From Candidatus Latescibacterota bacterium (GTDB lineage: Bacteria > Latescibacterota > UBA2968), in assembly GCA_965205975.1 (NCBI GenBank), contig OZ242195.1, forward strand, positions 3,808,001 to 3,872,000: a stretch of 64,000 nt of DNA. The letters are read 5' to 3'. A program made the translations under genes and the position numbers. Numbering within the stretch: the first letter of the stretch is position 1; every line of letters begins with the position of its first letter. Positions 1 to 64,000 of the stretch are shown here, one piece after another. The notes beneath the pieces were generated by a model. The model was not told the origin of the DNA. It did no database searches and saw nothing but the letters and a program-made list of their open reading frames with translations.

Positions 1-458
1 TAAGTGGGTACTATACAGCCCGCGCCAGCAACGCCGATGGCGAAACCGTTGGCCAGTGGCACAGCATTCCCCTCAATCACAATCAGCGCCAGGTCCTGGA
101 ACTGACCCTGAGTGGTGGTATGAAGATCGTACGCGTCGAACCACTAACCGCATCCAAGCCAGTGGCCGAGACAGAAGCCGCAATTAGTGGTCTGGCACCC
201 AACTTTCCCAACCCATTCAACAGCGCCACCCTGATTACCTACCACCTGTCCAGTCCTGGACCGGTGCAATTAGTGATCTACAATGTGCTGGGTCAACCCG
301 TACGCACATTGGTGGATCAGTCCCAGGCCGCAGGCTCCTACCAGATACGGTGGGATGTCCTCGACCATCGGGGCGTCTCGCTATCGACGGGGATCTACAT
401 CGCACGCCTGAGCTATCCCGGTGGGGTGCAGACCCAACGGCTGCTCTACCTCAAGTAG
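1..458 (+). CDS. C-terminal part of a secreted protein with FlgD-Ig/T9SS-like C-terminal sorting domain (5' end outside window)
   Basis: Frame is open from position 3 to the stop at 458; motif PNFPNPFNSAT...IYNVLGQPVRTL...WD...GIY. Confidence 0.8.
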   Translation, partial: SGYYTARASNADGETVGQWHSIPLNHNQRQVLELTLSGGMKIVRVEPLTASKPVAETEAAISGLAPNFPNPFNSATLITYHLSSPGPVQLVIYNVLGQPVRTLVDQSQAAGSYQIRWDVLDHRGVSLSTGIYIARLSYPGGVQTQRLLYLK

Positions 459-497
459 CGCCGAACAGTTGGGTTTGTCAATTTTCTCATAACTAAG

Positions 498-527
498 AAA
501 GGCCCCTGAAAACAGGGGCCTTTTTTT
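498..527. terminator. Intrinsic terminator, probably bidirectional
   Basis: AAAGGCCCCTG-aaaa-CAGGGGCCTTT followed by a T-run, between convergent genes. Confidence 0.85.
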
Positions 528-560
528 ATCTTACTTCTCGCGTCTTTCGTCTCACTGCAT

Positions 561-1412
561 TTAAGTCACTTCCAGCAGTGGCTCGAGCCGCGAGCGACGA
601 CGCGGATGGCGCAATCTGCGAAGTGCTTTCTCCTTAATTTGCCGAACGCGCTCTCGGGTCAAATTGAACCGAACGCCGATCTCTTCAAGCGTAAGCGGCT
701 CTTCACCGCCCAGACCAAAATACAGGCGCAAAACCTCAGTCTCGCGGTCATCCAGAGATGTGAGCACATCTTTTACCTGTTCGCGCACCGAATCTTCTAC
801 AACCTCCTCATCGGGTGCCTTTTGCGTCTTGTCCGGCAACACATGCAGCAAACTGTGGTCATCCTCCTCGCGGAAAGACGCATCCAGAGACCAGACATCG
901 CGCGCGCGCATCAACGTATCCTGAACCATCTCTACCGACACGCCGAGTTCTTTTGCCACAGTCTCGGGTTCGGGTTCGGTCTCGCTTGATTGCCTCAGTT
1001 CGCGCGACACCTTTGAAATATTGTGCAACAAATCAATGCGGTTAATAGGCAACCGCACAACCCGCGAATCCTGTGCCAGACTCTGGTGAATTGCCTGACG
1101 GATCCACCAGACAGCATAGGAAATAAACTTAAAGCCCCGCGTGCCATCAAAGCGCTCGGCAGCCGTCATCAGGCCCATATTGCCCGCGCTGATCAAATCG
1201 GCCAGAGGCACCCCGTGATTTTGATATTCGCGCGCCACACTCACCACAAAACGGAGATTGGCGGAAACCAGTTTATCTCTGGATCTCTGGCAACCTTTAT
1301 GAATCTTTTTTGCCAGTTCAATCTCTTCCGCACTCGAAAGGGGTTCAGACGTGGCAATGTCTCGCAGATACAAATCCAGAGACTCACTATCTTGAATCAT
1401 AATTCCAGGCAA
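561..1412 (-). CDS. RNA polymerase sigma-70 factor, RpoD/SigA family, short form lacking region 1.1
   Basis: SLDLYLRDI (1.2), NLRFVVSVA, FKFISYAVWWIRQAI (2.3/2.4), TLEEIG...TRERVRQI (4.2). Confidence 0.93.
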   Translation of the reverse strand: MPGIMIQDSESLDLYLRDIATSEPLSSAEEIELAKKIHKGCQRSRDKLVSANLRFVVSVAREYQNHGVPLADLISAGNMGLMTAAERFDGTRGFKFISYAVWWIRQAIHQSLAQDSRVVRLPINRIDLLHNISKVSRELRQSSETEPEPETVAKELGVSVEMVQDTLMRARDVWSLDASFREEDDHSLLHVLPDKTQKAPDEEVVEDSVREQVKDVLTSLDDRETEVLRLYFGLGGEEPLTLEEIGVRFNLTRERVRQIKEKALRRLRHPRRRSRLEPLLEVT

Positions 1413-1444
1413 GGGGAACCTCCTGTAAAAGATGGGGAGAACTA

Positions 1445-1957
1445 CTATAAAACAGAATGGGGTGCCGACATTTTGCGAATTTGCGCCAGGTGTTTCGTCA
1501 TAAACTGATACATACTCATCGATGTGTCGCAGGCCATCAAACCCGCTCGCACATCTGAATTTTTAAACAACAGTGCCAAATTGCTCAAAACCGACAGATA
1601 AGGCACAGGAGCCGCATCGGGTACTGCAACCATGCATATCACATGAACGGATTCTGCATCTGGGGGAAAAGCAATACCCGTCTGAGAAATGCCCAACGCC
1701 ACACCGGGCTGAGCAACCGAGCGGCATCGCGCGTGGGGCAGTGCAACACCTCGGCCCAAAACAGTACTCATCTGATCTTCTCGATCCAGAATAGTTTGCA
1801 AAAACTTCAGACTATCGACCACCTTCCTGCGCCCATAGAGCCGATCTACCAACTCTTTGATCGCCCCCAGGCGATCTTGTGATTGCAACTCGGGTACAAG
1901 AAGCGAAACATCAAAATGAAAAACGTCTTCTTCAGGTAAAATAGTTGTTTGAGTCAC
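1445..1957 (-). CDS. PTS EIIA domain protein (PtsN/EIIA-Ntr-like)
   Basis: RE..MST.LG.GVALPHAR with the phospho-accepting His; C-terminal YLSVLSNLA. Confidence 0.85.
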   Translation of the reverse strand: MTQTTILPEEDVFHFDVSLLVPELQSQDRLGAIKELVDRLYGRRKVVDSLKFLQTILDREDQMSTVLGRGVALPHARCRSVAQPGVALGISQTGIAFPPDAESVHVICMVAVPDAAPVPYLSVLSNLALLFKNSDVRAGLMACDTSMSMYQFMTKHLAQIRKMSAPHSVL

Positions 1958-1980
1958 CAGATCCCCACACTCGACAAAAA

Positions 1981-1993
1981 TGCAAAATTTGCA
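1981..1993. promoter_or_regulatory. Palindromic TGCA-N5-TGCA site in the ptsN leader
   Basis: TGCAAAATTTGCA, the same motif as the sites at 2211 and 2242. Confidence 0.55.
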
Positions 1994-2106
1994 CCTTCAA
2001 ACTATAAGACATGTATTAAAAATGGAGAACAACACATTAACATCAATAAAAACAAAAAGTTAATCTCCAACATCAAAAATCCGCGATAAACGCGCCCTGA
2101 TATAAC

Positions 2107-2122
2107 AGCAATATCCGTGCCA
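2107..2122 (-). promoter_or_regulatory. Sigma-54 (-24/-12) promoter for the ptsN-sigma70 operon
   Basis: Minus strand reads TGGCACGGATATTGCT, a match to TGGCACG-N4-TTGCW. Confidence 0.88.
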
Positions 2123-2210
2123 AAAAATTTCCTATACACATAACTTACTGTTTATATTGAATAAAAATCAGAAAATCCGATCTGCATACTCTTTTTCATC
2201 TCACGTAGCA

Positions 2211-2254
2211 TGCAAAAATTGCACCGCATATATAACCAAAATGCAAAAATTGCG
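2211..2254. promoter_or_regulatory. Tandem putative enhancer (UAS) sites for the NtrC-family activator
   Basis: TGCAAAAATTGCA (2211-2223) and TGCAAAAATTGCG (2242-2254), 31 bp apart and ~90-130 bp upstream of the sigma54 promoter. Confidence 0.7.
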
Positions 2255-2264
2255 CTTTGGGAAA

Positions 2265-3623
2265 TTAGCGCAAATTATACGCCTTGATCTTGTATTGCAA
2301 CGCGCGAACACTGATTCCCAGCAAAGCTGCGGCCTTTTTGCGATTTGCCGTCACATGTGCAAGTGTTTTTTCTATAAGCGCGCGCTCTACGTCTTCAAGC
2401 GACGAACCGAGTTCGACCATTATAGTATCAGTCGCATTCTGGGCATCGCGCACTCGAGAGGGCAAATGATCGACATTGACCTTTTGATCTGCACAGGTTA
2501 CCACAATACGCTCAATAGTATTTTTTAACTCGCGCACATTGCCGGGCCATAAATAGGCCAGAACCCTATCCATCGCATCGGGAGTTAATTCCTTGCGCGG
2601 TTTGTGGTGCAACACACACAAATTATCAAAAAACACATCGATCAAAAGCGGAATATCTTCGACGCGCTCGCGAAGCGGTGGCAGGCGAATGGGCACCACA
2701 TTGATGCGATAATACAAATCTTCTCTAAATCGCCCTTCTGCCACTTCTCGCTCGAGATCGCGGTTGGTGACAAAAATGGTTCGCACATCTGCGGCCACCG
2801 CTTTGGTACTGCCCACCGGTCGATAGGCTCTTTCTTCTAATACCCGAAGCAAATCGACTTGATTGGGCAATGGGATTTCACCCACTTCATCAAAAAATAG
2901 CGTCCCGCCTTCAGCCGCGGCAAAAAACCCCGCCTTATCCGCTGTCGCCCCCGTAAACGCCCCTTTTACATAACCGAACAACTCACTGCCAAATAACGTC
3001 TCGGCAAACGCCCCGCAGTTCATCGCCAACAGGGGCGCATTCCGCCGCGCACTCGCCTGATGAATCGCACGCGCCACGAGTTCTTTTCCCGTACCCGTTT
3101 CTCCAGTAATCAAAACCGGCACATCGGTCATTGCCGCCTGCGCTACAGTATCACAAACGTGTTCCATCGCAGCACTTCGATGCACAATATCTCCATTTTC
3201 CCCATTGGAATCCAGACGCGCCCGCAATACGCGGTTCTCCGCCACCAGTGCCTGGTGATCGAGCAAACGCTCTAAGGACAGGCGCAATCGCTTCAGATCT
3301 ACCGGCTTGGTCAAATAATCATAAGCCCCTCGTCGCATGGCTTCAACAGCCGTCTCCACCTCTCCATAAGCCGTAATCACAATAACGCCAATTTCGCGAT
3401 TTGAACCGCGCACCCACTTCAAAAGTGCCAGCCCATCCCGACCCGGCATCTTGAGATCAAAAATCGCGGCATCATACTCCTGGGCTTCCATAAGCGCCTT
3501 TGCCTGGTTTCCATCATAAGCCACATCAACCCGATAACCGTCTTTGGTCATCGCCTCTCGCAGACCCTCGCAGATATAGTACTCATCATCTGCAATTAAA
3601 ATCCGAATCTCACTCGCATCCAT
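2265..3623 (-). CDS. Sigma-54-dependent response regulator (NtrC/AtoC family: REC-AAA+-HTH)
   Basis: ADDE/DLKMP receiver, GETGTGKE, GAFTGA, WPGNVREL, C-terminal Fis-type HTH. Confidence 0.95.
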   Translation of the reverse strand: MDASEIRILIADDEYYICEGLREAMTKDGYRVDVAYDGNQAKALMEAQEYDAAIFDLKMPGRDGLALLKWVRGSNREIGVIVITAYGEVETAVEAMRRGAYDYLTKPVDLKRLRLSLERLLDHQALVAENRVLRARLDSNGENGDIVHRSAAMEHVCDTVAQAAMTDVPVLITGETGTGKELVARAIHQASARRNAPLLAMNCGAFAETLFGSELFGYVKGAFTGATADKAGFFAAAEGGTLFFDEVGEIPLPNQVDLLRVLEERAYRPVGSTKAVAADVRTIFVTNRDLEREVAEGRFREDLYYRINVVPIRLPPLRERVEDIPLLIDVFFDNLCVLHHKPRKELTPDAMDRVLAYLWPGNVRELKNTIERIVVTCADQKVNVDHLPSRVRDAQNATDTIMVELGSSLEDVERALIEKTLAHVTANRKKAAALLGISVRALQYKIKAYNLR

Positions 3624-3717
3624 AAGTTACCTCTGTCTGTAGCAAAGTCGGGAAAAGGATCTCCCTCCTACGATACGCCTGCTGTTGGAGCGGCATCCCT
3701 GCCGCGATTGCCTCAAA

Positions 3718-4812
3718 TTATTGTCTCTCAGGCACGGGCAAATACACCCGGAAGGTCGTTCCTCTTTCGGGAAGACTCTCGACGTCAATATGCCCTCCGT
3801 GCTGATAAATAATGCGCTGGGCAATAGACAGCCCCAACCCGGTACCTTCATCTTTCGTCGTATAATAAAACTCGAAAATGCGATCCACTTCTTCTTCTGG
3901 AATCCCGCATCCCGTATCTGTAAGCATCAAACACACCTGCCCGGACTCGGTTTGTGTTCGGGCAACCAAATCCCCACCAGCGGCCATAGACTGAAAGGCA
4001 TTCACCACAATATTGAGCACAGCTTGACCGAGTTGGTCTTCATCTCCATTGATCGCGGGCAGATCGTCGGAAAGTTCCAGACGCAACACAATGCCGCGCT
4101 CGCGTGCTTCGGGCGAGACCAGCTCAAAAACGCGGCGAACCACATCGTTGAGAAACACTTGTCGCAAATGAAGTTTGGGCGTACGCGAAAAACGCAAAAA
4201 ATTATACACAAGGCGGTCGAGCCGTTTCATCTCTGTCTGCGCGATATTGAGCCGCCCCACAAGGCGTTCTTTTAACGCACTTGACAACGCGTCGAGATCT
4301 TCCTCCAACAATTGCAATTGAATATCAATCGCCCCCAGGGGATTGCGCACTTCATGGGCAACAGAAGCGGCCAAACGCCCCAACGCCGTCATCTTTTCAA
4401 CTTGAAAGATCTCCCACTCCATCCGCTTTATCTCAGACACATCGCGCACTGCCAGCACCAGCCCAGACCGCGTATCTGCATCTAAAAACGACGTACTCAC
4501 GCGCAGATGTTGCAATCCACCATCGGCATTGTGATGTACCAGATCCGTATCTGACACCAGTGCTTTTTTCTTCATACCCTCGTTCAAAATCCGCAACAAC
4601 TCGGGGCGTTGGGCAAATAGCACCTCTGGCGATGCGCCACAAACTGCCTGTTTGTCCCACCCCATCAACGCAATCAGATGAGCATTGGCCATCACGGCCC
4701 GATGTGTTTTATCAAAAGCCACAATGCCCTCTCCCAGCCCCTCCAGAATTGAAGCACTATAATCCGTAGCCATGCGCATTCTCCCGATACAAACATAAAA
4801 GCCATTTAACAT
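3718..4812 (-). CDS. Cytoplasmic PAS-domain histidine kinase (NtrB-like); start uncertain
   Basis: AHEVRNPL H-box, N/G1/F/G2 boxes (DTGCGI, GTGLGL), N-terminal PAS, no TM segment. Confidence 0.92.
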   Translation of the reverse strand: MLNGFYVCIGRMRMATDYSASILEGLGEGIVAFDKTHRAVMANAHLIALMGWDKQAVCGASPEVLFAQRPELLRILNEGMKKKALVSDTDLVHHNADGGLQHLRVSTSFLDADTRSGLVLAVRDVSEIKRMEWEIFQVEKMTALGRLAASVAHEVRNPLGAIDIQLQLLEEDLDALSSALKERLVGRLNIAQTEMKRLDRLVYNFLRFSRTPKLHLRQVFLNDVVRRVFELVSPEARERGIVLRLELSDDLPAINGDEDQLGQAVLNIVVNAFQSMAAGGDLVARTQTESGQVCLMLTDTGCGIPEEEVDRIFEFYYTTKDEGTGLGLSIAQRIIYQHGGHIDVESLPERGTTFRVYLPVPERQ

Positions 4813-4853
4813 TAATTTTCCATATTTCTACCCAAAGCGCAAGCCCAAATATC

Positions 4854-4883
4854 TTGACACTTATACATTTGGTGTGATATTAT
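4854..4883 (+). promoter_or_regulatory. Sigma70-type promoter of glnD
   Basis: TTGACA-N18-TATTAT with an extended -10 TG. Confidence 0.6.
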
Positions 4884-4925
4884 TAGCCTCTCGTAGCGTC
4901 GTAGCCATTTCCAAAGGATTGCCCA

Positions 4926-7589
4926 TTGAATAAAGAAATCGTCAATACCCTCCCTCGCGGTCTTCTCAACGCAAAAAAAACATCAGACGCCTGGCCCACC
5001 GAACGCCTATCGTACTTGCGAACCTATCTCGACACCACCTGGGAAACTATTCATACACAACACCGGGACGGTGCATTGGGCAGTACTATAGTTGCAGCAC
5101 TCACACAGCGCGTCGATACACTCATCCAGGCACTGTATGCCGAAGCAGTTGAAGAACACGGAGAACCAACCGGATTTGCCGTAATCGCACAGGGGGGGTA
5201 TGGCCGGGGCGCGCTCAATCCCCACTCGGATATCGACCTGTTATTTCTCTTTCGCAAAAAAGTCCATGAAGGCGACCCCATAACGCGCGCGATTCTCCAC
5301 ACCCTGTGGGATCTGCGATTTGACGTGGGATACGGTACGCGCACCCTTTCCGATTGCATCACTGCAGCGCAAGACGACGCCGATTCCATGACCGCAATGC
5401 TCGAAACGCGCCATCTCGTGGGTGATCCCACCCTGAAGGCCCAACTGCAAGACGCCCTTGCGCGGCGGTTCTTTGGCCGGCGTGCGAGCGGTTTTATCAA
5501 CAAAAAAACTCAGGAACGCATCCAACGACACAGCAAATTCAAATTTTCAACCCAACTCCTCGAACCCAATATCAAAGAAAGCCCTGGGGGATTGCGAGAT
5601 ATTCACACAGCCGGCTGGTTCTTAATGGCACGCCGCGGTATTCGCGCGCCCGAAGGCTTGCAAGAAAGCCATATACTCACCCGCAGAAATTACGAGATCT
5701 ATGTCAAAGCCTTTGACTTCATGCTGCGCACGCGCAACGAATTGCACTTTCACACGGGCAAATACTTTGACGTACTCGAGCACGACCTTCAACTCATTAT
5801 CGCCAAAAATTTGGGCTACCGGGACCGCGACAATGAACTGGGCGTTGAACACTTTATGCGAGACTACTACACCCATGCGCGTGCAATCAAACACCTCAGC
5901 GACCTGATATGTGAACGCCTCAAAGGCCAATCTTCCACCGGTCGGGCTGTGGGATTGCTCACGCGCCGTCAACTCGATGACGGCTCCGTACTACACCACA
6001 CGCACATTGCCCTGCCCCAAAAGCGACGCCATTTTTTTGACAACACGCCCCATCGCCTCCTCTCCCTTTTCCACAATTCACAGCGATTCGGTGTTCCCCT
6101 CAATGAAGCGGCCAAACAGGGAATAAAAGACCACATCCATCTCATCGACGACACCTTCAGGTCTTCTGAGCGCGTCAGTCGCATCTTTCTCGACCTCTTC
6201 CGCGCACCCGTCGGCATTGGCACCACCCTTCGCACCATGCACGAACTCGACGTTTTGGGCACTTACGTACCCGAATTCGGCAGCCTGACCTGCCTGGTAC
6301 AATACAATCGCTATCACATATACACAGCAGACGAACACACCCTGGTCGCTGTAGAGCGTCTCGATTACCTCGCGCGATCTCCTTCCTTACCCCATGATTT
6401 GCAGCACCTCAGACGCGTGTACAATGAAATCCCGAGAAAAGAGCTTCTCTATCTCGCGCTGATGATGCACGACGTGGGAAAATCTGTTCGCGACAAAGAT
6501 CACAGCATTGTCGGCGCAGAAATGACACGGGACTTTCTCAAACGCCTTCAATTGCCCGATGACCAGATAGAAACCGTTGTTTTTCTCGTGCGACACCATC
6601 TTGCAATGTCCGCCATTGCCCAGCGCCGCGACCTGTCAGATCAGCGCATGATCGCCGAATTTGCCAGCACATTTTCACACCCCGATGTCTTGCGTATGCT
6701 CTATGTACTCACTTATGCCGACCTGTCTGCCGTCACACAAACTGCGTGGACCGCCTGGAAAGGCCACCTCTTGCGCGAACTCTACGAAAACACCTTTTAT
6801 CTCCTCACGCAAAGCACCCAACCCAATCGCGAGCAACCCGAACTACAAGACATTCAAAAAATCCTCACTGCCCTGAAGTCGCGCATTCCATATCAGACCC
6901 TTGTTGAACATCTCAACAACATGCCCCCGCGCTATCCCGAGCAAAACAGCCCAGAAGAAATTGCACAACACCTGCAACTCATCGACGCAATGGGATCCTC
7001 GCTGGTCGCCGTTAGCGTACAACCCGGCGGACTCTTTCTGGAAATCACCATCTGTACGCACGACCAGCCCTTTCGCCTATCTGAAATTTGTGGTGTGCTG
7101 GCAACCCACGACATCAACATCTTCAGCGCACACGCCTACACGCGCAACGACGGCACAGTCATCGACATTTTCCAGGTAACTTCCGACGCGGAAAACAACG
7201 CCACATTACGAGAAAAAATTCAACAAACCCTGACCGATGTCTTTCAACAAAAAGAGCGCGTCTCAGACCTATTCGCCAATTACAGTCAAAGGTGGTCCCT
7301 GAAGCGTCAGCCCACAACACCCATATCCCCTAAAATCACATTCGACAACAATGTTTCTATGCGCTCTACCGTCATCGATATCACTGCACGAGATGCAACG
7401 GGCCTCCTGTACCGCATCACGCGCACATTATCAGACCTCGGCCTCGACATCTACACCGCCCGCATTGGCACACAGGCAGACCGCGCTGTCGATGCCTTTT
7501 ACGTGCGTAAAAATGGCGATAAAATCACAGACCTCGCACAGCTCGAATACATCACCCGCGAACTCACGCACGCGATTGAAAACCCGTAA
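4926..7589 (+). CDS. glnD: [Protein-PII] uridylyltransferase/uridylyl-removing enzyme
   Basis: GGYGRG..NPHSDIDL NTase, KESPGGLRD, HIYTADEH and HDVGK HD domain, two C-terminal ACT domains. Confidence 0.96.
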   Translation: MNKEIVNTLPRGLLNAKKTSDAWPTERLSYLRTYLDTTWETIHTQHRDGALGSTIVAALTQRVDTLIQALYAEAVEEHGEPTGFAVIAQGGYGRGALNPHSDIDLLFLFRKKVHEGDPITRAILHTLWDLRFDVGYGTRTLSDCITAAQDDADSMTAMLETRHLVGDPTLKAQLQDALARRFFGRRASGFINKKTQERIQRHSKFKFSTQLLEPNIKESPGGLRDIHTAGWFLMARRGIRAPEGLQESHILTRRNYEIYVKAFDFMLRTRNELHFHTGKYFDVLEHDLQLIIAKNLGYRDRDNELGVEHFMRDYYTHARAIKHLSDLICERLKGQSSTGRAVGLLTRRQLDDGSVLHHTHIALPQKRRHFFDNTPHRLLSLFHNSQRFGVPLNEAAKQGIKDHIHLIDDTFRSSERVSRIFLDLFRAPVGIGTTLRTMHELDVLGTYVPEFGSLTCLVQYNRYHIYTADEHTLVAVERLDYLARSPSLPHDLQHLRRVYNEIPRKELLYLALMMHDVGKSVRDKDHSIVGAEMTRDFLKRLQLPDDQIETVVFLVRHHLAMSAIAQRRDLSDQRMIAEFASTFSHPDVLRMLYVLTYADLSAVTQTAWTAWKGHLLRELYENTFYLLTQSTQPNREQPELQDIQKILTALKSRIPYQTLVEHLNNMPPRYPEQNSPEEIAQHLQLIDAMGSSLVAVSVQPGGLFLEITICTHDQPFRLSEICGVLATHDINIFSAHAYTRNDGTVIDIFQVTSDAENNATLREKIQQTLTDVFQQKERVSDLFANYSQRWSLKRQPTTPISPKITFDNNVSMRSTVIDITARDATGLLYRITRTLSDLGLDIYTARIGTQADRAVDAFYVRKNGDKITDLAQLEYITRELTHAIENP

Positions 7590-7593
7590 AAGC

Positions 7594-7712
7594 ACGAATA
7601 GACGAATAGACGAACCCCGCCCAACCACCCAACGGGCGGGCACAGGGGCACCGCCCCTACATTGATGAACTGTCCCGAACCAGTTGTACCCCATTCCGTT
7701 GATTCGTTGATG
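7594..7712. repeat. ~120-bp composite intergenic element (CGAATAGA repeats + GTAG REP + GTTGATTC tail), copy 1
   Basis: Near-identical to 49080-49200; partial copy at 10856-10945. Confidence 0.8.
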
Positions 7713-7772
7713 AACTGACCTGAGAGGCGGTCAGTTGTACACCGTCCCGCTGATTCGCGTTTCTTCTTTTCC

Positions 7773-7801
7773 TTGACAAGCCACATTGTTTGTTTTACGT
7801 T
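7773..7801 (+). promoter_or_regulatory. Sigma70-type promoter of rho
   Basis: TTGACA-N17-TACGTT about 195 bp upstream of the rho start. Confidence 0.5.
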
Positions 7802-7995
7802 TAGGTCAACTTCAAAATGCATTCCCTCGCACTAATGCCCTGCATCCTACCCCACAATCTTCCAAAGCACTGTTCTCCGTAGGCTTCGCAGTACCCCAAT
7901 GATTTCGCACAACGTCTGTTTTATATCCCCCATAGCATGGTGTCGCTCGGGCATACATTATTTCTCCCCTTCCAACCCATCAGGAACCTCAAAAA

Positions 7996-9279
7996 ATGGC
8001 AGTGACCGAAGAAAAATTGAACATGTTTGAGTTGCAGGAATGCAGCATACCCGAACTCAACAAACACGCGCAGGCTCTAAATATTCAAGGCTACAGCAGC
8101 CTGCGAAGACAAGAACTTATCTTTGCTATTCTCCAGAGCCAAACCGCAAAAAGCGGGCGTATCTTCGCCCAGGGTGTACTCGACATACTCGAAGATGGAT
8201 TTGGCTTCCTCAGATCGCCAAAGTACAATTATTTGCCCGGTCCCGACGACATTTATGTGGGACACTCGCAAATCAAACGCTTCAATCTGCGAACTGGAGA
8301 CACCATATCGGGGCATATTCGCCCACCGAGAGGTGACGAAAAATACTTTGCACTCATTCGCGTTGAGGCCGTCAATTTTGAAGATCCGGAAGTCGCGAAA
8401 CAAAAAATACTATTTGACAACCTCACGCCACTGCACCCGGACGAACGCATCGACCTCGAGTACGATCCGCAGGACCTTTCCACTCGGATCATGAATCTCC
8501 TCACCCCAATAGGCAAAGGGCAACGCGGCATGATTGTCGCACCCCCGTTTACGGGCAAAACCATGCTCTTGCAAAAAATTGCCAACGCCATTACCAAAAA
8601 CCATCCCGAAATCACGCTTATTGTCCTCCTCATTGACGAGCGCCCCGAAGAAGTCACAGACATGATCCGTTCGGTCGAAGGCGAAGTCGTCAGTTCGACC
8701 TTTGACGAACCCCCGACCCGACATGTACAGGTCGCCGACATGGTCATAGAAAAAGCCAAGCGATTGGTCGAACACCAGCAGGACGTAGTCATCTTACTCG
8801 ACAGCATTACCCGCCTGGCTCGCGCCTATAACACCGTTGCCCCACACAGTGGGCGCATTCTCACGGGGGGTCTCGATTCTACTGCCATGCAGTGGCCCAA
8901 GCGATTTTTTGGCGCAGCGCGCAACATCGAAGAAGGCGGCAGCCTGACCATTCTGGCAACTGCTCTTGTCGAAACTGGAAGCCGTATGGATGAAGTCATC
9001 TTCGAAGAATTTAAAGGCACGGGCAACATGGAACTCAAGCTGGACCGTCGGCTCTCCAATCGCCGCATCTTTCCCGCCATTGACGTATCCATGTCCAGCA
9101 CGCGCAAAGAAGAACTCCTGCTCAAAGAAAAAGAACTCAACCGCGTTTGGATCTTGCGAAAACTACTCAATCAAATGCAACCTCTGGAAGCGATGGAATT
9201 TTTCACAGAACGCACCAAAGAAAACAAAACCAACGAAGACTTCCTCAATGCCATGAGTGAACCGATTCACGCCTTTTAA
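7996..9279 (+). CDS. rho: Transcription termination factor Rho
   Basis: [58 protein letters not shown]. Confidence 0.98.
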
Positions 9280-9394
9280 GAAGTCTGCGACTTGATTATT
9301 TTTAGGCATTTTGGTATATTCTGTCTCCCGCGGATATTCCGCAGCCCATTTTCTCAATCAACATACTGAAATTGAAACACTTGAGGATAATCAC

Positions 9395-9688
9395 ATGAAA
9401 CCTGATATTCATCCAGAATACCGCGACGTAATCTTTGAAGACGTCAGTGCCACCCCACCATTTCGGGTCAAAACGCGTTCGACGCGGACCTCTGAAGAAA
9501 CCGTCGAATGGGAAGACGGCAACACCTATCCACTGATCAAAGTTGAAATCAGTTCCGCTACCCATCCGTTCTTCACGGGTAAGATGATGCTGGTTGACAC
9601 CGCCGGTATGGTCGAGCGCTATCGCCGCCGGTATGGTATTGAAGGCCAGGAAGAAGAAAAAGAAGAAGAAGAAAAAACCGACAGTTAG
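9395..9688 (+). CDS. rpmE2: 50S ribosomal protein L31 type B (no Zn-binding Cys), acidic tail
   Basis: MKPDIHPEY...[13 protein letters not shown]...[17 protein letters not shown] before the ATG at 9395. Confidence 0.93.
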
Positions 9689-9705
9689 CAACGCGATCCA
9701 CATAT

Positions 9706-9749
9706 AGAAGGGCGAAACGGCCGCATGCCGCGACTGTTTCGCCCTTTTT
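9706..9749 (+). terminator. Terminator-like hairpin between rpmE2 and prfA
   Basis: AAGGGCGAAACGG...CTGTTTCGCCCTTTTT. Confidence 0.65.
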
Positions 9750-9775
9750 GTATGATAAAAACCGAAAGAACCACC

Positions 9776-10843
9776 ATGTTTGAACAACTCAAAACCATTG
9801 AAACCCGCTATTTCAAACTCGGCGAAGAAATGGCCAGACCCGAAGTCGCCTCAGACCCCAACCGCATTCGCAAACTCGGCAAAGAATATCGCGACCTCGA
9901 AGAAATCGTCACAGCTTATCGCGACTACAACAAAGTGTGCGAAGACCTCGCCGAAGTAAATGACATCATCAGCACATCAGATGACGCCGAGCTTGTCGAT
10001 ATGGCGCAGATGGAAAAAGAAGACCTCGCCCTGCGCGAATCAGACCTGTCCAACAAGCTCAAAATGCTCTTAATCCCCAAAGACCCCAACGACAGTAAAG
10101 ACACCGTCGTCGAAATACGCGCAGGTGCGGGCGGAGACGAAGCCGCCCTCTTTGCCGCCGACCTCCACCGCATGTACTCGCGCTATGCGGAAAACACGGG
10201 TGGCCGCTGTGAAATCCTCAGTTCAAATCCCACGGGAATTGGTGGATACAAAGAGATCATCTTCTTAGTCGTTGGCAACGGCATCTACGGTAGGCTAAAA
10301 TACGAAAGCGGTGTACACCGGGTCCAGCGCATTCCCGAAACCGAATCCAGTGGCCGCATCCATACCTCAACAGCCACGGTAGCCGTTCTTCCCGACGCAG
10401 AAGATGTCGATATCGACATCGATCTCAACGACCTCAAAATTGATGTCTTTCGCTCCTCGGGTCCCGGCGGTCAAAGCGTCAACACCACCGACTCGGCAGT
10501 GCGCATCACCCACATGCCATCGGGTCTTGTCGTTACGTGTCAAGACGAAAAATCCCAGCACAAAAACAGAGCCAAAGCACTCAAAGTCTTGCGCTCGCGC
10601 CTGCTCGACCAGGCCATCCGCGAACAACAGGCAAAAACCGCCGCCGACCGCCGCTCACAAATTGGCAGCGGCGACCGAAGCGCGAAAATTCGCACCTACA
10701 ATTTCCCACAGGGGCGCGTAACCGACCACCGCATCAAACTCACCCTGCACAGACTTGAAGACATTCTGGACGGCAACATCGCAGAACTCATCGAAGCCCT
10801 TCGCCTCTCTGACCAAACGGAAAAACTCAAACAACAGGAATAG
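9776..10843 (+). CDS. prfA: Peptide chain release factor 1
   Basis: GGQ motif ([10 protein letters not shown]), PET recognition motif, RTYNFPQGR; followed by prmC. Confidence 0.96.
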
Positions 10844-10855
10844 ACGAGAAAAGCG

Positions 10856-10945
10856 CGAATAGACGAATAGACGAACCCCGCCCCACCACCCAAAGTTGCC
10901 ACAAACTCCGTCGTTGATTCGTTGATTCGTTGATTCGTTGATTCG
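10856..10945. repeat. Partial composite repeat: CGAATAGA repeats plus (GTTGATTC)x4
   Basis: Tandem octamers seen directly; shares ends with the 7594 and 49080 elements. Confidence 0.7.
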
Positions 10946-10952
10946 TACTCCT

Positions 10953-11810
10953 ATGTCCTCCTCCATTCACCATCTCCTCATTTGGGCCAGAGATATCCTC
11001 ATCAAAGCGGATGTCCCCAGTCCACAGGCAGATGCCGAATGGACACTCGCCCACGTGCTCGAATGCCCGCGTTCAGAACTGCTTATGCGGGCGCGCCAGC
11101 CGCTCACACCTGAACAAAACGCGACCTTTCGCAACTTGATACACCGCCGCGCCAATCGCATCCCCCTGCAACATCTCCTGGGCAACACCGAATTTTACAG
11201 CCTCCCCTTTTACACCTCGCCCGATGCCCTGATCCCCCGACCAGAAACAGAAACCCTCATCGAAATTGTCCTCGACCAATTAAAAAACATCACAAAACCC
11301 CGCATCCTCGACATTGGCACCGGATCGGGAATCATCGCCATTACCCTGAGCAAAGCACTCACAGGATCGCGTGTAATCGCCACAGACATATCGCGCAAAG
11401 CACTTTACCTCGCCAGCCAAAACGCCCGCCTCAACGGCGTTTCCGACCGCATTTCCTTTCTGCAAACCGACCTCCTCACACCCTTTACACCGCCAGAGGA
11501 CTTCAATGCCATTCTCTCCAACCCGCCCTATATTCCCAGCCGTGCAATCGACGCGCTACAACCCGAAGTCCGCGCCTGTGATCCTCACCTCGCCTTAGAT
11601 GGAGGCAGAGACGGCCTCGACTTCTATCGCAAAATCATTCCCACCAGTGTCCCCTTGCTCGCGCCGGACGGATTATTGGGTTTGGAAATCGGCCACGACC
11701 AGGCCCATGCCGTCACTCAACTCCTCGCGCGACAAAATGGCCTCACCCACATCGCTACCCACACCGACCTGAGTGGATATCCCCGCGCGGTACTCGCTCA
11801 AAGGCGGTGA
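10953..11810 (+). CDS. prmC: Release factor glutamine methyltransferase
   Basis: LIPRPETE, LDIGTGSG, SNPPY, ALDGG.DGL. Confidence 0.95.
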   Translation: MSSSIHHLLIWARDILIKADVPSPQADAEWTLAHVLECPRSELLMRARQPLTPEQNATFRNLIHRRANRIPLQHLLGNTEFYSLPFYTSPDALIPRPETETLIEIVLDQLKNITKPRILDIGTGSGIIAITLSKALTGSRVIATDISRKALYLASQNARLNGVSDRISFLQTDLLTPFTPPEDFNAILSNPPYIPSRAIDALQPEVRACDPHLALDGGRDGLDFYRKIIPTSVPLLAPDGLLGLEIGHDQAHAVTQLLARQNGLTHIATHTDLSGYPRAVLAQRR

Positions 11811-11831
11811 GACGTAAGACGTTAATGGCAC

Positions 11832-11864
11832 GTCATCGCGGCATGGTGTTGAGCCGCGATCCAG
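11832..11864. repeat. 33-bp palindromic repeat, family B (GTCATCGCGG...CCGCGATCCAG)
   Basis: Exact reverse complement of 37475-37507; variants at 19695, 39362, 40404, 57015. Confidence 0.85.
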
Positions 11865-12016
11865 TGGGGTGGTGTTGGGTGGTCCTCTTACATCTTACTT
11901 CTTACCTCTTACCTTTTATTGACTTTTACGACCTTTTTTGTTAATTTCTCACGCCTTAAACCCATCGTTTCGTCGGTGGTTTACATTCGTTTGTCTCACC
12001 CCTTTATAAACGCGCC

Positions 12017-12985
12017 ATGTTAGACCAAATTTTCGCGCCCATCCAATATCAGATCGCACGCTTTGAAACCCGTCTCGAAGAGATCATGACGGCCTCTGAT
12101 GTCGGGGGCATACAAGAAATGGCCTATCACGTTGTTAAAAACAGGGGCAGGCGTTTTCGACCTGCTCTTGCATTCTTAACAGCGCAGGCCGTAGGCGAGT
12201 GTTCAGATGCGGTGATTGATGCTGCTGTAGGCGTTGAAATTATACAAACGGCATCGCTTATTCACGATGACGTAATCGACAATGCGGAAACGCGCCGGGG
12301 TGCCGACGTCTTACACTTCCAATGGGGCAACCGCGCAGCCATTTTGATGGGCGATTTTCTTTTTGCCAAATCAATGCAAGTACTCGTTGGCCTCAACTCC
12401 CTAAAGGTCATGGACGCCACGACCCACGCGATACAGCGCGTCGTCGAAGGAGAAATACTCGAGGGCGAAATGTCTTCTTCGGGCGAAGCGTTGCTCTATT
12501 TTCGCATGATCAACAAAAAAACGGCATCACTGCTCGCGCTGGCTTGCGAATTGGGTGCTATTTTGGGCAATGGATCGTCCAACCAGATCGCTCGCATGGC
12601 GTCTTTCGGCAGTGAAATCGGCGTCGCCTTCCAGATTACCGACGACGTCCTCGACCTGATGGGCAGTGCAAATAACATGGGCAAACCCACGGGAAACGAT
12701 CTTCGAGAAAAAAAATTGACCCTACCCTTAATTCGGGCACTGGCAAACTGCAAAAATGGCGAAGCTGCCCATATTCGCAGCAAAGTACTCAATGGCGTAG
12801 AAACCGACAGCGACTGGCGAGAAATCATGCGCTTTGTCCAGCGCTATCGGGGCGTAGAAGCCGCGCGAGAAGAAGCGCGTTCTTATGCACAATCCGCTCT
12901 CAAAAATCTGAATGCTCTACACACCTCCAGCGCGCGCGACGCGCTTGCACTGGCGGTTCAACACGTAGTTGAACGCGACCAGTGA
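12017..12985 (+). CDS. Polyprenyl (octaprenyl-like) diphosphate synthase
   Basis: SLIHDDVID...RRG and FQITDDVLD aspartate-rich motifs. Confidence 0.93.
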   Translation: MLDQIFAPIQYQIARFETRLEEIMTASDVGGIQEMAYHVVKNRGRRFRPALAFLTAQAVGECSDAVIDAAVGVEIIQTASLIHDDVIDNAETRRGADVLHFQWGNRAAILMGDFLFAKSMQVLVGLNSLKVMDATTHAIQRVVEGEILEGEMSSSGEALLYFRMINKKTASLLALACELGAILGNGSSNQIARMASFGSEIGVAFQITDDVLDLMGSANNMGKPTGNDLREKKLTLPLIRALANCKNGEAAHIRSKVLNGVETDSDWREIMRFVQRYRGVEAAREEARSYAQSALKNLNALHTSSARDALALAVQHVVERDQ

Positions 12986-13014
12986 ATCACACCTAAACGG
13001 AGTAACTTTCTGCG

Positions 13015-15543
13015 ATGACCCGAGAATACTGGCGTTTGTTAATCATCTGTGCGACCATAGTACTCGCACTTTTTTATCTCTATCCCACCTACCAGTTTTA
13101 CTACACACATCTGGAAAATTTAGACCTGCGAGAGCGCGTAAAACAGCAAGCCATCAACCTGGGACTGGACTTGCAAGGGGGTATCCACCTCGTTCTCGAA
13201 GTGGATCAAACCAATCTCTCAGAAGATGAAAAAACAGACGTGGTTGCGCGCGCCCTCGAAATTATCCGCAATCGCATCGATCAATTTGGCGTCTCTGAAC
13301 CCATCATTCACCGCGAAGGCGATTGGCGCATCGTGGTCGAATTGCCAGGTGTACAAGACATCGAACGCGCCAAGGGCCTGATCGGCAAAACCGCGCGTCT
13401 CGAATTCAAAATCCTCAAATCCGACGCCGACCGCGCTGGCATAATCGAAAAAATTGACCGACACCTTGCCGCGCAGGCACCTGTTGACAGCGCGAAAGCC
13501 GAAGACCCGCTCCTCGGGCAAATAGCCGAAGACACCCCATCTCTCTCTCGCTATATGCTCTCTTCTCGGGGAGACTTCGTGGTGCCGGAAGACAATATAC
13601 TAACCGTACGAGAACTTCTGAATCGTCCAGACGTACAAAAACTCCTGCCACCCGACGCGCAATTCCTGTGGAATTCCAAAGACGAAGAAATGGGCGACGG
13701 ACAACGCTATCGCGCGCTCTACTATCTCAAAAGACGCGTAGAAATGACAGGTGAAATCCTCTCCGATGCCTCTGTTACAACCGGACAATCCTTTGAAAAC
13801 GCCGGTCAACCCATTGTCAACTTCACCACCACCAGCCAGGGCGTGCGCCTCTTTGGACGGGTCACGGGCGCCAACGTGGGCGAACGCATGGCCATCATTC
13901 TCGATGATCAGGTCTATTCCGCGCCCACAATCCGCTCCAAAATCAACCAGGGCTCGGGCATTATTGAAGGCACTGGCACCATTGACGAAGCCAAAGACCT
14001 CGCCATTGTCTTGCGTGCAGGTGCGCTACCCGCCGACGTCAATATCGTCGAAGACCGCACCGTGGGACCATCGCTTGGACGCGACTCCATAGAACAGGGC
14101 AGAAATGCAGCCCTCATCGGCCTCGTCATCGTCATCATTTTTATGGTCATCTACTACGGCTTTTCGGGTCTCGTCGCCGATCTTGCGCTCGTGCTCAACC
14201 TCGTCTTTGTCATGGCCATCCTCGCGGCATTTCAAGGCACGCTCACCCTGCCCGGCATAGCGGGTATTATTTTAACCATTGGTATGGCAGTAGATGCCAA
14301 CGTGCTGATTCTCGAACGCATCCGCGAGGAATTGCGCGCGGAAAAAACCCTGCGGGTAGCCATTGAAAATGGTTATGCGCGCGCCGTACAGACCATCGTC
14401 GATGCCAACGTAACCACCATCATCACCGCCATCGTGCTCTACCAATACGGCACCGGTCCCATCAAGGGCTTTGCACTCACCCTGATGATCGGTATCATCT
14501 CCTCGATGTTCACCGCCATCTTTGTCACGCGCACCATTTACGACACCATTGTCTCGCGCCAGGTCAATCCCCGCCTCAGCATTGGCAGGCTGCGGGTATT
14601 TGGCGACACCAGCATCAACTTTCTCGGGGTTCGACGGGGCGCTTTCATCTTGTCCGCTGTTCTCATCCTGTTCGGCCTGGGATCCACCATCACCAAAGGC
14701 GGTTATAACCTGGGCATCGACTTTGCCGGCGGCACATTGCTCGAATTGCACTTTGATCCCCCGGCCTCTGTCGGCGACATCCGCCAGTCCCTGGGCGACG
14801 TCCGCGTTGAGGACCAGATCATGGACTTGCGCAACAGCGAAATCAAAGAATTCGGCACGGTCAACGACATCCTCATTCGCGTGGAAGAAGAAGCCGAAGG
14901 CACGGCCATTGCAGACGCCATAAAAACCAGACTCAAATCCGATTTTGCCGGCAATATTCAAGACGAGACCGAATGGTTGCGGCGGCAGGAAGCCGTCGGG
15001 CCCAAAATAGGCGAAGAACTCAAGACCAATGCCGTATATGCCATCCTCGTCGCAATGATACTCATTATCATCTACGTGTGGTGGCGCTTCAGGCAAATTG
15101 AATTTGGGATCGCAGCCGTCATCGCCCTTTTCCACGACGTCATGATCACCCTCGGGATCTTTTCAGTCCTGAATTGGGAGATCTCCCTGGCCATTGTGGC
15201 GGCCCTGCTCACCATTGTGGGATACTCCCTCAACGATACAATTGTGGTCTATGACCGCATACGCGAAGACATCAAATTGTATCGCCGCGATACCTTTGGC
15301 AGCGTAATCAACCGCGCCATCAACGAGTGTCTCAACCGCACAGTACTCACCTCGGGCACCACCATGTTGGTCGTCCTCTCCCTCATCTTCCTGGGCGGAG
15401 AAGTAATCCGCGACTTTGCATTCGCCCTGCTCATCGGCGTTATCGTGGGAACCTACTCCTCGGCATTTGTCGCATCGCCCATCGTGGTCGAATGGCACAA
15501 CCGCCGGGAAGCAAAAGCGAGACAGGGACGGAGTGCGGCGTAG
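13015..15543 (+). CDS. secDF: Fused protein translocase subunit SecDF
   Basis: LGLDLQGG, GMAVDANVLI.ERIREE, GIDFAGG, GYSLNDTIVVYDRIRE. Confidence 0.96.
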   Translation: MTREYWRLLIICATIVLALFYLYPTYQFYYTHLENLDLRERVKQQAINLGLDLQGGIHLVLEVDQTNLSEDEKTDVVARALEIIRNRIDQFGVSEPIIHREGDWRIVVELPGVQDIERAKGLIGKTARLEFKILKSDADRAGIIEKIDRHLAAQAPVDSAKAEDPLLGQIAEDTPSLSRYMLSSRGDFVVPEDNILTVRELLNRPDVQKLLPPDAQFLWNSKDEEMGDGQRYRALYYLKRRVEMTGEILSDASVTTGQSFENAGQPIVNFTTTSQGVRLFGRVTGANVGERMAIILDDQVYSAPTIRSKINQGSGIIEGTGTIDEAKDLAIVLRAGALPADVNIVEDRTVGPSLGRDSIEQGRNAALIGLVIVIIFMVIYYGFSGLVADLALVLNLVFVMAILAAFQGTLTLPGIAGIILTIGMAVDANVLILERIREELRAEKTLRVAIENGYARAVQTIVDANVTTIITAIVLYQYGTGPIKGFALTLMIGIISSMFTAIFVTRTIYDTIVSRQVNPRLSIGRLRVFGDTSINFLGVRRGAFILSAVLILFGLGSTITKGGYNLGIDFAGGTLLELHFDPPASVGDIRQSLGDVRVEDQIMDLRNSEIKEFGTVNDILIRVEEEAEGTAIADAIKTRLKSDFAGNIQDETEWLRRQEAVGPKIGEELKTNAVYAILVAMILIIIYVWWRFRQIEFGIAAVIALFHDVMITLGIFSVLNWEISLAIVAALLTIVGYSLNDTIVVYDRIREDIKLYRRDTFGSVINRAINECLNRTVLTSGTTMLVVLSLIFLGGEVIRDFAFALLIGVIVGTYSSAFVASPIVVEWHNRREAKARQGRSAA

Positions 15544-15561
15544 GTTGAGCTAAATAAAATG

Positions 15562-15603
15562 AAAGAAGCACCTGATCAGATGAGTGATCGGGTGCTTCTT
15601 TTA
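15562..15603. terminator. Intrinsic terminator after secDF
   Basis: AAAGAAGCACCTGATC...GATCGGGTGCTTCTTTT. Confidence 0.8.
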
Positions 15604-15724
15604 TACTGTCGATAAGAAAGCCGATTCAATATTGACTCGCAAACTATATTTTTTAAATTAATACAAACGTTCACATAGATCTCTTATGAAGTTAGCACAG
15701 TTCAACACCTGGAGGGATAACACA

Positions 15725-15973
15725 ATGGCAGCAAAAACACAGCACCGCATCTCAAAATTTGCCTGCCTGAGCAGCATGATCCTCTTGCTGACACTCATCT
15801 TCAGCGGATCTGCTTTTGCCCAATACACCTATACCTGGAAAACCGATACAACTTATTTTATATATCCTTATTTATCCACATACCCCCGTGTAATATCAAT
15901 AATCAACCCAATATCATACCGCGCATCCTCCACGGGTGTGCGGCACGGCTCGCCATCTGTAATACACGCGTGA
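15725..15973 (+). pseudogene. Probable 5' remnant of a secreted-protein gene (signal peptide only)
   Basis: GGAGG RBS; MAAKTQHR...LLLTLIFSGSAFA/QY signal peptide; the rest is antisense to the neighbouring gene. Confidence 0.45.
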
Positions 15974-16947
15974 AAATGCCGAAGCTCTCGCACAAACGGA
16001 CTCTCCCAATCAATCTCGGGACTGCGCGTACCGTGAGATCCATTGGCGTGAATTTCCAATACATCCAGCGTTGACAAAATCCCCCGTGCAAAACCCGTGG
16101 GATACGACAAAATAACGCGCTTATCGTCCTTGTGAACCTCGAGCGTCTCCTTAAAATGCCACAAATCGGGCAAATCGATCCACGTAGCCACACACCGCGC
16201 CCCCGATGCATATTGCAAAATCGTCGTCATCGCCCGCCCGCCTTGCCACACCTCGGTACTCACCACCCGAGTCGGATTGCCCAGCATCAGACGCAACCCG
16301 TACAAATCGTGAATCATACTCCCCGACAGCGTAAAAAACGCCCGCGCAGCATCATCTGACACATCGCCCACCGCCTGCTTCAAAGCCGCCTGCCGCGCTT
16401 TGTTTCTCTCAACTGCCGCTTCGGGCGGTAAATCGTCAAAATAGGTCAACTCAAACTGCTTCAAATGCAAATTATTATTCGGATGCAAATGATTCACCTG
16501 CACAAAACGCACATCGCCCGCATCTCCCACCTCCTCCCGCGCCAACTCATACGCCGGATCATAGACCTTCATATAACCCACCTGCCCCACCGTACCCGCT
16601 CGCTCCCTCGCGGCACATATCGCATCCACTTCCTCCAGCGAATAGCACATCGGCTTCTCAATAAACACATGCTTACCCGCCGCAAATGCCGCCACCGCCA
16701 GTTCCGTCTTTGGATCCGCATGGCACAAAATCACCGCATCCACATCCCGCGCCTGTAACAACTCATGCGGATCCGTCGTATAATTCGGCACGCCAAAAAC
16801 CTCTGCCAGCCACCGCGCCAACCCCGGCGAAATATCGCACACCCACGTCACTTCATAAAGCGCGTGCAAAATCCCCAAATTCGGCATATGCTGCACCTGT
16901 GCAATCGCCCCGCAACCAATAATCCCCATCCTGATTTTATCCATCAC
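15868..16947 (-). CDS. Gfo/Idh/MocA family oxidoreductase
   Basis: GIIGCGAIA, HVFIEKP, IHD motifs. Confidence 0.9.
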   Translation of the reverse strand: MMDKIRMGIIGCGAIAQVQHMPNLGILHALYEVTWVCDISPGLARWLAEVFGVPNYTTDPHELLQARDVDAVILCHADPKTELAVAAFAAGKHVFIEKPMCYSLEEVDAICAARERAGTVGQVGYMKVYDPAYELAREEVGDAGDVRFVQVNHLHPNNNLHLKQFELTYFDDLPPEAAVERNKARQAALKQAVGDVSDDAARAFFTLSGSMIHDLYGLRLMLGNPTRVVSTEVWQGGRAMTTILQYASGARCVATWIDLPDLWHFKETLEVHKDDKRVILSYPTGFARGILSTLDVLEIHANGSHGTRSPEIDWESPFVRELRHFHACITDGEPCRTPVEDARYDIGLIIDITRGYVDK

Positions 16948-17543
16948 ACCCTCCTGACCTTTATATTCTCCACCACAGCCGTAACCCCGGCAACCACACC
17001 TGTCCGAATCGTCTCCAGTGCCATACTCGGCTGCGACCTCCCCAGTTCCGTAACAAGCTCCGGCGTAGGCGGCACGTGAATAAAACCCGCGGGCAGATCA
17101 TCCTCAGCGACCAGATGCAACACAGAATACATAATATGATTGCACAAAAACGTACCCGCCGAATACGTCAACCGCGCCGGCACCCCAACATCCTCCATCC
17201 GCTCAACCATAGCCCGGGTCGGCAAAGAAGAAAAATAGGCATCCGGACCCCCTTCAACAATGGGATAATCGACCCCATCTATCACCTTCAGATTAATCCC
17301 AACGCGCTCGACATGGAGCGCAGACGCAGAACCGTGCAACCCCAAACACACCACCGCCACTGGCTCGTGTTCTACTATCAACTGGGCAACCCGATCAATA
17401 TCCGCACCGTGAACAACCGGCAACACAGCCGAAACAACCTCGCATCCACCAATCGAAATCCCATTCAGAGACTCAGCCACAGCACCCGAGGGATTGGACG
17501 ACCACTCTGCCCAGGGTTCAAAACCCGTCAGTAAAATCTTCAT
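16944..17543 (-). CDS. pcp: Pyroglutamyl-peptidase I
   Basis: LLTGFEP...NPS, VER.GIN, AGTFLCN, GFIHVP (Glu-Cys-His triad). Confidence 0.92.
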   Translation of the reverse strand: MKILLTGFEPWAEWSSNPSGAVAESLNGISIGGCEVVSAVLPVVHGADIDRVAQLIVEHEPVAVVCLGLHGSASALHVERVGINLKVIDGVDYPIVEGGPDAYFSSLPTRAMVERMEDVGVPARLTYSAGTFLCNHIMYSVLHLVAEDDLPAGFIHVPPTPELVTELGRSQPSMALETIRTGVVAGVTAVVENIKVRRV

Positions 17544-19591
17544 GCGCCCTCCGCTGTAATACAAGAAACAATCCGCCCACCTGTGATCTCGACGCCCTCA
17601 CATTGAACAGCCTCAATCGCAACATCACCCTTATCCCAAATAACAGAACCCGTCCCCATAGCCTCGACATGCACCTCCCCCTCGGGCACCGTAAGCGTCA
17701 GAGATTCTGGCTCCACCCCGTAAAAAGCCGCCACATAGCGCTCAGTCTGAGAACATGCAAAAAGCCATGCGGGCTGTCTTCCGCAGATCAACCTGGCGTC
17801 TCCAACCGAGATTTCACCCGCACAACTCTGACGGGCAAAAGGCGACTCGAGCGGTGGCCAGCCCAGGACACCCTCCTGCGTCCAGCGATTCTGAAGAACC
17901 CAATTCAGCAAATCGATCTCAATACCCAGCGTCTGACCATCCCGAGCATATTCCACAGACCACGACCGCGTCTTCCCAGCATCATAAGTCACAGGCGGCG
18001 CAGCATCATCTCTCAGAGCACCACCAGCAACCGCCCGCACAAAAGACTGCACATCGGCATAATCCGAACGCTCAGCCATCTCCGCATAAAAACCGCACCG
18101 GGGCTTACCCTGATAAAAAGAACCCGGATGCCCCTGTTCCCAGAACGTCTTGGACGGACCCAGATAATTATATAGCTCAAAAAAAAGATGCGTATCGTAC
18201 GCCACCAGACGCAGAGGCGCATTCCGCCCCAAATCTGTACGCGCAAGCGGACGAATCGCAGAAAGAACCGGACCGACTGCAACACCAACCGTAGCACCTT
18301 CCGGAACATCGAACGGCAAACTCTCCACCTTCTCATCACCAACCCAAATCTCATCCACCAGCCCCCGATCGTGCCAGCACACAACGGCTTTGGCACTACT
18401 CCGCAGCGCCATCGCCCCCAGATCCTTCGGCGAATAGAGCACAATCGCCCGGGAACCATCCTGGACATTGTGACACTGACCCTCCTCAAAAAGAATCTGA
18501 TCATTGGACCGCGCGGGCGTTGACCGAAACGACCCGAGCCAGTGATCATCCAGCACATACCGGGAATAAATAACACCCGTTTGATCCGTACCCGTCTTGT
18601 GATGCGCGATAAAAACACTCGACTGCCCGATAATAAAGCGATTCGTCTGACTGCGAAGCTCCTGAGAAGAAACCCCCAGCGCAAACGAAGGACTGTGATA
18701 CGTGGAGATCCCCACGCCATTTTCCGAATCGGCAGTCTCCGAAAGAAAAAACGTCTCTGGACGGTAATCAACCGCATCGGACAGCCATGCAGGAATAATA
18801 CCCGCCTCAATAGACGCGCGAAAACCATCTATCTCCGGCGGCGACTGGCAAAAAAGCGCGTGCCGGTACGCCCGACTAAAAGGCCCTGCCCAGCGACCCG
18901 TAGGCGGATGAATATGCAGAGCTGCTGAAAGACCAATACGCGCGCACATCGCCCCGGCACCAATGCGCGTGGGCACGTGCTGCACCAGTTCGCCCAGCCG
19001 GTGCAAAACGCGCATCGCCACATTCGCATAATTCGGACTATTAAACTCGTACGCACACCCATTTCGGGTCGTAAAATCCATCCACGCCTGGAACTTCTCA
19101 TACCCTCGGCTTTTGAACGCCTCATCCCCGAGCAACTCCCCGCCCAAACACGTATTGGTAATATCCTTAATCACAATATTCGTATAGCGAAAATGAACAT
19201 CGATCCTCCGAACCTCCTCCAGCCCCAGGCGAATACTCTGTAGAACGCGCTCTTGCAAACCCGCAGAAAACGCATCCCCATAATTAATCATCAAAGGAAT
19301 AAGCTGAAAAAGACAAAACTGAACCGCATTTAAATCCTCCACCACCTCGTCCTCGCGCTCCCACAGAAAATTCCCCAAATGGGGATCGCCCTCGCGGGTC
19401 TCCTGGCATGCCAGCATCGCATCGAGAACCTTTTCAGCCAAATCGACATCCTCACGCGCACCATTCGCCAGAAGATCATTGGCAAACTCAGCCGCCTGAC
19501 GCGGCGCGTGGTACATCTTGCCCTCTTCCCAGCGAGACAGCATACAGGTATCGGGATTGAAATTCGAGGGAATTGAAAGAGGTTTGGACAT
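17540..19591 (-). CDS. Large hypothetical protein
   Basis: ~683-aa ORF coupled to pcp by overlap; EFNSPNY and WAGPFSRAY motifs, family not assigned. Confidence 0.7.
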   Translation of the reverse strand: MSKPLSIPSNFNPDTCMLSRWEEGKMYHAPRQAAEFANDLLANGAREDVDLAEKVLDAMLACQETREGDPHLGNFLWEREDEVVEDLNAVQFCLFQLIPLMINYGDAFSAGLQERVLQSIRLGLEEVRRIDVHFRYTNIVIKDITNTCLGGELLGDEAFKSRGYEKFQAWMDFTTRNGCAYEFNSPNYANVAMRVLHRLGELVQHVPTRIGAGAMCARIGLSAALHIHPPTGRWAGPFSRAYRHALFCQSPPEIDGFRASIEAGIIPAWLSDAVDYRPETFFLSETADSENGVGISTYHSPSFALGVSSQELRSQTNRFIIGQSSVFIAHHKTGTDQTGVIYSRYVLDDHWLGSFRSTPARSNDQILFEEGQCHNVQDGSRAIVLYSPKDLGAMALRSSAKAVVCWHDRGLVDEIWVGDEKVESLPFDVPEGATVGVAVGPVLSAIRPLARTDLGRNAPLRLVAYDTHLFFELYNYLGPSKTFWEQGHPGSFYQGKPRCGFYAEMAERSDYADVQSFVRAVAGGALRDDAAPPVTYDAGKTRSWSVEYARDGQTLGIEIDLLNWVLQNRWTQEGVLGWPPLESPFARQSCAGEISVGDARLICGRQPAWLFACSQTERYVAAFYGVEPESLTLTVPEGEVHVEAMGTGSVIWDKGDVAIEAVQCEGVEITGGRIVSCITAEGA

Positions 19592-19660
19592 AATGCACTC
19601 CGATAGTATTGACACTTCATTGAAAGTTATGTAAAATGCGGTAAGACGTAAAAGGTCAGC

Positions 19661-19779
19661 GGGCGGGCACGGGGGCACCGCCCCTACAAAACCTCTAGAT
19701 CGCGGTTCAACTTCACACCGCGATGACGATAGCAACCCACTGCCTCTTCATCTGTGTTCATCTGTGTTCATCTGTGGTT
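19661..19779. repeat. Mosaic: GTAG REP, family B palindrome and (TTCATCTGTG)x3
   Basis: GGGCGGGCAC...GCCCCTAC 19661-19687; family B 19695-19727; decamer repeats ~19747-19777. Confidence 0.8.
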
Positions 19780-19813
19780 GCTTTTATTTTCACCGCTTTT
19801 CCAGGAGCCGCCC

Positions 19814-20656
19814 ATGGCAACCGCCGAAACACCCATCGCGATGCACGAACCATCCCTCTACAAAACGACCAGACGGGCCGACTACCTCGACACCCTCGCC
19901 GACATCGACGACCGTCAAATCGCCCGATTCCACGAACAGGGATACCTCGCCATTCAACGGGCATTTACGCCACAACAAATCGAATCCGCGGGCCAGGCCA
20001 TGTGGGACCTCATCGACGGCAAGAGCCAAGACTTCAAAGGCATAATGGCCGAAGCCGCCAAACGCGGGCATTTTTCCGAACTCACAGGCAAAGCACGCCG
20101 CGACAGCGTGCGTAAAATCTGGAAATTCGTCGATCATGACACCCGGCTCAACGACCTCGCCCACGACCCCAACATCCTCTCCGTCCTCTCCCGCCTCATG
20201 AACGACACCCCCGTACTCTTTCAGGACATGGGACTGATCAAACCCCCGCACATAGGCCGCGAAAAACCCTGGCATCAGGACTGCGCCTATTTCAACTACC
20301 CCGTCGGCACCACCGTCGTCGGCGTATGGATCGCCATCGACGCCGCCACAGAAGAAAACGGATGCTTGCACATCATCCCCGGCTCACACCGCGAAGGACC
20401 CATCCCGCATTTCAGGCGGCGCGACTGGCAAATATGCGATACCGACGTCGCCGTACCCAGAAACGTCACCGTTCCCCTCGACCCCGGCGGATGCCTCTTC
20501 TGGCACGGCATGACCCATCACGGCAGCCCAACCAACCAATCCGCCCACCGCCGCAGAGCACTGCAATACCACTACCGCCCCGAAAGCACCATAGAAATGA
20601 CCGCAAAAGAACGCCTCGCCATCTACGGCGGCGACGAACTCGGCGTGACGTGCTGA
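19814..20656 (+). CDS. PhyH-family Fe(II)/2OG dioxygenase with canonical HxD
   Basis: KPWHQD, ENGCL.IIPGSH, HHGS...RR. Confidence 0.9.
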   Translation: MATAETPIAMHEPSLYKTTRRADYLDTLADIDDRQIARFHEQGYLAIQRAFTPQQIESAGQAMWDLIDGKSQDFKGIMAEAAKRGHFSELTGKARRDSVRKIWKFVDHDTRLNDLAHDPNILSVLSRLMNDTPVLFQDMGLIKPPHIGREKPWHQDCAYFNYPVGTTVVGVWIAIDAATEENGCLHIIPGSHREGPIPHFRRRDWQICDTDVAVPRNVTVPLDPGGCLFWHGMTHHGSPTNQSAHRRRALQYHYRPESTIEMTAKERLAIYGGDELGVTC

Positions 20657-20750
20657 AACAATTTTAGATATTGTTAAGATCAGTATTTTGGGTATATTTG
20701 ATTGTCCTCACCTTTCTCCCTGCGTCTAAGACGATAGGAGGATAACGCCC

Positions 20751-21560
20751 ATGCCAAATGCTACGTATCCTATTACGCTTAGAAATGCGACGCCAGAGAC
20801 TACCCCTTTGGGCGAATTGGCAAAACTGATTGAAAAATTAGATGTTGCCATCATTGAAACAGCTCGTGACCGCAACATAGAGTTGCCCGAAGATGAGGCT
20901 GTTGTCTCACTGGTAAACATTGAAAAGGGTAGCAATCGCCTCGTTTTTACTCTGGCACCTTTCATGTGGCCAATTCTCGCTGAATTAACCCATTCGATTG
21001 AAGAAGGAGATTTTGTCGCACTCCCCTCAAAAGCACATAATGCACTGTATGATATATCTCGTCAGGCAAAAAAACAACACTGGGACGTTTTGTTTCCAGA
21101 GCAACAGGGCCACAAGAACCAGGACCAGATGTATCATATTCAGAAAACCGAAATATCGACACAGCGACCAATAACGCCTCCAAAACCTCAATTCATTAAA
21201 GGCACAACCACGATTTTTGGTATGTGTGTGAGAGTTGGAGGAAAAACACCTAAGGTGGATCTATCATTGGCCAATCGCGATCGGTTGCTCCACTGTGAAA
21301 CGACCAGAGAGATTGCAGTTCGTTTGTCGCGTAGCCTCTATAAAAATGTCGCTTTATTCGGACAAGCTTTGTGGCATCCCGACACTTGGGAATTGGTCGA
21401 GTTCAAAGCTACAAAGATCGCCAATCAGGTATATGATGATTCACCTGTAAAAGCTCTTGAAGAAGTTTCTAAAGTCGTTGGCGATCAGTGGAAAGATGTT
21501 GATGTCGTGGAATTTGTCAATAATGTTCGTTCGGGTGATACGGGTCGGGATGGTGCTTAA
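20751..21560 (+). CDS. Hypothetical protein, partner of the PIN toxin
   Basis: 269 aa, AGGAGG RBS, 3 bp before the PIN gene; lower GC than flanks. Confidence 0.7.
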   Translation: MPNATYPITLRNATPETTPLGELAKLIEKLDVAIIETARDRNIELPEDEAVVSLVNIEKGSNRLVFTLAPFMWPILAELTHSIEEGDFVALPSKAHNALYDISRQAKKQHWDVLFPEQQGHKNQDQMYHIQKTEISTQRPITPPKPQFIKGTTTIFGMCVRVGGKTPKVDLSLANRDRLLHCETTREIAVRLSRSLYKNVALFGQALWHPDTWELVEFKATKIANQVYDDSPVKALEEVSKVVGDQWKDVDVVEFVNNVRSGDTGRDGA

Positions 21561-21563
21561 ATT

Positions 21564-22043
21564 ATGGTTTGTCTTGACACACACGTTATTATTTGGGGCA
21601 TTAAAGAGGAGGCAGCACCGGGTCAAGAAAATATGGTGCAACGTGCCAAAAGTTACATCAAACATCAGGTTAGTCAGGGAGTTGATTTAATGATCCCTGC
21701 ACCTGTTGTAGCCGAAGCACTGATACGTGGTGAAGTTGATCACCTGCGAACCATCCGAACCATTATTGAAAGTTCTTTTTTTATTTCTGCTTTTGATTCT
21801 CCTGCTGCTTTTTTGGCTGCAGAATTAGAACGAAGCCGGGGAGTCGTTGAATTACTCGAAGAGGGGCAAGTTTCACGTAGCCATATAAGAATTGACACCC
21901 AAATTGCTGCAATAGCGATCACCCAGAACGCGGACATGATCATATCTCATGACCCACATATGCGCACGGTCGCACAGGATCGCATTCAAGTGGTTGAAAT
22001 ACCAGATATCCCCGAGCAAGAAAATTTACAATTTGAGCAGTAG
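21564..22043 (+). CDS. PIN-domain (VapC-like) nuclease
   Basis: CLDTH, VVAE, DTQIAAIA, ISHD acidic PIN residues. Confidence 0.85.
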   Translation: MVCLDTHVIIWGIKEEAAPGQENMVQRAKSYIKHQVSQGVDLMIPAPVVAEALIRGEVDHLRTIRTIIESSFFISAFDSPAAFLAAELERSRGVVELLEEGQVSRSHIRIDTQIAAIAITQNADMIISHDPHMRTVAQDRIQVVEIPDIPEQENLQFEQ

Positions 22044-22057
22044 TGCCTTCCTATCCT

Positions 22058-25000
22058 CTATCCTACAGCCCACCCCTCTGAAAGCACCTCCGCCTGTCTC
22101 AAAACCGTAAGCGTCGCGCTGTCCGCTTTATCCGGCGGATACCCGTGCTTGCGCAGAATGCGCTTAACCAACCGGCGCAAATTCGCGCGCACATTCTCTC
22201 GCAGCGTCCAATCAATCGTCACATTGTCCCGCACAGTCCGCACCAATTCGCGGGCAATGGTGCGAAGCGTCTCATCGCCCAAAACTTGAACCGCACTATC
22301 ATTGGTCTCAAGCGCATCGTAAAAAGCCAGTTCATCCTCACTCATACCAAGACTTTCACCCCGCGCCTGAGCCTCGCGCATCTCCTTCCCCAGCTTAATC
22401 AACTCATCAATAATATACGCCGCCTCAATCGTGCGATTCTGGTAGCGATGGATAGTCTGCTCCAGCATATCGGCGAACGACCGCGCCTGCACCACATTCT
22501 TCCGCATGCGACTCGAAATCTCACCCTTGAGCAACTTCTCCAGCAACTCCACCGCGAGATTGCGCTGCGGCATCCCCCGCACCTCAGCCAAAAACTCGTC
22601 AGACAACACCGAAATATCCGGCTTGTCCAAACCCGCCGCCGCAAAAATATCCGTCACCTCGTCGGACGCCACTGCACGCGAAACAATCTGACGCACTGCC
22701 AGATCCAATTCCTCCTGAGGCCGCGCATCAACTGGCGCGCGCTTACCCAGCACCGACCGCACAGCTTGAAAAAACGCCACATCATCCCGAATACGCCGTG
22801 TCTCCTCGTGCGGCACAGCCAAGGCAAAAGCCTGCGACAATTCCCGAACCGCCTGCAAACAGCGATCCTTACCATCCCTCTGCGCCAGAATATGCTCCTG
22901 TGCCGCTGGCAACAAACCCAACGTCTCCGGAGGCGTACCAGTAGCCCATTTGGATCGATCAAACCCGTAAAATAAACCACAACAAATTTCGTACTTCTCC
23001 CGCAACAACACCACCGCTTCTTCCTGATTGAGCGCAGTCTTCCCCGTACCCCCGCTCTCGGTATAAGTCGCCAATGCGTCCTTGAGTTCTTGGGCAAGCC
23101 CCAGATAATCAACCACCAGACCACCCGGCTTATCCTTAAACACGCGGTTGACACGCGCAATAGCCTGCATCAACCCGTGCCCACGCATGGGCTTATCGAC
23201 GTACATCGTATGCAAACTGGGCGCGTCAAACCCCGTCAACCACATATCGCGCACCAGCACAATATTCAGCGGATCAGACGCATCGCGGAACCGCTGCGCC
23301 AGAGCCTCGCGCCGCGGCTTATTGCGAATATGCGGCTGCCAGTCACCCGGATCGGACGCAGAGCCAGTCATCACAACTTTGATATTCCCCCTATCATCAT
23401 CTTCATCATGCCATTCCGGACGCAAGCGCACCAGTTCCCGATAAAGGTCAATACATATCCGGCGACTCATACAAACAACCATCGCCTTGCCATCCAGCAC
23501 CTCAAGACGTTCCTCAAAATGGGCAACCATATCCTCGGCAAGAAGCCTCAACCGTTTCTCCGTACCCACAATTGCCTCTAATTGCGCCCATCTGGTCTTG
23601 AGTCTCTCCTTCCGCTCTACTTCCTCACCCTCTGTCGCCTCCTCAAAATCCGGATCAACCGTCGGTTTCTCTTGCACGTCCAATGACAGCCTCGCCAGAC
23701 GACTCTCGTAGTAAATCGGCACCGTAGCGCCATCCTCTACAGAACGCTGGATATCGTAAATACTGATATAATTGCCAAACACAGCGCGGGTATTCGCATC
23801 TTGCAACTCAATAGGTGTTCCGGTAAAACCAACAAAAGAAGCATTGGGCAGGGCATCGCGCATATGCCTCGCGAACCCATCGATAAAATCGTACTGGCTC
23901 CGGTGCGCCTCATCGGCGATAACCACAATATTACGCCGTTCCGAAAGCTCCGGATGGGTATCGCCCTTCTCCTCCGGAAAAAACTTCTGAATAGTCGTAA
24001 ACACCACGCCCCCTGACACCACAGAGAGTTTTTGACGTAAATCAGCGCGGTTGCTCGCCTGTGTTGGCGCTTGACGCAACAAATCTCGACAACGAGAAAA
24101 CGTACCAAAAAGCTGATCATCCAGATCATTGCGATCCGTCAAAACCACAATCGTCGGATTCTCCATCACCGGATCCCGGACAATAGCCCCCGCATAAAAA
24201 GCCATCGTCAAACTCTTACCCGAACCCTGCGTATGCCACACCACCCCAATCCGCCGATCACCCGGCGCACCTCCCGGCTGCTGGCCCGATTCATAGCGTC
24301 CACCCCCCTCGGCGACCCCACGCCCCGCCTGCTGCAACTCCACTGCACGCCGCGTCTCACCCACCGCCACCCGCACCGCGTGAAACTGATGATAACCCGC
24401 CATCTTCTTCATCAGCGCACCGCTGCCATCATCCTCAAAAACAACAAAATCGCGTACCAGCGAAAGAAAACGCCCGACATCGCAGACGCCTTCGAGCATC
24501 ACCTGCAATTCGGGCATATTGGAATCAGCCAGACCTTCACCTGAAATCGTACGCCAGGGCTTAAACCACTCCCGTCCTGCTGTCAACGTACCAACCCGCG
24601 CCTCCACCCCATCCGAAACCATCAAAGCCGCATTCATCGCAAACAGAGACGGCAACTCCGCCTTATACGTCTGAAGTTGCTGCCACGCCGTCCATATCGT
24701 GGCATCCTCATCCACCGGATTCTTGAGTTCAATAATCCCCAGAGGCAAGCCATTCACGAACAGCACAACATCCGGACGTCGGGTATTCTTATTCTCAGTA
24801 ACCGTAAACTGATTGACCGCGAGCCAGTCATTATTGGAGGGATCATCAAAATCGATAACCTTCACTTGCGCCCCACGCACACCCCCACCCGCATCCCGGT
24901 ACTCCACCGTAACACCATCCACAATCAAACGATGAAAAGCGCGATTGCGGAACGCCAGCGATGTACCCTCAAGACGAGTCAACTTGCGAAAAGCATCATC

Positions 25001-25618
25001 CAAAGCGCCCGCAGGAAGACCGGAATTGAGCCGCGCGAGCGCATCCTGCAATCGTCGCCTCAGAACCACATCTCCATAATCCGCTCGCTCTGCATCCAAC
25101 GTATCAGGAGCAATATCGGGACCATGGGCAACGCCCCAGCCGAGGTCCTCTAGATAGGTGAGGGCAATGTCTTCAACAACTGATTCAGTGAGGGATTGAG
25201 ATCTTCCGTTCGTATTCGCGGCTTGCCAAGTGTTGTTGTAAAGGGCATCAGATACGCGCATGACTGCCTGCGCTACACGAAGCACGGCTGTCTCCAGCGT
25301 ATCATTTACACTAGATCTGAGCACCAACTGGCCACTATAAAATTCTATACCGAGGGATCGGCATATTTCTTTGATTATCAAATTCTGTTGTAGCGATGGC
25401 TGAGTGTTTACCGATTGCATACGAAGCCAACCCAGAGCATCGCCGAAATCTGTGACAATATAGCCATTGTCGCGATCTAAAACGAACACATCCACTATGC
25501 CGCCATCAGGATACGTCAGCGGCGTTCGCACCCGCACCCCTTCTTGCGGAGCCGGTGAACATTCGAATCGCGACGACAGCATTTTGCTAATAGTGGCGCA
25601 GAGTTTGTCGGAGTTCAT
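22058..25618 (-). CDS. hsdR: Type I restriction subunit R with N-terminal DUF1828-like fusion
   Basis: PDVVLFVNG...IELK nuclease, [20 protein letters not shown]; ~140 extra N-terminal residues ([16 protein letters not shown]...TDFG) before SLTESVVE. Confidence 0.95.
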
Positions 25619-26064
25619 AACATCATTCCCCCTTGCGTCGGAGTCGGTTCGAGCATTATACCGGAATGTCGTAGATTTGCCTCGTCACAGAATTGCTTCC
25701 ACACCTCTACGGGACGGTTCCATGGTTCGGTTATATCTGCTGGCACGTATGCTTCCGTGTCTCGAAAGCCCTCCTGCCAGCGGTGTTTATGCATTTCACC
25801 CACAAGCTGGCCATCAGGGTTGCGATGGTCCGCCCCTAGATCAAGGGCATAGATTCTTCCCATTGTTCGGTGGATGATTGCATAAGATAACTTTCCCGAA
25901 AGTGGGTTGTACCAACCATTTACGAATATAGGATACCCAGAATCCGAGTTCACTTCCATCCTGAATCCCTTAGCCATCGGATGATCGTCATCTTCCCAGA
26001 CAATGTCTCCAGAAATTTCTTTGGTATCGTCTGATATAATTGCCTCAAATTCCTGCTGGGTCAT
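25615..26064 (-). CDS. Hypothetical protein, DUF6978-like
   Basis: [12 protein letters not shown]...HKH motif; ATGA overlap with the DUF1828-hsdR gene. Confidence 0.7.
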
Positions 26065-26066
26065 AG

Positions 26067-26141
26067 TTAGTGAGTTTCCTTCAAAAACCTTTCCACATCT
26101 TCAGCCCTCACCCTCAACTCACTCTATCACCATTTGGGTAA
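26067..26141 (-). pseudogene. Eroded hsdS 3'-end scar
   Basis: Reads LPKW**SELRVRAEDVERFLKETH*, aligning without gaps to the HsdS tail LPKLISGELRV. Confidence 0.6.
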
Positions 26142-26307
26142 TGAATGGAATCTCACGTTCAGATTCATGACGGTCTGGGATTTCAAGATCAGTCCCGCGT
26201 AGCATGTTGTCAATCAACCACTGCCCCATGGGTTTGTGAGGTTCGGAAAGGCGAGTCTTAGCTTCTGCAACGGTCCAGATCTGTTTGGATTTAGAACACC
26301 TCATCAT
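26119..26307 (-). pseudogene. Phd/YefM-like antitoxin with an apparent internal deletion
   Basis: WTVAEAKTRLSE (Phd N-terminus) joined directly to a C-terminal segment; the core is missing. Confidence 0.55.
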
Positions 26308-26475
26308 CAAGTCTCCAAAAAAAGTTAGTTCAATATAGATCACATCGGCCTTTCCTGCAAGACCGACACTGTTATAGGACACGACCAGTCTAAACCTTGG
26401 ATAAACTACTGACATTACACAAAAACCACCGCGGCAGCCACATGGGCAAGTGGTACATATCTTTCACATGACCGT

Positions 26476-26916
26476 CCATTCATGAAGCCACCTGAAAGGA
26501 TGGCCTCGGATGCGTAGTTACATCAGCGTATTCACACTGCCCGGACGCGCCCCATCGCTCGGTCGCCCAAAGCCGATTATCTTGCTGGCATGGTGGCCTT
26601 GAGCAAGTTGGTATATGAGTCTGAAACCATTTCTGCTATCATTTTCAAGGAGGGCATCATGGATCTCATCCGCGAATCATCTCTTTTTTAATCCCTTACC
26701 CAACAAAGCAGAGAGGAAAGTTTTGAGCAAGGAGGCAGGCAACGCGCCATTGAAGATCTTTTCGATGTACTGGAGATCCGATTTGATATGCCCGAAACAC
26801 ACATCCTATCTGCTCGCATTGCCGCCATCGAAGATTTGCAACGCCTCAGGCAGTTGCACCGTGCAGCGGTACAAGTGCCCAATCTCGACGCATTTCAGAG
26901 CGTGTTAGATGCGTGA
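26476..26916 (+). pseudogene. Remnant of an Rpn-like (recombination-promoting nuclease family) C-terminal region
   Basis: Frame PFMKPPERMASDA*LHQ...IRESSLF*...DVLEIRF...IEDLQRLRQLHRAAVQ with stops at 26515 and 26689. Confidence 0.6.
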
Positions 26917-26933
26917 TGTGATTTTTCAGGAAA

Positions 26934-28817
26934 TCATGTGTCATCGGCGTCGATATCGCGAAGTAATTGCTTCACCTCGTCCACTAAGTCCGTATCGTTG
27001 GCATTCTGCGCCAGTTCAAGCGCAGTCTCTAAGTCCTTCCGTGTCCCGTCATTTCGCCCCAATGCAACCTTCGCATTCCCTCGGTTGTAATATGCTTCGG
27101 CAAAGTCTGGTTTCAACCGAATCGCCTCATCATAATCAGCGATAGCGTACTCATGCTGGATTAATTTGTCCTTCGCAGCACCCCTATTGCAGTAAGCTTC
27201 AGCGTAGTCTGGTTCTAAAAGGATAGCTTCATCATAGTCAGCGATGGCATCTTCGTAACGGCCCAGATCGGCCTTTGTATCCCCCCGATTGCAGTAAGCG
27301 TCGGCATCATCCGGTTGCAATCGAATCGCCTCATCATAGTCAGCGATGGCATCTTCGTAGCGATCCTGTTCAGCCTTTGCATCCCCTCGATTGCAGTAAG
27401 CTTCAGCGTAGTCTGGCTTCAGCTGAATCGCCTCATCATAGTCAGCGATGGCATCTTCATAACGACCCAAGTCAGCATTCGCGATACCCCGGTTGTTGTA
27501 TGATCCGGCGTCGTCTGGTTCCAATCGAATCGCTTCATCATAGTCAGCGATGGCATCTTTGTAACGACCCTGTTCAGCATTCGAAATACCCCGGTTGTTG
27601 TAAAATCCAGACAAGTCCGGCTTCAGACCGATTGCCTTGTCATGGTCAGCTATAGCGTCTTCGTAGCGATCCAAGTCAACCTTCACACTCCCCCTATTAC
27701 TGTATGCCTCAGCGAAGTCTGGTTGCAGGCGGATCGCTTCATCATAGTCAGAGATGGCATCTTCGTATTGATCCAATGCGGCCTTCGCATTCCCTCTGTT
27801 GTTGTATGCCAGGAAGAAGTCTGGCTTCAATCGGATCGCTTCGTCAAAATCGACAATGGCATCCTCATGGTGGCCTAAGTCAGTCTTCGCAGATCCCCGA
27901 TTATAGTATGCATTGGCGTAGTCTGATTTCAACCGAATCGATTCATCATAGTCAGAGATGGCATCTTCGTTCCGATTCAGAACGGCCTTCGCATTTCCCC
28001 GGATGTTATATGCCTCGGCGAAGTCTGGCTTCAATCGGACCGCTTCGTCGCTGGCCAATAAGCTATCTTCCGGATTTTCATCCGAGAATAGATAGCTAAC
28101 AGAATACCAGGCTTTGGCAGCGAATTCACCGTCGCTTTCCTCCGCGACCAGGGCAACGGCACGCCATTTCTCGATTGCTTCGTCTGTCTTGCCTTGCTGC
28201 TCGAGAAAAACGGCCTGGACAATTGCCTTATCTATCGGCGATACCGTATATTTTTCGCCCTCGTTAGTAACGACCTTCCCCACTTCTTCAAGTTTATCGG
28301 CAACTGTTTCGGCGTTCATACGCCGATTAATCTTATCAATAGATTTACCCTCAAGTGCTACCGAAATAGGAGTCTCCAAACCTGATGAACTTTTTTCAAA
28401 AAATTGAATTTGTTTTTTAATTTCGGATTTGGCTTTTTCAACGCTATCGAGATCTCGGTGATCAACTCCTATTGTTCTCATTGGCCTGACATCAAAAGGA
28501 ATAGCCTCGACTTTGTCAATGATCTGTACGAGCGGCTTGCGGACGGCATGTCGAATGGCTAATTCATAAAAAACGTTGGGGTTCTGTCCTGTTAAATCGG
28601 CTATGACTAAAGGATCATCTACAACATGTCGAATTATCTGATTAGTAATAATACCTGGCTCAGCGATCTCGTCCGCACGAACAGCTTTGAAGCCACAAGT
28701 CTCCACTGCCGGACGAATAATGTGTTTTAAAACCTGATCGGATCGTTTGCGAATATCGGACTCTGGTTCGCCGATGGGCGCAATTACGAAACAAATCTTC
28801 TCGTTAGTATCTGCCAT
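26934..28817 (-). CDS. Nucleoside 2-deoxyribosyltransferase-like domain fused to ~11 TPR repeats
   Basis: CFVIAPIG...RADE...ADLTGQNPNVFYEL...PFDV, then 34-aa repeats AYxNRG...AIADYDEAIRLxPD. Confidence 0.85.
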   Translation of the reverse strand: MADTNEKICFVIAPIGEPESDIRKRSDQVLKHIIRPAVETCGFKAVRADEIAEPGIITNQIIRHVVDDPLVIADLTGQNPNVFYELAIRHAVRKPLVQIIDKVEAIPFDVRPMRTIGVDHRDLDSVEKAKSEIKKQIQFFEKSSSGLETPISVALEGKSIDKINRRMNAETVADKLEEVGKVVTNEGEKYTVSPIDKAIVQAVFLEQQGKTDEAIEKWRAVALVAEESDGEFAAKAWYSVSYLFSDENPEDSLLASDEAVRLKPDFAEAYNIRGNAKAVLNRNEDAISDYDESIRLKSDYANAYYNRGSAKTDLGHHEDAIVDFDEAIRLKPDFFLAYNNRGNAKAALDQYEDAISDYDEAIRLQPDFAEAYSNRGSVKVDLDRYEDAIADHDKAIGLKPDLSGFYNNRGISNAEQGRYKDAIADYDEAIRLEPDDAGSYNNRGIANADLGRYEDAIADYDEAIQLKPDYAEAYCNRGDAKAEQDRYEDAIADYDEAIRLQPDDADAYCNRGDTKADLGRYEDAIADYDEAILLEPDYAEAYCNRGAAKDKLIQHEYAIADYDEAIRLKPDFAEAYYNRGNAKVALGRNDGTRKDLETALELAQNANDTDLVDEVKQLLRDIDADDT

Positions 28818-28832
28818 GTTTATCTTATCTCT

Positions 28833-28958
28833 CTAATTCTCAGTTTCGTTCCTAACAATAGGCGTAGAGAATGTTAAGCGCAACATCCTCGACACCAGCC
28901 TTGGCAACAATGTATCGTGGGACAACTCGTTCAATATCGGCTTCGGTGATGGGGTCAT
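28833..28958 (-). other. Hybrid hsdR-start::hsdS-end junction ORF (41 aa)
   Basis: ATG ORF containing HDTLLPRLVSRMLR (8/14 identical to the local HsdS tail RDALLPKLISGELR); the shifted frame next to the ATG reads ITEADIE, like an HsdR start. Confidence 0.65.
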
Positions 28959-29835
28959 GACATATTCCTATGTCTTTGCCTGTGCGCCTACTTTTTCTCA
29001 ACTCTGTTGGTTTCTAAATTTTCGAGAAAATAAAATAACTGGTGAACCGTGAGTATGCCGATCACCGCGGATTTTTGATTGAACTTCTCCGCAGCAGCAA
29101 CACCATGCGCGACACTGTGCCTGGCGATGTCTGAGGCGTCAGGATTGAAATGCGCAAAATATACATCCTGAAGATAGTTAGAAAAACGATGTGGTAAGAG
29201 CAAGCTCTTATCATTTCCTATTTTAGAGGCCACTGCTGACTCCGTCAAATTTCTAGGAGAAGGATGCGACTGAGAGCCCAGACTGGTATGATGAGTACGT
29301 AGGATTCCTTCTATGCGAGGAAATAACAATCCAGTACAGCTCATATAGTCATCATCTTGAAACCGTTCGACAGCACGTTCAAGAATATCAATGTGAGGCA
29401 TGAATGAAGAGTGTTTACCCCAGCTATGCAGCATTTGTGATGTACGACTCTTAGTTTCGGAGACAATATCATCAAGATTTTCGTCTGGGTCCCAGCCAGA
29501 TTGAATATGATTTATCAAGGTGTCAATCATGTTATAGCTAAGCCCCATGAACGGGAACCATTGTGCGGAAAACAGGGCATCCCATTCAGCATCGGAGATG
29601 CTAAACCTTTCTTGAAATGTAACTTGACCTAAAACTGCGCTGATATCATATTGGCGTAGCGGAAGACTTGGCCCGCCGATGGGTTCGAAATCATAAAAAA
29701 GCCCCTTTCGCCATCCGACAGAAAATACAAATAAGACGCCAGCATCATCCGGTATCTGTACCCCGAGTTTGACGTCCTCTATATCAACAATGTCACCTTT
29801 TAGAACTTCTTCCCCTGCCTTCATTGACCTTGCTA

Positions 29836-31229
29836 GTGCATCGTGGCAAAAGTCATTGGTGTTATAGATTAAGGGGTCTTCCGGTATAGGTCCATTTAAA
29901 CGGTTTGGCCATGGTTTTGTTGAAAAAGGCAATGAAATCCAAAAGCGATTGCTGGAGGTCTTGGACAGAGGTAAAACTCCCTCTTTTGAGTAGGCGTCGC
30001 ACGAGAATAGAAAACCAGCATTCAATCTGATTGAGCCACGAGGCGTGTTTAGGGGTATAAACAAAGCGCACTCGGTGGGCTTGATTGCTGAGGAAGTCGG
30101 CCCGGGTTTGCATAGATTTTAGAATCCCGTATTTGCCTTTTTCCCCTAAATCGTCTTGAATGTCGCACACATCAGCCACCCATCGGACTAAGGCTTCCGA
30201 TTTATGGGTATTGAGTTGATCCACGACAAAGACCCACTCACCTTTTGGGTCTTGTGCAAAGGTCTGTTGGATGTGCGTCTTAAAATCTTTCTCTGTTCGT
30301 GTTAGGGATAAGGTTGGGGCAATCACCTGCCCTGTGGCGACTTCAAAATTGCCAATCAAGCAACAGGTGCCATGTCTTTTGTATTCAAACTCCTGATGTT
30401 CAACCCGTCCCTGCTTCATCGGTAGGGTGGGTTTGGCACGTTCTTTGGCCTGTATGCCCGTTTTTTCATCTGTGCTGATGACATGCACACCTTCTTCGTG
30501 AAGGTCAAGAGCAGATTGATATAAGGCACAGACCTTTTCACTTGCCTCGTAAAAGGCTTCTTTATCTTCATCAGGGGGACGCGCCCAATACCGGACTTGA
30601 TGCGGCTTAAGATCGGCCTCTTTTTAAAAAACGTCCCACACTGCGAACTGAAATATCAGGGACGATGCCGCGGGCGATGACTGCTTCACGCAAGACTTGA
30701 GGCGTCCAATGGCTGATGGGATACCCACACGCTTTGGGGGCTTCACAGGAGAGGGCCACAATCTTTGTGACCACCTGTGCCGAATACCTCACAGGCGTAC
30801 CTGGACGGGGCGCATCCGATAGGAGGGATAAGACCGCATCGGACAAGGCACGGCTATCGCCCTCGGCTTCCATCGCTTTGAGAGCCTCATAACCTGCCAG
30901 CCAACGCTTGCGCCAGGTAGAAACTGTCTTTGGATCTGCGCCGACTTGTGCGCTGACTTGACCGATGCCTAACCCTTCACTGCTTAACAGGATCATACGC
31001 GCACGGCGGGCATGGTCTTGGCGACTGGTATGGCGTTGGACAATGTGTTCTAAGACGCTACGTTGCATCACGCTGATGGGCAACGGGCTGGCTTTTTTGT
31101 AATAACCGGGCATGGACACCTCGATGAGACAGGCACTATAAACGGGATCGAATTTTATCTGAAGGCTTGGCGGACACACAAAGATAAGCAATGCTGATCA
31201 TACAAGGAACCTTTTTTGCCACGATGCAC
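29836..31229 (-). mobile_element. IS630-family insertion sequence (1394 bp)
   Basis: Perfect 16-bp terminal IR GTGCATCGTGGCAAAA; flanking TA duplication in a CTAG context. Confidence 0.95.
29862..31113 (-). CDS. IS630 transposase, two ORFs joined by a probable programmed frameshift
   Basis: HTH ORF 30607-31113 and DDE ORF (DEKTGIQA, DQLNTH, SWLNQIE); TTTTTTAAAAAG slippery run at ~30620-30631. Confidence 0.9.
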
Positions 31230-31497
31230 TAGACGAATATTCATGTGTATATCTAACTCGTTCACGTAAACATCTGCTTTACCGTCACGACGACAAATAG
31301 CAAGCAAGTGATCTACTTGCGAAGGGGAAGTCTGAGACGGCAATCGTTGCAGGATATCGTTGGGAAGACCTTCGAGTCGTTGAATAAAATGTTGACCGTC
31401 CTCAGTCGATGTGAATTCACGATAAGCTATCTGAGCTTCTTCACCCTCTTTGACAGATGAAAGAAGATAACCAGCTGGTGGATTTTCAAGGTCAATT

Positions 31498-31614
31498 TCA
31501 ACGGACACTTCCACCTCCTCTTACATGCAATTCTCCCGAAATGAGCTTCGGCAGTAGTACGTCACAAACAGACGGTATCTTTTTTACAACAGCCTCTGTG
31601 AATTGTGTACTCAT
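31498..31614 (-). other. Hybrid hsdR-start::hsdS-end junction ORF (38 aa)
   Basis: MSTQFTEAVV-KKIPSVC-DVLLPKLISGELHV-RGGGSVR*; compare local HsdR SLTESVV and HsdS DALLPKLISGELRV. Confidence 0.85.
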
Positions 31615-31984
31615 GGACCATGCTCTCCCTTGATCTAAGGAGATCCAATGCTAATTTTTCCGTCTTCATTTGTTGCCTGTTGAGAAAGCCATGTGACTAT
31701 TCGTTTAGCGATCTCATCGGCCTTCCCAGATTCCGTCCCAAACCGGATCAAGACGCGTTTACACGCGACCTTGATTCTCGCTTGAATCGGTTCTCGATTT
31801 CTCCAGTCCAAGGCCATATTCGTATCCACTGTAGCAAGCAGTGAGTCAATAAGTTGCTCTTTGCCAACTATGACCCTTGGGTTTACACCTTCTGATGTAA
31901 GGAATGTTTTCAATCCTGAGCGAAGAGTATCGAAGGTGCCATCATATACGGACAGAACTGCCGTGACAGGCCCTACCGCTTTCA

Positions 31985-33383
31985 TGTTATGCTTCAGATA
32001 GAAATGGACTTTTGTGGTGCATTGATAAGCTATAAATTGGGCTGTCCCCAAGGAGGAGTCCATGTCGAAGAAGCGTAAGCAATATTCTCCCGAAGAGAAG
32101 GTGTCGATTTTGCGTCGTCATCTGTTAGATGGCGTGCCCGTGTCAGATTTGTGTGATGCACACGGGATTCACCCGACGATGTTCTACCAGTGGCAGAAGG
32201 TGTTTTTCGAGCAAGGTACCTCAGCCTTTGCGCCAAAGCAGAGTGTGCATGAGAAACAGCAGGCGAGAAAGATTGCTGTCTTAGAGGCCAAATTGGCAAC
32301 AAAGAACGAAGTGTTGTCAGAACTGATGGAAGAGCACATTTTTCTAAAAAAAAGTCTTGGGGAGACCTGAGTCAACGTCCGATTTCGAGGGTCATTCGCG
32401 ATGCGGTGATTGATTTTGTGGTCCATTGGCACAAGCAAACCGGTATCTTTATCGGTCAGTTTTTATCCTTATTAGGGTTATCTACAAGCACATATTATGA
32501 CTGGAAAGCCCGGTATGGTGCGCCCAATGGCACTTATGGGTCACTGCCCAAGAGTTCCTGGCTCTTGGACTGGGAGAAGCAAGCCATTATCACTTATGCC
32601 ATAGCGCACCCCGACCAGGGGTATCGTCGTTTGGCGTATCAGATGATAGATGAAGATGTTGTAGCTGTTTCACCCAGTAGCGTGTATCGCGTGCTCAAAG
32701 GCGCCGATCTGCTTAGTCGAACTTTAAAAAAGGTCTCAAAGAAGGGGACAGGATTTGACCAGCCAACACGGGCACACCAGCACTGGCATGTGGATGTATC
32801 CTATTTGAATATCTGCGGGACCTTCTACTACTTATGTGCCCTTTTAGATGGCTATAGTCGCTTTCTCGTCCATTTTGAGATTCGAGAAGCGATGCGAGAA
32901 GCAGATGTCGAGATCATTATTCAAAGAGGCAGAGAAAAGTTCCCCAACGTCAGGCCGCGTATCATCTCGGACAATGGTCCACAGTTTATTGCCCTTGCCT
33001 TCAAGTCTTTTATCAGACACTGTGGGATGACCCATGTGCGCACTTCGCCGTTTTATCCGCAATCCAATGGCAAGATCGAGCGGTGGCACCAGTCGCTCAA
33101 GCGCGAGTGTATTCGTCCCAAAACACCGACGAATTTGGAGGAGGCGCGAGAAGTGGTTGCCAGATTTGTCGCGCATTACAACCACAAGAGATACCACGCC
33201 AGCATCGGGTATATCGCGCCTGTTGATAAACTGTGTGGTCGAGCACCACTTATTTTTCGAGAACGAAAACGCAAGTTGGCGCAAGCAAAATGCTTGCGTG
33301 CCCAACTCAGAGCCGTCAAACCCGTTGCCCATTTGTAGCTTAACTACAACACCCAAAATTCCAATTTACTTTGAACCATTACA
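31985..33383 (+). mobile_element. IS3-family insertion sequence (1399 bp)
   Basis: TG...CA ends, imperfect ~30-bp IR, 4-bp target duplication TTCA (31981-84 and 33384-87). Confidence 0.95.
32062..33338 (+). CDS. IS3 transposase OrfA/OrfB with -1 frameshift
   Basis: OrfA 32062-32370 (HTH); OrfB rve domain WHVD, SDNGPQF, SNGKIER; A8G slippery site 32346-32354. Confidence 0.93.
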
Positions 33384-34206
33384 TTCACGGGTGCAACAAA
33401 TGGCGTATCGTCGGATTCGGAAACTGTCATTTCTTCCTTTTCTTTTTCCTCCGTGGCTTCGTCCACAGCTACCGCAGAAACTACCTTAGCCGTCTCCAGT
33501 ACCGTAATGTAGGCATGTCGGTCAGTTCCATAGAGGAGCTGGCTGGGCTCGAGGCGCAGTTCGATAGCATCTTCTGGCGATCCTGTCGTGACAGAGAACA
33601 CGATAATTGGCCTGTCACCCTCTTCGTCAACCCGGACCCACACGCTTGCGTGTCGGTCAATGCGATCATTGTAGTGCTGGAAGGTCTCGTAGGATTCGTG
33701 TGTTGAGGACAGATCGGGATCCTTTCCCTCCAGTGCATTCAGCAAGATGCCCAGGATCGCATCGCCCACATGTAAGAAAGCCCGGGTGTAGTCAATCGTC
33801 AGGGAATCCAAGAAACCAAGCTTCCCATGAGCAACTGGACCAGTATCATTGCGCATCTTACTCAAGGCATCCGACAGTTTGGTGAATCCTGATAACACCG
33901 CGCCAAGTTTCGTCGCGCGTTTCTTCTTACTCAGCCCGAGGGCGTCAAGTGCCGCCACGAGTAGTTGGGTTGAGGTAGAGGTATTGGATGGCTCCGGGCG
34001 ACCAAACTCTATCAGAATTGTACGGCATACGCTCTCGATGAAAGACTTAACATGCTCGATCAATCCATGTGCGTTGTCGTAGAAGCATATAGCTAACGCG
34101 TCGTAACCATCTGCCAATGTCGGGGCATCAGGCCATCGCTGTTGTGAACGACGATAGTTGGGTGCAAGTGTATCGAGATTGTTCATTATTTTTTGCCTCT
34201 CAGAAA

Positions 34207-35508
34207 TCATACACTCTCTACTCGGAGTTCACCGGAAATGAGCTTGGGCAACAGCGCGTCACGCTGAGCGGCGAGAGTGCGGGCTTCTGCCGTGTTAGAT
34301 CGAATATGTTTATCCCACGATAGTGCTATTGATCCGAACTCTCTAACTACTTCGGACATTGGTTCTATCGTTTTCAAAGATTCGAATTGCGTTTTGTTGA
34401 TAGCACCGAACACTGTTCCCATATGCTCATACTGTTGAAGCTCTCGCTGTATTGCCCAAGCAAAATGGTATGTGTATGAACTCGAACCAGATTTGTGTCG
34501 TAGGGCTGCCACGCCACGTCCAATACAACACTGCTCCCAAGCCATGTTGATGTCTCCAACTGGTGCTCTGACACTAATCAGCGTATCGTTCGGTTCAGCA
34601 ACGCGGGTTGGAGCGGTACAGTATCTCCGTTTTTCGGGATAACGGAATCCAAAATCAGTTCGACCCTGGAAGAAAGGCATTCCTTCAGCGTGCTCATTAT
34701 AGGTGCTGCCAGGCGGTGATTGACCCATTGTAAGGTTGAAGCAATCGCCAAGTGCCTTCACCTCCCACCCTTCCGGTATCAGTCCCAATTCCGAGTCCAC
34801 GAGGCGGTCGGGAAATAGGTCGGCGAGGTGTTTTGGCAGACCGGGATCGCGGTCTTCCATTTTTGCGCGGACGGGGTCGAAATCGACGAACCACGATTTG
34901 AACAGGGCGCGGGCCATCTCTTCCAGCGTTTCGTTCATGCGGCGGTTTAACTCAATCTTGTCATCCAGTGTGCCGAGGATGTGGGCGATGGCGCGTTGTT
35001 CGGCTACGTCCATTGGTGCTTGTACATCGAATGATTCGATCATGCCCTTAGTCAGAGCATTTCTTGTTCCGCCAGAACCTGCCCATGACAAGAGCGTTGC
35101 CTGTATTTCGGGACTCACAAGAAAATAGCGCAGAAAGCGTGGCGACAGCTTATTTGGGTCCGGACGGATGATCGCGACGTGCTGATTCACGCGCGCTGGA
35201 AGTACATCTGGTGCAACCTGACATACCCGAGCTACCGAATCCCCAGTAATATTGAGCAAAACATCGTCAGCAAAGACCTCAACATTTTTTAGTTCAGTCG
35301 CCTGTTGCTGGTTGATAAACGCCAAACCATCATAACTGAATCCATTGTTGTAAACGTTTTGGCTTCTGATCAGCGCATAAGGCCCTTCCACCAAATAGAC
35401 CTCTTTTCCACCGCGCGGGGTCGCACCACTTCCAATTTTTGTACAAACGTCACCGAGACGCCGTGATACCCAACCATCATTCATCATAACCAACTCTTTC
35501 CTTATCAT
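34207..35508 (-). CDS. hsdS: Type I R-M specificity subunit
   Basis: Two TRDs with conserved EQRAIAHILGTLDDKIELN, IPEGW and RDALLPKLISGELRV. Confidence 0.95.
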   Translation of the reverse strand: MIRKELVMMNDGWVSRRLGDVCTKIGSGATPRGGKEVYLVEGPYALIRSQNVYNNGFSYDGLAFINQQQATELKNVEVFADDVLLNITGDSVARVCQVAPDVLPARVNQHVAIIRPDPNKLSPRFLRYFLVSPEIQATLLSWAGSGGTRNALTKGMIESFDVQAPMDVAEQRAIAHILGTLDDKIELNRRMNETLEEMARALFKSWFVDFDPVRAKMEDRDPGLPKHLADLFPDRLVDSELGLIPEGWEVKALGDCFNLTMGQSPPGSTYNEHAEGMPFFQGRTDFGFRYPEKRRYCTAPTRVAEPNDTLISVRAPVGDINMAWEQCCIGRGVAALRHKSGSSSYTYHFAWAIQRELQQYEHMGTVFGAINKTQFESLKTIEPMSEVVREFGSIALSWDKHIRSNTAEARTLAAQRDALLPKLISGELRVESV

Positions 35509-35511
35509 CCT

Positions 35512-35817
35512 CTAAGCCATCACTTGCCGAGGTTTCACGCGCTCAGCAATGCGCTCGCCCACATCGATCTCAGCTTGACGAAGCTCGTAGGTCTTCTGCA
35601 GGTTCAGCCAGACCTGCGGCGGCGTCCCAAAATAGCGTGCTAACCTGAGTGCAATATCAGCGGTTACACTCTGCTGACCATTGAGGATCGCAGTGACGCA
35701 GCCTGGCGACACGTCCAGTGCGTTAGCCAGTACGTTAGCTGACAGGCCGAGTGTTTCGAGTTCCTCGCCCAATATCTCACCAGGATGCACAGGTCTCATA
35801 CCGTTTTTCACATTCAA
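35512..35817 (-). CDS. higA: HigA-family antitoxin, orphan
   Basis: MRPVHPGEIL...ALRLARYFGT...WLNLQ..Y. Confidence 0.9.
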   Translation of the reverse strand: MNVKNGMRPVHPGEILGEELETLGLSANVLANALDVSPGCVTAILNGQQSVTADIALRLARYFGTPPQVWLNLQKTYELRQAEIDVGERIAERVKPRQVMA

Positions 35818-35835
35818 GTTCTTACTCCCTGATTG

Positions 35836-37398
35836 CTATAGCTCATTGGGTGCCCCAAATCCGAGCGTCTTCAGATTTTCGTCAATCGCAGCATCCAGCC
35901 TATTCGCCTCGGCCTGTTGCTCTTGCCATTGCGCGACCAGACGCTTCATCTTCTCCTCAAAAGGCTCGCCATCGTCCTCTTGCGGCTCGGCACCCACATA
36001 GCGACCGGGCGTGAGTATATGACTGTGCCGACGAACTTCCTCCAGCGCAGCACCCTTGCAAAAACCGGGCACATCGTCATAATCCACACCAGACCGCCAT
36101 GCGTGGTAAGTGTCCGAAATACGGGCAATATCCTCCTCTGCCAATTCCCGTTGCGTGCGATCTACCATATACCCCAGCTTGCGCGCATCGATAAACAGGA
36201 CCTCACCCCGACGATCGCGGAATCTTCCATTATGCCGGTCACGCGCCAGAAACCAGAGACACGCGGGAATCTGTGTCGATCTGAAAAGCTGCCCCGGCAA
36301 AGCCACCATACAATCCACCAGATCCGCCTCAATCAAATTCTTGCGTATCTCGCCCTCACCGGACTGATTGGACGACATCGAGCCATTAGCCAGCACAAAA
36401 CCCGCTGTACCAGTAGGCGAAAGATGATGCACAATATGTTGCACCCACGCAAAATTGGCATTCCGCACAGGCGGTACGCCATACTGCCAGCGCTGATCCT
36501 CGTGCAACCGATCACCACCCCAATCCGAAACATTAAACGGAGGATTGGCGAGAATATAATCCGCCCGCATATCGGGATAGCGGTCATTGTGAAACGTATC
36601 CCCGTGCGCGATCTGGCCTTCGATCCCCCGAATCGCCAGATTCATCCTCGCCAATCGCCACGTCGTATAATTAGACTCCTGTCCATAAATAGAAATATCA
36701 GCCCGCGCAGTGCCACCATTGCCATTCCCGCTCTGATGCGCCTGAATAAACGCGATAGACTGCACGAACATACCCGAAGAACCACAACACGGATCATAGA
36801 CGCGCCCGTTATACGGTTCTAACATCTCCACCAGCAAATTCACCACACAGCGCGGCGTATAAAACTCGCCCCCCTTGCGCCCTTCAGCCAGAGCAAACTG
36901 ACTCAAAAAATATTCATAAACCTGGCCCAACACATCCTGAGCACGCGCCTCTGAATCGCCAATATCAATATTGCTGATCAAGTCAATAACCTGACCCAGA
37001 CGGGTCTGATCCAATGCCTCTCGGGCATAATCCTTGGGCAGCACATTCTTCAATGCCTCATTATCGCGCTCAATAGCCACCATCGCGTCATCCACCTTTT
37101 GTCCAATTGTCGATTGCCTTGCAGCAGCCTGAAGAATCGCCCAGCGCGCCTCGGGTGGCACCCAGAAAATATTCTGAGCGCGGTACTCATCCGGATCCTC
37201 GGGATCAGCACCCTCATCCCGCTCCAACTCCAATTGCGCGTGCGCTTCCTGGAAAGCATCGGAAATATACTTCAGAAAAATCAGACCGAGCACAACATGC
37301 TTGTACTCCGCAGCATCCATACTGCCGCGCAATGCATCGGCCATCAGCCACAATTCCGCCTCGTAATTAGCAGGTCTATCAGCACTTGTTTTCGTCAT
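35836..37398 (-). CDS. hsdM: Type I R-M methyltransferase subunit
   Basis: [28 protein letters not shown]. Confidence 0.97.
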
Positions 37399-37445
37399 CC
37401 TTTACTCCTTTTCACCTGTTGAAACCATGGCTGTTAGCGATCAGC

Positions 37446-37507
37446 GGGCGGGCACAGGGGCCCGCCCCTACAATCTGGATCGCGGCTCAACACCATGCCG
37501 CGATGAC
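37446..37507. repeat. GTAG REP plus family B palindrome
   Basis: GGGCGGGCAC...GCCCCTAC followed by CTGGATCGCGG...CCGCGATGAC. Confidence 0.8.
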
Positions 37508-37556
37508 AAGAGATGCTCGTCACGCCTCTGTGTTATTCCTATTGTCACATTGATAA

Positions 37557-39296
37557 TTACGGCTTAAGCGGCTGATACTCGACCAGTGCTGATCGGCCTA
37601 AGATATCGATAATGCGAACAAGCATCTCTGTTCCTTCCGCATCTGTCAGTCGCAGGTCTTCACCGGGAAGGAAGTGAACCGGTTGCTGCTCGCCCTGATT
37701 AATGGCGATGTTGGAGGCGTACAGGTAGGTTCTATCGAGTGTATCGCGTTTGGGATTCAGCCTGCCCTTGAGTCCCGGAAGGGAACCAGTCGCCTCTGGA
37801 AAAATGATTGCACCGCCGCCGGGAAGTGGCTTCATTTCAACAGCGAGCACACCTCCTGAGGGCATCCACTCTTGTTCGCAGTGCGCGGCAAAGCCGTGGG
37901 CAGCGACGAACACAGTCATCGGCAAATCAACCGTATGCAGGCCAACAATGGCCTCGCCCAGCGTATCCGTCTTAGCTTGTCTCCAGGTCTTGTTTGGGAA
38001 CAGCACCAGTACCTCCGCATCGGCAAGCGGCTGGTCATCGGCACGCACGGTAATGAGCACGCGGGCTGGACTCGGCTCGGTAGAGGCCGCCGGTAGCGTA
38101 ACGCGAAGATCCGCTCCCCCAACCAGATCGAACCGCGGCAAACGCCCGGCGAGTTCGCGTGTTTCTCTCCGGATGATAGGGACACCATCGCCGCGTCGCT
38201 CCATGATGAAAAGCCGACCACCAACTCCCTGAATACCACTTGTCGGCATCCGCCCCAGAACCGAGGCAAGCACCTCGTTGCGCGTCGCCTGCCGATATTC
38301 CAACTCATCTACTGTCAGACGATTGGCTAATGCACCCGGCGACTGGATTTCCACCCGGTCAGCGAACATCGACAAACGAATCCGGCTACCGCGTATCGAA
38401 TAGTCGCGATGGACCACGGCATTGACGAGAGCCTCGAACAGAGCTTCTGCGCTGTACTGCGGCAAATCCATGCGGGCCGGATCTTTGTAGGCACCGACGC
38501 GCATATTACGCACGGCAAAGGCGACCGCTTCGGCAATTTGTCGGTTGAGAGGCCCAGTAATCGTCTGGGTGTCGAGTTGCCCGGAGGCGCGATCAATACC
38601 TCGGTAATGGGTGGCCGTGATGCAGGCATTGGGAAGCCATTCCTCCGGGGTATGGCTGCAAAAGAGAAGGCCAGCGACAGTCGCTCGCACTACACCGTGT
38701 TCGTCCTGTCCAAGAAGGCCCATTTTTTCCAATGCTGTTTCCGGATCGTCCCTGCCTTCAACACTCAACAACGGTTTCCACAGGGCTTCGTCCAGCGTAC
38801 CCAATCCGGTATCGGGCACCGGCTGCTTGTCGAACCAGAGGAACCTCGCCTGCCCCCGCTGCTGCGCCAGACGCAGTCGCTCATCGCTCGTCATCCTCCG
38901 TTTTGACCCGCCTACCCGAACATAACTACCACCCGGACTATCATGCTGCGATTCTCCCTGCGGCACTTCAACCAGCAGCAACCGCTTGCCATCCAGTTCT
39001 CTGTGATAGGTACTAATGCGAACCGCCGGTTTGATAGCATCGGAACTAACCTCAACCAGAACAGCATCCAGCGCGACGATTTGTTCACGCGACAGGCCCT
39101 GAATCTCACCTTCATCAGTGACCCCACAGAGCAACACGCCGCCATTCGCGTTGGCAAAAGCCGCGATCTCATCGGCCAGATCATCGCGTCGGGGACTTGT
39201 GGGCCGGTTCCCGGAAAACGCGATCTGCTTAAATTCCCATTGGCTGTCCTCGGCCAGTCGCAGTTGGCGCGCAATATCCTGGTCGCTATAGTTCAT
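37557..39296 (-). CDS. Schlafen/AlbA_2 + HATPase_c_4 protein with atypical C-terminal region
   Basis: EDSQWEFK, IAAFANANGG..L.GVTD, EALVNAVVHRDY, ERRGDG; GGAGG RBS before the ATG at 39296. Confidence 0.88.
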   Translation of the reverse strand: MNYSDQDIARQLRLAEDSQWEFKQIAFSGNRPTSPRRDDLADEIAAFANANGGVLLCGVTDEGEIQGLSREQIVALDAVLVEVSSDAIKPAVRISTYHRELDGKRLLLVEVPQGESQHDSPGGSYVRVGGSKRRMTSDERLRLAQQRGQARFLWFDKQPVPDTGLGTLDEALWKPLLSVEGRDDPETALEKMGLLGQDEHGVVRATVAGLLFCSHTPEEWLPNACITATHYRGIDRASGQLDTQTITGPLNRQIAEAVAFAVRNMRVGAYKDPARMDLPQYSAEALFEALVNAVVHRDYSIRGSRIRLSMFADRVEIQSPGALANRLTVDELEYRQATRNEVLASVLGRMPTSGIQGVGGRLFIMERRGDGVPIIRRETRELAGRLPRFDLVGGADLRVTLPAASTEPSPARVLITVRADDQPLADAEVLVLFPNKTWRQAKTDTLGEAIVGLHTVDLPMTVFVAAHGFAAHCEQEWMPSGGVLAVEMKPLPGGGAIIFPEATGSLPGLKGRLNPKRDTLDRTYLYASNIAINQGEQQPVHFLPGEDLRLTDAEGTEMLVRIIDILGRSALVEYQPLKP

Positions 39297-39361
39297 CGGG
39301 CACCTCCAAAATTGGCACTCGTTTTCGTCATCGGTTAGCTGCTCGGGACGGTCAAAAATCA

Positions 39362-39420
39362 CTGGATCGCGGCTCAACATCATACCGCGATGACGGGACG
39401 GCACAGGGGCCGTCCCCTAC
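39362..39420. repeat. Family B palindrome plus GTAG REP
   Basis: CTGGATCGCGG...CCGCGATGAC then GGGACGGCAC...GTCCCCTAC. Confidence 0.8.
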
Positions 39421-39459
39421 GACGGGGTACAAACCGTTCTTTACGCTCAGGTCTTAGCC

Positions 39460-40290
39460 TTATTCTCTCTTCACCTGCGGCTCTCTCGAGAGCGGAACCT
39501 GCGGTTGCACAATGCGGCGGCGTTGGGGGGTGAGGCGTTCCAGCAACTCTGGCGACGGCTGGTATCCGTGCCGGAAATTCCCCCACGAAGGCCCGTAGCG
39601 ATACACCGCGATACGCCGCGTCCCCGCATTCATCCGCTTTGCCGACCCGTGTGAAAGTCCATCTACAAAAACGAGCGCATCGCCCGCCTTCATAAACACC
39701 TCAATCGCGCCCACCGTACCCTCCACAGACCTGTCCTCTCCCATCCTCTGCTCATCGTAAAACGGATGCCTGAAATTCGCCTTGTGGCTCCCCGGAATCA
39801 ACATCGTCCCGCCATCGCCCGGACCGATATCCGTCAGCGCCATCAGCACATTGACCTGCCCGCACATAAACCGCCCCCCATGATACCGAAACTGATTCCT
39901 CATAATCGGCGGAAACCCACCCGAATGCAACCCAATCGCCTCGCCCGGCTCGCGAAAATTGGCCAAACACTCATCGATAAACATAGGCCCGTGATGGTGA
40001 TCAAACGTCCCCTCCGCCCCGATAAAAAGCTTCACATGCTCAAACCACGACGGATGATCAATCAGCTTCTCAAACGGCTCGCCCGCCTCGTAAATCTGTT
40101 GATAATTGATCCCCGACGTCACATCGCCATACGCATGACCCTGAACATACCCATACCACTCCCCCGGCTTCAGCGCGGGAATCTCATCCAAACAACCGTT
40201 CAACGCCTGAACCTCATCCGTCGTCAGCGCCCCCTCCATAAGCAGGTACCCGCGCAGGTCAAACAAATAAACATCGAGATCTGGAACCAT
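39460..40290 (-). CDS. PhyH-family Fe(II)/2OG oxygenase, HxG variant
   Basis: YLFDLRGY, LHSGG, IPGSHK, LSHGS...RR. Confidence 0.85.
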   Translation of the reverse strand: MVPDLDVYLFDLRGYLLMEGALTTDEVQALNGCLDEIPALKPGEWYGYVQGHAYGDVTSGINYQQIYEAGEPFEKLIDHPSWFEHVKLFIGAEGTFDHHHGPMFIDECLANFREPGEAIGLHSGGFPPIMRNQFRYHGGRFMCGQVNVLMALTDIGPGDGGTMLIPGSHKANFRHPFYDEQRMGEDRSVEGTVGAIEVFMKAGDALVFVDGLSHGSAKRMNAGTRRIAVYRYGPSWGNFRHGYQPSPELLERLTPQRRRIVQPQVPLSREPQVKRE

Positions 40291-40374
40291 CGTCACGCTC
40301 CTTGTCAATATTAGCTATGCATATCGCAAGTTATGATAAACTTTTAGGCTATGAAAAGCCATAGCATTTTTGGC

Positions 40375-40512
40375 GGGCGACCACAGGGGGTCGCCCCTAC
40401 AATCTGGATCGCGGCTAACACAATGCCGCGATGACGGGCGACCACAGGGGGTCGCCCCTACAACAACGGGTGGACAGGGCATACGTACGGGCGAGGCATG
40501 CCTCGCCCCTAC
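40375..40512. repeat. BIME-like mosaic: three GTAG REPs and one family B palindrome
   Basis: REPs at 40375-40400, 40436-40461 and 40489-40512; family B at 40404-40435. Confidence 0.85.
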
Positions 40513-40589
40513 CAGCGTAATATTCTTTCTTGCTTCATTCTCATTCAAACCATATAATTTGGAAACACAGTAAAAATGGACATACAACT

Positions 40590-41441
40590 ATGGAACAACA
40601 AAACCCCAAAAACATGCGTGAACGCACACCTGAAACCATGCGCGGTGAAGAAACCGAAGAAGAGCAGATCATCGAGGAAGAAACCCTTGAAGAATCGCAA
40701 CCTCTGCTCGAAGAACGGCTCACCTTGCGAAAACCGCTCGGCATATTATTTGACCTGGGCGACACCCTCTTGACATACATCAAATTCGACCCAGAAGCCG
40801 GGCATGCAGCCACACTTAACATCGCCAACAACCCATTGGGTTACACAGTCGCAGACATTGACAACCACATAAAAAGACTCAACCGCGACCTCATACCCCG
40901 CAGAGAAAAAGCACGAGTAGAATTTCACCCCCACATCATCCAGCGTCACGTCTATGAAGCCCTGCACATCACCTTTGACCGCACCCCTGAAGAAGTCGAA
41001 CGCGTATTCTGGCGCGCGGCAACATCCTGGCAGCCCGAACCGGGCATAGAATACGTCCTCGAAATATTGCGAAACAAAAACATCCCAATGGGCATCGTCA
41101 GCAACGCCGCATTTTGCGGCAACACATTGATGTGGGAAATCGAACAACAGGGCCTCGCGGACTACTTCCGCTTCCTCATGTCCAGCGCCGACTACTGGGT
41201 ACGCAAACCCCATCCCCTCCTATTGGAAACCGCCGCCGCCAAACTCGGATACAAACCCGCCGACATATGGTATGTGGGCAACTCGCCGCAATACGATATC
41301 GCAGCCGCGCACAACGCCGGCATGGGCGCCGTATGGTACAACCGCCTGGACGACCCCCTCGATGGACCCGACCCCCATGTCGAAATCAAAAGCTGGCGCG
41401 AATTTTTAGAATTGGTCGAAGGCTTTTATTTGAAAATATAA
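40590..41441 (+). CDS. HAD-superfamily hydrolase
   Basis: FDLGDTL, VSN, RKPHP, VGNSPQYDI. Confidence 0.88.
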   Translation: MEQQNPKNMRERTPETMRGEETEEEQIIEEETLEESQPLLEERLTLRKPLGILFDLGDTLLTYIKFDPEAGHAATLNIANNPLGYTVADIDNHIKRLNRDLIPRREKARVEFHPHIIQRHVYEALHITFDRTPEEVERVFWRAATSWQPEPGIEYVLEILRNKNIPMGIVSNAAFCGNTLMWEIEQQGLADYFRFLMSSADYWVRKPHPLLLETAAAKLGYKPADIWYVGNSPQYDIAAAHNAGMGAVWYNRLDDPLDGPDPHVEIKSWREFLELVEGFYLKI

Positions 41442-41455
41442 AGGAGAGAACCACG

Positions 41456-42691
41456 ATGTCCGATTTTTCAATCGCAGAAGCTGTACACAACGCATTCGGA
41501 AACCACGCCATAGTCGATATACACACCCACCTCTACCCCGCCTCAATGGGCGAACTCTACCTATCGGGACCCGACGAACTCCTCACCTATCACTACCTCA
41601 AAGCCGAATGCTCGCGCATGTTGCCCGAAGGCATTGCAGTTGACACATTTAACAACATGCCCGCCGTAGAACAGGCCGACATCATCTGGCAACAACTCTT
41701 CGTCGGCAACAGCTCGCCAATATCCGAAGCCCAACTCGGCATCGTCACCGTCATGAACCGCCTGGGACTGAACCCCCGCGCAGAAGACCTGTCCGAATTT
41801 CGCGCATTCCACAACTCAAAAACACCCGAAGAATACACCGACATGGTCTTTGAAAACGCCGGCGTCGCCAGTGTCTATATGACCAACGACCCCCTCGACG
41901 ACATCGAAGGTCCCATGTGGCAACAGGGCATCGACATCGACTCGCGCTTCAGAGCAGTCCTGCGCCTCGACAGCGCGCTCATGAACTGGCCCGCCCCCGC
42001 CGACAAACTCCGCGCCCTGGGATACGACGTAGAAGAAAGCCTATCCGACAAAACCTTTGCGGAACTGCGTCGCTACCTCACCGACTGGGTCCAAAAAATG
42101 GACGCCCGATACATGGCCATATCGCTCCCTCCGGACTTCGCATACCCATCTGAAGACAGCATCTCCCAAATGATGGGCAACGTCGTATATCCCACAGCCC
42201 ATGAACTGCAAATCCCCTCGGCAATGATGATCGGCGTCACCCGGCAAGTCAACCCAATCCTCAAAGACGGCGGCGACAGCCTGGGCAAATGGGACATCGC
42301 CAACCTTGAACGCATCGCACGCGACTGGCCCGACGTCAACTTCCTCATCACATTGCTCTCGCGCGAAAACCAGCACGAACTCTGCGTCACCGGACGCAAA
42401 TTCCCCAACGTACACCCCTTTGGCTGCTGGTGGTTCTTAAACAACCCCAGCATCATCCGAGAAATAACAGCCGAACGCCTCGAACTCCTCGGCACCAGCT
42501 TTGTACCTCAGCACTCCGACGCCCGCATCCTGGACCAATTGCTCTACAAATGGACCCACTCCATCGGCGTCATCGCCCCCGTCTTCATCGACAAATACGA
42601 ATCGCTGTGCGCTGCGGGCTGGCCCCTCACCCCTGCGGACATCCAGCGCGACATCGCCACCATGTTTGGCGGCGGCAAATTACTGGACTAA
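41456..42691 (+). CDS. Uronate (glucuronate) isomerase-like amidohydrolase
   Basis: DIHTHL, ELLTYHYL, FGCWWF, PQHSDAR. Confidence 0.85.
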   Translation: MSDFSIAEAVHNAFGNHAIVDIHTHLYPASMGELYLSGPDELLTYHYLKAECSRMLPEGIAVDTFNNMPAVEQADIIWQQLFVGNSSPISEAQLGIVTVMNRLGLNPRAEDLSEFRAFHNSKTPEEYTDMVFENAGVASVYMTNDPLDDIEGPMWQQGIDIDSRFRAVLRLDSALMNWPAPADKLRALGYDVEESLSDKTFAELRRYLTDWVQKMDARYMAISLPPDFAYPSEDSISQMMGNVVYPTAHELQIPSAMMIGVTRQVNPILKDGGDSLGKWDIANLERIARDWPDVNFLITLLSRENQHELCVTGRKFPNVHPFGCWWFLNNPSIIREITAERLELLGTSFVPQHSDARILDQLLYKWTHSIGVIAPVFIDKYESLCAAGWPLTPADIQRDIATMFGGGKLLD

Positions 42692-42794
42692 TGAAAAACA
42701 ACTAAAACAATAAGGGAACCGCTTTGGACATTAAAAAAGCGCCATCCTAAAAGGACAACGCGCTATCAATCGTGTTTCTAACAAAGGATTCAAA

Positions 42795-43556
42795 ATGTCA
42801 CCTGTCAATCTAGGAAGTGCATTAGGCCAAGCAATAGGCAATCTCTTTGAAGGCAAACTTGAAGAAATTCTGAGGAAAGTTGTAGAAGATTCTGGATATG
42901 TATATCACAGCGGTCGCGATCCTTTACCGAATTACACCGGAAAGACCTTGAGAGCAAAAGACAAAAATGGCAAATTCTGGAGCATTGATTCAGCAGTAAC
43001 GGACGAATACGGTCATCTCATCATCTTGGGAGAAATGAAATATATCCAGCGGGCAAAACATGCCACCGATAAAGGAAGTTGGATCTGTAACTGTCATACA
43101 CTGCTTCGCCAAACTTTTCCCACCATACGCGCATCCATAGCAATGCTGGCGGGAGGATGGAGTGAAAATGTACGCAGAATGGTACGGGATACCGGAACAG
43201 ATATCTTTTTTGTACCTTATGAGGAGGTCGTGAACACATTTTTGCAAAAAGGAATCGAGATTAACTGGACCGATGCCACAAGCGATGTGGCTTCTAAAAT
43301 CGCATGGGAAGCATTTAGTGATCTTGATGAACAAGCGTTAGGTGAAATTAAGCACTCTATAACTCGAAAAATCGCAGAACCTTTGAAAATACACGTCGAG
43401 AACATATTGAACGACAGACAAGAGCGAAAGATCACTGAAATCGAGATCAACATTAAAACCAACAAAGGCGAAACAATTAACGTGCAGCATTCCAATGCAG
43501 AAGAAGCGCGAGCTACTCTTAAAAATCTACAGTCTCATCCTTTTTTTCAAAATTAA
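42795..43556 (+). CDS. Putative Type II restriction endonuclease (PD-(D/E)xK)
   Basis: GNLFE...ID...GEMK motif; convergent with a methyltransferase; AT-rich block. Confidence 0.65.
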   Translation: MSPVNLGSALGQAIGNLFEGKLEEILRKVVEDSGYVYHSGRDPLPNYTGKTLRAKDKNGKFWSIDSAVTDEYGHLIILGEMKYIQRAKHATDKGSWICNCHTLLRQTFPTIRASIAMLAGGWSENVRRMVRDTGTDIFFVPYEEVVNTFLQKGIEINWTDATSDVASKIAWEAFSDLDEQALGEIKHSITRKIAEPLKIHVENILNDRQERKITEIEINIKTNKGETINVQHSNAEEARATLKNLQSHPFFQN

Positions 43557-43558
43557 AG

Positions 43559-44881
43559 TCATTTGGTTAGCGTCAAAATTCCTTCACTCAATTTGACCGA
43601 ATGACGCTGAGGGTTATTTTTCCATTTTCCACCTCTTGTTCTCAAAAGTTCAAAATCGTAATCAGAAAAACCGATGGCTAAGCCCAATTTACCAATATAG
43701 TCATAGATGGGAATATATACGCCATACGGTGCCGAATCACCCAATACGAGATGGAATTTTGCTCCTTTTTTCATGGTTCGATACGTATCGCCTATAACGC
43801 GAAACATATCGTTATGGTAGCCAGCAACCATAAGATCATAACTCTTCTTACCTCCCCTGACAAGTCTCAATTCGGAAAGCTTATGAATCTTCTCAAGGAG
43901 GCTATTATATACTTCTCGGCTCCCCTGTTGGATGGAATCATCCAAAGGATCAGCTTCAAAATCACCCCGGTTAATTTGAGTCGTTGCAGAGGTAATAAGC
44001 TGCGTTCTAACTTTTTTTGTGATCTCGCCCCATGTCTTTGCAAACCCCCAAAAATAGGTCTCAAAACGCGTTCTATCAGCATAATCGTAATTGTTTAAAT
44101 AAGGAGGCGACGTAAAGACACAATCAAAAATGCCATCTTCGAGTATCCCCATTGTATTTCGACTGTCTCCTTTAATCGGATGAGCACTCGCGAGTCCCTT
44201 TTGATGTGCATAAAGATATAGATCGTCATACATCATCCACAGGACTTGCTTGAAAGCTACCAAACCATCCGTTTCTCGGATTTTCTTTTTAGGCGCAATA
44301 TAGGGCCATCCCGTTGCTGCTCCTGAAGAAATACGCAGAGCACACGTCAAAGCTGTTTTAAAAAATGTGTGATAAGGTTCTCTCTTTTTCTTTATTATTT
44401 CTCGAATGATGTGGAGACGGGCAAGATTCGTGTCTGATAGACATTTCCGAATCAATTCGGGATATTCTGATAGATCAATTTGTTTAAGGTTGGCTTCATT
44501 TATTAAATCACTTGCTTTATTGATAACCTCTTGAATTTTAAAATAGAGCTTCTCATAGTCGAAATCCCAATACAATTTAGAAGAAGCAATTTCGTAAACA
44601 AAAGGATGAGCTTCTACACCATAAGATTCAATTCCCTGGAGCTTGGCTACAACTAAAGTTGTACCTGTGCCCATAAAGGGATCATAGATGGTCTTACCTG
44701 GACAAAGATCATCTTGGCGTATAATTTCTTCTACGGCCTTATAAGAAAAGCCTGCAGGATACTGGAACCATCTGTGTATCGGTGCTGTTTTACTGTCTTG
44801 AAACGTACCATAATTAGCCTTGAAGCTCCCATTGACCGGTATGCTTTTTTGTGTTTTTAAGGAAAGACCAAGTTGTGCCAT
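43559..44881 (-). CDS. Site-specific amino DNA methyltransferase (probably N4-cytosine)
   Basis: DPFMGTGT (motif I) precedes FTSPPY (motif IV). Confidence 0.9.
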   Translation of the reverse strand: MAQLGLSLKTQKSIPVNGSFKANYGTFQDSKTAPIHRWFQYPAGFSYKAVEEIIRQDDLCPGKTIYDPFMGTGTTLVVAKLQGIESYGVEAHPFVYEIASSKLYWDFDYEKLYFKIQEVINKASDLINEANLKQIDLSEYPELIRKCLSDTNLARLHIIREIIKKKREPYHTFFKTALTCALRISSGAATGWPYIAPKKKIRETDGLVAFKQVLWMMYDDLYLYAHQKGLASAHPIKGDSRNTMGILEDGIFDCVFTSPPYLNNYDYADRTRFETYFWGFAKTWGEITKKVRTQLITSATTQINRGDFEADPLDDSIQQGSREVYNSLLEKIHKLSELRLVRGGKKSYDLMVAGYHNDMFRVIGDTYRTMKKGAKFHLVLGDSAPYGVYIPIYDYIGKLGLAIGFSDYDFELLRTRGGKWKNNPQRHSVKLSEGILTLTK

Positions 44882-45059
44882 TGTTATCTCCCTTCGTGAA
44901 GGATGAGGAGTGATACTGAAAAGGGGAATAGGGGAAAGGGGAGAAAAAAGCACTTGTCTGCCTGAGAAACGGCATAAGTAGATAAGACAAAGTTGATATA
45001 CTCACAAAAGTTGAGTGTGTCAACCCTAAAACAGGACATTGATTGTACGGAGTAACCCC

Positions 45060-45584
45060 ATGAATTGGCGTTATAATATCACGGTTATAATTAGTGCATT
45101 TTTTTTCTTCTCAGGAACGGGGTTGTGTGCGCCGTATAAAATCTATATCTTTATGGGAGAAACCTGTCCGGTCTCGCGGCATTACACCTTGACACTCAAA
45201 GAACTACACGCAGAATACGCATCTGAAAAACTCGAATTCATCGGCGTATTCCCCAATCGACTCTCCACCCCAGCCACGATTGCCGCGTTCAAAGAAAAAT
45301 ACGCCTTGCCATTCACCTGCATCGGGGACGCCACCCACACCTGGGTAAACCGACTGGAAGCAACAATCACGCCAGAAGTCGTCGTCACCGACACATCGCA
45401 CACCGCCATCTATCGGGGTCGCATTGACAACACCTTTGCGGATTTGGGCAAAAGACGCCGCGTCATCACCGCCCACGACCTCGCAGATATACTGAAAGCC
45501 CTCAAGAACGAAAAACCCCCGGTATTTCGCCAGACCCAGGCCATTGGCTGCATCATAACCTCATGGCAAAACACAAAGGAATAA
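45060..45584 (+). CDS. Exported redoxin/AhpC-TSA-like protein
   Basis: TCPVS, ATITPE, YRGRID, AIGC; N-terminal hydrophobic segment. Confidence 0.8.
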   Translation: MNWRYNITVIISAFFFFSGTGLCAPYKIYIFMGETCPVSRHYTLTLKELHAEYASEKLEFIGVFPNRLSTPATIAAFKEKYALPFTCIGDATHTWVNRLEATITPEVVVTDTSHTAIYRGRIDNTFADLGKRRRVITAHDLADILKALKNEKPPVFRQTQAIGCIITSWQNTKE

Positions 45585-45588
45585 AGCC

Positions 45589-47127
45589 ATGCGACCACTT
45601 ACCCTCTCCATACTCGCGATCCTCCTCGCCGTTACTTCGCCACGCGCGGAAGCCCCTACCTTTAGCAAAGACGTCTCATCGATCATATACAACAACTGCA
45701 CATCGTGTCATCGCAACGGTGAAATAGGGCCTATGCCCCTCACAAATTACAGCGAAATCGCGGCTTATGCAGACATGATCAAACACGTCACAGAAACCCA
45801 ATACATGCCCCCGTGGAAACCCGATTACAACTACAGCCAGCACATCGGCGCGAGAACACTCACCAAAACAGAAATCAACACCATCTCAAACTGGGTCAAC
45901 GCTGGCTTTCCCCAGGGCGATATCGCCATTGAAGCCCCCATGCCGGAATTTCCAACAGGCTCTGTACTCGGCACCCCCGACCTCGTACTCACCATGGCAG
46001 AACCCTTTACAATCCGCGGCGACAATGAGGATCAGTACCAGGTCTTCGTCATCCCAACCCATCTCACAGAAGACCGGGAAGTCGAAGCCGTTGAATTTCG
46101 ACCCGGCAACAGCAGAATCGTTCACCATGCCCTCATCGGCGCCGACATCACGGGCACTGCCCGCCAAAGAGACCTCGAAACCCCGGAATACGGTTACGAA
46201 TCCTTTGGTGCATTCGGCGCGCCAACCGCTGTTGTCCTGCCCGGATACACACCCGGCGCAAAACCCCCGATATATCCCAAAGGCGTTGGACACATACTCC
46301 CCAAAAACTCCGACTTACTGATCCAGGTACACTACGCACCCTGGCCACTTGCAGAATCCGATCAATCCAGCATCAACATATTCTTCAAAAAAGAACCCAT
46401 CGAAAGAGAAGTGGGTTTTATCACCTTCGCACCGCTCACCACGGACGGTGAAAGACTGAGCAGACTATTCAGGGTCCTGCTCGGAGAAGAGCGACACGGC
46501 GGCACCCCCGTAGAAAAGATCCGAATCAACGATATCTTTATCATCCCGAAAGACCAGATCAAAACATTTCACACGACACTCTTCATCAATCGGGACATCA
46601 GCCTCCTGTCCATCTACCCGCACATGCACTTGTTGGGCAAATCCTGGGAAATCTATGCCACAGACCCACAGGGCAACCGCACCAACCTCATCCGTATTGA
46701 AGACTGGGATTTTAACTGGCAGGGCAATTACACCTTCACCCAATATCAGAAAATAACCGCGGGATCCCAAATCCACGCCATTACCACCTACGACAACACC
46801 ACAAACAACCCGCTCAACCCCAACTATCCCCCCCGCCAATCGACCTGGGGCGAAAAAACCACCGATGAAATGCTCCTGGCGGTCATGGAATACATACCCT
46901 ACCGACCAGGCGATGAAAACATCGCCCTCACCGTTGGCAGGGGCGGCGAAATAAGCATAGACTTCAATGGCAATGGACAAAAGGACTTCGCCGACTTCCT
47001 CCTATTCGTCCAGAACTTTGGCCTGAACCGAAACGACACCAGCTATCAGCGCCACTTTGACCTCAACGGAGATGGACACATCAACTTCACCGACTTTATC
47101 ATCTTCGCCAATCAATATGCGGCATAA
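45589..47127 (+). CDS. Secreted cytochrome c / copper type II (PHM/DBH-like) monooxygenase with dockerin/EF-hand-like tail
   Basis: Signal peptide, CTSCH, VHHAL, QVHY, PHMH, DEM; two DxNGxG..xFxDF repeats. Confidence 0.8.
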   Translation: MRPLTLSILAILLAVTSPRAEAPTFSKDVSSIIYNNCTSCHRNGEIGPMPLTNYSEIAAYADMIKHVTETQYMPPWKPDYNYSQHIGARTLTKTEINTISNWVNAGFPQGDIAIEAPMPEFPTGSVLGTPDLVLTMAEPFTIRGDNEDQYQVFVIPTHLTEDREVEAVEFRPGNSRIVHHALIGADITGTARQRDLETPEYGYESFGAFGAPTAVVLPGYTPGAKPPIYPKGVGHILPKNSDLLIQVHYAPWPLAESDQSSINIFFKKEPIEREVGFITFAPLTTDGERLSRLFRVLLGEERHGGTPVEKIRINDIFIIPKDQIKTFHTTLFINRDISLLSIYPHMHLLGKSWEIYATDPQGNRTNLIRIEDWDFNWQGNYTFTQYQKITAGSQIHAITTYDNTTNNPLNPNYPPRQSTWGEKTTDEMLLAVMEYIPYRPGDENIALTVGRGGEISIDFNGNGQKDFADFLLFVQNFGLNRNDTSYQRHFDLNGDGHINFTDFIIFANQYAA

Positions 47128-47132
47128 AAAAA

Positions 47133-47187
47133 GGGCAACCACGAGGATTGCCCCTACAACATTGGGCGAGGCATGCCTCGCCCCTAC
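47133..47187. repeat. Two GTAG REPs
   Basis: GGGCAACCAC...TTGCCCCTAC and GGGCGAGGCATGCCTCGCCCCTAC. Confidence 0.8.
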
Positions 47188-47216
47188 GATTATTCACACT
47201 TCATCCTTCACCCTTC

Positions 47217-48095
47217 TCACTTCACAACCCGCGTTGTTTCGCCATCGGACTCCAGCAGGGGCAACTGGCCCCCGTGATGGACGCCGGGACCGTACAAAAC
47301 CGCCTGTTGTTCTGCCGTCAACTCACTCACCCAATCGCCATAGCGTTCCTGGGGCGTAAAAAACTTACCCACAGCGCGAGCCGCTGCGCGAGAAGCATAC
47401 TTGTAAAGCACGGAACGACGCTCACCATCGCTGCACCACGGCAGCGTACCATGCGTCATCGTCTCCGCAAAAAAGAGTACATCGCCCGCCTTCATCACCG
47501 GTTGATAAACCAGCCCCATATCGTCCTCTACGGAACGCACCTCAGCAGGTGTCGGCTCGGCAGTCTTATGACTCCCCGGCACACAGGCAAAACCACCATC
47601 GCCCTCATTGACATCCGTCAACTGCCACGCCACAGTAATACCCCGACAGAAAATCTTCCCATTCTGCTGGTGATACCACACCGACTGGCTAAACGGCTCG
47701 CCACCGCCGTGCAGTGTATGACCCTCTGCGCCCTTGTGCGCGCTAATCAACAGCGGACCGTGATCCAGGCGAAAACCCTTGCCGCTAAACTCATTCAAAC
47801 GACTCACCACAACCGGATGAACCAGCAACTTCCGAAACGGCTCGCGATAGGGTTCGGGCCAGCCCAACATACCCGTAAGCTCGCGCCGCCCCTCTTTACC
47901 CGTAAGCGCGGACGAACCCCGCGCCAGACCGCCATCTTCAATAGACCGCGTCCTGATCTCATCCCCGTAGTGATCAATCGCATCATTACACGCCTTGACC
48001 TCATCCGCAGACAACGCCCCCCGCACGACCAGATAACCGCGCAGGTCAAAAAAGTACTTCTCCTCTTCGCTCACTGTATAAAGATTGTTGCCCAT
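47217..48095 (-). CDS. PhyH-family Fe(II)/2OG oxygenase, HxG variant
   Basis: YFFDLRGY, LHGGG, VPGSHK, MTHGT...RR. Confidence 0.85.
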   Translation of the reverse strand: MGNNLYTVSEEEKYFFDLRGYLVVRGALSADEVKACNDAIDHYGDEIRTRSIEDGGLARGSSALTGKEGRRELTGMLGWPEPYREPFRKLLVHPVVVSRLNEFSGKGFRLDHGPLLISAHKGAEGHTLHGGGEPFSQSVWYHQQNGKIFCRGITVAWQLTDVNEGDGGFACVPGSHKTAEPTPAEVRSVEDDMGLVYQPVMKAGDVLFFAETMTHGTLPWCSDGERRSVLYKYASRAAARAVGKFFTPQERYGDWVSELTAEQQAVLYGPGVHHGGQLPLLESDGETTRVVK

Positions 48096-48118
48096 GGTAA
48101 AACGCTCCTGTTCTTAGA

Positions 48119-48976
48119 CTACCCCTCTATCCGCACGACCCCATCATCACAGACCTCCAGAGACGGCACGCGACCCCTGTGATTGGAATAGGGACCATAC
48201 ATAACCGACAACTGCTCCGCCGTCATACCCTCCACAATTTCTCGATCCCAATAAATCTCCGGCGGCGACACCTCCTGCGAAGGACCGCCCCGCGCACAGG
48301 TGCGCCCCGTATATTTGAACAAAATGGACCGCCGCGTCGTATCCAACTTCCACGGCGTTGCCCCGTGTGATTGCGCGCTATCCATAAAAAAGACGACATC
48401 GCCAGCCTCCACCACCGGCTGCTTGATCAAACCCATATCGTCGTCTCCTGTACGCACGCCACTTGGCATCGGAAACATCGCCTTGTGACTCGAAGGCACA
48501 CAGGCAAACCCACCCATACCCTCCTTACAATCGTGCAACTGCCACGCCACAGTCACACCGCCCACCCACGGCTTGCCATTCTGATGGTGATACGCGACAT
48601 GCGGCCGATGTGGCTCGCCATTTCCGTGCATCGTATGACCCGCTGTACCCTTATTACTCACAATAAACATCGGACCGTGATCCAGCCGAAACCCTTTATC
48701 GCACATCACATTGAGATACTTCACCAGCACCGGATGTGCCAGCATCTCCCGGAAAGGTTCACAATCCGGCTTTGGAAATTCCAGAATACCGGGCAACATA
48801 GGACGCCCCGTACCGGCAAAAGCAACCGACTCCCTCGCCGTGGAACCGCCGACCTGAACCCGATCCCAGTAGCGATCCACAATATCATTCGCCCGCGCAA
48901 CCTCCTCTTTTGACAACACGCCTTTCACGACGAGGTATCCCGTCAAATCCCAGAAATACCGCTCGCGCGCATCCAT
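48119..48976 (-). CDS. PhyH-family Fe(II)/2OG oxygenase, HxN variant
   Basis: YFWDLTGY, MHGNG, VPSSHK, QSHGA...RR; clear paralog of the adjacent gene. Confidence 0.85.
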   Translation of the reverse strand: MDARERYFWDLTGYLVVKGVLSKEEVARANDIVDRYWDRVQVGGSTARESVAFAGTGRPMLPGILEFPKPDCEPFREMLAHPVLVKYLNVMCDKGFRLDHGPMFIVSNKGTAGHTMHGNGEPHRPHVAYHHQNGKPWVGGVTVAWQLHDCKEGMGGFACVPSSHKAMFPMPSGVRTGDDDMGLIKQPVVEAGDVVFFMDSAQSHGATPWKLDTTRRSILFKYTGRTCARGGPSQEVSPPEIYWDREIVEGMTAEQLSVMYGPYSNHRGRVPSLEVCDDGVVRIEG

Positions 48977-49079
48977 AAGGCAATCTCCTTTTGAGACAGG
49001 TGAATATTTTTTAAGATAAATATGAATGAACCTAAAATTTCCAAAAGTCAATTTTTTTCGACAGGGCACAGGGAAAAAA

Positions 49080-49200
49080 ACGAATAGACGAATAGACGAA
49101 CCCTGCCCTACCACCCAACGGGCGGGCACAGGGGCACCGCCCCTACATTGATGAACTGGCCCGAATCAGTTGTACACCGCTCCGTTGATTCGCTGATTCG
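49080..49200. repeat. ~120-bp composite intergenic element, copy 2
   Basis: Near-identical to 7594-7712. Confidence 0.8.
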
Positions 49201-49209
49201 CGCTTTTTA

Positions 49210-50073
49210 TCAAAACAAATCCATCTGCACAGGCTCCTCTACAACCTGTTCTGCGGGCCAGGGTGGCATCTCGCCGACATCTATATCCCCGGACAACATC
49301 TGGTGAAAATGGCGCGCCAACTGCGGTGCAAAAAAATCATCGGGTGCGTGCATAAACACAAAAGGCGTTCGCCCCTCCCGTATCCAATTGGCAACCACCG
49401 GCACCCACTCTGCGAGAAGCGGCAAATTCTTCTCAACCTCGGGATGTCCAACAAACCTCACAAAAGGAAAACGCCCCGTTGCGACGAATCGAACAGGGAC
49501 CTTTGGTTTTTTTCGCTGCGCTTCGCGCCCTGCAACATCATCCGTCTGAGCACTGTGCAACCCCCGCGTATCAAAAACCACGCGATCTACCCCATGGCTT
49601 TTGAGCACCGCATTCAGCTCATTCTCTGCCTCGGCAAAAAACAAACGGTGCCGAATTTCTACCGCATAAGAAAATGTATCGGGCAGCGCGTCTAAAAACC
49701 TGTCCAACACCGGCAAGTCATCCGGCCCAAAAGAGGGAGGCAACTGCAAAAATGACGGACCCACCCGATCCTGTAACACCGCGAGAACATCTACAAACGC
49801 AGCCGTCTCCAACTCGGCATTCCGCAACCGCTTGCTAATCGCACGCGGAAACTTAAGCGCAAAGCGAAAACCCGGCGGCGTATCAGCCAGCCAGCGCAAC
49901 GCGGCTTTTTCCGAAGGCAAACCGTAAAAAGTAGTATTGCCCTCCACGGTATTAAACACAGAGGCGTACTGTTTCAAAAAATCTTTCTGCACAACATCGG
50001 GCGCAAACAACTCGCCCACCCACGCTTTATTGCCCCAAACCGGACAGCCCAAAAAATATCGATCAATGCTCAT
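49210..50073 (-). CDS. DUF72 (YecE-like) protein
   Basis: GCPVW, FNTVEGNTTFY, FLQLPPSF, VEIRH, FMHAPD. Confidence 0.9.
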   Translation of the reverse strand: MSIDRYFLGCPVWGNKAWVGELFAPDVVQKDFLKQYASVFNTVEGNTTFYGLPSEKAALRWLADTPPGFRFALKFPRAISKRLRNAELETAAFVDVLAVLQDRVGPSFLQLPPSFGPDDLPVLDRFLDALPDTFSYAVEIRHRLFFAEAENELNAVLKSHGVDRVVFDTRGLHSAQTDDVAGREAQRKKPKVPVRFVATGRFPFVRFVGHPEVEKNLPLLAEWVPVVANWIREGRTPFVFMHAPDDFFAPQLARHFHQMLSGDIDVGEMPPWPAEQVVEEPVQMDLF

Positions 50074-51650
50074 GACCGCCCCTGTATAGCTCCCTTTCCT
50101 CCCACCCATAACCCCACAACACACGGTTGATCTTTATCCTCAAACGGATTGACCAACTCGGTATTAAACCCGCCCCAATCACTCGACTTCTCCATCTCGC
50201 CACTACTCCGCTCACCCGTCAAAATCGCCATCCAATCCACAGCTATTGGCGTCCCCTCGCCTACATCGGACAAATCGATACGCGTATCGCCCCCCTCGGG
50301 CAGATACACCAGATACGCATCCCCTGCCAGCGCCAGACAAAGACCGCGCTCCACATATTCATTATCCCCAACCATCTGATTAAACGGCAAACCCTCCAAA
50401 AAGTCCCGCAACTCCCGATACCTCATCCAGCTCTCTGGCACTGGCTCAAACTTAATCAAATCCCACGACGTATTATCGTAATAATAACACGGATAGGCAC
50501 CTGCCGCATAAATCGCCCACGTCCACTTCAAAATATCATCCCACTCGGCAGTCGTGCGCCCGCGATAAGTCTTGAGCTGTTCCTCGGCAAGCTCGTACCC
50601 GTACTCCACATTCACATACGGCGTACCCGAATTCCGCATCCTGCGAATCGCCTCCCGATTATAGCGCGCCCCATCGGACAAATGCACCTGATCCGTCACA
50701 AAATCCGACTTGCGATCCGGTTCAGCCAGCGTACCCGCGTTTCGGATCTCAACATCGTGCACCGTCAGCAAATGCCCATACGCATCCGCCCCGCGAATAA
50801 TATCCATACGCTCCAGAACATAATCGTGATCGCCCATCTCGCGAAACAGATTCTTGCTCTCCTTGCCCACATCCCAAATCACATTGCCAAACGCCTGGTA
50901 CCGCGCAACCGCATAGCGCCAGAACCGATCATCTGCGTCTGTCTCGCGCGCCGGCCAATTCACCTGCTTATTCTGCACCTGCAACATCAGATGAACCACA
51001 ATCCCCTTCCCGTGCAAATAGCGCATCAAGCGATCAAAATCGCGAAAAAAATCGATATTCATCCGCTCGTGATCCGGCGCATCATTCGTACCCTCGAACA
51101 AATACATCTCCGGCGGCCCAAAAATATACTCGGGCAACACAGGACGCGTATCGTCATTCGGTCGCGAACCAAAACCCGTGTGCGCATACAAATTCATAAC
51201 AAAACAATTGAACCCCCGGCTCGCAACCAGATCGACATGCCGACAACACCGCGCCGCATCTGCCTGGTGATAGCTAAACAACCAATCGCACTCAAAACCC
51301 AGATATAAAAAAGGCGTACCATCAGACCATGCAAACCGCTGTGGGTACTCCGGATCAATACCCAGCAGACCATGCACATCAGCGTTCTCATTCCCCACGC
51401 ACTGCAACTGCCACTCAGCCCCATCCAGACCCGAATGCTCAGACCGCGAAAGCCCCGTCCAAACACCTTCTAAACCAGGACTAAACCGGACAACCCACTT
51501 ATCCCCATCAAAAAAACCGGGCAAATCTTCAACCACCTCGCCCAGTTCGTGCGTAAAAGTTGCCATCACCTCCACCGCAAACGGATTTTTATCACCCACA
51601 TCCGCATACAATTCAAAATCGCACACCGCGTATTGTTGCACTTCTACCAT
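50070..51650 (-). CDS. DUF5060/DUF4038-type putative glycoside hydrolase
   Basis: NPF...GFFDG..W.VRFSP, YAVARY.AF.NV.W...E, EYGYE. Confidence 0.7.
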   Translation of the reverse strand: MVEVQQYAVCDFELYADVGDKNPFAVEVMATFTHELGEVVEDLPGFFDGDKWVVRFSPGLEGVWTGLSRSEHSGLDGAEWQLQCVGNENADVHGLLGIDPEYPQRFAWSDGTPFLYLGFECDWLFSYHQADAARCCRHVDLVASRGFNCFVMNLYAHTGFGSRPNDDTRPVLPEYIFGPPEMYLFEGTNDAPDHERMNIDFFRDFDRLMRYLHGKGIVVHLMLQVQNKQVNWPARETDADDRFWRYAVARYQAFGNVIWDVGKESKNLFREMGDHDYVLERMDIIRGADAYGHLLTVHDVEIRNAGTLAEPDRKSDFVTDQVHLSDGARYNREAIRRMRNSGTPYVNVEYGYELAEEQLKTYRGRTTAEWDDILKWTWAIYAAGAYPCYYYDNTSWDLIKFEPVPESWMRYRELRDFLEGLPFNQMVGDNEYVERGLCLALAGDAYLVYLPEGGDTRIDLSDVGEGTPIAVDWMAILTGERSSGEMEKSSDWGGFNTELVNPFEDKDQPCVVGLWVGGKGAIQGRS

Positions 51651-51706
51651 CGGATAAATCCTTTCTATTTCTGTATAGATGTTACATCATGCGTGACTTT
51701 AAAGAC

Positions 51707-51730
51707 GGGCGAGGCATGCCTCGCCCCTAC
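51707..51730. repeat. GTAG REP
   Basis: GGGCGAGGCATGCCTCGCCCCTAC. Confidence 0.8.
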
Positions 51731-51863
51731 AATGAATAACTGACCATTGACTGCTGATAGCTTGTTTTGCATTATTTATACGACTTAATCACATAATACA
51801 ACAGCACACCCAGCACAATAACCACAACCCCCACCCAGATCAGTGCCCAAAACTGAACATCCA

Positions 51864-52673
51864 TCATTCCCCATCCTCAATCGACACATCCCGTACCTCA
51901 TCTGTCCAATCAACCCAGATATCATCTCCCGGGGGTTCCTCCTGAAGCTGGAGCATATCGTTCAGCTTGAAATCGTACAACACCGCCTTTCGGATCTGCC
52001 GCGAATAATTGGCCGACGCCATATGCCCGATACGGTGGTGCCAAAAAACAATATCACCGGGTTCACCATGCGTCTGATATGAATTCTCGTCACAAGATTG
52101 AAACGCCTCTCTATGCTTCTCCATCCGGGGCAATGGCTCCTTGAGATAGCGCGTCTGGTAATCGAAAAAAAACGTGCGATGGCTCCTGGGCCACACCGTA
52201 AAACCGCCGCCATCTTCGGGCACGTGATCGATATAGCCCACCACTGCAAAATTGAACGCATGGGCATCCACATGCAAATGCCGCGGTTTCCTCGGAACAT
52301 CGCCATAGGGCAACGTGCAATAAATACCGCGCACGCCCCTCGGCTCGGGAAAATTCCCCTTACCCAGCATCTGCTCCGCAGCACCCCACACAACCGGATT
52401 CTTTGCCAACAGCTCAATCATCCAGGGCTCTCTGCCCACCTTGCGGTATTGCCAGCGATAACCGCGCTTGTAATTATTGCGATCCTCTGATTCCTCTTCC
52501 GGCTTAATGGGACCCACCCATGAATCCGGATCGTCTTTCTTCAAACTCGGCGGCGGATCGTCCCACAGGCGTTCCCGCGCACGGGCGCACAACTCGGGAT
52601 CCAGAGCACCCTTCTTCACCAGATAGCCCTCGCGTTTGAAAAAACGGATCTCATCTTCCGTAAGCACAGGCAT
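51864..52673 (-). CDS. PhyH-family dioxygenase with canonical HxD
   Basis: FFKREGY, LHVD, GGFTVWPRSH, GDIVFWH...H. Confidence 0.85.
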   Translation of the reverse strand: MPVLTEDEIRFFKREGYLVKKGALDPELCARARERLWDDPPPSLKKDDPDSWVGPIKPEEESEDRNNYKRGYRWQYRKVGREPWMIELLAKNPVVWGAAEQMLGKGNFPEPRGVRGIYCTLPYGDVPRKPRHLHVDAHAFNFAVVGYIDHVPEDGGGFTVWPRSHRTFFFDYQTRYLKEPLPRMEKHREAFQSCDENSYQTHGEPGDIVFWHHRIGHMASANYSRQIRKAVLYDFKLNDMLQLQEEPPGDDIWVDWTDEVRDVSIEDGE

Positions 52674-52848
52674 GACACACTCTCCTCTTTTATACGAGTT
52701 GATACTGTCTCAATCCAATTATAGGCACTTACGCATCGGCAATAAAGTATAAAGTGACCTGATACAACAAAAAACAAGTTGCCTATCAGTCCATATTGTA
52801 TATCTTTTTAAGCAACCACCTTAGCTTCATCTATCTGGGAGTATTAAA

Positions 52849-53076
52849 ATGTCTCTCCGCTTTCACCAACTGCCTTCCTTTCGTCTCGGTCTGTCGTTTT
52901 GGTCCGGGGTCTCTTCGCTGGCAGATGTTTTAGGGGAAGCTACTCTCCCCGAAGCCGACGATATTCTATCGGGACCTGAAGCTGATCGAGTAGCCTTAGA
53001 GGACGATCTCCAGAGAATCGGAAAAGACTTTCAGAAAGTCATAGCACAGGTAACCGATGAGCACATCTCGGAGTAA
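52849..53076 (+). CDS. Small hypothetical protein
   Basis: GGAG RBS; overlaps the DUF2335 gene; D..AL..D...IG.D pattern. Confidence 0.6.
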   Translation: MSLRFHQLPSFRLGLSFWSGVSSLADVLGEATLPEADDILSGPEADRVALEDDLQRIGKDFQKVIAQVTDEHISE

Positions 53077-53527
53077 GCACCCAGAAGGTCAATCTCGCCA
53101 AGCTCGACAGGATCAGCCTGAATCTTCCTCTTCCCGTCATTCTGCTGAGCTTATTGCCCAGCAAACCACCATTGAGGCGCACCAGGGACCTCTGCCTACT
53201 CCTGATGATTTGGCGCAGTACGATCAAGTTCTGCCCGGACTCGCAGATCGAATTGTGGTCATGGCAGAAAAGGAGCAAGCTCACCGAATTGATTCGGAAC
53301 AAAAGATTTTAAGGGCTTCAATAGCCTCCCATCATCGGGGACAGCTTTTGGCAACTTTCCTGGGCTTACTTGGTTTTGTTGTGGCAATCGCTTTTGGTTA
53401 TTGGGGTTTTGCTACTGCTGGAGCCGGACTGGCAGGAGGGGTTATTCTTTCAATTGTGGGCGTTCTTTACGTAAAACAGCGATACGCAAAGCGGGTGCCG
53501 TCAAGTGGAAAAACAGCGGACAAATGA
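53057..53527 (+). CDS. DUF2335 membrane protein
   Basis: GPLP.P..L.QYDQV.PG.ADRIV.MAEKEQAHR plus two TM helices. Confidence 0.85.
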   Translation: MSTSRSKHPEGQSRQARQDQPESSSSRHSAELIAQQTTIEAHQGPLPTPDDLAQYDQVLPGLADRIVVMAEKEQAHRIDSEQKILRASIASHHRGQLLATFLGLLGFVVAIAFGYWGFATAGAGLAGGVILSIVGVLYVKQRYAKRVPSSGKTADK

Positions 53528-53700
53528 AAATACAAAAGTACATTTACTGGCAAGATGATCTTATGTTTCTCGGATACCTTGAAGATTATCCCGATTACTG
53601 GACACAAGGCAAAACTATAGAAGAGCTGGAAGAAAATCTGATCGATATATACAACGAACTTACAGGTGGTGCTATTCCCTCTCATCCAGATATACAGTAA
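53524..53700 (+). CDS. Short HicB-like antitoxin, possibly truncated
   Basis: GYLEDYPDYWTQGKTIEELEENL; ATGA overlap with the previous gene. Confidence 0.7.
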   Translation: MKIQKYIYWQDDLMFLGYLEDYPDYWTQGKTIEELEENLIDIYNELTGGAIPSHPDIQ

Positions 53701-54979
53701 CCTCCCCATCATTTTCATCCACGATTGCATTGGTGAATTGGGCGGTCAAGCCAGAGCCAGAAATATTCACCGCTCCATCGTCAGACACCACCTCTAATGC
53801 ATCAAGCCCCGCGATCGTCAACCTCAGAACGCCATCTAGCGGATGGGGACCCTTTGCCACAGTCAGTGCTTTAACATCATCCATCCTATCCGTCAGCATC
53901 TCCAATTGACCACTCTCGTGACGGATATTAACGAACCGCGTATGGAGCACACCCCCTTCTACAATCCTGAGATTACTGGGATCCGTACCACTCACCCACA
54001 GAGGAACTGTATCAGGTGCTATAACAGACAAGCGCATGCCCGCCTGTGAATCAAACGCCTGCCTTTGCTCAGACCGCTGTGCAAGTAGATCTTGCACATC
54101 TACTCTTGCAACATCTTCAAAACGCGCGATCTCCGCCTCGGTAAATTCGCCACACTGACCCCCGCTCTTTTCGAGAGCTTCTGCCAGATATAAATCCAAC
54201 GCCTGCTCATCATCCGCTTCAAATGCTGTCTTCCACATTGGCGCAAACGCATCGAGCAAAACCGCAAGCGCGTGCCCTGTCTCGTAGCACCGTCCGCGCA
54301 CCTCATTCGCGGCATAACCCTCCCGCGGCAAATCCACGCTCATCCGACCCACAGACATCGCCTCCACATAAGAGGCAAGCCCTTCGAGCAACTCTGTCCC
54401 TCGTTCATAGGTGGAAAACTCCGGACCCATCCCCGCATATCGATCCTGCCGCGCCCTGAGTGCCCGCAACGTCCAACATCGCTTCTCCTCGGACCCATGC
54501 GCAGCGAGCGCCCGTCGCAACGCCTCTGTCTCCATCCGCCGAAAGGACAGCAAATTTGCATCATCCACCGGATAGAGATAAAGCACGGTTTCGTTTCCCT
54601 GCCAGGTGGGATGACAAGCTTGTTGATAGACATGGAACGCCTCGTGAATTGCTAACGAAGCTATAACTGTCGGCACTTGATTTGCCGATCTATCGAACAT
54701 AACACTGGCTGCTGGCGTTCCCGCAATCTCGACAACACTGCTGGCAGTCACGACTGGATAGCGCCCATCGTACACAAGCACATCGCATTCACCAACCCGC
54801 ATCTCCTTAAAACCCTCGGGAACCTCCGAACACCGAAAAAGATATGTATCGTCACCGTCATAAAAAACAAGAGGAACCGCGAGCGGATCAAAGCCCGGCC
54901 ACAATTCACCCCGTGCGGCCAGACGCTCAATCTCACGCGCCAAATCTGACACATGTCTCCTATCTTTGGGAACACACAT
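53672..54979 (-). CDS. Hypothetical protein with HExxH metallopeptidase motif
   Basis: IHEAFH and downstream EGLASY. Confidence 0.7.
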   Translation of the reverse strand: MCVPKDRRHVSDLAREIERLAARGELWPGFDPLAVPLVFYDGDDTYLFRCSEVPEGFKEMRVGECDVLVYDGRYPVVTASSVVEIAGTPAASVMFDRSANQVPTVIASLAIHEAFHVYQQACHPTWQGNETVLYLYPVDDANLLSFRRMETEALRRALAAHGSEEKRCWTLRALRARQDRYAGMGPEFSTYERGTELLEGLASYVEAMSVGRMSVDLPREGYAANEVRGRCYETGHALAVLLDAFAPMWKTAFEADDEQALDLYLAEALEKSGGQCGEFTEAEIARFEDVARVDVQDLLAQRSEQRQAFDSQAGMRLSVIAPDTVPLWVSGTDPSNLRIVEGGVLHTRFVNIRHESGQLEMLTDRMDDVKALTVAKGPHPLDGVLRLTIAGLDALEVVSDDGAVNISGSGLTAQFTNAIVDENDGEVTVYLDERE

Positions 54980-55341
54980 CAGACAGATCCCTCCTCATCT
55001 ACCCGCTGATACGACGCCGTAATCTCGTGATCTATGCCCCCGCGAATATTGAAACGGCTGATCACCTCCATCTCGACCGGATCGCACAGATCTACCAGAT
55101 CGTTCAAAATCTGATTCGTCACAGGCTCCATATAAATCCCCTGATCTCGGAACGACCAGAAATAGTGCTTCAGCGACCGCAACTCCACGCACCGCGGACC
55201 GGGAACATACCAGATCACAATCGTCGCAAAATCCGGCTGCCCCGTCTTGGGACACAACGACGTAAACTCCGGAAACGTAAACTCAATCGTATAACGCCGT
55301 TCCGGATTCGGATTATCAAACGCCTCTAATAGTGGACTCAT
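54979..55341 (-). CDS. queF: NADPH-dependent 7-cyano-7-deazaguanine reductase, single-domain type
   Basis: PEFTSLCPKTGQPDFA (catalytic Cys/Asp), ELRSLKHY QueF motif, RGG. Confidence 0.9.
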   Translation of the reverse strand: MSPLLEAFDNPNPERRYTIEFTFPEFTSLCPKTGQPDFATIVIWYVPGPRCVELRSLKHYFWSFRDQGIYMEPVTNQILNDLVDLCDPVEMEVISRFNIRGGIDHEITASYQRVDEEGSV

Positions 55342-55420
55342 ACTTCATCCTTCACACTTCACATCTTATCTGCGTTCATCTGCGAAAAACGCTCAAATTA
55401 CTCGCGTTTTTTTCTGCGGA

Positions 55421-55765
55421 TCATACCTCATCCTCACGCTCATACGCCACAGACACCCGCGTCTCAATCCCACCACGCACTGTAAAATCACCCGTCACAT
55501 CCAACGTCAGCGGATCGCACGCCGCTACAAAATCATCCACAATTTTATTCACCACACCCTCGTAAAACACCTTCTCATCCCGAAACGACCCCAAATACCG
55601 CTTCAGCGACATCTGCTCCACACACACCTCTCCCGGCACATAAGAAATCGAAACCGTCGCAAAAATCGGCTGCCCCGTCACCGCGTACAGCGCCGTAAAC
55701 TCCGACGACTCAAAATCAATCGTATAAACCCGCCCGCGCTCGGGATTTTTAACGCACGCTAACAT
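55421..55765 (-). CDS. QueF-like T-fold protein lacking the catalytic Cys and Asp
   Basis: EFTALYAVTGQPIFA aligns with EFTSLCPKTGQPDFA; EQMSLKRY; RGG. Confidence 0.8.
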   Translation of the reverse strand: MLACVKNPERGRVYTIDFESSEFTALYAVTGQPIFATVSISYVPGEVCVEQMSLKRYLGSFRDEKVFYEGVVNKIVDDFVAACDPLTLDVTGDFTVRGGIETRVSVAYEREDEV

Positions 55766-55769
55766 AAAA

Positions 55770-56936
55770 TCACTCAAATGGCACCAGACTCGCGCCCACC
55801 GGATCGGGATTCGTGGGCCGAATCGGCATCTCCTCATAAGAACGATAAGATATATCCAGATGCGGCGTCTCAACCCGTCTGTACCCCTCATACCGCGAAT
55901 CTATCAACGCCTCCAGCGCACCTGAAATCAACAACGTGCGCTCAACCGGATACTGCGGCTTACCCGTCAAAAACATCTGCTGAATATTCAAACTCAAATA
56001 ACTAAAATGCGCATGCGGATTATCCGGCAAAAAAACGCGCATATTATCCACCTCTCCCCCGCGCCGCGCCGCAAAACCCCACCCCCGCGTGTACCCATTC
56101 AACATAAACGTCGCCGCCCTCAACCCATCTGCATACGCCAACAAAAAAACAGCCGGATTCTCGCAGTGATCGCGCACATCGCCATCTTCTTTCGCCTCAA
56201 TATGCGCTATCGCCGCCGCGTACAAATCCCTATCCCACGCATCCGACGCCCAGACATCATCCCCCTCCAAACACTGCACCGCCACAATCCCCGTCTCCCC
56301 GCCCGCGCGGCGCTCAACCATACACTGCAGCGTCTCCAGCGCGTGAAAACCATAAGAATCAAGCCCACCAAAAGCCACCGACACCGCCGTCTCAATCTCC
56401 GTATCCAGTTCATACTCAAGCCACGGCTTTCGCCATGCAAGCGGCAGAGACGACCCCGCCATAAACGGCACATCGAGTTCCCGCGCGCGATCGCACATCC
56501 ACTTTGCATCGTGCCAATTATACGACAGATGCTTATCGCTAAACACCGGCACAGACCGCCCAGACGAAGCAAACACCCCGCAAATCTGCTCAAAAAAATA
56601 CTTCCGCGGATACATATGTTGCTCCTTCTCATTCCACGGATAATCGCCATGCTCGCCAATCAGCAACACCCCATCCACCGCCAGCTTATCACCGCCCAAA
56701 GTCAAAGCCTGGTTAATACTCCCATACATCGGCACACCGAATTCCTCGGCAATCGCGCACCCGATATCGTCTCTGTAATGCACCTGATCCAGATACATCG
56801 ACACCACATCCACCTCTGGTGGAAGCAACCCGTCATCTGTCGGAAACCCCTTCAAAAACTTCGTCACAATCACATCGGCGTGTGACCGCGGAAAATACGA
56901 CGTAATCACCGCTGCAATTTTCTTTCGCTCGGCCAT
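55770..56936 (-). CDS. Hypothetical oxidoreductase-like protein
   Basis: SHADVI, IGEHGDYP, DKHL, AGSSLP, YGFHALE; Gfo/Idh/MocA-like pattern. Confidence 0.7.
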   Translation of the reverse strand: MAERKKIAAVITSYFPRSHADVIVTKFLKGFPTDDGLLPPEVDVVSMYLDQVHYRDDIGCAIAEEFGVPMYGSINQALTLGGDKLAVDGVLLIGEHGDYPWNEKEQHMYPRKYFFEQICGVFASSGRSVPVFSDKHLSYNWHDAKWMCDRARELDVPFMAGSSLPLAWRKPWLEYELDTEIETAVSVAFGGLDSYGFHALETLQCMVERRAGGETGIVAVQCLEGDDVWASDAWDRDLYAAAIAHIEAKEDGDVRDHCENPAVFLLAYADGLRAATFMLNGYTRGWGFAARRGGEVDNMRVFLPDNPHAHFSYLSLNIQQMFLTGKPQYPVERTLLISGALEALIDSRYEGYRRVETPHLDISYRSYEEMPIRPTNPDPVGASLVPFE

Positions 56937-57014
56937 GGCTTTCCTCCAATTGTGTGTCTCGTTATATAATCGTAAATTATACCACAAGGAGTATAACAAC
57001 AATAAAAAAAACCA

Positions 57015-57098
57015 CTGGATCGCGGCTCAAGCATGCCCCTGCATGGTTTAAGCAGGGGACCATGCCGCGATGACGGGCGAGGCATGCCTCGCCCCTAC
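57015..57098. repeat. Family B palindrome with nested hairpin, plus GTAG REP
   Basis: CTGGATCGCGGCTCAA[gcatgCCCCTGCatggtttaaGCAGGGG]ACCATGCCGCGATGAC, then a REP at 57075-57098. Confidence 0.8.
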
Positions 57099-57205
57099 AA
57101 TGGATAACTGAACACTGACCGCTAAATATTCTTACATCCTCACACCCAAAATTTGGTATCTTAAAGCGTCCAAAACGCACTTTAACCATTACCGGGAGGA
57201 ATATC

Positions 57206-57811
57206 TTGACCGAAGTCAAAGCCACCAACATCGTCTGGCACGAAGGCCATGTCGCGCGCAAACAGCGCGAAGACCTGCTCGAACAAAAAGGCGCACTCAT
57301 CTGGCTCACCGGACTGCCCAGCTCGGGCAAAAGCACGATAGCATTCACCACAGAACACGCCCTGATTGAACGCGGGCGCATGGCCTACGTACTCGACGGC
57401 GACAACATCCGCCATGGACTCAACAAAAACCTCGGATTCTCAGCCGAAGACCGCGCCGAAAACATCCGCCGCATCGGCGAAGTCGGCAAACTCTTTGCCG
57501 ACACCGGCATCATCACCCTATCCAGCTTTGTAAGCCCCTATCGCACCGACCGCGACGGCGTGCGCGAACTCATGGAAGACAAAAACTTCATCGAAGTATT
57601 CATCAACACCCCCCTCGACGTATGTGAAGAACGCGACCCAAAGGGCCTGTACAAAAAAGCGCGCACAGGTGAAATACCCAACTTCACCGGCATCTCTGAC
57701 CCCTATGAACCGCCTGAAAATCCCGAACTCGTCATACACACCGTTGACAGCACCCCACAAGAGGCCGCATTGCAAATCATCGCCCTGCTCGAAACGCGCG
57801 GAAACATATAG
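57206..57811 (+). CDS. cysC: Adenylyl-sulfate kinase
   Basis: WLTGLPSSGKST, LDGDNIRHGL, RDPKGLY, FTGISDPYE. Confidence 0.96.
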   Translation: MTEVKATNIVWHEGHVARKQREDLLEQKGALIWLTGLPSSGKSTIAFTTEHALIERGRMAYVLDGDNIRHGLNKNLGFSAEDRAENIRRIGEVGKLFADTGIITLSSFVSPYRTDRDGVRELMEDKNFIEVFINTPLDVCEERDPKGLYKKARTGEIPNFTGISDPYEPPENPELVIHTVDSTPQEAALQIIALLETRGNI

Positions 57812-57816
57812 ACGAC

Positions 57817-58476
57817 ATGCCCATCATCGACCTCACCATGCCCATTGCCGACCACTTTCGCTGGCCTGTTGAGCGCAGCCTCAAAAGCAGTTTTGAAACC
57901 GGCGACATGGCGCAAGTGACCCACATGGGATGGGCTGTCCACGGATTTACGCACGTCGATGCGCCGTGCCACATGTTCCCGGAAGGACCCACCACCAGCG
58001 ACACCGAACTCGACCAAATCGTGGGACAGGCCGCAGTCGTCGATCTCTCGGGCATCGCGCCGGAAACGCCGATCACCGAAGCGCAGATTCGCGCTGCCGG
58101 ACAGCACATACGGTCTGGAGACATCGTCGTCATGAAAACGCGGTGGGACGAAATAGAATCGCATCAAACCCCCGAATTCTGGACCCGCGCGCCCTACATG
58201 TCGCGCCCCGCCGCAAAGTGGCTGCGCGCGCAAAACATCCGCGCCATAGCATTTGACTTTCCGCAAGACTATCCCATACGCCAGTTGCTCAGTGGCGAGA
58301 GAGCACCCCTTTCCGAATTTGTAACCCACGACATCCTCTTGCGCGATGGCATCATCCTCATCGAATACATCTGCAACACGGGCAGGATAGCTGCGGACCG
58401 CGTATCGTTCTTCGCCCTGCCCTTAAAAATCCCCGAAGCCGACGGCGCACCGGCTCGCGTCATCGCAATTCAATAA
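57817..58476 (+). CDS. Cyclase-family (kynurenine formamidase-like) metal hydrolase
   Basis: IIDLT, HGFTHVDAPCH, DGAPAR. Confidence 0.9.
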   Translation: MPIIDLTMPIADHFRWPVERSLKSSFETGDMAQVTHMGWAVHGFTHVDAPCHMFPEGPTTSDTELDQIVGQAAVVDLSGIAPETPITEAQIRAAGQHIRSGDIVVMKTRWDEIESHQTPEFWTRAPYMSRPAAKWLRAQNIRAIAFDFPQDYPIRQLLSGERAPLSEFVTHDILLRDGIILIEYICNTGRIAADRVSFFALPLKIPEADGAPARVIAIQ

Positions 58477-58492
58477 CCCCTGGAAAATCACC

Positions 58493-59857
58493 ATGATCTA
58501 CCACCAACTCTTCTCCCAAATTGACCGCACCGTACGCGTTGGCGTCATCGGCACCGGACACTACGCCACAGCCCTCATCACACAATCGCGCGTCGTCGAT
58601 CAACTCCACGTACCCGTCGTCTGTGACACAAACCCTGACGCAGCCCAAAATGCATATCATCACGCCGGCCTGGACACCGACAAAACCATCATAGCCGACA
58701 CCACCCAACAGGCAGCCAAAGCCATAGAACAGGGCAAACACGTCATCCTCACCGACGCCATGCAAATGATGGACCTGCCCCTCGACGTCATCGTAGAATC
58801 CACGGGCGTCCCGAGTGCAGGCGCAAAACACGGCATAGAAGCCATACGACACGGCAAACACGTCGCCATGGTATCCAAAGAAACCGACGTCACCGTCGGA
58901 CCCATCCTCAAACACCTCGCAGACAAAGCCGGACTCGTCTATACCGCTGTTGACGGCGACCAGCACGGCCTGCTCATGGGCCTTGTGCAATGGGCGCGCG
59001 GCCTGGGCCTCGAAGTACTCTGCGGAGGCAAATCACTGGACTCTGACCGCGTTTACGACCCACAGACCAACGCCATCGTCTGGTCCAAAGGCAAAATCCA
59101 GATCCCCGACGAACAGATATTCTCCACCCAAAATCCCTCGGCCTACATCGCACAACGCCGTCAAATCATGGGCGAACTCGGCGCCATCGCCGGTTACGAC
59201 ATCACCGAACTCACCATCGCCGCCAATGCCACCGGTCTCATCCCCGATATAGACACCCTGCACACACCCGTAGTCCGCACCGTTGAAATACCCGAAGTCC
59301 TCGCACCCAGAGAAGACGGCGGCATCTTATCCCACCGCGGCGTCATCGACTGCGTCTCCTGCCTGCGCCAGGCAAATGAACCCGGCCTTGGCGGCGGCGT
59401 CTTCATCGTCATCGCCTGTGAAAACGCCTACTCCCGCCACATCCTCACCACCAAAGGACTCATCCCCAACAAAAAAGGCACCACAGCCCTCATCTACCGC
59501 CCCTATCACCTCTGCGGCGTTGAAACACCCATCACAACACTCGTCGCCGGCCTCTTAAACCTGCCCACGGGCACGACCGACTACCACCCATCCTTTGACG
59601 TTGTAGGCCGCGCAAAAGAACACCTCAAAGCCGGTGATCGGATCGGCAACGACCACAGCAAAAACATCGAATACCTCATGCGCCCCGCGCTACCCGTCGC
59701 GCCCGACAACCCCCTCCCCTACCACATGGCCAACGGCAATACCCTCAGCCGGGACATCCCCGCTGGCACCTTCATCACAGCAAGCGCGATACAACCCAAA
59801 GACAACGACCCCCTCTGGACGCTTCGCAAAGAACAGGACGCGCATTTTCTAAAATAA
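58493..59857 (+). CDS. NAD(P)-dependent oxidoreductase, homoserine-dehydrogenase-like, with C-terminal SAF domain
   Basis: GVIGTGHY, KETDVTVGP, DGDQ, YRPYHLCGVE. Confidence 0.82.
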   Translation: MIYHQLFSQIDRTVRVGVIGTGHYATALITQSRVVDQLHVPVVCDTNPDAAQNAYHHAGLDTDKTIIADTTQQAAKAIEQGKHVILTDAMQMMDLPLDVIVESTGVPSAGAKHGIEAIRHGKHVAMVSKETDVTVGPILKHLADKAGLVYTAVDGDQHGLLMGLVQWARGLGLEVLCGGKSLDSDRVYDPQTNAIVWSKGKIQIPDEQIFSTQNPSAYIAQRRQIMGELGAIAGYDITELTIAANATGLIPDIDTLHTPVVRTVEIPEVLAPREDGGILSHRGVIDCVSCLRQANEPGLGGGVFIVIACENAYSRHILTTKGLIPNKKGTTALIYRPYHLCGVETPITTLVAGLLNLPTGTTDYHPSFDVVGRAKEHLKAGDRIGNDHSKNIEYLMRPALPVAPDNPLPYHMANGNTLSRDIPAGTFITASAIQPKDNDPLWTLRKEQDAHFLK

Positions 59858-59895
59858 AAAAAACCGAGTACATCTTTGCAATGTACTCGGTTTTT
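59858..59895. terminator. Bidirectional intrinsic terminator
   Basis: AAAAACCGAGTACAT-loop-ATGTACTCGGTTTTT between convergent genes. Confidence 0.88.
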
Positions 59896-59916
59896 CTCTA
59901 AATATTATCGACCTAC

Positions 59917-60504
59917 TCACCAAATCTCATCCAAATCCAGTTCAAATCCCCGCAAAACGGGATCGCCAGAAATGCGCGAAGGCTGCTCCAACTCCTCTAT
60001 GGGCAAGCCAGCGCGATACACATAAACGCGCCGTGCATAAGGATCGATCAACCACCCCAAACTAAGGCCATTATCGAGATATTCCCGCATCTTTTCCTGC
60101 AATGGAGCCAACTGATCACTTTCCGACCGCAATTCAATGACAAAATCGGGACATAATGGAACAAACTTGCGTCGGTCTTCTGAAGACAATGCCATCAGCC
60201 GCGTATATTCAATCCACGCGGCATCGGGCGACCGCACCGCCCCATTGGGCAACTGAAACCCACCTGACGAATCAAAACTCGCACCCGTACCATCCCCTTT
60301 TGCCCAAAACCGCAACTGCATAGTAATCTCTGCATTGCGCTCGCTCGTCTCACCCCCCGCTGGTGGCATAATAATCACATCTCCCTGCGCATTGCGCTCA
60401 ATGCAAACATCGCGATTGAGTTGGCAAAACGCATAAAAATCCTCATCACTCACCTCGATCACCGGCTGAAAATGCAAGACAGTTTCCATCTTTGCAATCT
60501 CCAT
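59917..60504 (-). CDS. Uma2-family (DUF820) endonuclease-like protein
   Basis: RSPDAAW, CPDFVIELRS, KMREY..NG..LGWLIDP. Confidence 0.92.
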   Translation of the reverse strand: MEIAKMETVLHFQPVIEVSDEDFYAFCQLNRDVCIERNAQGDVIIMPPAGGETSERNAEITMQLRFWAKGDGTGASFDSSGGFQLPNGAVRSPDAAWIEYTRLMALSSEDRRKFVPLCPDFVIELRSESDQLAPLQEKMREYLDNGLSLGWLIDPYARRVYVYRAGLPIEELEQPSRISGDPVLRGFELDLDEIW

Positions 60505-63185
60505 TATTGATCCTTCAAAAAACCCCGCAACACCGTATGCAAAATCCCCCCATTGCGATAATAATCGATCTCCACAGGCGTATCGATACGCACCGTTGCA
60601 GAAAACGACTTCACATTCCCATCCTCATCCGTCGCCGTCACCGTCACATCTTGCAAAGGCTGCAAATCATCGCTCAGCCCGGTAATGTCATACACCTCCC
60701 GCCCCGTAAGCCCCAGCGACTCGGCATTCTCCCCATCCACAAACTCCAGCGGCAACACCCCCATACCCACCAGATTGCTGCGGTGAATGCGTTCAAAACT
60801 CTCCACAAGCACTGCGCGCACACCCAAAAGTAACGGACCCTTAGCCGCCCAATCGCGCGACGACCCCGAACCGTACTCCGCGCCCGCAATCACAATCGTC
60901 GGCACGCCCTCATCCACATACCGCATCGCCGCATCGTAAATACTCATCTGTTCACCCGAAGGCAGATGCACCGTCACGCCGCCCTCTGTCCCTGGCGCCA
61001 GCGAATTGCGAATGCGAATATTCGCAAACGTACCCCGCATCATCACCTCGTGATTGCCCCGCCGCGAACCATAAGAATTGAAATCCTTTGGCTCAACCCC
61101 CTTTGAAATCAAAAACTGCCCCGCCGGACTATCCACCGCAATCGAACCCGCCGGAGAAATATGATCCGTCGTCACCGAATCGCCCAACCGCGCCAACACC
61201 CGCGCACCTCTAATATCTGTAATCGCGTCTAACTCCGGCGACAAATCCACAAAAAACGGCGGCTCCTGCACATAAGTACTCTCCGCCTGCCACCCATAGA
61301 GATCTCCTTCTTGCCCGCCAACCGCATTCCACATCTCATTGCCTTCAAACACATTGCCGTAGCGCGCCTCAAACATATCCGGTTTGAGCGCCCTTGCAAT
61401 CGTATCACCGATCTCATCCTGACTGGGCCAGAGATCGCGCAAAAACACCGCATTGCCATCCCCATCCAGCCCTATCGGCTCCGCAGTCAAATCCAAATCC
61501 ACCCGCCCCGCCAGAGCATAAGCCACAACCAGCGGTGGCGACGCCAGATAATTCGCCTTCACATGCGGATGCACACGACCTTCAAAGTTGCGATTGCCAC
61601 TCAACACCGACGCCGCCACCAGATCATCCTCGTGAATCGCGGCAACCACCGGATCGGGCAACGGCCCGCTATTTCCGATACACGTCGTACAACCATAACC
61701 CACCGTATGAAACCCGAGTTGCTCCAAATACGGCGTCAAACCCGCCTGATCGAGATAATCCGACACCACGCGCGAACCCGGCGCCAGACTCGTCTTGACA
61801 TGTGCGTGGACCTTCAAGCCCTTTTCCACCGCCTTCTTCGCCAACAAACCAGCGGCCACCATCACAGAGGGATTGCTCGTATTGGTACAACTCGTAATCG
61901 CCGCAATCACCACTGCCCCGTGCCCCAGCACGCCATTCATCCTCTTTTGAACCTCATCATCATCCAGCCCAAAACCACTATTGCCCACCGGTGCGCGCAA
62001 CGCGCCTTCAAACGCATCCTTCATCTGCTCCAGTGCAATGCGATCCTGCGGGCGTTTTGGACCCGCCAAGCTCGGCTCCACCGTACTCAAATCCAGTTCA
62101 AGCGTATCCGTAAACTGCGGCTCCGGCGTATCATCCGTTCGGAACAACCCCTGCTCCTTCGCGTACCGCTCAACCACATCCACCTCCGCCGCCGTGCGAC
62201 CCGTGCGCGCCAAATAACGCAACGTCTCATCATCCACCGGGAAAAACCCCATCGTCGCCCCGTATTCCGGCGCCATATTGGCAATCGTCGCGCGATCAGC
62301 CAGCCCAATACCCGTCAACCCCGTACCGTAAAACTCGACAAACTTATCCACCACGCCCTTCTCGCGCAACATCTGAACCACCGTCAACGTCAAATCCGTC
62401 GCCGTCGTACCCTCGGGCAACTGCCCATCCAACTTGAACCCGACAACCTCGGGCGTCAGCATATAAATCGGCTGCCCCAGCATCACCGCCTCTGCCTCAA
62501 TACCCCCCACACCCCAGCCCACCACACCCAGACCATTAATCATCGTCGTATGTGAATCTGCCCCCACCAGACTATCGGGAAAAGCCACCCCATCCCGGGC
62601 AATAACCCCCTTTGCCAGATACTCGAGATTGACCTGATGCACAATACCCGTCAGCGGCGGCACCACCCTGAAACGCTCAAACGCATTGGCACCCCAGCGC
62701 AAAAACTCATACCGCTCCCGATTGCGATCAAACTCAATCTCTGCATTTCTGCGCAACGCATCCGAATTTGCAAAACTATCCACCTGTACCGAATGATCCA
62801 CCACCAGATCCACCGGAATCAACGGCTCAACGCGACTTGCATCGCCTCCCATACGCCCCATAGCCGAACGCAACGCCGCCAGATCCACCAGCGAAGGCAC
62901 ACCCGTAAAATCCTGCAACACAACCCGTGCAGGCTTAAACGGTATCTCTATCGGATTGGGATCCGCCGCATTCCAATTCGCCAGCGTCCCCACATCTTCT
63001 TCGCGCACCTGATACCCATCCAAATTTCGCAGCGCCGCCTCGAGCAGCACCCGCACGGAAAACGGCAAAGTCGATACTGCCCCAACCCCATCAACCTCCA
63101 ACCGATCCAGCCGAAAAATTGCGAGATCACCCGCCATAGTAGAAAGTGTATCGCGCGAATTCAAAGGATTATGCGTTTGACTCAT
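60504..63185 (-). CDS. acnA: Aconitate hydratase A
   Basis: [47 protein letters not shown]. Confidence 0.98.
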
Positions 63186-63348
63186 AAACTGATTCCTCTT
63201 TTGATGTTATTCATTATCCAGATCGTACCGCTCTTTATACGCCATAAAAATACCCCCTATTAGTGGTTAATTAACAAGAGGTGATATACCAAATCTATGC
63301 GTATAAGTCAATAAAATCAACAAATTATTTGAATATCAAGCTTCAATG

Positions 63349-63582
63349 TCATGGATCGCAAATAGGACGTTCTTTGTAATTGGGTGGCTCTCGAAAACCG
63401 CCCATAGCAACCTTACAAATCGGGAGAGACCCATCATCTTGAAGTATTCTAATCCTCTCTAAACAGAGTTCTTTAGAAGTATTGTCATATGGAGAAATTT
63501 TTAGAGGTCCTCCAGTTCTATGTAAAATCCAATACCACTTATCCATGTAATCATAGAAGTATATCGCTATGAATTCCAGCAT
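63349..63582 (-). CDS. Small hypothetical protein, possibly a remnant
   Basis: AAGGAGG RBS; 77 aa; AT-rich. Confidence 0.4.
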   Translation of the reverse strand: MLEFIAIYFYDYMDKWYWILHRTGGPLKISPYDNTSKELCLERIRILQDDGSLPICKVAMGGFREPPNYKERPICDP

Positions 63583-63597
63583 CTCTAACCTCCTTAT

Positions 63598-63816
63598 CTA
63601 AGGAAGCCACTTAATAAGTGCAACAATAACAGCAAGACCTCCAAATATCACTGTGAGCATCCATTTAGCGGAAATATCCATACGACTTGTCAGCTCACTT
63701 CGCATCTCTTTTATATCTTCCCGAATGCCTGAAACTTGCTCCTTGATGATCTCAACATTGATCTCTACATCTCTTTCCAATTTAGTTAATCGGTGTTCTA
63801 CCTCTTGATCATTCAT
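63598..63816 (-). CDS. Small coiled-coil protein with C-terminal TM helix
   Basis: GGGGAG RBS; RLTKLE coiled coil then WMLTVIFGGLAVIVALI. Confidence 0.65.
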   Translation of the reverse strand: MNDQEVEHRLTKLERDVEINVEIIKEQVSGIREDIKEMRSELTSRMDISAKWMLTVIFGGLAVIVALIKWLP

Positions 63817-64000
63817 TTGTTACTCCCCTTAGTGTGAAAAAGGTGCTGAATTATATAAGGTAACGAAACCATTATACACTGTCAACACCTCCAACATCTT
63901 TAACCTATCTGACCGATAAAGGTTACTAAAGTATATCGTTCCCGTCGGATGATCGTCTTCAACGTACGCGCTCAAAGGCGGTATCATCTTCAGCAATGGT

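Follow-up and report, generated by a model that had tools for sequence, protein, structure and literature searches.

Remnants of hsd gene ends between stacked defence-type cargo genes in a type I restriction-modification operon of Candidatus Latescibacterota

How do several defence-type genes come to stand one behind another inside a single restriction-modification (R-M) operon? PrrC, which is embedded in the EcoprrI type I R-M operon, is a familiar case of such an arrangement. We considered the question for a 64,000-nt stretch of DNA from a Candidatus Latescibacterota bacterium (the window), in which hsdM, hsdS and hsdR of a type I R-M operon are all co-oriented and the hsdS-hsdR interval holds cargo from defence-associated families (Abi_C, PDC-M24, HEPN fold, NDT/TIR fold). 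Judged from these families, the window cargo may have anti-phage functions. Our best reading is that a type I R-M operon family common to several phyla uses this interval as its cargo slot, and that short remnants of hsd gene ends between the cargo genes (scars) record its filling.

The operon and its cargo

The gene order and peptides given in an earlier sequence-only reading were recovered at their positions (Table 1). That reading had overlooked two IS elements (2.8 kb) interrupting the genes for Abi_C and HEPN, as well as the in-frame joining of a truncated DUF1828 to HsdR, a fusion that recurs in L031, L033, L092 and L190 among the related loci. The IS3-family and IS630-family elements each have four near-identical copies in the genome, and the only cargo intact in this strain is NDT-TPR and DUF6978. 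The Phd-like remnant is without the PIN partner that L035 has, and the AlbA_2 / RecG-C-type ATPase gene is variable cargo of the same island whose position differs among relatives. Promoter and terminator scans were at chance level (16 against 15.7, and 16 against 13.2).

Table 1. Features of the R-M operon and its hsdS-hsdR interval, in window coordinates
Feature	Position	Strand	Basis or remark
AlbA_2 / RecG-C-type ATPase gene, upstream of hsdM	37557..39404	-	Pfam PF04326, PF13749
hsdM	35836..37398	-	PF02384, PF12161; PADLOC MTase_I
HigA-type antitoxin, between hsdM and hsdS	35512..35817	-	TIGR02607 above cut-off
hsdS, intact	34207..35508	-	PF01420
Exchange zone, conserved last ~60 nt of hsdS	about 34207-34275	-	homology switch points
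Abi_C cargo gene, 5' part, IS-broken	33384..34210	-	PF14355; 95% to residues 1-268 of the intact 382-aa gene of L032
IS3-family element in Abi_C gene	31985..33383	+	4-bp target duplication
Abi_C cargo gene, 3' part, with T1RH-like_C (HsdR C-terminal-like) domain	31635..31984	-	PF11867; 84% to L032 residues 267-382
Scar 1, hsdR start (about 40 nt) fused to hsdS 3' end	31496..31614	-	
HEPN-fold cargo gene, 5' part	31229..31514	-	68% to intact 381-aa homologue of L092
IS630-family element in HEPN gene	29833..31228	-	PF13358, PF13565
HEPN-fold cargo gene, 3' part with RxxxxH motif	28988..29832	-	71% to L092
Scar 2, hsdR start (28952-28929) fused to decayed hsdS 3' end (from about 28916)	28818..28958	-	
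NDT/TIR-like domain with TPR repeats, intact 627-aa cargo	26934..28817	-	TPR Pfams
Rpn/DUF4351-like multi-copy gene remnant, opposite strand	26476..26913	+	77% to residues 153-302 of L054 copy
Phd-like antitoxin remnant, internal deletion	26140..26376	-	relatives' comparison
Scar 3, probable, heavily eroded hsdS extreme 3' end	26067..26120	-	
DUF6978 (PADLOC PDC-M24A)	25615..26064	-	
Half-length DUF1828 (PDC-M24B positions 3-127 of 256), fused in frame to HsdR	25202..25618	-	
hsdR, full length, without own start codon	22058..25201	-	PF04313, PF18766, PF11867

Sequence searches gave no name for the NDT or HEPN domains, and fold comparison was required. The NDT-TPR model (pLDDT 66) matched NDT, MilB and TIR domains (best E 6.5e-5), and the predicted model of the L092 HEPN homologue matched HEPN domains at middling Z scores of 5.5-6.4, with R340 and H345 invariant in 64 homologues. 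As the sequence-only reading had anticipated, the cargo is tied to hsd genes elsewhere: HEPN homologues at 10 of 12 loci, DUF6978 homologues at 13 of 16 (within 1.5 kb), and both Abi_C homologues found, the Abi_C unit being the sole cargo of an Acidobacteriota operon. A search of metagenome contigs for Abi_C gave no confirmed match. The cargo of relatives includes Gabija, PDC-S65, S14, S02, S11, S32, M02, PD-T4-7 and helicase-DUF2290, and Pfam gave no match for 12 of 51 cargo representatives.

Gene-end scars in the window and in related loci

Three junction scars had been claimed, of which scars 1 and 2 stood as true fusions of an hsdR start (head) to an hsdS end (tail), while scar 3 is probably only half an hsdS end. 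In scar 1 the tail scored 49-50 bits. Its head is weak alone (about 12 bits), but with upstream DNA included it aligned best, at a score of 48, to the place in L118 where the true hsdR begins directly behind an Abi_C homologue (runner-up 28, among 112); the same head also follows Abi_C in L032. Scar 2 has a head of 28.5-29.5 bits and a tail of 32-35 bits in a different frame; the counterpart of this tail by alignment is the true hsdS end standing before NDT-TPR in L055. That L055 hsdS tail also accounts for another hsdR-like match within scar 2 (21.8 bits), which was dropped. The first half of the claimed scar 3 falls within the Phd-like remnant, at its 3' end, and matches the end of Phd in L035/L054 at 87%. 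Its last ~55 nt fell below 16 bits in the PSSM DNA scan, which is no detection, and scored negatively with an ungapped protein matrix; they nevertheless aligned to the true hsdS end of L141 with a score of 38, where none of 1,892 random pieces exceeded 26, and in L078 and L190 a clear hsdS tail stands before the same cassette at this position.

The scars had been described as differing from each other and from the resident hsdS, and this was upheld. The two scar tails share 28/39 and 21/39 bases with the resident tail and 21/39 with each other, against a median of 26/39 among true tails; they are thus not local duplications.

We then surveyed the hsdS-hsdR intervals of 97 related loci from several phyla (339,702 nt in total; flanks of 10-19 kb; cut-off 25 bits), excluding 15 loci without a full hsdS within reach. 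The forward strand gave 102 matches of at least 25 bits (80 heads and 22 tails), compared with 0.7 heads and 0.7 tails per shuffle and none of either kind on the reverse strand, so that the scars clearly exceed shuffled DNA, a comparison on which the sequence-only reading had staked its proposal. Scars were present in 56 of 97 loci, and in 32 of 59 outside Latescibacterota. These counts bear on the view that the scars are chance resemblances or a chimeric assembly of strain variants, for which one may cite the weakness of scar 3 and of the scar 1 head alone, and the fact that no single contig covers the whole array. Short-read contigs, however, span each scar with 0 differences, and the same junctions recur in other genomes. 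At the level of the junctions this view is refuted, and we give it virtually no credence. Contig joints skipping 22091-25248, 25279-25567, 25625-27773 and 35829-39497 were also found; they are consistent with relatives like L204 living alongside, or with nearly empty sites, but not with circles.

Scar number increased with interval length (rho 0.63, an overstated value as the loci are related). Most head scars (56/72) start within 3 nt of the start codon, and their end points are scattered, anywhere from 18 to 209 nt; tail remnants start at model positions 0 to 90. A detectable tail followed only 9 of 56 head scars, so the earlier statement that an hsdS end precedes each cargo does not hold generally. 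Similarity of head scars to the hsdR of their own locus gave no clear signal (rank 3 or better in 14/41). Exact microhomology had a mean length of 1.2 nt over 10 head/tail joints whose true parents are not known, compared with 0.69 nt for random joints, and just one joint reached 6 nt. The six other type I loci of this genome showed no scar clearly above the null in a weak test with single-sequence queries, and a plasmid search with the HsdR start returned 665 records, all below 60% identity.

Exchange at hsd ends and the build-up of the array

Heads and tails keep company with particular cargo. Tails travel with the cargo downstream (L055 with scar 2 of the window; L054 with L031/L032) and heads with the cargo upstream (Abi_C in the window, L032 and L118), which supports the proposal of stacked hsdS tail-cargo-hsdR head units from different operons. 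The claim that hsd ends serve as recombination anchors was likewise borne out, by homology switch points that mark the hsdS tail as an exchange zone: TRD2 and the first cargo reassort across its roughly 55 conserved nucleotides. Among alignments sharing TRD2, 36 of 42 stop no more than 25 nt from the end of the tail, with 2 continuing into the cargo, and 8 of 12 sharing the first cargo start 26-75 nt inside hsdS.

On balance, and with no great assurance, we favour the view that the array was built by homologous exchange at hsd ends together with rare one-anchor insertion, through general recombination among related operons. Single cargo genes are seen fitted tightly between hsdS and hsdR, so that a transferable piece has an hsdS tail before its cargo and an hsdR head behind it. 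Comparison of the loci shows that such pieces mostly replace one another, with crossovers in the ~55-nt hsdS tail and in hsdR swapping cargo against TRD2. Occasionally an incoming piece may have been anchored by homology on one side only, in the hsdM/hsdS or the hsdR body, and its unanchored short end may have been joined illegitimately near a resident gene end; cargo would then be added instead of swapped, leaving a short head, a tail or a head/tail fusion. This step would amount to homology-facilitated illegitimate recombination (HFIR) by general recombination, for which an integrase would be unnecessary. Junctions, for their part, are inherited, recombined again and worn down by IS insertion and deletion, as the broken genes of the window illustrate. 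Features of HFIR arrays found here are a conserved anchor beside variable cargo and variable joints with remnants. The genome has comEC and dprA, as do 10 of 14 control genomes.

Short scars can also arise without HFIR, since deletions in this lineage leave behind the ends of genes as well: after a deletion, L204 retains 30 codons of hsdS tail together with about 40 nt from the end of hsdR, and L047 has a head with an internal deletion. This leads to an alternative that we think possible but doubtful, in which operons first came to stand in tandem, by single crossover of a circle or unequal exchange, and the redundant hsdR-hsdM-hsdS block between cargos was then deleted, with nothing left of it but the gene ends overlapping the stops and starts of cargo genes. 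It predicts the same head/tail fusions with scattered breakpoints, and large deletions leaving hsd ends do occur (L204, L205), as do, in genome G032, a second hsdR piece (residues 17-223) after its own hsdR and, beyond the interval, longer remnants of hsdM in L036, L039 and L040 (74-199 codons; in L039 a 199-codon hsdM start). Yet among the 97 intervals, surveyed with flanks of 10-19 kb, there was no intermediate: no second full hsdS, no hsdM piece and no remnant longer than 74 codons (the longest being 74 codons of HsdR and 41 of HsdS), even though many scars retain 80-96% identity with true heads.

The sequence-only reading had likened the array to an integron. The units are indeed modular and co-oriented, and a site-specific system acting in trans, moving tail-cargo-head circles at sites within hsd gene ends, could draw on six tyrosine-recombinase matches elsewhere in the genome. 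But the nearest of these (PF00589 match, C1:3942513) lies about 95 kb from the island, no serine resolvase was matched, no circle-type joint occurred among the 15 contig joints listed, of 24, and 15 candidate joints fell in 14 different registers, with remnant ends spread continuously. A supposed 'pseudo-att' site of shared Ala-Ala-Leu codons in head and tail was rejected, as joints differ in that register. Age polarity along the arrays was not significant (tails 3/4, heads 9/14). With scattered breakpoints, no linked integrase and no support for polarity, the array is not an integron; the scattered joints largely refute even the trans-acting version, which we judge highly improbable.

We find it scarcely credible that the Rpn/DUF4351-like gene drives RecA-independent cargo insertion. 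Rpn proteins promote recombination, the Atlas calls this family Rpn-like, and a copy or remnant is present in 8 arrays of the genus; against this, neither turned up in the remaining 89 of 97 intervals, of which 51 are scarred, and the gene has 18 scattered matches in the genome and lies on the opposite strand.

Relation to known systems and meaning

The embedding of cargo in R-M operons is already published. DarTG2 lies between hsdS and hsdR at a site called a potential recombination hotspot (PMC12255303), and 'guilt-by-embedding' has yielded PDC systems within type I R-M operons (Payne, bioRxiv 10.1101/2024.01.29.577857). These operons resemble the window in their co-oriented defence-type cargo between hsdS and hsdR; the accessible text of both papers gives no account of junction remnants or multi-cargo addition, and that of Payne raises a 'genomic sink' idea with 0 matches for 'recombination' or 'remnant'. 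Our literature search, whose reach ended before subscription journals and bioRxiv supplements such as Payne Figure S8, found no paper on hsd-end scars.

The closest analogue is offered by the T6SS effector-immunity arrays of Vibrio cholerae and by Rhs C-terminal displacement, which the accessible text of PMC5361080 explains by frequent homologous replacement and rare anchored illegitimate insertion with no integrase. Those arrays likewise show gene-end remnants and integrase-free build-up, but there the new module displaces the effector and the immunity genes are kept; in hsd arrays the two flanking core genes remain complete, the additions are entire defence genes, there are anchors to either side and related operons extend across phyla. 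In TRD exchange by domain movement, recombination occurs at conserved repeats flanking the TRDs (PMC3077401, as far as its accessible text goes); in hsd arrays, too, homology switches at this conserved C-terminal segment. Such exchange reshuffles recognition domains, whereas the crossover in hsd arrays swaps downstream genes too. Integrons, as drawn partly from PMC5361080 and partly from general knowledge, share the tandem, co-oriented, variable cargo with junction sequences; hsd arrays differ in having no linked integrase or fixed site, and junctions that are variable-length leftovers of coding genes.

The favoured mechanism rests on general recombination, and toxin-immunity arrays provide a published analogue of it, which limits its power to surprise. 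A bolder proposal, which we put forward tentatively and think rather unlikely, is that hsdS tail and hsdR head together make up a cassette system which needs no integrase and is common to several phyla, with a ~55-nt coding exchange site, scars that provide translation signals and new landing sites, and entry preferentially at the hsdS end. If so, scar-bounded units would be a direct catalogue of exchangeable defence cassettes. How cargo enters and accumulates in R-M operons is left open in the accessible Discussion of Payne (bioRxiv 10.1101/2024.01.29.577857), and the scars offer a readable footprint of this process and a testable mechanism. They mark cassette boundaries, which may aid in spotting unknown defence genes, and the switch points tie a change of R-M specificity (TRD2) and a change of back-up defence to one short coding segment.

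Detection of hsd-end scars

DNA profiles were built from true hsdS ends and true hsdR starts, and the intervals between hsdS and hsdR were scanned with them for hsdR start remnants (heads) and hsdS 3' end remnants (tails), using a match threshold of 25 bits. The larger scan began with 133 related type I restriction-modification (R-M) loci; removal of 11 without a usable hsdR start, 10 duplicates and 15 without a full hsdS in reach left 97. As the sequence-only reading expected, scars clearly outscored shuffled DNA: 80 head and 22 tail matches were found forward, against none of either on the reverse strand and 0.7 of each per shuffle. Scars were present in 56 of the 97 loci (24/38 in the host phylum, 32/59 in other phyla). 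In loci L098 and L099 the HEPN gene follows an hsdR start from a different type I family, to which it is fused in frame in L099, so scars are not limited to this operon family. Six other type I loci of the window's genome, a weak test, yielded no scars.

Three hsdS-end scars had been proposed in the window (table). Two were borne out, with 49-50 bits for the tail of scar 1 and 28.5-29.5 (head) and 32-35 bits (tail) for scar 2. Scar 3, below detection in both profile tests, is composite: the end of a Phd-like remnant makes up its first half, whereas its last ~55 nt are probably an hsdS end, judging by similarity to a true one (score 38 vs a null maximum of 26) and a position matching the unambiguous head/tail fusion of L078/L190 ahead of the same DUF6978-DUF1828 cassette. 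Divergence between the scar tails and the resident tail is about as large as that among true tails, in line with the view that they are not local duplicates. The junctions are not an assembly chimera, a concern raised beforehand: short-read contigs bridged each without differences. These contigs came from three runs of one study, which may be the source sample itself, and no single piece covers the whole array; a fourth run, from a different study, held only parts of the region.

Features of the R-M island (window positions)
Feature	Position	Strand	Details	Bridged by contigs
R-M island	20660-39460		fixed site, empty in five genus members (G008, G003, G016, G001, G011)	
269-aa gene and PIN-domain gene	20751-22043	+	convergent on hsdR; both also in L204	
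DUF1828-HsdR fusion	22058-25618	-		
Scar 3	26067-26120	-		25597-26471
Rpn/DUF4351-like remnant	26476-26913		multi-copy family; 17 other genome sites, including the type I locus near C1:4.28 Mb	
NDT-TPR gene	26934-28817	-	intact, 627 aa	
Scar 2	28818-28958	-		28777-29801
IS630-family element	29833-31228		4 near-identical genome copies; splits HEPN gene	
Scar 1	31496-31614	-		31204-32012
Abi_C C-terminal domain	31635-31984			
IS3-family element	31985-33383		4-bp target duplication; 4 near-identical genome copies; splits Abi_C gene	
hsdS end				33354-34791
Short repeated intergenic element	37444-37507; 39341-39420		very high contig depth, many loose ends; probably a dispersed repeat	

Island setting and decayed cargo

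The minus-strand order is hsdM, higA, hsdS, Abi_C, scar 1, HEPN gene, scar 2, NDT-TPR, Rpn-like and Phd-like debris, scar 3, DUF6978, DUF1828 and hsdR. This is the stacking first described, but two IS elements and a DUF1828-HsdR fusion had been overlooked. Homologues of the split genes are single frames of 382 aa (Abi_C, L032) and 381 aa (HEPN gene, L092). Of the 256 positions in the PDC-M24B model, DUF1828 matches only 3-127; it continues in frame into an hsdR that has no start codon of its own. The same half-length fusion occurs in L031, L033, L092 and L190 and recurs in two families. The array is largely decayed in this strain.

Pfam gave no match for the HEPN and NDT labels, but predicted folds support both moderately: the HEPN gene has an invariant R-x4-H and HEPN fold matches of Z 5.5-6.4, and NDT-TPR (model pLDDT 66) matches NDT/MilB/TIR folds with E down to 6.5e-5. 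The C-terminal domain of the Abi_C cargo (window, L032, L118) resembles that of HsdR (PF11867), so that this cargo could bind or mimic the R-M complex.

Two convergent putative phyH-like genes flank the entire island. In 5 other members of the genus the island site is empty (<200 bp), and in a further 9 it carries 4-22 kb. The genome (5.56 Mb, one contig) carries at least seven more type I loci, near 0.21, 0.73, 1.86, 1.95, 2.09, 3.13 and 4.28 Mb, in several of which 3-11 kb of cargo separates hsdS from hsdR. At 89-93% identity, the six nearest HsdR records all bear the title Ca. Latescibacterota; those at 71-79% are mostly from Dehalococcoidia, Binatia, Nitrospirales, Acidobacteriota, Alphaproteobacteria and others.

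Exchangeable units

Alignments show that tails accompany the cargo downstream of them. Scar 2 aligns with the true hsdS end ahead of NDT-TPR in L055, and internal tails preceding a TPR gene in both L031 and L032 align with the true hsdS end that lies ahead of this gene in L054. Heads accompany the cargo upstream: the window and L032 share the head after Abi_C, though the next cargo differs, and this head is closest to the true start of hsdR in L118 (Terriglobia), where Abi_C, split by a 1.6-kb insertion, is the sole cargo. The proposal that cargo homologues sit alone between hsdS and hsdR held for Abi_C in L118 but for no HEPN homologue among 12 loci. HEPN homologues were found close to hsd genes in 10 of these 12 (immediately after an hsdS end in L092 and L102), and in 13 of 16 loci an hsd match was present within 1.5 kb of DUF6978 homologues. 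Arrays of relatives vary in number and order, as anticipated, with cargo including Gabija, several PDC systems, PD-T4-7 and TIR genes; the L179 interval is empty (44 nt).

In L036, L039, L040 and L042, AlbA-type cargo is flanked by hsdM start and end remnants, and therefore the same stacking occurs around hsdM. A ~760-aa family (L036:8371-10758; homologues in L039, L042, L045, L052), located immediately downstream of hsdS or following a scar, has no match in Pfam, PADLOC or NCBIfam and is a candidate new defence gene.

Replacement and addition of cargo

Among 42 pairwise alignments sharing the second recognition domain region of hsdS (TRD2), 36 stop no more than 25 nt from the end of the conserved tail, 2 run into cargo and 4 stop earlier; 8 of 12 sharing the first cargo start 26-75 nt inside hsdS. 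Since L031 and L034 share a variable C-terminal extension and cargo without TRD2, and L034 and L054 share TRD2 without the extension, crossovers are located inside the coding hsdS tail, which accounts for the replacement of cargo; TRD exchange at conserved repeats has been described (PMC3077401).

Addition requires a further joint type. Of 72 merged head scars, 56 start no more than 3 nt from the start codon, and their far ends fall at 18-209 nt; tails start anywhere (model positions 0-90). These scattered ends, the 14 registers in 15 candidate head/tail joints, and a search that found no tyrosine recombinase within about 95 kb of the island and no serine resolvase exclude a site-specific system and fit one-sided homologous anchoring with an illegitimate joint at the other end. 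The earlier remark that no integrase is visible in the window was correct, but its integron-like array is not supported, and the locus is not an integron. Insertion driven by the Rpn-like gene, present in only 8/97 intervals, is not needed.

We consider it fairly probable that homology-facilitated illegitimate recombination (HFIR; background in PMC6382021) builds the stacked cargo. Tandem operons followed by deletion of the block between cargos are a possible but rather doubtful route: the 97 intervals contain no hsdM piece and no second hsdS, and the longest remnants are 74 (HsdR) and 41 (HsdS) codons, which favours a one-step event. Deletions leaving gene ends are nevertheless seen in L204, L205 and L047, hsdM remnants of greater length occur outside the interval, and joints show no clear microhomology enrichment and arrays no significant age polarity, all counting against one step. 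Little remains of the island in L204 (G007:C43:13300-18000): besides AlbA and higA it keeps the tail of hsdS, a single small cargo, part of DUF1828 and only the final ~40 nt of hsdR; similar skipping joints occur in contigs from three runs. HFIR-type addition and tandem-then-deletion are both general recombination.

Cargo embedded in type I R-M loci is already established, according to Payne et al. (bioRxiv 10.1101/2024.01.29.577857), the RptR paper (PMC12255303), a review that covers PrrC and the immigration control region (PMC12707154) and the Ronin report (bioRxiv 10.1101/2023.04.06.535777). The array operates like toxin-immunity displacement arrays, and Kirchberger et al. (PMC5361080) is the closest mechanistic analogue. 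The accessible text of PMC12829572 and bioRxiv 10.1101/2022.09.01.506293 does not mention scars, nor did the literature searched, whose coverage excluded most subscription papers and bioRxiv supplements, describe them. Altogether, the scars are genuine and widespread traces, apparently not described before, of how type I R-M operons exchange and stack defence cargo.
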